A stretch of 33,173 nt of DNA from Thermoproteota archaeon. GTDB taxonomy: Archaea; Thermoproteota; Thermoprotei_A; Sulfolobales; Ignisphaeraceae. The translations under genes and the position numbers were made by a program. The stretch spans positions 1 to 33,173 of the forward strand of contig JAUQPB010000006.1 in assembly GCA_030550585.1 (NCBI GenBank). The letters are read 5' to 3'. Position 1 is the stretch's first letter, and the number at the start of each line of letters is the position of its first letter. The notes below the pieces were generated by a model that was given only the letters and a program-made list of their open reading frames with translations, did no database searches and was not told the origin of the DNA. Shown here piece by piece: positions 1 through 33,173 of the stretch.

Positions 1-354
1 CACCACCAAACCTAGCCAAAGACAGAATTGCGAAAAAGATGACAAAACCAGTTATCCTTAATCAACATCACAGAACAGCACCAAAGAAAACCAAATTATT
101 AAACAAACTATGTAGAAACCACAACATCACCGATTCTCGGTAGCCACATAATCTTCACCATTACGATACCATTTAGCTTTCGGCAAATAGTTGATAAAAC
201 ATGAATACTTTACCTCCACTTTTTGTCTACATTTGTGACATAACAGTAGTTGGGATGCAAACCAGAAGATGTCGCGGTAAACATCACAATGAATCATAGA
301 ATAGAGCTGATAAAGTTTAACAGAGTCGCATTTTGAAGATATTCGTTCACGGTC

Positions 355-885
355 TTAGCTGTTAATAACATCGGCAACAATCTTTTCCAGATTGTACTTT
401 TTGACCATTTCCATGATGTCTCTGTAGGCGTTGTCAACTATATCATCGACTTTGTAGCCAAGTCTCTTGTACTCTAATCCTATTAGATATGTCGCTATGT
501 AGTTGCATAGCTTAGCTAACTTAGATTCAAAATCTTTTTGCTCTAGATATTCTCTAAACAACTTTTTAACCAATGGATTATCAACATGCTCTTCAATTAA
601 ATTCAGCTCCAACTCCATTTTCATAGCACCTACTCGAAGAGAAACCATCTTAACGATATCGCCAGTAAAAGCTTCACTAACATCATGTAGTAGAGAGTAT
701 AGAACAAGCTTGCCAATGTCAACACTCTTAATCTTACTGCCAATCTCTATGCATATGTATGCTGTTAGAAAACTGTGATCTGCAACAGACTCAGCAATGC
801 TGCTTGGAACACCCCTCAACATCCACCCACTTCTAACCAATGATATTAAAGCTCTTGCAATCTGTACTAGCCTATTCTTTGTCAT
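355..885 (-). CDS. HD-domain hydrolase, YfbR/HDDC2-like 5'-deoxynucleotidase family
   Basis: 176 aa with R-SGW, ESVADHSF and LLHDVSEAFTGDI motifs typical of YfbR/HDDC2; GGGGTGG RBS upstream. Confidence 0.85.
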   Translation of the reverse strand: MTKNRLVQIARALISLVRSGWMLRGVPSSIAESVADHSFLTAYICIEIGSKIKSVDIGKLVLYSLLHDVSEAFTGDIVKMVSLRVGAMKMELELNLIEEHVDNPLVKKLFREYLEQKDFESKLAKLCNYIATYLIGLEYKRLGYKVDDIVDNAYRDIMEMVKKYNLEKIVADVINS

Positions 886-1051
886 GGAACCACCCCATAC
901 TTAAGACAGTCACACACATTTTTAATATAGAGTTTATGACAGTTCTGCAAAGTCTAATAGATTTAGATGTGTGTCTTGAATTATGTCTGCGAGGCAAAGA
1001 CTGAATTAAAAAAGAGATTGTAATTAGGATTTACAAAAGATCGGCGTCGTG

Positions 1052-2287
1052 TCAAGCCCTTCCTCTCTTTAGTCTATACTCTTGATAGAAAAGAAATATT
1101 AGATATGTAGCTATAAATATTATGAATATTGCGTACGCTGCAATCCAGCCAATTACACCTGGTATGAAGATTCTTGGGTATTTAGTCAGGCTTTTGCTAA
1201 CAGTGTTGGCAAATATTGGATAGGCCAAAACCGTTGATATCAACCCTATTAGCGCTTTTAGATGGCCTTCGCCTACGCGCCATAGAATTCCTGATGCGCA
1301 ACCACCAACCATAGTGGCTCCAAATATGAATATCGCTCCTCCAATTACATTGGTTATGTAGACAGGCGAAACATTTATCGATATATCAGCCAAGCCCATG
1401 TATTTTAATGCATAAACACCTGTAGCCCCTGTGAGCATTGCTACAGCAATTCCCTTATGGATGTTGATTGCTCTTAGAGCCTCTGGCCCTCTAAGCAGAT
1501 CTCTGAATGCTGTTGCAAAGCAGAATCTCGCCCTCTGTAATATCATGCCCACAGTTACACCTATTAGCAATCCCCCAATCATGTGGCTTCCAATGTAGGC
1601 GTAATAGATAGATGCTAAAGCTATTATTATTAATGGTATAACTAACAATACATTATACTGGTTAGCTTCATGCTTTTTCTCATTGACAGAGCCTATTAAG
1701 AGATCAGCTTTCAGTTCTAGTCTAAACGTTTTCTCAGCTCTCCAAAGCACATATCTTTGTCCTAGATAGCCACCTACCAAAGCCCCTAACAGAAATGCAT
1801 ATCCGTGTAGACTCCAAGATGTTATAGCAGATAGAAAGCCTCCCCAATTGCATCCAAATGCCATTGAAACCCCCAATGCCATTAAAACACCTCCAATAAT
1901 ACTCTCAACAGCTCCTAGTCTATCTACTCCACGTAGACGAAATTCCTTAGACAGTATGGCAGCTATCATAGCACCTAAAATAAGCCCTATGTCACCAGCA
2001 CTTGTAGGCTCTAGAAGAGGCGGGGCTTTAGGTGTACCTGCTAGATCACCTAAGCCCACTAAGCTATATATGTGCTGACCCCAGTTTAGAAATCCCGTAT
2101 ATATAGTAAAAGGCTTTTTAACCCATACATATGATACAATGTTTATTAAACCTATTAAAATGCCTGCTACCACAACAGGCCAACCCTCTGGCCCGAAAAC
2201 CTTTCTAAAGTAGTTGCTCTCCAAATATTTCTTAAAGCTGTTAATGTCTTTGGTATCTGTCTTGCTATTTACAATGTGACTGGCCAT
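1052..2287 (-). CDS. yeeE: YeeE/YedE family sulfur-compound (thiosulfate-type) transporter
   Basis: 411 aa polytopic membrane protein with the three family Cys motifs (AFGCNWG, QRARFCF, GGCASG); GGTGG RBS. Confidence 0.9.
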   Translation of the reverse strand: MASHIVNSKTDTKDINSFKKYLESNYFRKVFGPEGWPVVVAGILIGLINIVSYVWVKKPFTIYTGFLNWGQHIYSLVGLGDLAGTPKAPPLLEPTSAGDIGLILGAMIAAILSKEFRLRGVDRLGAVESIIGGVLMALGVSMAFGCNWGGFLSAITSWSLHGYAFLLGALVGGYLGQRYVLWRAEKTFRLELKADLLIGSVNEKKHEANQYNVLLVIPLIIIALASIYYAYIGSHMIGGLLIGVTVGMILQRARFCFATAFRDLLRGPEALRAINIHKGIAVAMLTGATGVYALKYMGLADISINVSPVYITNVIGGAIFIFGATMVGGCASGILWRVGEGHLKALIGLISTVLAYPIFANTVSKSLTKYPRIFIPGVIGWIAAYAIFIIFIATYLIFLFYQEYRLKRGRA

Positions 2288-2296
2288 TATACCACC

Positions 2297-2311
2297 TATA
2301 ACATTGTTAAT
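2297..2311. promoter_or_regulatory. Candidate operator palindrome (core TAACA-T-TGTTA) abutting the yeeE RBS
   Basis: TATAACATTGTTAAT; near copy of the palindrome at 2414-2428, in the equivalent position before the divergent gene. Confidence 0.55.
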
Positions 2312-2396
2312 ATAGTAAGAATTGTTAGCGTAAATTAGGAATTATGCCTTTAACACAATTCCTCATATTTTTTGTATGTATTCAAATTCGTAATGC

Positions 2397-2428
2397 TTAT
2401 ATATTCACACATTTATAACACTGTTATA
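2397..2428 (+). promoter_or_regulatory. TATA-like box (TTATATA, 2397-2403) followed by operator palindrome TATAACA-C-TGTTATA (2414-2428)
   Basis: Perfect 7-1-7 inverted repeat over the expected transcription start, abutting the AGGTG RBS of tusA. Confidence 0.6.
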
Positions 2429-2438
2429 GGTGTTTTAC

Positions 2439-2693
2439 ATGGTGAGATTCGCGAAGATTGGCGACAATAAGTATGTGCTTGATGTCAAAGGGTTTGTATG
2501 CCCATATCCAGTCATATATACTAGAAAAGCTCTTTCACAAATCAATGCTGGCGATGTCTTAGAGGTTATAACTGACAATCCACCGTCTTGTGAGAATGTG
2601 CCAAAAGCTGTTGAAGCTGATGGTCACGAGGTATTAGGTGTTGAGAATATCGATAGAGGTGTTTGGAGAATAGTTATCAGGAAGAGGAGGTAG
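2439..2693 (+). CDS. TusA/SirA/YeeD family sulfur carrier protein
   Basis: LDVKGFVCPYP (CPxP) motif, GDVLEVITD; ATG 2439 preferred over GTG 2430 because of RBS spacing. Confidence 0.92.
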   Translation: MVRFAKIGDNKYVLDVKGFVCPYPVIYTRKALSQINAGDVLEVITDNPPSCENVPKAVEADGHEVLGVENIDRGVWRIVIRKRR

Positions 2694-2699
2694 TAGCTC

Positions 2700-4118
2700 A
2701 TGTTTGAAGAGATTATCAAGAGGGTTGAGTATTATAAGAAACTTGGCTTAAATCCACTTGCACTTGCCACTGGATGCGCTGTTAAAGTCGATCTTCTAAG
2801 AGTTGTTTACCCTGCTTTAAAGATTATTAGAGATGAACTCAAAAACTTTAAGTTTTTCATAGCGCCTAGAGAAGATGCTTTAGTTGTGCCTGGCTATGCC
2901 GATGAGATTTACAGGGCTATATACCCTCTTGGAGTTGATATCGATGTAGACAATAGTTTGAATAGATTGAATAGATATGGAAAGCTCTATTCTGTTACAG
3001 TTGTCCAAGTGTATCAGAGATATGCTGATTCTCCAGAGGGGTTTATCAACAAAATTCTACCTGTATATAGAGGCCTTGCCAAAAGTGGTTTAGAGATAGT
3101 AATTGGAAAGGGACACTCAATCATAACCCCGTTTCCAGAAGACGAGTTTTCACTTTTCGACTTAATACCTCCGCCAACTAGGCTAGAGGGCTTCACAGCT
3201 ATTAACAACGATACAATTCATATTATAGACCCATCTCAAGAGCCTGGAGACTTTAAGCAGGTTAGCGGGGCTTTGAGTAACTCACTTAATGACATATTTG
3301 CCTTAGGTGTGTACAGGGATCTGAGAATCGCACCTGTGGTAAACGCTCCTAGCGAAGAGCTTTTAGAAAAGCTGTTAAGGAATGTAGACCTATACTCAAA
3401 ACAATATGGTGTTAAGGTAGTTGATGTGACGCAACCGAAGAAAGGAAGATTGTTGATGGGGGCAACAGCTATAGGGTACACAGACAAGGCTCCACCACTA
3501 TTTGAGGACAAGGTTGGAAAGGGTATGAAGCTCATTATAACAAGGCCTATGGGGGAACTAGCACCACTAAATCTATACTTGTCTTGTATAATAGATGAGA
3601 GTCTTGTCAAAGATCTGGAGAGTCAAGGCATAGATGTGGGATATCTTGAGAAGATAAAGAATGAAGTTGTTGACCTCATATCCAAGCCCAATATAGATGC
3701 TGCAAAGGTTATATACAAGTATCTGCCGCCTAGCAAAGAGGAGTACAAACCAGGCGAGCACATAGCTGTTACAACAGATGTTACAGGGCCTGGCATACTT
3801 GTTGTGAAAGAACTTGCAGAAAGAACAAATACGAAGATAAGATTGTACACAGTACCCCTTCTATATCCAGAGATATCAGAGATAGCCACAAAGCTATATG
3901 TAATTCCAAACGCTACAAGCGGAACCAACGGACCATTCATAATTGTTGCACCTGATGAGATAGCTGAGGATGTGGTCAGAGACCTGAAGTCACTAGGACT
4001 AAAACCGGCTATAATAGGCGAGGTTGTCGATGTTGGCGAACCAGAGGTTGAAGCACCCAAATCGCTGGAGAGGTTTGTAGCTGATAGAAAGGTACTTGCG
4101 CAATTTAGATTGGTCTAG
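2700..4118 (+). CDS. SelD-like (selenophosphate synthetase-related) putative sulfur-metabolism protein, PurM superfamily
   Basis: N-terminal GCAVK (Cys26, Lys29; cf. SelD GCGCK), GKGHS, NSLNDIFALG, TDVTGPG, GTNGP; the Cys is TGC, not TGA. Confidence 0.88.
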   Translation: MFEEIIKRVEYYKKLGLNPLALATGCAVKVDLLRVVYPALKIIRDELKNFKFFIAPREDALVVPGYADEIYRAIYPLGVDIDVDNSLNRLNRYGKLYSVTVVQVYQRYADSPEGFINKILPVYRGLAKSGLEIVIGKGHSIITPFPEDEFSLFDLIPPPTRLEGFTAINNDTIHIIDPSQEPGDFKQVSGALSNSLNDIFALGVYRDLRIAPVVNAPSEELLEKLLRNVDLYSKQYGVKVVDVTQPKKGRLLMGATAIGYTDKAPPLFEDKVGKGMKLIITRPMGELAPLNLYLSCIIDESLVKDLESQGIDVGYLEKIKNEVVDLISKPNIDAAKVIYKYLPPSKEEYKPGEHIAVTTDVTGPGILVVKELAERTNTKIRLYTVPLLYPEISEIATKLYVIPNATSGTNGPFIIVAPDEIAEDVVRDLKSLGLKPAIIGEVVDVGEPEVEAPKSLERFVADRKVLAQFRLV

Positions 4119-4128
4119 GGGTAGGGAA

Positions 4129-4425
4129 GTGCTTAAAGCATCTTCTATTACTATTTGTGGAGAGGTTAAAGGTGTTGGATTTAGAAGATATGTTTGGAGA
4201 ATAGCAAAGACGCTTAACTTGAGAGGATTTGTAGAAAACATGCCTAATAGTAATTGTGTTAAGATATATGTTGAAGGCGCAGATAGCGAGATACGCGAGT
4301 TAGTGAATAGAATACTTCAGAATAGGGTGTACACTATTACTAATATAAATGTGGTAGACCATGAATATAGAGGATTGTACACGGATTTCACAATCGTAAA
4401 GTGTGTTGGTGAAGAAGAGGTTTAG
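4129..4425 (+). CDS. acyP: Acylphosphatase-family protein
   Basis: GEVKGVGFRRYV...LRGFVEN motif (canonical VQGVGFR...GWVRN); likely GTG start at 4129 just after the SelD-like stop. Confidence 0.85.
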   Translation: MLKASSITICGEVKGVGFRRYVWRIAKTLNLRGFVENMPNSNCVKIYVEGADSEIRELVNRILQNRVYTITNINVVDHEYRGLYTDFTIVKCVGEEEV

Positions 4426-4429
4426 ATAT

Positions 4430-4657
4430 GTGAAGGTGCTAGATTTCAGAGGTGAGGAATGTCCTCATCCACTAGTCAAGACCGTTAGAGAACTCTCTAA
4501 GGCGCGTAAAGGGGAAGAAATAATTGTATTGACAACATCAAAGCTATGTGTTGATATGATTAAAGAGTCTGTTGAGGCATTTAATATTGGAGAGATTAAT
4601 ATATGCGAAAAGAATGGGTACTATGAAATTAGGCTTAGAAAAACAGTTGAGTTTTAA
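4430..4657 (+). CDS. Second TusA/SirA family sulfur carrier protein
   Basis: VLDFRGEECPHP (CPxP) motif, GEEIIVLT; likely GTG start at 4430 with GAGG upstream. Confidence 0.85.
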   Translation: MKVLDFRGEECPHPLVKTVRELSKARKGEEIIVLTTSKLCVDMIKESVEAFNIGEINICEKNGYYEIRLRKTVEF

Positions 4658-4696
4658 GATATACAATAGCCATTATAGCCGATATAGTGATTTTGT

Positions 4697-5728
4697 ATGA
4701 GCATTAGGAAAGGTGTTGCAGATTTTATTGAAAGATACTCTAGACAGCTACTTGTTATTGGAATTGAAAAACAGTTAAAATTGTCTAGCTCTAGAATAGC
4801 CATTATAGGCTGTGGTGCTACAGGTAGTAGCGTGGCCGAGGCACTTGCTAGAGCTGGCGTTGGCTTTATTAGAATTGTTGATAGAGATGTTGTAGAGATG
4901 AACAATATTCATAGAACACATCTGTTTAAAGAAGAAGATGCCTTGAAGAGAATGCCAAAGGCTATTGCATGTAGAAAACATTTAAAGGAAATCAATAGTA
5001 ATGCTGAGGTTGAGGCCATTGTAGACGATGTAGATGCCGATAATATTCAAGATATTATCGGGGATGTGGATCTCGTTATAGACGGCACTGACAACATGGA
5101 CACGAGATATCTAATAAACGAGGCTTGTGTAAAACTTGGCAAGCCCTGGGTTATGATCGGTGTTGAGAGATGGTATGGGAATACAAAGCTTATTGTACCA
5201 GAGAAAACAGCTTGTTTAAAATGTTTCATTCCTAGAGCTAGGACAAGGGAAAATGTGTGTGAAATTCTTGGTGTAATGCCAATAGCTATAAATTTGACGG
5301 TATCTGTGGCACTATCTATCGCAATAAGATATCTAATTGAAAATGAGGTAGATGAGTATTTGTATATAGTTGATGCATATGAAGCAATAATTGAAAAAGC
5401 TTATGTGAGGAGGAACAGCTCTTGTCCTGTATGTATTCACAAACAATTTGATTTTCTGAGAAGAGAAAGAGAAAATGTAAAGATTTTATGTGGTGCAAAG
5501 GCGGTTAAAATAGTGCCTGAAAATCGCATAGAGCTAGATTTTGCAAAGTTAACCAATTCTAACATAGTTAAGAATTTGATGGTATTTGACGACAATGTGG
5601 CTTATGGTGTAGTAGACGGCTTTGAAGTGATGATTCTACGTAATGGAAAATTATTTGTGAAGGGGACAACAGATAAGAGCTGTGCCCTAGAACTATATAA
5701 GAAGATAGTGAATGGCGTTACCAAATGA
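4697..5728 (+). CDS. ThiF/MoeB family E1-like adenylyltransferase, long form with C-terminal extension
   Basis: RYSRQ, IGCGATG, DRDVVEMNNIHR, DGTDN, zinc motifs CLKC and CPVC, putative active-site Cys in ENVCEILG, C-terminal LCG segment. Confidence 0.9.
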   Translation: MSIRKGVADFIERYSRQLLVIGIEKQLKLSSSRIAIIGCGATGSSVAEALARAGVGFIRIVDRDVVEMNNIHRTHLFKEEDALKRMPKAIACRKHLKEINSNAEVEAIVDDVDADNIQDIIGDVDLVIDGTDNMDTRYLINEACVKLGKPWVMIGVERWYGNTKLIVPEKTACLKCFIPRARTRENVCEILGVMPIAINLTVSVALSIAIRYLIENEVDEYLYIVDAYEAIIEKAYVRRNSSCPVCIHKQFDFLRRERENVKILCGAKAVKIVPENRIELDFAKLTNSNIVKNLMVFDDNVAYGVVDGFEVMILRNGKLFVKGTTDKSCALELYKKIVNGVTK

Positions 5729-5789
5729 CTTTGTCTGTAAGGCTCTAATGCAACAGCACGCCACTAATGTTTTTCTTAATATTCGAAAG

Positions 5790-6764
5790 TCATACTGTTA
5801 CAATGCCTTGGATATAGTCCCACACTATCTTTGGGACTGCTCTACCCATCCATAAAACGTCTTGTTGTGATATTATAGTGCCTATTGCTATGGGTTCTAG
5901 TCCTATGCTTTTCAGCCTCTCCAGAACCTCTTCCTCGCATCCAGGCTTAGCTATTAGCAGAGGTATGTACTCTTCATTAGATGCTAGAACAGCTATCTGC
6001 AAATCTACACCAACTCTTTTTGAATATTCTATTGCTAGCGGGTGCAGCATTTTAGATGGGTCTTCATCTATGTACACACCAGCTTCGCTGACCTCACTTA
6101 GCTGCTGAAGTGTTTCTGCAAATGTGTCGCTTATGTCTATAGAGCCTTCTAGACATGATCTGCAATGCTCTATAACATCAACTATTTGTTTGCATGGCAT
6201 TGGCCTACAGCTGAATTTGCGTACCTCGTCGATGCTAGGCGTTCTCTTCTTGGCATACTCCATATACCCTATCAGAGATAGCCCTATTCTTCTAGGCAAT
6301 ATAATTTTGCTTAGTTCTCTAGCTCTTCTTGGGAGGGGCCTGTTGTTGCACTCTCCCAGAATGAAAACATCTATCCAGTCGTCGTAGCCTATATTCGTAT
6401 CTATATTCTCTATATAGCCTCCGAACACGTCGACAGCATCTTCAACCCCTTTAATGATATCCTCTACAAAATCAGAATTCTCAGGCTTAACACCAACTGA
6501 GATGGCGTATACATATGGTCTACACCCCTTTGCAATAACATCGCTAACAGCTCCCACAACCCCCCTAAAGCCAAAATCTCTATAGCTACACCAGGGGTAG
6601 AGGGCTCTAGAAGCTGCAAATCCATCAACCTTAACAACAAAATATCTTCCACCAACCTCTATAGCTCCTGCATCGTCAAACCATGTTAGAAGGGATCTGG
6701 GATGCCTCTTAACCTTTCTAGCCAATTTCTTGATAATTTCATCTAGTTTACCCACCTTACCCAC
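5790..6764 (-). CDS. thiL: Thiamine-monophosphate kinase ThiL (divergent PurM/AIR-synthase-related)
   Basis: DDAG, VKVDG, SDVIAKG, DISD and EEY motifs; directly downstream of thiM-thiE; real start may be GTG 6755. Confidence 0.75.
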   Translation of the reverse strand: MGKVGKLDEIIKKLARKVKRHPRSLLTWFDDAGAIEVGGRYFVVKVDGFAASRALYPWCSYRDFGFRGVVGAVSDVIAKGCRPYVYAISVGVKPENSDFVEDIIKGVEDAVDVFGGYIENIDTNIGYDDWIDVFILGECNNRPLPRRARELSKIILPRRIGLSLIGYMEYAKKRTPSIDEVRKFSCRPMPCKQIVDVIEHCRSCLEGSIDISDTFAETLQQLSEVSEAGVYIDEDPSKMLHPLAIEYSKRVGVDLQIAVLASNEEYIPLLIAKPGCEEEVLERLKSIGLEPIAIGTIISQQDVLWMGRAVPKIVWDYIQGIVTV

Positions 6765-7392
6765 CTGGTTTTAGTATTTCGTCTACAATTTTTCTAAGCT
6801 CTAGAGTAGCTCTATAAACATCTTCAGCGGCCATAACAGCTGATATAACGGCTACCCCTACGACACCTGTCCTAAGAACCTCTCTAACATTATCCCTGTT
6901 TATACCCCCTATGGCGACAACGGGTATGGACACAATCTCAACTATCTTCTTTAGACCCTCCAATCCAATGACTCTTGCATCTGGCTTCGATGGTGTTGGG
7001 TATACCGATCCAGCTCCTAGGAAATGGGCACCCTCTTTCTCAGCATTTAAAGCCTCTTCAACACTGTATACAGAAGCCCCGATAATTAGGTTTGGGGCTA
7101 TTTCACGGGCTATTCTAATAGGCATGTCCTCAGGGCCTAGCTGAACACCATCTGCGTTTGTAGCCAATGCAACGTCTATCCTATCATCGACAAAGTATAG
7201 AGCTCCATAATCTCTGGTCAGCCTCCTAACCCCCCTACCTATCTCCACCATTTCACGTGTAGACGACTCCTTTAATCTAAGCTGAATAGATGTTGCACCA
7301 CCTTTCAATGCCTCCTCAACAGATTTTACAACATCTGGCTTCAACTTTTTATCTGTTATAACAAGAAGTCTAAGTCTCTCAGCCAGTCTCAA
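6757..7392 (-). CDS. thiE: Thiamine-phosphate synthase
   Basis: IQLRLK, DDRIDVA, DGVQLGPED, GSVYPTPSK, PVVAIGGI, GVAVISA. Confidence 0.96.
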   Translation of the reverse strand: MRLAERLRLLVITDKKLKPDVVKSVEEALKGGATSIQLRLKESSTREMVEIGRGVRRLTRDYGALYFVDDRIDVALATNADGVQLGPEDMPIRIAREIAPNLIIGASVYSVEEALNAEKEGAHFLGAGSVYPTPSKPDARVIGLEGLKKIVEIVSIPVVAIGGINRDNVREVLRTGVVGVAVISAVMAAEDVYRATLELRKIVDEILKPGG

Positions 7393-8215
7393 TCTCTCTC
7401 ACCTCAACAACATTTCTAATAATATCTCCATCGATTCTATAGAGCCAATCATATAGCTTGACATGGAATGAACCTGGGTAGACAGCCTCTTCAGAAGCCT
7501 TGTATGAAACTGCTTTGAATGTGGCCAACCCAGCTATAGCAGCTTTTAGAGGATTTTCCACAGCCAGAAACGCTCCTATTAAAGCCGATACAATACACCC
7601 CAGACCAGTGACTCTATGAATCACATTTTCAAGGCTTTGAGACCCCACTTTGAGTCTCACCTCATAAACATTGGAACCATTGCTAACAAAATCTGTATAG
7701 CCCGTTAAGCCAACAACACAATTGAATTTCTTTGAGGCCTGTAAAACAGCTTCGGATGCAACATTCCTATCATATGAAGCTGCATCAACACCTCTAGTCT
7801 TGCCAAACTCTCCCAGCAGACCCAGGATCTCGCCAAAGTTGCCTTTAACAACACTTATACCACCACTCTCAAGCAATGTCAAGGCCACTCTAGTTCTAAA
7901 CCTGGTTGCGCCAGCCCCTACAGGATCTAGGACAACAGGCTTTTTATATATCTTTGCAAGCTGGACAGCTTTAAGCATAGAGTAGGCGAATTCTTCATCG
8001 ATAGTACCAATGTTTATCACAATAGCGTCTGCTGCAGGCACAAGATCATCTAGATCCTCAACACCATGGGACATTATCGGCGATGCTCCTAGAGCTAGGA
8101 GGGCGTTGGCAGTTGTGTTCATAACAACGAAATTAGTGATGTTGTGAACCAATGGCTTTTTGTTTCTAAGCCTGTCTATTGCATCTCCAACCCAATTCAG
8201 GTTGGCTATGCTCAT
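7379..8215 (-). CDS. thiM: Hydroxyethylthiazole kinase
   Basis: PLVHNITNFV...TANALLALGASPIM, INIGT, VLDPVGAGAT, KGNFGEI, VTGLGC, PGSF. Confidence 0.96.
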   Translation of the reverse strand: MSIANLNWVGDAIDRLRNKKPLVHNITNFVVMNTTANALLALGASPIMSHGVEDLDDLVPAADAIVINIGTIDEEFAYSMLKAVQLAKIYKKPVVLDPVGAGATRFRTRVALTLLESGGISVVKGNFGEILGLLGEFGKTRGVDAASYDRNVASEAVLQASKKFNCVVGLTGYTDFVSNGSNVYEVRLKVGSQSLENVIHRVTGLGCIVSALIGAFLAVENPLKAAIAGLATFKAVSYKASEEAVYPGSFHVKLYDWLYRIDGDIIRNVVEVREIETG

Positions 8216-8402
8216 AAAAACCCCATGATTTTTGTATCCAATGCTAAATAAATTTGTTATAAATGGTTGAATAAATAAGCTTTACTATTATAGATGCAAA
8301 GATACGGCTCTATAGCAAATTTTATGGAGATTTGTTGTAGAGGTTTATACTGCGTAAACATTTTTAACCTGCAATGCCATTAAATGGTATTTTGGGATAT
8401 CT

Positions 8403-8585
8403 ATGTCTGTGCATATAGATCCTGTATGTGGCATGATAGTCGATCCCGAGAAAGCCAAGTACAAGACTATCTACAGAGGCAAGGTCTACTATTTCTGTAG
8501 CAGACACTGCCTAAATGAGTTTGAGAAGAATCCAGAGTACTACATTACTCACGGACCTAAAGGCATGCCCCATGGCCAATCCTAG
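8403..8585 (+). CDS. YHS/TRASH-domain metal (copper) chaperone
   Basis: DPVCGM...YYFCSRHC...F..NPEYY; immediately upstream of a P1B ATPase. Confidence 0.9.
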   Translation: MSVHIDPVCGMIVDPEKAKYKTIYRGKVYYFCSRHCLNEFEKNPEYYITHGPKGMPHGQS

Positions 8586-8605
8586 CCTCTTGGGTGTCTA
8601 TAGCC

Positions 8606-11005
8606 ATGGCTGTTGTTAGAGAGAGACTTAGACTAATTGGTGTTGACTGTCCTAGCTGCGTATACTCGATTAACAGGGAGTTGGCGAAGCTCGGATGTGT
8701 AAGCAATTTCAGTGTAGATATATCCTCTGGCGAAGCTCTAATAGAATACGATGATTCTGGATGTAGTCTAGGCGATATATACAAGGCTGTTAGAGACTCT
8801 GGATACGATGTTGTTAAAGAGGTTGCAGTATTTTCTGTAGAGGATCTCGATGCCAATTTGGCTAGGGTTGTTGAGGAGAAGCTGAGTAGAGCTAGAGGGG
8901 TTTTCGAATGCAGAGCCTCTGTCTCTACATCCATGATCAAGGTGATCTACAATCCTCTGACCATAGCTCAGCAAGACGTAGAGAAAATTCTTCTTGGGCT
9001 TGGCATAGAGTTTGAGCATATATCAGAGGAAGCTAGGTCTGGGACTGGGGAAGGTGAACATAGGCTTCTTGTTAGAAGACTCACATCATTTGCCATAGGA
9101 CTCTCAGTTGTGCTTTTCGCTATCCTATCCGTGTTCACCGGTCTCCATATAGACAGCTATGTCTATTTCCTAGCAACAGCTTCTGTGATAATCATTATAC
9201 TGAGCCATGATATTATTTTCAGAGGCTATAAATCGTTGCTAAAGCTTGCGCCAACAATGGATTCTTTTGTGGCTCTCTCCTCGACAATATCATTTCTTTT
9301 TGGAGTTTTGTCTCTATCCAACACTATTTCCCTTGGCAATGAAATACCTGTGTCATCATTCTTCGAGGCTTCTGCAGGTGTTCTGGGTTTTGTTGGTCTG
9401 GGTCTCTATCTTGAAGAGAGGGTTAGGAGAAGGGCTTGGAGAGATGTTGAAGAGCATGTAAAGAGGCTTTACAGCAAAGCAAGGATAGTCTCCAACGAAA
9501 ATGTTGTTGAGGTTAACGCGGATAGGGTCCCTCTTGGAGCTATTGTAGAGATTAGAGCTGGAGAGATTGTGCCTGTAGATGGCGTCGTTGTCGAGGGGGA
9601 GGGATATGTCGATGAATCTAGTTTTACCGGAGAGCCAATGCCTATACACAAAAAGGCTTCGACAAGAGACCCCGTCTTAGCTGGAAGCAAGCTTGTATCT
9701 GGCTATCTAAGGGTTAGAGCAACGAGAGTGGGTAATGAGACAATTCTCTACAGAATAGTTGAGACTATTAGAGAAGCCCAATTCTACAAGCCTAGAATAG
9801 TTAGGCTTGCAGATAAGATAGTCGGATACTTTACCTGGGTTGTCATAGGCCTTGGCATCGCCACAGCGTTGTACTGGTCTATATACGTGGGAGATGTGTC
9901 AAAGGCCATACTCTTCGTTGCAGCAGTTTTTGCAACTGCATGCCCCTGTGGAATAGGAATCGCAATCCCAATGGCTGTTTCAATAGCTGTTCTAGCCACT
10001 GCAAGAAAAGGAATTGTAATTAGACGTGGAGATGTGTTTGACAGAGTTCTTGAAACCTCTGTTGTGCTATTCGACAAAACAGGGACTCTGACCATTGGCT
10101 CGCCAGCTGTGAAAGAAATTGTGTTTCTAGATGGAAATCCTGGTGCAGATGCTATACTCTCTTATGTGTGTAGCATAGAGTCTAGAAGCGAACATCCAAT
10201 AGCCAAAGCCATAGCGAATTACTGCAACGAGAAAGGCGTTGAGCTAAGACAAGTTGAAGAATTTGAGCATTTCCCAGGGCTTGGGGTTGTGGGCAGGGTC
10301 AATGGCATTACTGTGGCTATGGGAAATGCTGAGCTTATGGATAGAATGGGCATTGAGTTGTCGAATAACATTGAAAAGCTTTTAAAAGAAATTGGTGAAA
10401 GAGGTGGAACACCAGTTATAGTGGCAGTAGAGGGGAGACCTGTTGCAGTTATAGAGATTTCCGATAGCCTCAGACCGGAAGCCGCCAAAGTGGTCAGTTA
10501 TTTGAAGAGTCTGGGTCTGAGAATCGGTATTGCCAGTGGCGATGTTCAAGAAGCTGTTAAACATTATGCAGAGATGCTCAAGATAGACTTTTACTACTAC
10601 AAGCTCAAACCCCTTGATAAAGTAGATGTTGTTAAGAAGCTTCAGTTGAATGGAGAAAAAGTTCTCTATGTAGGCGATGGAATAAATGATGCAGCTGCAA
10701 TTTCAGCCGCAAATATCGGTGTAGCTATGGGTAGTGGAGCCGACATCTCTAAGGAGGCTGGAGATGTGATTATAACAAGCAACAGGCTAACAGATATAGT
10801 CTTCCTGATAGAGTTTAGCAAAAAGGTTAGAAGAAAATTCCTTGAAAACATCTTCTGGGCACTTATATACAACACGATATTGCTTCCAATAGCAGCTGGA
10901 GCGCTCTATAGCTACGGCATCTTCATAAAGCCAGAGCTAGGAGCTGTAGCAATGGTTTTAAGTGATGCCAGCGTAGTGCTAAACTCACTAAGACTCTTAA
11001 AGTAG
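8606..11005 (+). CDS. copA: Heavy-metal P1B-type ATPase, Cu(I)-exporting CopA type
   Basis: N-terminal HMA CPSC, TGEP, transmembrane CPC, DKTGT, SEHP, GDGIND, YN and MxxS signatures; ATG 8606 has a GGTG RBS (ORF open from 8594). Confidence 0.93.
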   Translation: MAVVRERLRLIGVDCPSCVYSINRELAKLGCVSNFSVDISSGEALIEYDDSGCSLGDIYKAVRDSGYDVVKEVAVFSVEDLDANLARVVEEKLSRARGVFECRASVSTSMIKVIYNPLTIAQQDVEKILLGLGIEFEHISEEARSGTGEGEHRLLVRRLTSFAIGLSVVLFAILSVFTGLHIDSYVYFLATASVIIIILSHDIIFRGYKSLLKLAPTMDSFVALSSTISFLFGVLSLSNTISLGNEIPVSSFFEASAGVLGFVGLGLYLEERVRRRAWRDVEEHVKRLYSKARIVSNENVVEVNADRVPLGAIVEIRAGEIVPVDGVVVEGEGYVDESSFTGEPMPIHKKASTRDPVLAGSKLVSGYLRVRATRVGNETILYRIVETIREAQFYKPRIVRLADKIVGYFTWVVIGLGIATALYWSIYVGDVSKAILFVAAVFATACPCGIGIAIPMAVSIAVLATARKGIVIRRGDVFDRVLETSVVLFDKTGTLTIGSPAVKEIVFLDGNPGADAILSYVCSIESRSEHPIAKAIANYCNEKGVELRQVEEFEHFPGLGVVGRVNGITVAMGNAELMDRMGIELSNNIEKLLKEIGERGGTPVIVAVEGRPVAVIEISDSLRPEAAKVVSYLKSLGLRIGIASGDVQEAVKHYAEMLKIDFYYYKLKPLDKVDVVKKLQLNGEKVLYVGDGINDAAAISAANIGVAMGSGADISKEAGDVIITSNRLTDIVFLIEFSKKVRRKFLENIFWALIYNTILLPIAAGALYSYGIFIKPELGAVAMVLSDASVVLNSLRLLK

Positions 11006-11136
11006 AGCTTAATCATAGTCTCTCAATCATTATCTCATAAAATTGTCAGGGTGTTCGCAAGAGATGTCGAAGATTGGAGGTCAGGAATGGTGGACAAAAC
11101 AACTATCTTGTTAGAGAGAAATAGCATACGGAGTGC

Positions 11137-11390
11137 ATGAAAATGATCACAAAGAGGAGGGTTAGGCTAGTAGTGGCGATAGATAGGAGCAAATGTGTGT
11201 GAAGGCGTGTTTAACAGGGGTCCTCGCTCTAGTAAATGGGAAGGCTAATGTGATGGATTTGGCTCTTGTGTAGCAGCTTGTCGATACAATGCGATCGCGC
11301 TTGTCATGAGAGAAGCAGAAGAGTTTGACCAGAGCATTTTATCATCAGTTTCTCTAGCTGATTGGCTAAAAAAGTTTAGGGTAACAGCAA
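11137..11390 (+). pseudogene. Disrupted 2x[4Fe-4S] ferredoxin-like gene
   Basis: Three consecutive frames read MKMITKRRVRLVVAIDRSKC / CVKACLTGVLALVNGKANV / CDGFGSCVAACRYNAIALVMREAEEFD; breaks near 11196 and 11249; 3' end approximate. Confidence 0.75.
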
Positions 11391-11475
11391 AAAGCGTGAC
11401 AGCGCTATGTATCTGTTATCTATTCACTAACGCCATATATGTTTTCAGATCAATGGGAGTGCTTTGCTTAGTGCT

Positions 11476-12669
11476 TTATTCTGGCTCTGCTTTCAACCTT
11501 TTTGAAAGTTCTTTTGCTAAACCTCTTAAATTCTCTATATCTTCCTTGGAAGGCGTCACATTAATTTTTACCATTCCTATAAGCTCTGCCTTAAGATCTC
11601 TCGCTATTTCTTGTAATTGTCTTTCTGCTTGTGTACCCCAAGCATATAGAACTATTAGTGCTAGGTACTTTGCAGGGGGTTTCAGTATTTTAGCTAGATA
11701 AGCCGCTAGTGCTGCTAGTGGATGTGCATTTAGCACAACTGTTGGTGTTGCTAATACAATTGCACGAGAGTCTACAAGATCTTTCGCTACATCGCCTAAA
11801 TCTGCTACCGCTAAATTATGTAGAACAACATCTATTCCTTCGGCTCTAAGATCATCAGCAAATGTTTTGACGATGTTTTCAGTGTAGCCCCACATTGATA
11901 CATATAGTACAACAGCTTTCCTCTTTGTTCTTCCCTCTACCCAGCTATAATAACTCTCAATGATTTTCCTCGGATTTCTGTATATGGGTCCATGAGAAGG
12001 GGCAATAACTCTTATATCAAGACCAGCTATTTTCTTCAATGCATTCAAAGCATTAACTCTAAAGGGCATCATTATTTCTCCAAAGTACCTTTGTGCGTGG
12101 TATATCAAATCCTCTACCTCATCATCCCACAGACCCTGGGCTATGTGAGCCCCAAAGAAATCACATGTGAATAGTATCTTATTCTCTTCTAAGTACGTAA
12201 ACATTGTTTCTGGCCAGTGAAGCATGGGAGCCTCTATGAACTTTAGGGTCTTACCTCCCAGATCTATTGTATCGCCGTCCCTAACAACATATACTCTATC
12301 ATTTGGAACACCATAGAAGATCTTGGCCATCTTAGCTCCCACAGCCGTTGTCACAAGCTTTGCCTTGGGAGAGATTCTGAGTATATGTGGAATAGCCCCA
12401 GCATGATCTGGCTCAGCATGATTCATAACAACGTAATCTATATCTGATGGTTTAACAACAGAAGAAATTCTTTCCTCCAACTCACTCTCAAATCCAGGAT
12501 TGACGGTGTCTATCAACACAATCTTTTCCTTACCAACAACAAGATATGAGTTATATGATGTACCCTTAGGCAGAGGTATGATGGAATCGAAGATTCTTCT
12601 ACTAATGTCTCTTGCCCCAACCCACCAAACGCCATCATCTATCAGAACGGCTCTAGCCATCTGGTACAC
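11476..12669 (-). CDS. fprA: Flavodiiron protein (FprA / A-type flavoprotein; O2 or NO reductase)
   Basis: GTSYNSYL, NHAEPDH, HWPE, TCDFFGAH, PSHG and flavodoxin loop YVSMWGYT. Confidence 0.95.
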   Translation of the reverse strand: MYQMARAVLIDDGVWWVGARDISRRIFDSIIPLPKGTSYNSYLVVGKEKIVLIDTVNPGFESELEERISSVVKPSDIDYVVMNHAEPDHAGAIPHILRISPKAKLVTTAVGAKMAKIFYGVPNDRVYVVRDGDTIDLGGKTLKFIEAPMLHWPETMFTYLEENKILFTCDFFGAHIAQGLWDDEVEDLIYHAQRYFGEIMMPFRVNALNALKKIAGLDIRVIAPSHGPIYRNPRKIIESYYSWVEGRTKRKAVVLYVSMWGYTENIVKTFADDLRAEGIDVVLHNLAVADLGDVAKDLVDSRAIVLATPTVVLNAHPLAALAAYLAKILKPPAKYLALIVLYAWGTQAERQLQEIARDLKAELIGMVKINVTPSKEDIENLRGLAKELSKRLKAEPE

Positions 12670-12802
12670 CCTTTACATAGTTTCGTGTTATTCTTTACCA
12701 CCTTTTAAATCTGAATGTTGTAACACTGTTTTGTTTTGTTGTTCCAGATTGTTATGAAGGCAAAACATAAAAGTGTTTTTGTAGAGATAGACAATATGGG
12801 AG

Positions 12803-13363
12803 ATGAATTTGAGGTCTATAGAGCTCCTCATGAATGACCATAGAGTTATAGAGAAGGCCTTGCAGTTGCTTGAAAATTCGGTAATTAAATTACAGCAAGG
12901 GAAAAATGTTGATAGAAAAGTCTTTGAAACCTTAATCACATTCTTCAAACTATTTGCTGATAGGTGTCACCATGGAAAAGAGGAGAGCGCCTTCTTCCCG
13001 ACATTAGAAAGATTGGGAATTCCAAAAGAGGGCGGCCCTATAGGCGTTATGCTATATGAGCATGATATGGGCAGAAGGTATATAAAAAATCTTGAGGATA
13101 GCATAGAAAAATTCTATTCAGGCGATGCTAGTGCTCTACAAGATATTGTAGAAAATGCCTATGGCTACATCAACCTTCTGAGAAATCACATTTTCAAAGA
13201 AGATAACATTCTATTCCAACTAGCAACACAGGTACTAGATTATGACACAGATAGAGAGTTAGTTGAAGAATTTGAGAGAATAGAAGAGGAAAGAATAGGC
13301 CATGGAAAACATGAAGAACTAATTAGAAGCATAAACGATTTAGAATCTATTCTAATACGGTAA
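12803..13363 (+). CDS. Hemerythrin-like (HHE) cation-binding protein
   Basis: LMNDH, ADRCHHGKEE..FFP, GGPIGVMLYEH, HIFKEDNILF. Confidence 0.92.
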   Translation: MNLRSIELLMNDHRVIEKALQLLENSVIKLQQGKNVDRKVFETLITFFKLFADRCHHGKEESAFFPTLERLGIPKEGGPIGVMLYEHDMGRRYIKNLEDSIEKFYSGDASALQDIVENAYGYINLLRNHIFKEDNILFQLATQVLDYDTDRELVEEFERIEEERIGHGKHEELIRSINDLESILIR

Positions 13364-13575
13364 AGTGTTGAAAAAGACTCGATTTTTTGTAGCTGGGCGG
13401 GTTAAATGAAATAGCCATGTTTTGTAAAGAAGGTAGCGTTGTGTAAGGTAACAGCATTTTAGCATTCCTCTCTACTTTATTGTTACAATATTTATAATTT
13501 AAGTAGACCTAGCCTTGACAACACATTTTCGAGACGTATTAGGATTGACATCTCTTTCTGCCCAACTTTGTATAG

Positions 13576-14313
13576 CTAGAGACCGCAACAACTAAAATCG
13601 ACATGGAGATCCAGATCTCCAAAAACAATGTTTTTTAAATATGGGTCTAGATAGATGTTGATTGACTTGAATTTAACCCCATTTTCTAATGCATTTTCAA
13701 TGCTTTTGCAGATATCTTTATCTATGTGACAGTTGAGTCTAAACCCCTTTGCGTTTGGTATGCCAGCAACGAAAACCACATATGCATCTCTGTCTCCACC
13801 TGAAACAAATTTTGCTAGTGCTTCGATGTGTTTTCTTCCTCTAGGTGTTGGTGCATCGGGGTACCCAGTGAAGTTGTCGGGAAACCTCATAACAGCGCTC
13901 TTGAGCTCAACTAGAGTGGTTTTGTTTCTGCATTCCAATTCATAGTCTATTCTAGAGCTGTGTAGAGGATAGCCTCTTCTAATCAATGCACAGTTTCTTA
14001 GCCATGGGATAGCATCTCTGGCCACAAGTTCTTCAAAGGATTTCTCATGGAGCCTGGTGTCAACTAGAGCTGCATACCCATTGTCTTCTACGCCAACAAG
14101 TCTGTATCTAGCTCTACCCCTCTCTAAAGGTATGCAAAAACCTTTTCTGCCTCTAGCCAAGTAGCCTTCAAGCCTACCTGTATTGTTTAGATAAGCTACT
14201 GCCTCAGCACCGCCAATATCTACAACCACAGTAAATCTAGATATCCTCTCAACAATGCAACACTCCAACAAATCTCTAAGCGTTATAAGGTTCTGGGAAA
14301 TGGTCTTCACCAC
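13576..14313 (-). CDS. sfsA: SfsA family DNA/RNA nuclease
   Basis: ERISRF, NNTGRL, SRIDY, VELKS, YPDAPTPRGRKHIEAL. Confidence 0.9.
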   Translation of the reverse strand: MVKTISQNLITLRDLLECCIVERISRFTVVVDIGGAEAVAYLNNTGRLEGYLARGRKGFCIPLERGRARYRLVGVEDNGYAALVDTRLHEKSFEELVARDAIPWLRNCALIRRGYPLHSSRIDYELECRNKTTLVELKSAVMRFPDNFTGYPDAPTPRGRKHIEALAKFVSGGDRDAYVVFVAGIPNAKGFRLNCHIDKDICKSIENALENGVKFKSINIYLDPYLKNIVFGDLDLHVDFSCCGL

Positions 14314-14407
14314 ATACTAGCTGAAACTGGTGTCAGATTAAATATGCAAGAATTGACAGACTTCTATTTACTAGTTTTATTAGGTTTAAAAAAAGATTTT
14401 ATTTTGT

Positions 14408-14966
14408 TTAGAATCCAACATATCTATTTTTCGGTGCTCCGCAAACAGGGCATTTCTCTGGCGGTTCTGCACCAATTATTGTATGGCCGCATACTGGGCA
14501 TATCCAAATCTTTTCCTCGGGTTTTAGTGGAAGGTCTTGCCCTTTATCCACATATTCCTTGGCCTGTTTATAAAGTGATGCATGTATTTGTTCTGCCTGG
14601 TACGCATAGGAAAAGCTTTTCTCAGCCTCTGCCTCTCCTTGGTATCTTGCAATCTCTAGAAACACTGGATACATTTCCTTGACCTCATACTCTTCTCCGG
14701 CTATGGCAAGCTCAAGATTCTTACTCGTGTTGCCGGGTCCTATGGGGGTTCCTGAATAGACTTTTGCATCTTCTTTATAGTCTCTCAACACTCTATAGTG
14801 GTTAGATGCATGGACTTGCTCAGCATATGCTATAGCTTTGAAGAGTCTCGAAACATTTTTGAAACCTTCTCTCTGCGATATCAGCAAATATGAGATATCT
14901 CATATGGGCCATGGACTCCCCTGCAAAAGCCGATAGAAGCGCATCTTTTGTCATTGATCTAACCAT
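14408..14966 (-). pseudogene. rbr: Rubrerythrin with an apparent 2-nt frameshift (pseudogene or sequencing error)
   Basis: ATG 14966 gives MVRSMTKDALLSAFAGESMAHMRYLIFADIAER; the other frame continues REGFKNVSRLFKAIAYAEQVHA...EQIH...CPVCGH...CPVCG; shift at GCAGAGAGAAGG, about 14866-14877. Confidence 0.88.
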
Positions 14967-14998
14967 TTTTTCACCCAGTAGACCATTCAAGAAGATCT

Positions 14999-15031
14999 CA
15001 TATAAAGTTTTCTATTATGAAAGTTTTCTAT
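14999..15031 (-). promoter_or_regulatory. rbr promoter: BRE-TATA (AGAAAACTTTATAT) with an upstream 12-bp direct repeat
   Basis: AAAGTTTTCTAT at 15004-15015 and 15020-15031 on the + strand; GGGTGA RBS at 14971-14976. Confidence 0.55.
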
Positions 15032-15057
15032 ACTTGTATTTTGCTTTACAACATCCG

Positions 15058-16062
15058 CTACCTGTGTTCACCACCTTTTCTCAGACTTAGGATATAGTGG
15101 TAGACAGAGTCTGCCGCAAGAGCCCCCTCAGCTGCTGCAACAACTATTTGCTCGAATCTCTTTTTGCACGGCCCTCCAGCAACATCGCCTGCCGCGAAAA
15201 CCCCTGGCAGGTTTGTGCTCATATCTGGTTTTACAGCTATGTAGCCCTTTTCATCGAGCTCCAGTCCAATCTTCTTCAAAATGTTTACTGGGGGCTCTGA
15301 CCCAATTTCGATGAATACTCCGTCTATGGGTAGAATCCTCTCCTCACCGCTAACAACGTTTCTGATCTTCGCAGCCTCAACCCTGTCTTTCCCGATTATC
15401 TCAACAACTACTGTATTTAGAAGAAGCTCTATTTTTGGCTCATTCAAAACCTTTTCTACATAGGCTTGGAAGACCCTGAACCTATCTCTTCTATGGATGA
15501 TATAGACCTTTTTAGCATAGGATGCAAGGTGGATAGCGCTAGATAATGCAGAGTCTCCGCCACCAACAACAGCAACAACCTTGTCTTTAAAGAATGGAGC
15601 GTCGCAAACAGCGCAGTAGGAAACCCCTTTTCCGACCAGCCTATCCTCTCCAGGAACACCAAGCTTTCTTTTCTCACATCCAATAGCAATTATAACGGCA
15701 TAGCCGCAAAAGACATCTCCATTAACAGTTTCAACACACCATAGGTCTCCCTCTCTCCTAAGATTATCCATTGGATTCCCAGCAACAATATCAACACCAA
15801 ACTTGCGCACATGAGCCTCAAAAAGACTTGCAAGCCTACTTCCAGGAACCTCAGGAACACCAGGATAGTCATCAACCAGCGGGGCTATAGCCATCTTCCC
15901 CCCAATATCCTTGGTAACAACAACAGTCTTTAAACCAAATCTAGCCAGGTAAATGGCTGCTGTTAGCCCAGCAGGGCCAGCCCCAACAACAACACAGTCA
16001 TATATCTCCCTCCCAGCTCTTTTTCTAGGAAAAGCCAATCTAAATGAGGTTCCCACAGACAT
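15058..16062 (-). CDS. trxB: Thioredoxin reductase
   Basis: GAGPAG, GVSYCAVCD, VVGGGDSA, IHRRD, GVFAAGD. Confidence 0.95.
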   Translation of the reverse strand: MSVGTSFRLAFPRKRAGREIYDCVVVGAGPAGLTAAIYLARFGLKTVVVTKDIGGKMAIAPLVDDYPGVPEVPGSRLASLFEAHVRKFGVDIVAGNPMDNLRREGDLWCVETVNGDVFCGYAVIIAIGCEKRKLGVPGEDRLVGKGVSYCAVCDAPFFKDKVVAVVGGGDSALSSAIHLASYAKKVYIIHRRDRFRVFQAYVEKVLNEPKIELLLNTVVVEIIGKDRVEAAKIRNVVSGEERILPIDGVFIEIGSEPPVNILKKIGLELDEKGYIAVKPDMSTNLPGVFAAGDVAGGPCKKRFEQIVVAAAEGALAADSVYHYILSLRKGGEHR

Positions 16063-16270
16063 TTAAACACCTTAAAAAAATTGGGCAGGGCAAATATAAA
16101 AATTGATGATAGATAAACCAAATCGATTTTTGAATATGCCAAGTAGCCCAGCACAAAAGATTTCTTCACAGAACCAGCCACAGCAATTTGTTGCCTATTT
16201 AACGATGTTTTATCGACAAAGTTTATTATTTATTCAAGCACTTGTCTTATTTTGAATATTTAGGAGTGTA

Positions 16271-16942
16271 TTGAAAGATGGTATGAGTATGCAGATACCT
16301 TGTATAGATGTCTTTAGATCGCTGAGGGGTTTTGGGTTTAAGGCTTTGGAGAAGAGGGGGAGGTTTCCCGAGGAAAAGGCGATAGAGCTTTATATTGGGT
16401 GTGGAAGCTCTTGGCAAAGGCTAATGGTTTTAAAGATTTTTGATGGTAGACCACCTTTCTATAGGAAATGGGTAGAAGTTTTCTCAATAAATCCTGTAGC
16501 AGATTTTGGCTCGGCCAAATACGTTTTTGTTAATTCTGCAGAGGAGAAGATGCTCATAGACTGCCTGTCTAGGTATATAAACCCTGGGGAGAGGCTGTTC
16601 ATAGAGTATGTATATGATAGGGAGACGTGGAAAGCTCTAGAAATTGGTGTGCCACCACATCTAACCAGACTTGGTTTCATGCTTCTTGAGAACGGGTTTA
16701 CATGGTTTAAAGACTGGTATTATCCGGAGGGGTTTATGGAGGGGAATCCAAAGATCCAGGTGGAGAAGCCTCTAGATGATGATATGAGGAGAAGGCATAT
16801 TGTGGATTTGTGCAAAGATGCTAGGGATTTCGAGGTCAAGGCGAAGATGTTTATTCAACAGAAAATATATGTGGATATATTTGAGGGTGTTCTAAACAGG
16901 ATACAGACTATGTTGACAGGTATGTGCAAGGGTGTTGCCTAG
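16271..16942 (+). CDS. DUF1122 family protein
   Basis: GRPPFYRKWVE, LFIEYVYD.ET, TRLGF, GFTWFKDWYYPEGFMEGNPKIQ; start uncertain (16271 or a nearby downstream ATG). Confidence 0.8.
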   Translation: MKDGMSMQIPCIDVFRSLRGFGFKALEKRGRFPEEKAIELYIGCGSSWQRLMVLKIFDGRPPFYRKWVEVFSINPVADFGSAKYVFVNSAEEKMLIDCLSRYINPGERLFIEYVYDRETWKALEIGVPPHLTRLGFMLLENGFTWFKDWYYPEGFMEGNPKIQVEKPLDDDMRRRHIVDLCKDARDFEVKAKMFIQQKIYVDIFEGVLNRIQTMLTGMCKGVA

Positions 16943-17409
16943 CCACCTGGCGTTCCATGCCACGGGCTATTCCTCCATATAAGATCCCAAATATCTTCTT
17001 CTGTAACTGCTTCTTTCTTGGCTAGATTATCTCTTATATCAACAAGCACTTTGTGGTGCTCAACCTCATCACTTAGAATAGCAGATAGAACAAGCTTTAC
17101 CCTAGCATCATCACTTTCCTGAAGAGCCTTTTTAGCAACTTCAATCATCCTAACCTCTGTCTCTATATGTCTCTCAATCTCCTTGAATATAGCCTCCAGC
17201 TCGGTCTCAGATAGAATTGGCTGGGGATTTGACAACAGCTCTACAATTGCTTCGTAAAGTTTTGAATGCTTTAAACTGTCATTAGCAATCGCGATGAAGA
17301 TTGCTCTTAGGGTTGGATGGGCTATCCTATTGCCCAAATTTTGTAGAGCTTCAGAATATTCCTTCTCCCTCCTAGCCATTTCCCTAAACAGATCCAGATA
17401 ACCCTCCAT
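16939..17409 (-). CDS. Ferritin-like / rubrerythrin-type diiron domain protein
   Basis: Duplicated E...DSLKH and E...DEVEHH helix pairs; C-terminus WRNSPWHGTPGG; ATG 17409 more plausible than the ORF start at 17529. Confidence 0.82.
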   Translation of the reverse strand: MEGYLDLFREMARREKEYSEALQNLGNRIAHPTLRAIFIAIANDSLKHSKLYEAIVELLSNPQPILSETELEAIFKEIERHIETEVRMIEVAKKALQESDDARVKLVLSAILSDEVEHHKVLVDIRDNLAKKEAVTEEDIWDLIWRNSPWHGTPGG

Positions 17410-17555
17410 ACACATCACAAAATATATATTGTCAGATCTAAGATAAAAGTCTTTCTGGTATAACAACAGACATGAAGTTTTGCCAACATAGCAAAAAGCG
17501 TTGAGAATAGATTTAAATCTGTTTACCAAAGAGTTGTGTGGAAGGGATTTGATGC

Positions 17556-17921
17556 ATGGGCTTGGTGTATATCGACGGTGTTGTCAAGCATGGTGGTAAA
17601 AGTGCTAGGGTCAGGTTTCTAGTTGATTCTGGCGCAACATATACTGTGTTAACAAAATCTGTTTGGGAGTTCCTTGGGCTGGAGCCCAAAGGCGAAATGG
17701 AGTTTGTGCTAGCCGATGGAACTGTTATCCACAGACAGATATCCGAGGCTCTGCTCGAGCTACCCGGCTTTGGGGAAAGACACACACCTGTAGTCCTTGG
17801 CGAGAGTGAAGACGAGAATCTACTGGGCATTGTAACACTCGAGATATTCGGCCTAATCCTAGACCCATTCAAAAGAGAGCTAAGGCCCATAAGAGCCATT
17901 ATGAAGAGAACACAACGGTAG
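17556..17921 (+). CDS. Clan AA (retropepsin-like) aspartyl protease
   Basis: FLVDSGATYTVL, LADG, LLGIVTLEIFGLILDP. Confidence 0.88.
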   Translation: MGLVYIDGVVKHGGKSARVRFLVDSGATYTVLTKSVWEFLGLEPKGEMEFVLADGTVIHRQISEALLELPGFGERHTPVVLGESEDENLLGIVTLEIFGLILDPFKRELRPIRAIMKRTQR

Positions 17922-18112
17922 ACGTAGAATTAGCATTGGAAACTTGCTGGGTTACAATTTTGCTAGGCTTGCCATGGTTTTCAGGGCTTTACTAGGTATT
18001 GCACACTCTATTTACTGTGATCAGACTTAGACAGAGAAAGAGAAAAGAAAGCTAAATCCAATGCAACTACACTTCAAGACGCACTATCTTTAGCAATAAG
18101 GAGAGTAGCTGT

Positions 18113-18564
18113 TTATGGAACCATCCAAAGCCATGACACTCTTTTAAAGTCGTTGTCAAATGTAAGTATAGTGTCTATATCATAGTGTCTACAAGTTAAA
18201 GCTATTTGCGCGTCGTTGGGAAGAAGCTTAAACCCTTGAATTAATTGAACGTACCCATCATAGTTGAAATAATTGGTTACTATTTCAATGTTCATGTCTT
18301 TTAGAAAGGAATAAACAGCGTCTATCATCTCTTTAGAATACCCCTGCCTTGCAATCAAATTTCTTAGACTGTGCCTGCCTTTAGCTATATCCTTTGTTTG
18401 TAGTATTCATATGTTGCAACATAGAGTGCTTCGCTAATTGCAGTTCCTGAAATCACAAAGCGTGAGTTACGATAATCTTCTAGAAGTTGCTCGGCTAAGT
18501 CACTCTTCTCGGTTTCAAGAAGGATACTTAGTATGAAGTTAGTGTTAATATAGACCAGATTCAT
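18113..18564 (-). pseudogene. vapC: VapC (PIN-domain) toxin pseudogene
   Basis: ATG 18564 gives MNLVYINTNFILSILLE...ISEALY...YKQRI*; after a frameshift near 18390 it continues ...LLPNDAQIALTCRHYDIDTILTFDNDFKRV; the first PIN Asp reads as Asn (INTN). Confidence 0.85.
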
Positions 18565-18755
18565 TGTATATGGGCCTCTTCCTCAAGCTCCAACAACTCT
18601 TTAATCAAGGATCTTCCCAAGACCCCACGATACTTCCTAATCACCTTTCTTATATCGCGTTTAATAATAACTAACACCTCTTCACCCTTCTCTAAATCAA
18701 TTGGTCCAAAGGCTTAGGAACCCTTCTCATACCTTGCTAGTACGACCTTGGACAT
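18561..18755 (-). pseudogene. vapB: VapB antitoxin (AF2212/DUF104-like) pseudogene
   Basis: MSKVVLARYEKGS*AFGPIDLEKGEEVLVII...EEEAHIQ*; cf. family YExGVLKPLEPxDLxEGEEV; its stop overlaps the vapC start (ATGA). Confidence 0.8.
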
Positions 18756-18851
18756 TCAGCTACACCCAACTAATATATTGCTCTAAAAATTAAAGTATGC
18801 TACAGCATAATAATGTCTCTAGGCTCTATCGTTTTGCTAGGTGTTGGAGAA

Positions 18852-19592
18852 ATGTCTTTCAGGGCTTTGGCTTGGTGTGTAACTGGTGGTGGGGCTGGTC
18901 TTAGGGATGTTGTGAACGCTATGCAGAAGATTAAGGGAATTGGCAATGTTAGGATAACTGTTTTTCTCACTAGGTGGGGTTTTGAGGTTGCTAGGATATT
19001 TGGTGTTTTGCCTAGGATAAGGTCTATAGCTTCTGGTGGTTACTATGAGGAGTTTTTGGTTGGCGATGAGGGTATGTACTATATTGGGAGGTTGAATAGA
19101 AGGTCTTACAAGCTTCTTGTTGTAGCTCCTGCAACATCTAATAGTGTGGCGAAGTTTGTTCGCGGTATTGCAGATTCTGTTGCCTCGGCACTTTTCTCAC
19201 AGGCTATCAAAAGTGGTGTGCCGGTAGTTGTTTTGCCAACTGATATTCCGAATGAGATGGGTGTTATAGTGTCTGAGTCTCCGTGTTATGTGGATAGAGC
19301 TGTCTGTGCAGCTGTTGGTTGTAGAGAGTGTTCTGTTGTTGGTGTTTGCCCTGTTAATGCTATAAAGATTGTTGAGGGTGCTCCAAGGATAGATATTAGG
19401 TATTGTATTGGGTGTGAGAAATGCGTTTCTGCGTGCCCCCATGGAGCTGTTAGGTGCTGGGACAAGGTGTACTTGTCTCCAAATCCTGTAGATGTTGAGA
19501 ATATCGAGAGGTTGAAGAAGATGAAAAACGTCTATGTTGTTTCGAATGCCAGTCAGCTACTCGACACGATTCTAAGTATTTTGAATGGCTAA
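18852..19592 (+). CDS. dmrX: Dihydromethanopterin reductase DmrX-like iron-sulfur flavoprotein (HFCD/AfpA family)
   Basis: LAWCVTGGG, VAPATSNSVAKFVRGIADS, VLPTD, plus an inserted ferredoxin (CRECSVVGVCP, CIGCEKCVSACP); next to mpt genes. Confidence 0.8.
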   Translation: MSFRALAWCVTGGGAGLRDVVNAMQKIKGIGNVRITVFLTRWGFEVARIFGVLPRIRSIASGGYYEEFLVGDEGMYYIGRLNRRSYKLLVVAPATSNSVAKFVRGIADSVASALFSQAIKSGVPVVVLPTDIPNEMGVIVSESPCYVDRAVCAAVGCRECSVVGVCPVNAIKIVEGAPRIDIRYCIGCEKCVSACPHGAVRCWDKVYLSPNPVDVENIERLKKMKNVYVVSNASQLLDTILSILNG

Positions 19593-20756
19593 GGATTCTC
19601 TGCATAGCCTAGGCCTTGCAACTGTTTCTACATAGCTTCTGACAACCCTTCTCCTAAACTCCTCGGCTCTGGGGTGATAAACATAGTCTACAACTGTGCC
19701 ACAAGCCCTGTCTATACCCATGTGCCTAACGAGCTCGTTGAAGATCCCGCCCACAGCACCCTCGCCTATTGCTGCATATCCTTGGCCAGCCTCCTTACTT
19801 GTAGAAGCGCCTCTTAGTTGTTTAGATGGTATTATCTCTGCATCAGGTATATATTCCCTCAAAAGCTTTTGAACAAGGGGTATCTTGCTGTGGCGACCCG
19901 TCAAAACTATTGTATCTACTTTCTTCTCAACTGCAAGCATTCTGTATATGTCTTTGACAACCCCCTCTATATAGGCGAGGAAAAGCGATGCCAGAGGCTC
20001 TTCAGATTTCTCATAGGCCCTGGCAAAAACATTCAGATCGTATGTCCTTCCTATGTGGAATATACCACCGTAGAAAACATCCCACCTGCTCCAGCTACTT
20101 ACATGCGCAGCTATCTCAAGGTCTAGAGCACCACCTGTTAAAGTTCCTGTAGAAGCTATTGTGCCACCAACAGCATCTACAATCCTACCCTCTTTAACAG
20201 CTATAACAGCGTTATATCCATAGCCAAGCTCAACAACAAGAGCGTTTACATTGTTATATGGAATGCCCCTCTCCTGAGCTAGTGTATACACAGCTATGAA
20301 CGTTGCTGCAAGCTTGTCTGCAGTCCCCATATCAACCTTGTTTATCTTTCTGTGCACAGGTATTGTTGGGAGGAGCGTTATAGATGGGATGAATATTGCT
20401 TTCCCGCCATAGCTTTTAACAATATGTTCAACAACCTTGGCCAGAGCGTCGTAGACCCATATCCCAAGCTCCCCAGCCTTCACACCCTCCTCAATATCCT
20501 TCTCAGTACTCAGAAGAAGAACCTCAACAGCAAACCTCCTCGCATCTCTAACCTCATCACCAAAGGTTATCGGAACCCCATATCCAGAGGGGCCAACAAC
20601 ATAATCGGGGGCTGCAGCATCTATAGCCTCTATCAGAATAGCAGGGTTTTTAGCAACCTCAGCTGTTTCAAGACTCTTCTCATAAACTACTTTGCCATCC
20701 TCTATACAAACAACATCAAAGCTTTTCGTACCTGGATCAACACCCACAACCCTCAC
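19572..20756 (-). CDS. DUF1464 family protein (ASKHA / actin-like ATPase or kinase fold)
   Basis: VGVDPGTKSFD, GPSGYG, HRKINKVDMGTADK, VELGYGY, GALDLE, LTGR, KEAGQGYA; GTG 20756 has a GGTGA RBS. Confidence 0.8.
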   Translation of the reverse strand: MRVVGVDPGTKSFDVVCIEDGKVVYEKSLETAEVAKNPAILIEAIDAAAPDYVVGPSGYGVPITFGDEVRDARRFAVEVLLLSTEKDIEEGVKAGELGIWVYDALAKVVEHIVKSYGGKAIFIPSITLLPTIPVHRKINKVDMGTADKLAATFIAVYTLAQERGIPYNNVNALVVELGYGYNAVIAVKEGRIVDAVGGTIASTGTLTGGALDLEIAAHVSSWSRWDVFYGGIFHIGRTYDLNVFARAYEKSEEPLASLFLAYIEGVVKDIYRMLAVEKKVDTIVLTGRHSKIPLVQKLLREYIPDAEIIPSKQLRGASTSKEAGQGYAAIGEGAVGGIFNELVRHMGIDRACGTVVDYVYHPRAEEFRRRVVRSYVETVARPRLCRESLAIQNT

Positions 20757-20763
20757 AACATAT

Positions 20764-21402
20764 TCACCTAGAGACATTGCCTTCTTCCATAAGTCTTTTG
20801 GCAGAGCTATATATGCTCTCCACAACCTTTCTGTGACTCTCATCAGAAGAGCTTCTATAGACAGTTTCTCTAAGCATCGCTATGAATTCGAATGCCCATC
20901 TCCTCTCATCATCTCTGAGAAAAGGCATTTTGGTTAGCCAAACAAGAGCCTCTACTATAGCTGCAGAAGCTCTTGTGAAGACCCTTGGCACCCTCCTGAA
21001 AACCCTTATCCTAACCGGCCTTAGAAAAACCTCTACAAAGTCTCCACCATCCAAAACCCTTTCAATGCTTGTATCTATATAGGCGTCACAGACGCTGCGA
21101 AGGCATATTCCATTCTTGAAGCACTCAACAAGCCTCTCCTTATCGAATATAGAGTTGTAGAAAGCTATTGGGTCTAGGGATACACATATCCCACAACTAA
21201 TATCGCTAGCACTAGAACTTTTAAGAATTTTGTATGCTGTAGAGGATTTAAATACCCTGCCATAGAGGTTTTCAGAAGCGATTTTAAGACCCATGGCCAT
21301 GACATAAACAGTTTCTCCAGCAGCGAAAAAGGCTATCGTCTCCCCAAATACATTCTCCGAGAAGCCGAGCCTTCTAAGCCTCTCGACAATTCTCTGAGCC
21401 AA
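20764..21402 (-). CDS. DUF447 family protein (predicted split-barrel fold)
   Basis: ETI...AMG...FKSSTAY, DPIAFY and FTRASAAIVEALVWLTK resemble DUF447 (FNRA..A.IEA.V..TR); start uncertain. Confidence 0.65.
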   Translation of the reverse strand: MAQRIVERLRRLGFSENVFGETIAFFAAGETVYVMAMGLKIASENLYGRVFKSSTAYKILKSSSASDISCGICVSLDPIAFYNSIFDKERLVECFKNGICLRSVCDAYIDTSIERVLDGGDFVEVFLRPVRIRVFRRVPRVFTRASAAIVEALVWLTKMPFLRDDERRWAFEFIAMLRETVYRSSSDESHRKVVESIYSSAKRLMEEGNVSR

Positions 21403-21484
21403 TGAAAACCCCCGATCACCTTATTTGTTGCCTAAAAATAATAAGGTTGTTGCAGTGCTTGCAAAAGCTTTTTGGTGTAGCTAT

Positions 21485-22264
21485 ATGGGGACATGGCTAA
21501 ACGCTTTTAGGGGCTTTGCCGATTGGTGGATAATATACCTCGATATTGTTGAGAAGCTTGGGATAGACCCTAAATGGGATAGACTGGCAACGGAAATTGC
21601 ATATAGAATAGCATACTTTTCTGACCCCCCTCTAGAAACACTAAAATCTCTGATCATTGGGCAGAGAGTTGTTGTGTTTGGGGCTGGACACAATCTAGAA
21701 AACCACATCAACATGGTTGTCAGAAGCCCCAAGTGGAGAAAAGCAGTTTTCATAGCGGCTGACGGAGCCTCGAAAGCTCTTTTAGAAAATGGTCTAGAAC
21801 CACATATAGTTGTAACAGATTTGGATGGGGATCTAAAATACATTTGGAGATCCGTTGAAGAGGGCTCGATACCTGTTGTACATGTCCACGGAGACAACAT
21901 AGATGTTGTCACAAGGTTTCTGTATGAGATTGTGAAAAGTGGTAGGAGATTTGTTGTGACAACTCAGATAGAGCCCATGTACCCTATAATGAATTTTGGG
22001 GGCTTTACAGACGGTGACAGGGCTTTTGCCATAGCAGTTCTATTCAATGCATATGAGATTCTTCTCGCAGGTATGGACTTTGGGGACATTGTTGGAAGGT
22101 ATTCGAAGCCTTGGCTGAAAACACATGAGAAGGCGTCTCCAAGAAAAAAGATTAAGCTGGATATAGCATATGAGATAGTGTCCATGCTCTCTTGTGAAGC
22201 GAGATCTAAAATCTATACGCTATCGGATACAGCACCTAGATGCGTTTCAAAAATATCTCTATAG
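21485..22264 (+). CDS. mptE: 6-hydroxymethyl-7,8-dihydropterin pyrophosphokinase MptE
   Basis: VFGAG, AADGA, VVTDLDG, VHVHGDN, NFGGFTDGDRA, LAGMDFG; ATG 21485 has a GGTG RBS. Confidence 0.9.
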   Translation: MGTWLNAFRGFADWWIIYLDIVEKLGIDPKWDRLATEIAYRIAYFSDPPLETLKSLIIGQRVVVFGAGHNLENHINMVVRSPKWRKAVFIAADGASKALLENGLEPHIVVTDLDGDLKYIWRSVEEGSIPVVHVHGDNIDVVTRFLYEIVKSGRRFVVTTQIEPMYPIMNFGGFTDGDRAFAIAVLFNAYEILLAGMDFGDIVGRYSKPWLKTHEKASPRKKIKLDIAYEIVSMLSCEARSKIYTLSDTAPRCVSKISL

Positions 22265-22326
22265 AAAGTTGGGTATCAGCAAAAACATAAATATCTTGCA
22301 TTTCATCATCTCACTAGGAGAGAGAA

Positions 22327-23310
22327 ATGGCTAGCGTATTAGTCGAGTCATCGGCTAGGCTCCACCTAGGATTCTACAACTTTTACGAGGATGGCATTGC
22401 CTATGGAGGTCTAGGCGTTGCTATAGAAGCTCCAACAGTTTGTGTAAGGGTCTTCAAGTCCGATACCACCATAGTTTTAAACAGAACAGATGCTGATGTT
22501 GGAGATGCTGTAAATGCTGTTAGAAGGGGTCTTGGGATCGAGGGATTCGGTGTCGAGATTCTAAAGGCTATACCGAGGCACGTTGGTCTTGGCTCAACAA
22601 CACAAACAGTTCTCTCTATAGGCTATGGAGTCTCCAAGCTCTATGGCCTTGGACACACTGTTAGGGAATTGGCATACAGACTTGGCAGAGGGAGAGACTC
22701 TGGAATAGGCATAGCAACCTTCGAGTTCGGTGGATTTGTAGTGGATTCTGGGAGAGTTGCTAAAAATGGTTTTGTCGAGTTACCTAAGTCTGTTAACGAT
22801 TTGCCTCAGATAATCTTTAGGCATAGTGTCCCCAGAGACTGGTACTTCATATTGTTTATCCCAAGGGGTGTTAAGGGATTGGATGAAAGAAGTGAGAGGA
22901 GAGCCATGGACAGCCCAGAGCCCCTCTCACCAGAGACTCAGAGAGAGCTTTACAAACTGGTTTTGCTACACATCATACCATCTATTGTAGCTGGGGATGT
23001 GGAGAGATTTGGAAAGGCTCTAACAAAACTACAGTTTATTGTGGGAGGGTACTTCTCAAAGTTTCAGAAGGGTGTATTCTGCTGCGAAGAATCTGAATAC
23101 ATCGTCAACTCGCTTCTCAAACACGGTGCTTGTGGTGCTGGGCAGAGTAGCTGGGGGCCAACAGTCTACGGAGTTGTGAAGGGGCGTAGAAAGGCATTGA
23201 AAATTTTGGCAAGGGTTCTAAAAGACATTGACTCAAAGGGTTTTGAAGTTGATTATCATGTTGTTAGAGCTCGCAACAGGGGGGCTTCAGCAACTGTTTC
23301 ACAAGTTTAG
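22327..23310 (+). CDS. mptG: beta-ribofuranosylaminobenzene 5'-phosphate (RFAP) synthase
   Basis: ARLHLG, IPRHVGLGSTTQ, GRGRDSGIG..FEFGGFVVDSG, GQSSWGPTVY. Confidence 0.93.
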   Translation: MASVLVESSARLHLGFYNFYEDGIAYGGLGVAIEAPTVCVRVFKSDTTIVLNRTDADVGDAVNAVRRGLGIEGFGVEILKAIPRHVGLGSTTQTVLSIGYGVSKLYGLGHTVRELAYRLGRGRDSGIGIATFEFGGFVVDSGRVAKNGFVELPKSVNDLPQIIFRHSVPRDWYFILFIPRGVKGLDERSERRAMDSPEPLSPETQRELYKLVLLHIIPSIVAGDVERFGKALTKLQFIVGGYFSKFQKGVFCCEESEYIVNSLLKHGACGAGQSSWGPTVYGVVKGRRKALKILARVLKDIDSKGFEVDYHVVRARNRGASATVSQV

Positions 23311-24201
23311 CGAACTGTTTTTCTGGTTGCTCTCCTCGAATATTTTTCTAAGTTCTTCTATGGTGTAGCCAGCCTCTGCATAGAGGTTGTATGGGTGTAT
23401 GCTCTCATAGCTAACAACCTTCACCACTATCCTAGCATCCTTATCTAGACCATCTCTACACAGCTTGTAGATATTGTACATGGCTTCTCTAACAACATCC
23501 TCGACAAATCTAGGCGTTGAAAAAGCCTTTTTAACAAGCCTATACTCATTAACTCTTTTGAGCATGAAGTAGAGTGGTGCTGAAAAAGCATTTAAACCCG
23601 CTTCTACAAGTCTTCTGATATCAATTGTCTTCTCACCTCTTGAAACAACTGTTGCTATAAGCTTTGCCCTCTGGCTATGCGATGGAACGTGAGGCGCTTG
23701 GAGATTCTCTAAGAAGGCGTAGACTTGTTGCACACATGGGCAAACAGTCATCCCCTTGATCTCTACAGATATCGAGTTTAGCTGATGACCGTTTCTATCA
23801 ACCTCAACCATTATGCGTATTTTCACAGGTATGTGATCCTCTACACCAACAAAATCGTCTCTTACTCTATGGAGATAAACAGTTTTCAGCGATGTAGAAG
23901 CCTTCAAAGCGTATTCATGTGACTTAAGCAAGTTCTTCGCCAGTATCTTGAGATAGTCTTCAAGCCTGTTTACATCGCCACTAGCAGACTCTTCAAATGA
24001 TTTTATAACAGCTTCTATGCTTCTAGAAACGTGTACTCCCCTCTGGGTCTTTGGAAGATCTATACAGGCATCCACTTTAACATCTAGGCAATAGCTATTT
24101 CCACTACCCCCTAGACAAACCCTTCTATAAACCCCCTTCACACAGACCTTATCTATATCGAGAGGTACTACAGGGGTAGATCTCTGAACATCTGGCAACA
24201 A
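23299..24201 (-). CDS. mptA: GTP cyclohydrolase MptA (FolE2 family)
   Basis: LPDVQ, RGVHVSR, GMTVCPC, SHSQR, LKRVNE, PRFVEDVVR, ESIHPYN. Confidence 0.9.
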   Translation of the reverse strand: MLPDVQRSTPVVPLDIDKVCVKGVYRRVCLGGSGNSYCLDVKVDACIDLPKTQRGVHVSRSIEAVIKSFEESASGDVNRLEDYLKILAKNLLKSHEYALKASTSLKTVYLHRVRDDFVGVEDHIPVKIRIMVEVDRNGHQLNSISVEIKGMTVCPCVQQVYAFLENLQAPHVPSHSQRAKLIATVVSRGEKTIDIRRLVEAGLNAFSAPLYFMLKRVNEYRLVKKAFSTPRFVEDVVREAMYNIYKLCRDGLDKDARIVVKVVSYESIHPYNLYAEAGYTIEELRKIFEESNQKNSSLNL

Positions 24202-24291
24202 GTTTGATGACCAACAAATCTAAAGCAAAACAGAATATATTTCTAGCGCTAGATACAACCAACACAAGAAATGCTGTAAGGCGATATTGAT

Positions 24292-24693
24292 ATGCAAGAT
24301 GATCCAGCATCAAAATATTTCTCGCCGAAGGTAACAGATAGGGAGAGGGCAGCTTTCGAAGCGGGTATAGCAATTGGTATGGCAATACACCAATTCACTG
24401 GAATTCCAATAAGATTTAGAGAAGAGGTAGAACATCTCGAAAAAGCTATAGAATATGCGATCATGTCCCAACCATACAAAAAATTCGCCAAAGTCAAGAT
24501 AGACATTGAGATACCTCCAAATGAGAACCCATATAGATACACAACACTAAGATCGAGCAACATGGATATAACAGTTGTTGTCGAATATGGAAAAGCGTAT
24601 GTGAAAGCCCGTCTAAGATACATACCTGAACTGAGCTACACCCTTGCATACATAGAGGACATTGGAGAGATCAGAGAGGAGACCCAGAGGTAG
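24292..24693 (+). CDS. mptD: Archaeal dihydroneopterin aldolase MptD
   Basis: TDRERAAFEAGIAIG..HQFTGIP, LEKAIE...QPY, YIPELSYTLAYI. Confidence 0.9.
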   Translation: MQDDPASKYFSPKVTDRERAAFEAGIAIGMAIHQFTGIPIRFREEVEHLEKAIEYAIMSQPYKKFAKVKIDIEIPPNENPYRYTTLRSSNMDITVVVEYGKAYVKARLRYIPELSYTLAYIEDIGEIREETQR

Positions 24694-24761
24694 CCAGCTC
24701 TTGATTATCTAGGCTGGCAATTTTTACTGCTTGCTAAGTAGAAAGCCTGTTTTGAATATTG

Positions 24762-25559
24762 TCAGGGAACTTCAATGGGATTTGAAAGAAGTTTGTTTGC
24801 CAGTGTGTTTAGAGATGATATTGTGATTGCTATGACTGTTACCGGTGCTAGCAACAGGTAGGGGGCTGTAAATATATACTCTCTATACTCGGCAATCATG
24901 TTTCCAAGTGTTGGTGTTGGGGGTTGTACTCCTAGCCCCAAGATGCTTAGAGACGCTTCGAATGCAATGGCATCTGATAGAAGGTATATTGATGTGGTTA
25001 GCAAGGGTTTTGCAAGCTCCCAGACGATATATCTAGTGATGATCCAGCTTGTAGATGCTCCCAAAGCCTTTGCAGCCTCTATATATGGCTTAGTCAAAAT
25101 CTCTTTGGCGGCGGATCTAGAGAATCTGTAGAATATTGGCGCTAGGCTCAACCCAATGGCTATTGAAGCTCCAATTACATTGGGGCCTACAACAATGGAT
25201 ATAGCTGCTGCTGTGAAGAGACCTGGGATAGTGTAGATGGTGTTGAAGAGTATTGAGAGAGCGGAGTCTATATACCCACCAGCAATAGCCGATAGGCCTC
25301 CTAGTACAACGCCTAGAGAAAACGCTATTGCAAGCGAGAGTGCTGCTACTGCAAGGGAGTATCTAATGGCGTATAAGAGTCTTGTGAAAACGTCTCGCCC
25401 CAGAGAATCTGTTCCAAGAATGTGTTGTGTGGATGGGGGTGCCAACCTATTTGAAAGGTCTATGGCTGTTGAAGAATATTTTGTGAATAGCTGCGGAAAG
25501 AGGGAAACAATGATCTCGGCAACGATAATGGCTATAGCTATTTTGGGCCAGACCCCCAT
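24762..25559 (-). CDS. Dpp/Opp/Nik-type ABC permease, DppC-like
   Basis: PPS..HILGTDSLGRD, YIEAAKALGAS, EASLSILGLGVQPPTPTLG; TAATG overlap with the upstream permease. Confidence 0.92.
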   Translation of the reverse strand: MGVWPKIAIAIIVAEIIVSLFPQLFTKYSSTAIDLSNRLAPPSTQHILGTDSLGRDVFTRLLYAIRYSLAVAALSLAIAFSLGVVLGGLSAIAGGYIDSALSILFNTIYTIPGLFTAAAISIVVGPNVIGASIAIGLSLAPIFYRFSRSAAKEILTKPYIEAAKALGASTSWIITRYIVWELAKPLLTTSIYLLSDAIAFEASLSILGLGVQPPTPTLGNMIAEYREYIFTAPYLLLAPVTVIAITISSLNTLANKLLSNPIEVP

Positions 25560-26458
25560 TAGCTAGACCCCCTTAGCCTCGGATCCATGTATATATGCAG
25601 AATGTCTGAGACCATGTTCAGAGTTGCCAGAATTATTGAAACAGTTGCTGCCCAGCCAATCAAAACTGGGTAGTCTCTAGATGAAAATGCTTGGAGGAGG
25701 AGAAGACCCATCCCAGGGTAGGCAAAAATAGCTTCTGTAGCCATTGCCCCAGCTATTATCAGCCCAGCTCTATAGAAAACTGTTGTGAGGTAGATGGGCA
25801 GCACATATCTCAGTGCCTTTAGAAAAATCCTGTTTCTCGTCATGCCCAATGCAATATATGCGCCTATGAAGGGCTCTGAATAGGCTTTCTCCAAAAGGCT
25901 CTGGAGAATCTTGTAGAAAACCCCTGTCCCAGCAACAACAAGTGTGGTCAGAGGTAGCCCTATCCCCCCAAAGCCAACAGGCTTTTTGGTGAGGGCTAGG
26001 ACAGCCATTATGGTTACACCCCAGACAGATGTGGGCATCGACGATGATAGCGTTGAGATTGCTGTTGGAAGGAGTGCAATGTCTCTAGCCATGGATAGAT
26101 AGGCAAGCGCTATACACACAAGCGTTGTTATAACTGTTGCTAGAATAGATAGCTTCAAAGAATTCAACAGGCTCTTGAAGACGACTTGGGTAACCGGCTC
26201 AGCAAAAAATATTGATCTCCCCCAATCACCCGTGAAAATCCTTTTCCAATATATGAGAACTTGCATATACAGCGGCTTGTCGAGGCCTAGCCTAGATTCA
26301 ATAGCTTTTCTGACCTCTTCGGACGGCTGTTGCTCACCGTATAGAACGGTTATTGGGTCTCCTGGAAAAAGCCTTGCAATCAAATATATGAGTGCAGTGG
26401 CTATAAGCAGAGTTGCAAAGGCTTTTGCAACGCCATTCGCTATTAGACTCCAAAACAT
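25559..26458 (-). CDS. Dpp/Opp/Nik-type ABC permease, DppB-like
   Basis: PGDP, LGLDKPL..Q, GDWGRS, TEAIFAYPGMG, RDYPV, DPRLR. Confidence 0.92.
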   Translation of the reverse strand: MFWSLIANGVAKAFATLLIATALIYLIARLFPGDPITVLYGEQQPSEEVRKAIESRLGLDKPLYMQVLIYWKRIFTGDWGRSIFFAEPVTQVVFKSLLNSLKLSILATVITTLVCIALAYLSMARDIALLPTAISTLSSSMPTSVWGVTIMAVLALTKKPVGFGGIGLPLTTLVVAGTGVFYKILQSLLEKAYSEPFIGAYIALGMTRNRIFLKALRYVLPIYLTTVFYRAGLIIAGAMATEAIFAYPGMGLLLLQAFSSRDYPVLIGWAATVSIILATLNMVSDILHIYMDPRLRGSS

Positions 26459-26460
26459 CT

Positions 26461-28053
26461 CTACTCAACAGTTGTGTTGTCTAGTACAAGCATTTGGAAT
26501 GGGAGTATCTGCAAACCTTTTACATTTGGCTTGGTCGCGACTATAATGTTTTCGAAGTATAGCCATATAGCTGGGGCATCGCTCCACAGAATCTGCTGAG
26601 CCTCTCTATAGAGCAAAGCCCTTCTACTCTCGTTCAACTCAGATGCAATCTCATCCAACAGCCTGTCGTACACAGGGTTGCTGTAGAGAGGCCCGTTTAA
26701 ACTGGCGTTGGTTCTCCAGTATGTGAGTGCGTAGTATAGAGATGATGGGGAGGGACCATATATCGCAAGGTCGAAGTCATGGTCTGTGAAGACCCTTTTC
26801 AGGAATGCTGTGTGCTCCACCTGCTCAATAACAACGTTTATCCCGACTGCCACAAGATACTGTTGTATTGCTTGGGCAAGCTGAACATCCTTGGGGCTTC
26901 TCGTCGACACCAAAAGCCTTAGGGTTTTATTCGTAAACCCAGCCTCCCTCAGAAGCTCAACAGCTTTGGAGACGTTGTACTCGTATGCTTTGAATGTGTA
27001 GACATTTGGGAAAACAGGTGAGACAACACTGTTGGCCACTACGGCAAAGCCTTTCAAAAGGTTTTTAGCTATAGCCTCTCTGTCTACAGCGTAGTTCATA
27101 GCCTGTCTAACACGGGGGTCTGGAACCCTCTTGCAGTTTATAGCAACTAAAACAAGTCTAACACCAGTTGCGTTGTAGACTACCAACCCACTCGACTTTA
27201 GTCTAGCCACATCATCTGGCGACACCCCGACAACCACATCTGCTGAGCCACTCAATATAGATGCTATCCTAGCTGAAGAGCTTGGCAATATGAGGTAAGT
27301 CAACCTTGATATTCTTGGAGCATTACCCCAGTACCTGTCAAACCTTGATAAAATCGCCTTAGACCCCTTCTCATACGACACTAGCTTGAACGGCCCTGTG
27401 CCAATGACATCAGCTGTAGAGTTTATCGGCCCACTCCAGTATTTTTCGGCTATATCCCTAGGCATTATAGCTGTTGCCAAATGCGCTAGATTTTCGATCA
27501 ATGGGGTGAAGGGTTTGGCGAGCACCAGGACGACGGCTGTGGAATTCAAAACAGCGATTCTACTGATAATCGGGTTTCCACTAGAATCCCTCAAAAGCAT
27601 TCTGCCTATTGGCGATATCCTCATAGACCTCTCTAGACTTGCTTTAACATCCCATGCGTCTAACCTCTTACCATTGTGGAAATACACATTGTCTCTGATC
27701 ACAAAAAGCCATGCAGTTTCATTAATCTGTTTATAGGACTTTACAAGCCATGGAACATAGCTGAGCCTCCCATTGTCTAGAACTATCCTAAACAGAGATT
27801 CGTATACCTTTCCAAGAACCTCAAAATCTGCAACACCTTGGGCAAACTGAATGTCTATTGTCGATAAATCGGTTGGGATGGCTATGGTTAGACTCGCCGA
27901 GGTTCCTTGCAGCTCTTGTGTAGAGGCTGTAGCAGGTGTTTGTGTAGCTCGGGGAGGTAACAGATATTCATAGACTAGAAAAATGGATAAAAGTAGTATG
28001 GCCACAACAACAAGTGGTACAATAACCTTAAATGTTTTCCTCATCTCCATCAC
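26461..28053 (-). CDS. Family-5 (DppA/OppA/NikA) substrate-binding protein
   Basis: N-terminal transmembrane anchor, Thr/Ser linker, VYESL, FHNG, IGTGPFKL, DPRVRQAMNYAVDR, many N-x-S/T sequons. Confidence 0.93.
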   Translation of the reverse strand: MMEMRKTFKVIVPLVVVAILLLSIFLVYEYLLPPRATQTPATASTQELQGTSASLTIAIPTDLSTIDIQFAQGVADFEVLGKVYESLFRIVLDNGRLSYVPWLVKSYKQINETAWLFVIRDNVYFHNGKRLDAWDVKASLERSMRISPIGRMLLRDSSGNPIISRIAVLNSTAVVLVLAKPFTPLIENLAHLATAIMPRDIAEKYWSGPINSTADVIGTGPFKLVSYEKGSKAILSRFDRYWGNAPRISRLTYLILPSSSARIASILSGSADVVVGVSPDDVARLKSSGLVVYNATGVRLVLVAINCKRVPDPRVRQAMNYAVDREAIAKNLLKGFAVVANSVVSPVFPNVYTFKAYEYNVSKAVELLREAGFTNKTLRLLVSTRSPKDVQLAQAIQQYLVAVGINVVIEQVEHTAFLKRVFTDHDFDLAIYGPSPSSLYYALTYWRTNASLNGPLYSNPVYDRLLDEIASELNESRRALLYREAQQILWSDAPAIWLYFENIIVATKPNVKGLQILPFQMLVLDNTTVE

Positions 28054-28111
28054 CTATCCTATTTTGCTATAGGTAATGATATTAAAACATATTTAAACTT
28101 GTTGTTATAAT

Positions 28112-28132
28112 CTATTTAAATAATTTAAATAG
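28112..28132. promoter_or_regulatory. AT-rich inverted repeat CTATTTAAAT-A-ATTTAAATAG in a divergent promoter region
   Basis: Perfect 10-1-10 inverted repeat about 60-80 nt upstream of the binding-protein start. Confidence 0.35.
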
Positions 28133-28206
28133 GGTGGCCAAGTGTTTTCCAAGGCAAAGAGTTATAAGCTAGCTGTACAAAACTGGGGTGCAGCATCAAA
28201 TTGTGG

Positions 28207-28266
28207 AGATGATGAATGGGGTCCTCTTTTGTTGATGGGGATGATAGGGGTTAGAGATGCTGAATA
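28207..28266 (+). ncRNA. Candidate box C/D methylation-guide sRNA
   Basis: C box ATGATGA 28209-28215, D' TTGA 28232-28235, C' GGGATGA 28238-28244, D box CTGA 28260-28263; intergenic; 55 nt from C to D. Confidence 0.55.
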
Positions 28267-28324
28267 GACTTTTATACTGTGGCCCTAGTGTTTTAGCTAT
28301 GTCAAGCTGTTTGTGGGTGTGACT

Positions 28325-29005
28325 ATGGATATTAGGTATCTGCTTACACTAATCGTTTTTGGAGCGCTTGTCGATTCTATAGATCCGTGTATCTTCGCTT
28401 TATACATCTCGCTTTTGCTAACATCTTCTGTTAGCGGTTTGAAGCGCGTTTTAAAGATTGCTACTGCCTTTGTATCCTCTGTTTTTTTGGGCTACCTGGT
28501 ATTCGGCGCTATACTCAGGGTTATTGTGGTTTCGTGGCAGGTTCCTAGATGGGTGCTAACAGCTGTTTTGATTGTCTATGCCATTGCCATGCTAATCTAT
28601 ACAATCTTTTTTGAGGGTGAGGGCAGTGAGGCTGTGTGTAGAGAGGATAGAATAGCGTGTAGAATTGCATCTTCGCTAAAATTCGACAGGTTTGCAAAGG
28701 CAGAGACAAGTATACTGGCTGTTTCCCTACTAGGTTTTCTAGCATCTTTCACACTACTCCCATGTAGCGCGGGCATGTACATAGCATTCAACTTTGTGAC
28801 TGCCAACCTCGGCTTGTGGGCCTGGCTACCCCTAGCAATGCTGTATACAGCTATATTCGTTCTCCCCCTAGTCATCATAACAGTAGCCGTCATAGGGCTC
28901 ACCAAGATAAAGAGGGTCTACGAAGCCGCTTTATCGAAGCAGAGAATACTCAAAATAGCTGCTTCAATAGCTATGATAGCCATCGCAATGTGGATAAGCC
29001 TCTAA
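28325..29005 (+). CDS. CcdA/DsbD-like transmembrane thiol-redox protein
   Basis: About six transmembrane segments with paired Pro-Cys motifs DSIDPC and FTLLPCSAG; extra loop CREDRIAC. Confidence 0.75.
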   Translation: MDIRYLLTLIVFGALVDSIDPCIFALYISLLLTSSVSGLKRVLKIATAFVSSVFLGYLVFGAILRVIVVSWQVPRWVLTAVLIVYAIAMLIYTIFFEGEGSEAVCREDRIACRIASSLKFDRFAKAETSILAVSLLGFLASFTLLPCSAGMYIAFNFVTANLGLWAWLPLAMLYTAIFVLPLVIITVAVIGLTKIKRVYEAALSKQRILKIAASIAMIAIAMWISL

Positions 29006-29108
29006 GAAGATACAGCAATTTGTGTAATCCGCACTACGATCTGCATGCCCTACATGTTGCGAAATAGAATAATAAGCTGCTTTCGAAATATGTGATCGAG
29101 TGGTATGC

Positions 29109-29249
29109 ATGGAAATAGTCTGCGACGAGTATGCGAAGACACACCCATATAGATTTTGCAGAGACTTCTGCTCAGAGAGAGCTGTTGACGCCAACTCCTA
29201 TAGGGTCTGCGTAGAGGAGTGTGTTAAAAGCGTTGGAGAGAAGTGTTGA
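29109..29249 (+). CDS. Unannotated 46-aa six-cysteine protein with twin CX3C motifs
   Basis: MEIVCDEYAKTHPYRFCRDFCSERAVDANSYRVCVEECVKSVGEKC*; below the ORF-track size cutoff; GAGTGGT upstream; same strand as both neighbours. Confidence 0.6.
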   Translation: MEIVCDEYAKTHPYRFCRDFCSERAVDANSYRVCVEECVKSVGEKC

Positions 29250-29331
29250 TGGACATAGGCTTTGAGGCATTTGATTCACGTTTTAAAGTCCTCTAAGAGT
29301 CTACAGACTTTTTGATGCTGGTGGGCAGACC

Positions 29332-30084
29332 ATGATCTTTGTCGGCTGTTGTGGTTTTTGCATGTCTAGACAGAAATACTATACAATCTTCGATGTTGTC
29401 GAGCTCCAAGAGACCTTCTACGACCCTCCAGACCCGGAGAAGCTGAGGAGGCTAGCTGGCGAGGCGCCACCTGGGTTTGTATTTGCTATGAAGGCTTGGC
29501 AGGCAATTACACACCCACTCGATTCGCCAACATGGAAGAGGACTAGAGTTGTCCCCGACAAGAGCCTTTCCGATAGATACGGGTTTCTAAGGCCGACCAA
29601 AGAGGTTTTCGATGCATGGGAAAGGGTTGTCGAAGGCGCCAAGGCTCTGAATGCGAAGGTGGTTGTTGTTCAGACTCCGCCAAGCTTTGGATACACAGAG
29701 GAGAACTATAGAAACGCTCTAGAGTTCTTCGCATCGGCATCAACACAGAGTTTCTTGATTGGCTGGGAGCCTAGGGGGACATGGCAGCAGAACAGAGATA
29801 AGATAGCCGATATCGTCTCCAGGTTTAGGAATGTCATCCATGTTGTCGATCCCTTCAAAAACCTTCCGGTAGTCGATAAAGAGACAACGTATTTCAGACT
29901 GCATGGAATTGGCGAGGGAGAGGTCAACTACAGGTATAAGTACACAGACCAGGACCTCAAAAACCTCCTCAACATTGTTAGAAGATCTTTGGAGAGAAGC
30001 AAAGAGGTGTTTGTGCTATTCAACAATGTTTATATGGCTCAAGACGCACAGGCGTTCAAGGCATTGGCCAAGGCAATGCAATAG
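29332..30084 (+). CDS. DUF72 family protein
   Basis: IFVGCCGF, VELQETFY, FAMKAWQAITH, QTPPSF, WEPRG, HVVDP, YFRLHG, LFNN. Confidence 0.92.
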   Translation: MIFVGCCGFCMSRQKYYTIFDVVELQETFYDPPDPEKLRRLAGEAPPGFVFAMKAWQAITHPLDSPTWKRTRVVPDKSLSDRYGFLRPTKEVFDAWERVVEGAKALNAKVVVVQTPPSFGYTEENYRNALEFFASASTQSFLIGWEPRGTWQQNRDKIADIVSRFRNVIHVVDPFKNLPVVDKETTYFRLHGIGEGEVNYRYKYTDQDLKNLLNIVRRSLERSKEVFVLFNNVYMAQDAQAFKALAKAMQ

Positions 30085-30151
30085 CAGTTTTCCTAGAGAT
30101 CTATCCGCATAGTCTAGGACAGGCCTTGGAGAATAGTTGGTGTGGCTGGAC

Positions 30152-31030
30152 ATGGACTTGAAAGACGCTATAGTCAGAGCTGTTGTAGACGGTCTTCACA
30201 GAGCCGTTGTCTATCTGCCAAAAGATGTTAAGGAGGCTATTAAGAGGGTCTACGAGGAGGAGAAATCACCTACTGCAAAGACCCATCTAGAGGCTATTCT
30301 CAGAAACATCGAGCTTGCTGAGAGGCTTGGCCTGCCACTTTGCCAAGACACTGGGATAATAACATTCTATGTCAGGGTTGGAACCGGGTTTCCAGCTATC
30401 CATCAAATTGAAGAGGCTTTGATCGAAGCTGTTAGAAAGGCTACGTCGACCATTCCTCTAAGACCGAATAGCGTTGACCCTTTCACAAATAGAAATAGTG
30501 GCGATAATACTGGTAGATATGTGCCGGTTATCTTCTGGGACGGTTTTAGAGATGGCGACGGCCTAGAAATAGTTGTTGTTCCGAAGGGGGGTGGCTCTGA
30601 ATACGTCTCGACATTTGCTATGGGCGTTCCGGGCAAGGGTGTTGAGAACATCAAGGAGGTTGTTCTAGACGCTGTTGTCAGGGCCGGTGCAATGCCGTGT
30701 CCACCAACTATAATCGGTGTTGGTATTGGGGGTACAGCTGATCTTGCAATGCATTTGGCTAGGAAGGCGGCTACAGTGAGGAGGGTTGGTTCCAGGAATC
30801 CAGATCCCCATGTGGCAGAGCTTGAGGAGGAGCTGCTGAAAATGGTTAACAGTCTCGGTATAGGGGCTATGGGGATGGGTGGGACAGCGTCGACGGCGCT
30901 GGCAGTTCATATAGAGTATGCCTATAGGCACCCAGCCACATACCCGATAGCAGTAGCTTTTCAGTGTTGGGCTGCTAGAAGAGCTGTTGTAACTATAGAG
31001 CCTAGTGGGAGGTATGAAATAGAGCAGTAG
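30152..31030 (+). CDS. Class I Fe-S fumarate hydratase / L-tartrate dehydratase, alpha subunit
   Basis: PLCQDTG, PLRPN, KGGGSE, AMPCPP, GVGIGG, HPA, CWAARR; ORF open from 30137. Confidence 0.92.
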   Translation: MDLKDAIVRAVVDGLHRAVVYLPKDVKEAIKRVYEEEKSPTAKTHLEAILRNIELAERLGLPLCQDTGIITFYVRVGTGFPAIHQIEEALIEAVRKATSTIPLRPNSVDPFTNRNSGDNTGRYVPVIFWDGFRDGDGLEIVVVPKGGGSEYVSTFAMGVPGKGVENIKEVVLDAVVRAGAMPCPPTIIGVGIGGTADLAMHLARKAATVRRVGSRNPDPHVAELEEELLKMVNSLGIGAMGMGGTASTALAVHIEYAYRHPATYPIAVAFQCWAARRAVVTIEPSGRYEIEQ

Positions 31031-31040
31031 GCGATTTGAT

Positions 31041-31649
31041 GTGGCTGTATATAGGCTTGTAACCCCTCTGAAAGAGGAGGATGTTAGGAGGCTGAGGGTG
31101 GGGGACACCATATACATATCTGGGATTGTGTATACAGCTAGGGATGCCGCCCACAAGAGGCTTTTAGAGTATTTGAGAGAGGGGAGGGAATTGCCCTTCG
31201 ACCTAAGCAACGGTGTCATATATCACTGCGGCCCTGTTGCAGTAAAAGAGGGGGGTGTGTGGAGAATAGTTTCAGCAGGCCCGACAACAAGCATGAGGAT
31301 GGAGCCGTATGAGCATATAGCTATAGAGCGACTGGGTGTTAGAATGGTCATAGGCAAGGGCGGCATGGGTGCCAAAACTGCAGAGGCATGCAAAAGGCAT
31401 GGAGCTGTCTACACAGTGTTTACAGGTGGGGCAGGTGTTCTAGCTGCGCAAGCGATAAAGAGGGTTTTGGATGTCTATTGGCTGGATCTCGGGATGCCAG
31501 AGGCTGTGTGGAAGCTGGAGGTAGAGGATTTCGGGCCACTAACAGTGGCTATAGACTCGACTGGCAGGAACATCATAGACGAGGTCGTGAAGATGGCTGT
31601 TGAGAGAAAGAAGGGGGTTCTAAGCCAAGAACACAATGCGTTAATATAA
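31041..31649 (+). CDS. Class I Fe-S fumarate hydratase / L-tartrate dehydratase, beta subunit
   Basis: TARDAAHKR, IYHCGP, SAGPTTSMRM, IGKGGM, LGMPEA, DFGPLTVAIDSTG. Confidence 0.93.
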   Translation: MAVYRLVTPLKEEDVRRLRVGDTIYISGIVYTARDAAHKRLLEYLREGRELPFDLSNGVIYHCGPVAVKEGGVWRIVSAGPTTSMRMEPYEHIAIERLGVRMVIGKGGMGAKTAEACKRHGAVYTVFTGGAGVLAAQAIKRVLDVYWLDLGMPEAVWKLEVEDFGPLTVAIDSTGRNIIDEVVKMAVERKKGVLSQEHNALI

Positions 31650-31747
31650 GCCCGGCATTGTTGTCAAATTCGCTACCTCTAAAAACACGAGAAGCTCTCT
31701 AAACTCCGAAAGCTGCTTGCCAAACATTTCAATGGGGCTGTGGGGCT

Positions 31748-32569
31748 ATGGACATAGAGAAGAGCATTGAAACACTTTCACGCTGGTTCGAGAATGTTGA
31801 GAAGCCTGTTATCGTAGCCTTTTCCGGGGGTGTTGACAGCAGTGTTGTGTTGGCTGTTGCCTGCAGGGCTATAGGATGCGAAAACGTGTTTGCTGCTACT
31901 GCTGTATCCCCCATAAGATTTGAGGAGGATTTGGAGTGGGCTAGAAGGGTTGCACAGCAACTTGGTGTAAAGCACATTGTTTTTGAGACCGACGAGCTTT
32001 CCATACCGGGTTTCGCAACAAACCCGCCGAACAGATGCTATATATGCAAAAAGAACTTGGCTGGTAAACTGGTTGAGCTGGCTAGAAGGCTAAACGCCAA
32101 GACAATTGTCGATGGCTCAAACGCCTCGGACCTGAATAGCTATAGACCCGGTATGCAGGCGTTTCGAGAGGCTGGGATTAGAAGTCCGTTGGCAGAGCTT
32201 GGAATTGGAAAAGATGTTGTGAGGATCATTGCCAAGCACCTTGGGCTGCCAAACTGGGGCAGACCATCGAACAGCTGTATAGCGACTAGAATACCCTATG
32301 GAGAGACCATAACGCTGGATAGGCTGAAGAGAATAGTCCTCGCAGAAAAGACTGTTAGGGAGATTACAGGAGTTGAAGTCGTTAGGGTTAGAGACCACGG
32401 CTACATAGCCAGGATAGAGGTCGACCCCAAGGAAAGGAGAAAATTCTTCGACGAAGAGACTATGGACAGGGTTGCCACAGAACTTAAGAAGCTTGGATAC
32501 AAATATGTGGCACTAGACCTCCAAGGCTATAGAAGCGGAAGCCTCGACGAGATGATAATAAAAAGTTGA
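31748..32569 (+). CDS. larE: LarE-family ATP-dependent sulfur transferase (PP-loop)
   Basis: AFSGGVDS, NRCYICK, DGSN..D...YRPG, SNSCIATRIPYG, VRVRDHG..ARIEV, DLQGYRSGS. Confidence 0.92.
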   Translation: MDIEKSIETLSRWFENVEKPVIVAFSGGVDSSVVLAVACRAIGCENVFAATAVSPIRFEEDLEWARRVAQQLGVKHIVFETDELSIPGFATNPPNRCYICKKNLAGKLVELARRLNAKTIVDGSNASDLNSYRPGMQAFREAGIRSPLAELGIGKDVVRIIAKHLGLPNWGRPSNSCIATRIPYGETITLDRLKRIVLAEKTVREITGVEVVRVRDHGYIARIEVDPKERRKFFDEETMDRVATELKKLGYKYVALDLQGYRSGSLDEMIIKS

Positions 32570-32626
32570 TAAATCCATCGAACAACATTCTTTGCCCCTC
32601 GTAAACTCTGAAACAGTTTAACAGCT

Positions 32627-33173
32627 CTAACCGTCCTTCTGCTCTTCGAGGTACCTACCCACCAATCTTTGGTGTAGCGGTGTTTGCCATGCATAGAGCT
32701 TTCCAATACCCATGCCCTTGTCTATTGGAGGTGTATACCCGATGCATGGCCTATCAATTGGTATTATAAGGTTTGCCTCTAGCAGGTATTTGCCGAGTTC
32801 TGGATGCTCTGAAACTTTATCGATGTCCTCTACAACCTCCTCCAACCCCTTCCTAAACCTCCTAGCTATAGACTCTAGCAAAACCTTAACACCTTTATAG
32901 AGATCCTCCTCCAAGACATCCAACCTCCACCCACGTGCTCTAAGAGCTATAGCAAGTCTGGGGTTTCCCCCAAGAGCCTTCCAAACATCGTACAGTATGT
33001 TGTCTGGCGCTCCCAACTCAATTAACAGCTCTTTAAATGAGCTGTAATCCAGATTCCAAATCTCTGCAAGAGTCACATAGTTGTGGCGTGCAAGAATGCT
33101 TCGTGAGACCCCCTCGCTTGTTGTAGCCAAGATAAAAACGCTTTTAGCTTCATAGGCCAGCAGATCCTCTAGA
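32627..33173 (-). CDS. Archaeal ATPase-domain protein, C-terminal part (gene starts outside the window)
   Basis: Frame is open to the window edge (LEDLLAYEAKSVFILATTSEG...); ATTSEG, WNL, GGNPR and GIG..YAWQTP resemble crenarchaeal ATPase paralogues. Confidence 0.7.
   Translation of the reverse strand, partial: LEDLLAYEAKSVFILATTSEGVSRSILARHNYVTLAEIWNLDYSSFKELLIELGAPDNILYDVWKALGGNPRLAIALRARGWRLDVLEEDLYKGVKVLLESIARRFRKGLEEVVEDIDKVSEHPELGKYLLEANLIIPIDRPCIGYTPPIDKGMGIGKLYAWQTPLHQRLVGRYLEEQKDG

Follow-up and report, generated by a model that had tools for sequence, protein, structure and literature searches.

The question raised by this locus is whether the sulfur-relay genes that surround a SelD-like enzyme in a Thermoproteota archaeon of an Ignisphaera-like lineage work as a single pathway or belong to two units that happen to be neighbours. 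The window (the whole stretch of DNA analysed, 33,173 nt) contains all six open reading frames that a sequence-only reading had placed here, and both Pfam and NCBIfam bear out the family that it had given to each (Table 1). We propose that the locus comprises two units, a YeeE/TusA1/SelD-like/acylphosphatase sulfur module and a separately evolving TusA2/long ThiF relay that lies alongside it, a reading for which we see about an even chance of being right.

Table 1. Features of the SelD-like locus, with window positions and the supporting profile match.
Feature	Position	Strand	Match or remark
YeeE/YedE-family sulfur permease, 411 aa	1052..2287	-	PF04143, 1e-40; divergent from the operon
Divergent intergenic region	2288..2429		A/T-rich, TATA-like stretches toward both genes; letters read directly
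TusA1, CPYP-type sulfur carrier	2430..2693	+	PF01206, 3.4e-24
SelD-like ATP-dependent enzyme, 472 aa	2700..4118	+	NF038049
Acylphosphatase	4096..4425	+	PF00708, 2.9e-18
TusA2, CPHP	4403..4657	+	PF01206, 6.1e-15
Long-form ThiF/MoeB-type E1, 343 aa, with uncharacterised C-terminal domain	4697..5728	+	PF00899, 2.6e-61

Gene order and gene starts

TusA1 is separated from the SelD-like gene by 6 nt and TusA2 from the ThiF gene by 39 nt. The longest reading frames overlap by 23 nt at the SelD-like/acylphosphatase junction and likewise by 23 nt at the acylphosphatase/TusA2 junction; if translation begins at GTG 4129 and GTG 4430, both in frame, these overlaps become gaps of 10 nt and 4 nt, respectively, and GTG 4129 is the probable start of the acylphosphatase, as GTG 4430 is of TusA2, both fitting the onset of the Pfam matches and of the relatives. 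TusA1 probably starts at ATG 2439. In the intergenic region, two stretches look TATA-like, and each would face the gene that it precedes: 'cttatatatt', some 30-40 nt 5' of where TusA1 starts, and 'taatatag', some 25-30 nt 5' of where YeeE starts.

The gene order is no assembly artefact, because positions 1-8631 of the window recur, differing at 12 bases, on a 24.7-kb contig assembled in an independent study of a hot spring, and the junction between TusA2 and ThiF is spanned by short contigs from two more runs. One independent assembly shows a tandem duplication of 18 nt following position 2360.

The SelD-like enzyme and its recurrent module

The SelD-like gene is a real and ordinary member of a known, uncharacterised family. 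The protein scores 593.1 bits against NF038049 (SelD_rel_HyperS, 'SelD-related putative sulfur metabolism protein'; cut-off 250), with residues 4-470 covering positions 2-464 of the 465-position model, and 592.7 bits in the genome search; its nearest relatives are 65-68% identical. The family in Crenarchaeota and its thiophosphate hypothesis date from Li et al. 2014, BMC Genomics (PMC4210487), and the window copy shares with the members described there the Cys-x-x-Lys motif, the Asp/Asn residues, and the association with both a SirA/TusA-like gene and an acylphosphatase, the latter as a fusion in Thermoproteales. Our copy comes from an Ignisphaera-like lineage. That paper reports the order Desulfurococcales to be without the gene, and the words YedE, YeeE, TusA, ThiF, and MoeB are absent from its main text (supplementary figures aside). 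We found no later biochemistry of the family in the literature searched, and a 2026 review still terms its function speculative. New here are the link to the permease, a dedicated clade of CPYP TusA proteins, a docking model, and the neighbouring TusA2 and long ThiF.

Like SelD, the enzyme has a PurM fold, an N-terminal Cys-x-x-Lys motif, and Asp/Asn residues at the ATP site. A structural search with its AF2 model (pLDDT 91) returns SelD/SPS1 as the best match (E 2.7e-16) and HypE as the second (5.8e-13), and hhalign pairs it with true SelD at a probability of 97%. The Cys-x-x-Lys loop, which the sequence-only reading had described as keeping its Cys, is formed by Cys26 and Lys29; together with D59, D171, N194, D198, and D360, these residues are invariant in 65/65 full-length family members (3 truncated or split copies of the 68 were left out). 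N194, D198, and D360 align with SelD N86, D90, and D240 in hhalign, which yields no alignment with SelD over the N-terminal 180 residues, and C26/K29 and D59/D171 are putative counterparts of SelD residues assigned by motif reading. Unlike SelD, the protein has an insertion of ~100 residues (roughly 60-165) with a GKGHSI motif, of which K137, H139, S140, and I141 are invariant in the same 65 members, and it stays below the SelD equivalog cut-offs (30.7 versus 125 for TIGR00476; 44.2 versus 291 for PRK14105). On these two models, true SelD proteins from the phylum of the window genome reach 226-232 and 330-336.

The proposal of a single module made up of YeeE, TusA, the SelD-like enzyme, and the acylphosphatase is supported, as the combination recurs across lineages in a survey of 68 SelD-like loci, accompanied by a phyletic sample of 401 genomes, 52 of them with the SelD-like gene:

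(i) A TusA gene lies immediately 5' of the SelD-like gene at 38/68 loci. All 38 of these proteins are of the CPYP type, and 37 of them fall into one clade (support 98/94).

(ii) A YeeE-family permease is found at 22/68 loci, colinear and immediately 5' of TusA1 at 14, divergent as in the window at 5, and placed otherwise at 3.

(iii) An intact acylphosphatase is present at 48/68 loci, 31 times as a separate gene and 17 times fused to the SelD-like enzyme. All 48 retain the phosphate-loop Arg and the Asn, which we take to be catalytic as in other acylphosphatases; the window copy (66.4 bits against PF00708) carries GEVKGVGFR and GFVEN.

(iv) The composition is not constant, which weighs against our reading: in Sulfolobaceae the SelD-like gene stands alone, the best TusA reaching only ~60 bits against the TusA1 profile, and in the Caldisphaera group the module has no upstream TusA. 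TusA1-like proteins of 100-119 bits also occur in genomes without a SelD-like gene. Three genus-mates of the window genome lack the SelD-like family, which is therefore accessory.

The permease, the only copy in its genome, belongs by its 140.7 bits against PF04143 to the YeeE/YedE family, and its scores lie under all four NCBIfam cut-offs (YedE/FdhT 117/350, TsuA 103/400, and two others at 83/645 and 46/200). TusA1 and TusA2, with 84.9 and 55.3 bits against PF01206, keep the cysteine of the CPxP motif and do not reach the TusA, YeeD, or YedF equivalog cut-offs. In the thiosulfate uptake pair of Ikei et al. 2024 (PMC11073785), the carrier Cys of YeeD (TsuB) is modified by thiosulfate during uptake with YeeE (TsuA). 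The window resembles this bacterial pair in that a YeeE-family permease has as its neighbour a member of the TusA family carrying the CPxP cysteine; it differs in that its two proteins score far under the TsuA and TsuB cut-offs and have two further partners that the bacterial pair does without, an ATP-dependent enzyme and an acylphosphatase.

A complex prediction for TusA1 with the SelD-like enzyme scores 0.87, a mark attained by 58/80 solved complexes and 2/110 mismatched pairs, and the best control scores 0.01. At least 81% of the contacts are common to the runs, with partner pLDDT values of at least 88. In the predicted interface, TusA1 residues 20-26 meet residues 18-31, 106-114, and 142-145 of the SelD-like enzyme, so placed that the Cys24 loop of TusA1 faces the Cys26-x-x-Lys29 loop and the family-specific insertion. 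The model thus supports a docking of TusA1 on the SelD-like enzyme; we know of no solved SelD-TusA complex.

Sulfur, selenium, or acyl phosphate chemistry

By analogy, the first unit would be the archaeal sulfur counterpart of the bacterial YedE/SirA-like (YedF)/SelD linkage described by Lin et al. 2015 (PMC5322559), with which the window shares three neighbouring genes, for a permease, a small carrier with a Cys, and a kinase. The resemblance also feeds a quite unlikely alternative, namely that the SelD-like enzyme makes selenophosphate with the aid of a YedE-like permease and a YedF/SirA-like carrier for an unrecognised use or for detoxification. All SelD catalytic residues are retained, and in NCBIfam the permease and TusA1 score best on models tied to selenium, YedE/FdhT and YedF; these matches, however, are far under the cut-offs (65.6 of 79 for YedF), and the SelD-like enzyme fails models that true SelD, a distinct family within the same phylum, passes. 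A parallel in favour of our reading comes from G396 and G077, two genomes of this phylum with true SelD, where a TusA gene lies immediately 5' of the SelD gene. The SelD-like gene differs from the bacterial SelD neighbourhood in that, where the module is intact, it always comes with an acylphosphatase.

The genome also argues against selenium. The window had been described as free of selA, selB, selU, and tRNA-Sec, and this holds when the search is widened to the whole genome, which is 99.9% complete: SelU, SepSecS, and YqeC give no match, SelA gives 21-bit matches only, and SelB gives only general GTPases below the cut-off. ARAGORN finds no tRNA-Sec among 39 tRNAs, a set that probably misses intron-containing tRNAs. 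The single RF01852 match above the cut-off (48.1 bits) is a tRNA-Ser with anticodon tga. The genome is thus without a known selenium-utilisation trait, as judged by these searches for SelA, SelB, SelU, SepSecS, YqeC, and tRNA-Sec.

HypF and HypE form a known partnership of an acylphosphatase-domain protein with a PurM-fold enzyme, and the acylphosphatase of the window invites the comparison. It is 44% identical over 66 aa to the N-terminal domain of a HypF-type protein encoded beside a HypE-like gene in the same genome, is only 28% identical to the housekeeping acylphosphatase, and matches the HypF model TIGR00143 (4.3e-13); moreover, the HypE-HypF complex 3vti is among the structural matches listed for the SelD-like enzyme, in addition to the second rank of HypE. 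One could imagine that the substrate cleaved by the acylphosphatase is carbamoyl phosphate or a different acyl phosphate, and that the PurM-fold enzyme acts on a group bound to the carrier Cys of TusA, by ATP-dependent activation or dehydration, to give a thiocarbamate- or thiocyanate-type product instead of thiophosphate. We hold this to be very unlikely: SelD outranks HypE in both the structural and the profile comparisons, the HypE model gives a score of 29.7 (cut-off 251.6), the N-terminal Cys-x-x-Lys is a SelD signature, and the C-terminus reads 'FRLV' in place of a HypE-type terminal Cys. The acylphosphatase, at 98-109 aa, has neither a YrdC-like nor a Kae1-like carbamoyltransferase domain, and the family-linked copies stand alone or are fused only to the SelD-like enzyme.

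For the first unit of the two-unit reading, the permease may import an inorganic sulfur species, for which thiosulfate serves as a model, and the sulfur would be carried on Cys24 of TusA1, whose docking would set it opposite the mobile Cys26-x-x-Lys29 loop. The SelD-like enzyme could then, by a SelD-type use of ATP, convert the sulfur into thiophosphate or into an enzyme- or carrier-bound phosphorylated persulfide, and the acylphosphatase would cleave the phosphoryl intermediate or product by hydrolysis. We infer the substrate and product of this unit, what its acylphosphatase does, and any transfer of sulfur from one unit to the other, and the product is guessed by analogy. Thiophosphate is plausible in view of the recurrent module, the retained SelD residues, and the lack of a known selenium trait; an acylphosphatase acting with thiophosphate would be without precedent, and in the neighbourhoods surveyed no acceptor enzyme for it is conserved.

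TusA2 and the long ThiF

The IscS-TusA relay and thiocarboxylation by E1-type enzymes of the ThiF/MoeB/Uba4 group are known from work on E. coli and eukaryotes. TusA2 fits the former, in that it is by its sequence the orthologue of the IscS-adjacent TusA of the nearest relatives, where that gene lies beside IscS and IscU: it is 58% identical to the TusA of L035, encoded between IscS and a 105-aa gene, and sister in the tree to the IscS-linked TusA of L036. The isc cassette of the window genome itself (C6:1540-3877) has no TusA, and the only two TusA genes of the genome are those in the window.

The long ThiF, a non-housekeeping E1 in a genome with two ThiF genes, scores 207 bits against PF00899 and lies below the ThiF, MoeB, and UbaA equivalog cut-offs (best PRK12475 at 224/510 and adenyl_thiF at 196/275). 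Its E1 domain resembles E. coli ThiF and MoeB; it is 30% identical to E. coli ThiF (1zud, E 1.6e-23), with a fold that also matches 1jw9, and retains the glycines G38, G40, and G43 of GxGxxG, the Zn-binding pairs C173/C176 and C243/C246, and the loop cysteine C188, as in ThiF/MoeB. The loop and paired cysteines and a C-terminal Cys265-Gly266 are invariant across 13 long forms. The C-terminal domain that carries this Cys-Gly takes the place of a rhodanese domain; it has no match in the PDB, and a search of the Atlas yields only a weak TBP-like hint. Unlike known ThiF/MoeB systems, the window E1 adjoins no ThiS/MoaD-type carrier gene, nor does the window encode SAMP or another ubiquitin-like carrier, the only ThiS-family matches of the genome being on contig C4. 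The genome has no real ThiG and makes thiazole via Thi4.

The sequence-only reading had joined all of these genes into one pathway, in which imported sulfur goes to TusA1 and then into thiophosphate made by the SelD-like enzyme; the acylphosphatase, the second TusA, and the E1 would hand it on, with a cofactor or tRNA at the end. In a chemically neat variant, the E1 would adenylate the C-terminus of a carrier, thiophosphate would act as the nucleophile on this acyl-adenylate, and hydrolysis of the acyl-thiophosphate so formed, by the acylphosphatase, would leave a thiocarboxylate. Such a pathway would account for the tight spacing on one strand, an order seen again in the independent assembly, for the presence of both TusA genes, and for the long ThiF beside the module in L036 and L038 as well as here. 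The idea of a second TusA and an E1 as its output arm nevertheless finds little support in the neighbourhoods, the phyletic survey, or the orthology of TusA2, and we consider the single pathway unlikely. Conservation of ThiF with the SelD-like gene, set beforehand as a test, does not hold: ThiF lies within 10 kb at 4/68 loci, and the window alone has it on the strand of the operon. The long ThiF occurs in 35/401 sampled genomes and shares 4 with the SelD-like gene, where ~4.5 are expected by chance; with this query, 48/52 SelD-like genomes lack it, and 31/35 long-ThiF genomes lack the SelD-like gene. The genomes G205, G355, and G278 contain the long ThiF as well as the SelD-like gene, on different contigs or ~100 kb apart. 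The second TusA fares better in part, being found 3' of the module at 19/68 loci in other lineages, but the copy here is the orthologue of an IscS-linked TusA.

The two-unit reading rests on the rarity of ThiF at the loci, the chance-level overlap, the pairs of long ThiF and TusA in G373 and G319 (both without a SelD-like gene), the orthology of TusA2 to an IscS-linked TusA, and the TusA-less isc cassette. Against it, the long ThiF sits beside the module in a different way in each of three members of a single clade (the window, L036, and L038), which hints at some functional tie that this reading plays down. The second unit would be fed by IscS, with sulfur passing from the cysteine desulfurase to TusA2 and on to the E1, which would thiocarboxylate a carrier, and it may have come to adjoin the first unit in the window genome and two relatives. 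A TATA-like stretch in the 39-nt gap makes it possible that ThiF is transcribed on its own, which would also speak against a single pathway.

A bolder combination, which we regard as quite improbable, is that the SelD-like enzyme and acylphosphatase form a thiophosphate system fed with environmental sulfane sulfur by the CPYP TusA and wired here to the long ThiF, whose C-terminal domain bears a Cys, so that protein thiocarboxylates arise via an acyl-thiophosphate resolved by the acylphosphatase. If true, it would be the first biological thiophosphate system and a route to thio-cofactors and thiolated tRNA independent of cysteine desulfurase.

Composition of the locus

The best-supported reading of the locus is that it consists of two units. 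The first, comprising a permease, a CPYP-type TusA (TusA1), the SelD-like enzyme and an acylphosphatase (hereafter the module), is best regarded, by analogy, as the sulfur counterpart of the bacterial YedE/SirA-like/SelD neighborhood, which handles selenium (PMC5322559), and is likewise comparable to the YeeE/YeeD thiosulfate uptake pair (PMC11073785). The second would be an IscS-fed relay, composed of a CPHP-type TusA (TusA2) and a long ThiF, an E1 enzyme with an extra C-terminal domain, that lies beside the module only in this small clade. All six ORFs of the sequence-only reading were recovered exactly as it described them. For the acylphosphatase and TusA2 genes, the likelier starts are the GTG codons that occur in frame at 4129 and 4430, respectively; with these, the operon gaps would be 6, 10, 4 and 39 nt.

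Genes of the locus, with family assignments
Gene	Coordinates	Strand	Family
Permease	1052-2287	-	Sulf_transp / YeeE family (Pfam, NCBIfam)
TusA1	2430-2693	+	TusA, CPYP (Pfam, NCBIfam)
SelD-like	2700-4118	+	NF038049 'SelD-related putative sulfur metabolism protein' (593 bits, cut-off 250)
Acylphosphatase	4096-4425	+	Acylphosphatase (Pfam, NCBIfam)
TusA2	4403-4657	+	TusA, CPHP (Pfam, NCBIfam)
ThiF	4697-5728	+	ThiF-family E1, 343 aa (Pfam, NCBIfam)

The gene arrangement is not an assembly artifact: window positions 1-8631 are matched, apart from 12 base differences, by a 24.7-kb contig assembled in an independent study of hot springs, and the TusA2/ThiF junction is spanned by small contigs of two further runs. 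At window positions 2360-2378, an independent assembly (run X3) carries an 18-nt insertion after 2360 that copies the next 18 nt, a tandem-duplication polymorphism within the divergent YeeE/TusA1 promoter region.

The locus is real and well-formed, and adds a new member to a known family that has been described computationally. Li et al. 2014 (PMC4210487) described SelD-like proteins in Sulfolobales and Thermoproteales, fused to acylphosphatase in the latter and neighbored by SirA-like and DsrE-like ('Prx-like') genes, reported the family absent from bacteria, and proposed that it synthesizes thiophosphate; the words YedE, YeeE, TusA, ThiF and MoeB do not occur in the main text of that paper. 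The core of the sequence-only interpretation is therefore a published hypothesis, and the thiophosphate idea is not new. Our literature searches on the family found no biochemical study of it, and a 2026 review still calls its function speculative. Whether thiophosphate, the sulfur analogue of selenophosphate, serves as a biological activated sulfur donor has been an enzymological question since 2014; the locus does not yield a new kind of system, but its analysis makes that question easier to test.

The SelD-like enzyme and its candidate carrier

The AF2 model of the SelD-like enzyme (pLDDT 91) finds its closest structures in SelD/SPS1 (best E 2.7e-16), followed by HypE (5.8e-13), ThiL and PurM. 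Searching solved structures by sequence gave no match with the family profile and only two chance-level matches with the single protein, so that only fold and profile–profile comparisons reveal a kinship to SelD. In the latter, true SelD proteins of the phylum, verified over the SelD cut-offs, were aligned and compared by hhalign, which reached 97% probability over residues 183-451 and paired N194, D198 and D360 with SelD Asn and Asp residues; the N-terminal 180 residues did not align to SelD. Read as motifs, GC26xxK29, RED59 and NND171T would correspond to the SelD loop and its first two Asp residues, and an insertion of ~100 residues between these two Asp residues bears an invariant GKGHSI. 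The motif and aligned active-site residues, including the Cys-x-x-Lys loop that the sequence-only reading had singled out, are invariant in 65/65 full-length members, three shortened copies having been dropped from the count. That the locus instead encodes a HypF/HypE-like pair is a weaker explanation; HypE is the runner-up among the structural matches, behind SelD/SPS1, and we regard this reading as quite improbable.

Complex prediction joins the enzyme to TusA1 with a score of 0.87 (runs 0.86, 0.88, 0.87), the best of three controls scoring 0.01; among solved complexes, 58 of 80 reach the docking mark, as do 2 of 110 mismatched pairs, a calibration that is only rough because the alignments were self-supplied. 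At least 81% of contacts recur across the runs, and the partner pLDDT is 88 or more. On TusA1, the predicted interface takes in residues 20-26 (the Cys24-Pro-Tyr loop) and 49-52; on the SelD-like enzyme, it takes in residues 18-31 (around Cys26 and Lys29), 106-114, 142-145, 291-302 and 398-403, of which 106-114 and 142-145 fall in the family-specific insertion. The model supports, rather than shows, TusA1 binding and a direct Cys-to-Cys hand-over. Comparably, two true SelD genes of the same phylum (genomes G396 and G077) have a TusA gene directly upstream. Most likely, the enzyme would perform SelD-type chemistry, an ATP-dependent phosphorylation of sulfur delivered on TusA1; both what it makes and what the acylphosphatase does are inferred.

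That the module handles selenium is also a weaker reading, one we hold to be unlikely. The genome of the window is 99.9% complete, and the absence of Sec/SelU machinery noted at first for the window extends to all of it for the components covered by the search (SelA, SelB, SelU, SepSecS, YqeC and tRNA-Sec): SelU, SepSecS, YqeC and tRNA-Sec were not found, and SelA and SelB gave sub-threshold matches only. A single match to the tRNA-Sec model passed the cut-off (48.1 bits) and was rejected because ARAGORN calls it tRNA-Ser. True SelD genes, with an HGCSCK motif, occur elsewhere in the phylum at L119-L122 and L124 (genomes G258, G234, G396, G077 and G300), all in one family (f20); the two that were scanned exceed the PRK14105 and TIGR00476 cut-offs.

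Distribution and neighborhood of the module

The SelD-like family is distributed more widely than published. Of the 401 Thermoproteota genomes sampled, 52 carry a member above the family cut-off; none was found in the three genus-mates of the window genome, and the nearest relatives (65-68% identity) are Ignisphaera-labelled MAGs. Among 1.84 billion representatives, a profile search identified 171 relatives, with an E-value of at most 1e-30 for 88. Distant full-length relatives (P0011-P0114, 95-390 bits) keep CGCxxK and GKGHS; the one named sequence among ten looked up belongs to a Bdellovibrionales MAG. Within P0011-P0114, a high-GC, acidic group gives the impression of being haloarchaeal. 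A metagenome scan for distant, bacterial-type relatives gave only three loci; at the sole distant locus with usable flanks (L136), neither TusA nor acylphosphatase lies nearby, a single case that is not informative.

We surveyed 68 loci, made up of 67 public loci (flanks of up to 10 kb) and the window, classifying ORFs by unbiased clustering and by jackhmmer searches seeded with the window proteins. In 55 loci a TusA gene is present within 3 kb, and in 38 one sits directly upstream of the SelD-like gene; all 38 upstream copies are CPYP, and 37 of them fall in one clade (98/94 support). In 48 loci there is an acylphosphatase, as a separate gene in 31 and fused in 17, and its phosphate-loop Arg and Asn are intact in 48/48 linked copies, each of which, judged by these residues, shows an apparently intact catalytic site. 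YeeE genes occur in 22 loci, 14 of them colinear and directly upstream of TusA1, five divergent as in the window and three elsewhere. Downstream of the module, 19 loci carry a second TusA, and DsrE-like and HIT-family genes are found in 12 and 7, respectively. The arrangement varies by lineage: Thermoproteaceae-type loci pair TusA1 with a fused SelD-like/acylphosphatase enzyme; loci of the Ignisphaera, Pyrodictiaceae and Acidilobaceae types combine YeeE, TusA1, SelD-like and acylphosphatase; in the Caldisphaera group SelD-like has no upstream TusA; and Sulfolobaceae have SelD-like alone, the best genomic TusA reaching only ~60 bits against the TusA1 profile. No conserved acceptor enzyme appeared in the neighborhoods of the 68 loci; a simple option would be for the acylphosphatase to complete the pathway itself, hydrolyzing the phosphorylated sulfur species.

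In the Caldisphaera group (L047-L049, L096 and relatives; seven loci, e.g., L047:11926-12399), a HIT-family gene directly adjoins those for SelD-like, acylphosphatase and TusA. Nucleoside phosphorothioates and adenylyl-sulfate are substrates of some HIT enzymes, and the gene could be relevant to P-S chemistry. Contig C7 of the same genome as the window carries, near a HypE-like gene (G000:C7:315921-316115 and C7:319931-320782), a domain that we presume to be the N-terminal one of HypF; the window acylphosphatase shares 44% identity with this domain and only 28% with the acylphosphatase at G000:C4:397336-397575, presumably a housekeeping enzyme.

TusA2, the long ThiF and a proposed second unit

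TusA2 belongs to a 'second TusA' clade (34 rows, 99/94 support) of module-downstream, IscS-linked and ThiF-linked TusAs. In three Ignisphaera-type relatives (L034, L035, L036), IscU, an 82-aa gene, IscS, TusA and a 105-aa gene make up a cassette located 2.7-7 kb away from the module; the window genome carries the same genes minus TusA on contig C6 (G000:C6:1540-3877). Since TusA2 is 58% identical to the IscS-linked TusA and its sister in the tree, and the C6 cassette lacks TusA, TusA2 is the IscS-partner TusA, relocated beside the long ThiF. Neither the 82-aa nor the 105-aa protein has a Pfam family, and contig C4 encodes a paralogue of the former.

SelD-like does not regularly have ThiF as a partner: a ThiF gene is found within 10 kb at 4/68 loci, three of them with the long form (the window, L036 and L038). 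The proposal that ThiF forms the output arm of the pathway fails the conservation test set by the sequence-only reading itself. A local functional tie of the ThiF unit to the module, making a single pathway, would suit its position beside the module in three different arrangements within a small clade: after YeeE on the other strand in L036, and in L038 as a convergent ThiF-TusA pair ~1 kb downstream. Against it, the long-form C-terminal domain occurs in 35 of 401 genomes, and long ThiF in only 4 of the 52 SelD-like genomes, with ~4.5 expected by chance. The two genes are non-adjacent in the three other genomes having both, and long ThiF with an adjoining TusA occurs in two same-order genomes without SelD-like. 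We consider such a tie unlikely, if the least so of the alternatives, and prefer two separate units.

The E1 domain of the window ThiF, the only part that does so, matches E. coli ThiF and MoeB by Foldseek. A second, short-form ThiF is encoded elsewhere in the genome, so the window ThiF is a specialized paralogue. Its C-terminal domain (residues 261-342, window positions 5480-5725), with a Cys265-Gly266 invariant in long forms, matches no Pfam family or solved structure; in an Atlas search it occurs on other long ThiFs and on stand-alone proteins of 87-120 aa from archaea and bacteria, with a weak TBP hint (11% of one cluster). No ThiS/MoaD-type gene lies near the window ThiF. Convergent thiL, thiE and thiM lie downstream of its operon, and membership of ThiF in this thiamine cluster was considered and rejected: the genome makes thiazole via Thi4 and has no real ThiG, so the proximity is probably coincidental, and the long ThiF genes of relatives do not adjoin thiamine genes. 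The downstream TusAs of L057, L058, L059, L061 and L063 end in GG plus one more residue, and the long ThiFs of L038 and L111 end in GG. E1 substrates carry a C-terminal Gly-Gly, which these ends recall; this may be coincidence.

What the analysis adds to the published family may be set out as follows: (i) a dedicated substrate carrier, the CPYP TusA, is named, and a confident docking model would join the two reactive cysteines; (ii) a YeeE-family permease is tied to the module in a third of loci; (iii) the IscS-linked TusA2/ThiF unit, which would otherwise lead a reconstitution design astray, is set apart from the module. With TusA1 dedicated, the acylphosphatase intact and TusA2/ThiF separated, the minimal set to express is TusA1, SelD-like and acylphosphatase.

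Further along the window (8403-16062) lies a metal/oxidative-stress gene cluster encoding a YHS-domain protein with a CopA-type P-type ATPase, a flavodiiron-type protein (ODP plus flavodoxin), hemerythrin, rubrerythrin and a thioredoxin-reductase-like flavoprotein. Two of these genes, for hemerythrin and the flavoprotein, are likewise syntenic with the module in Ignisphaera relatives.
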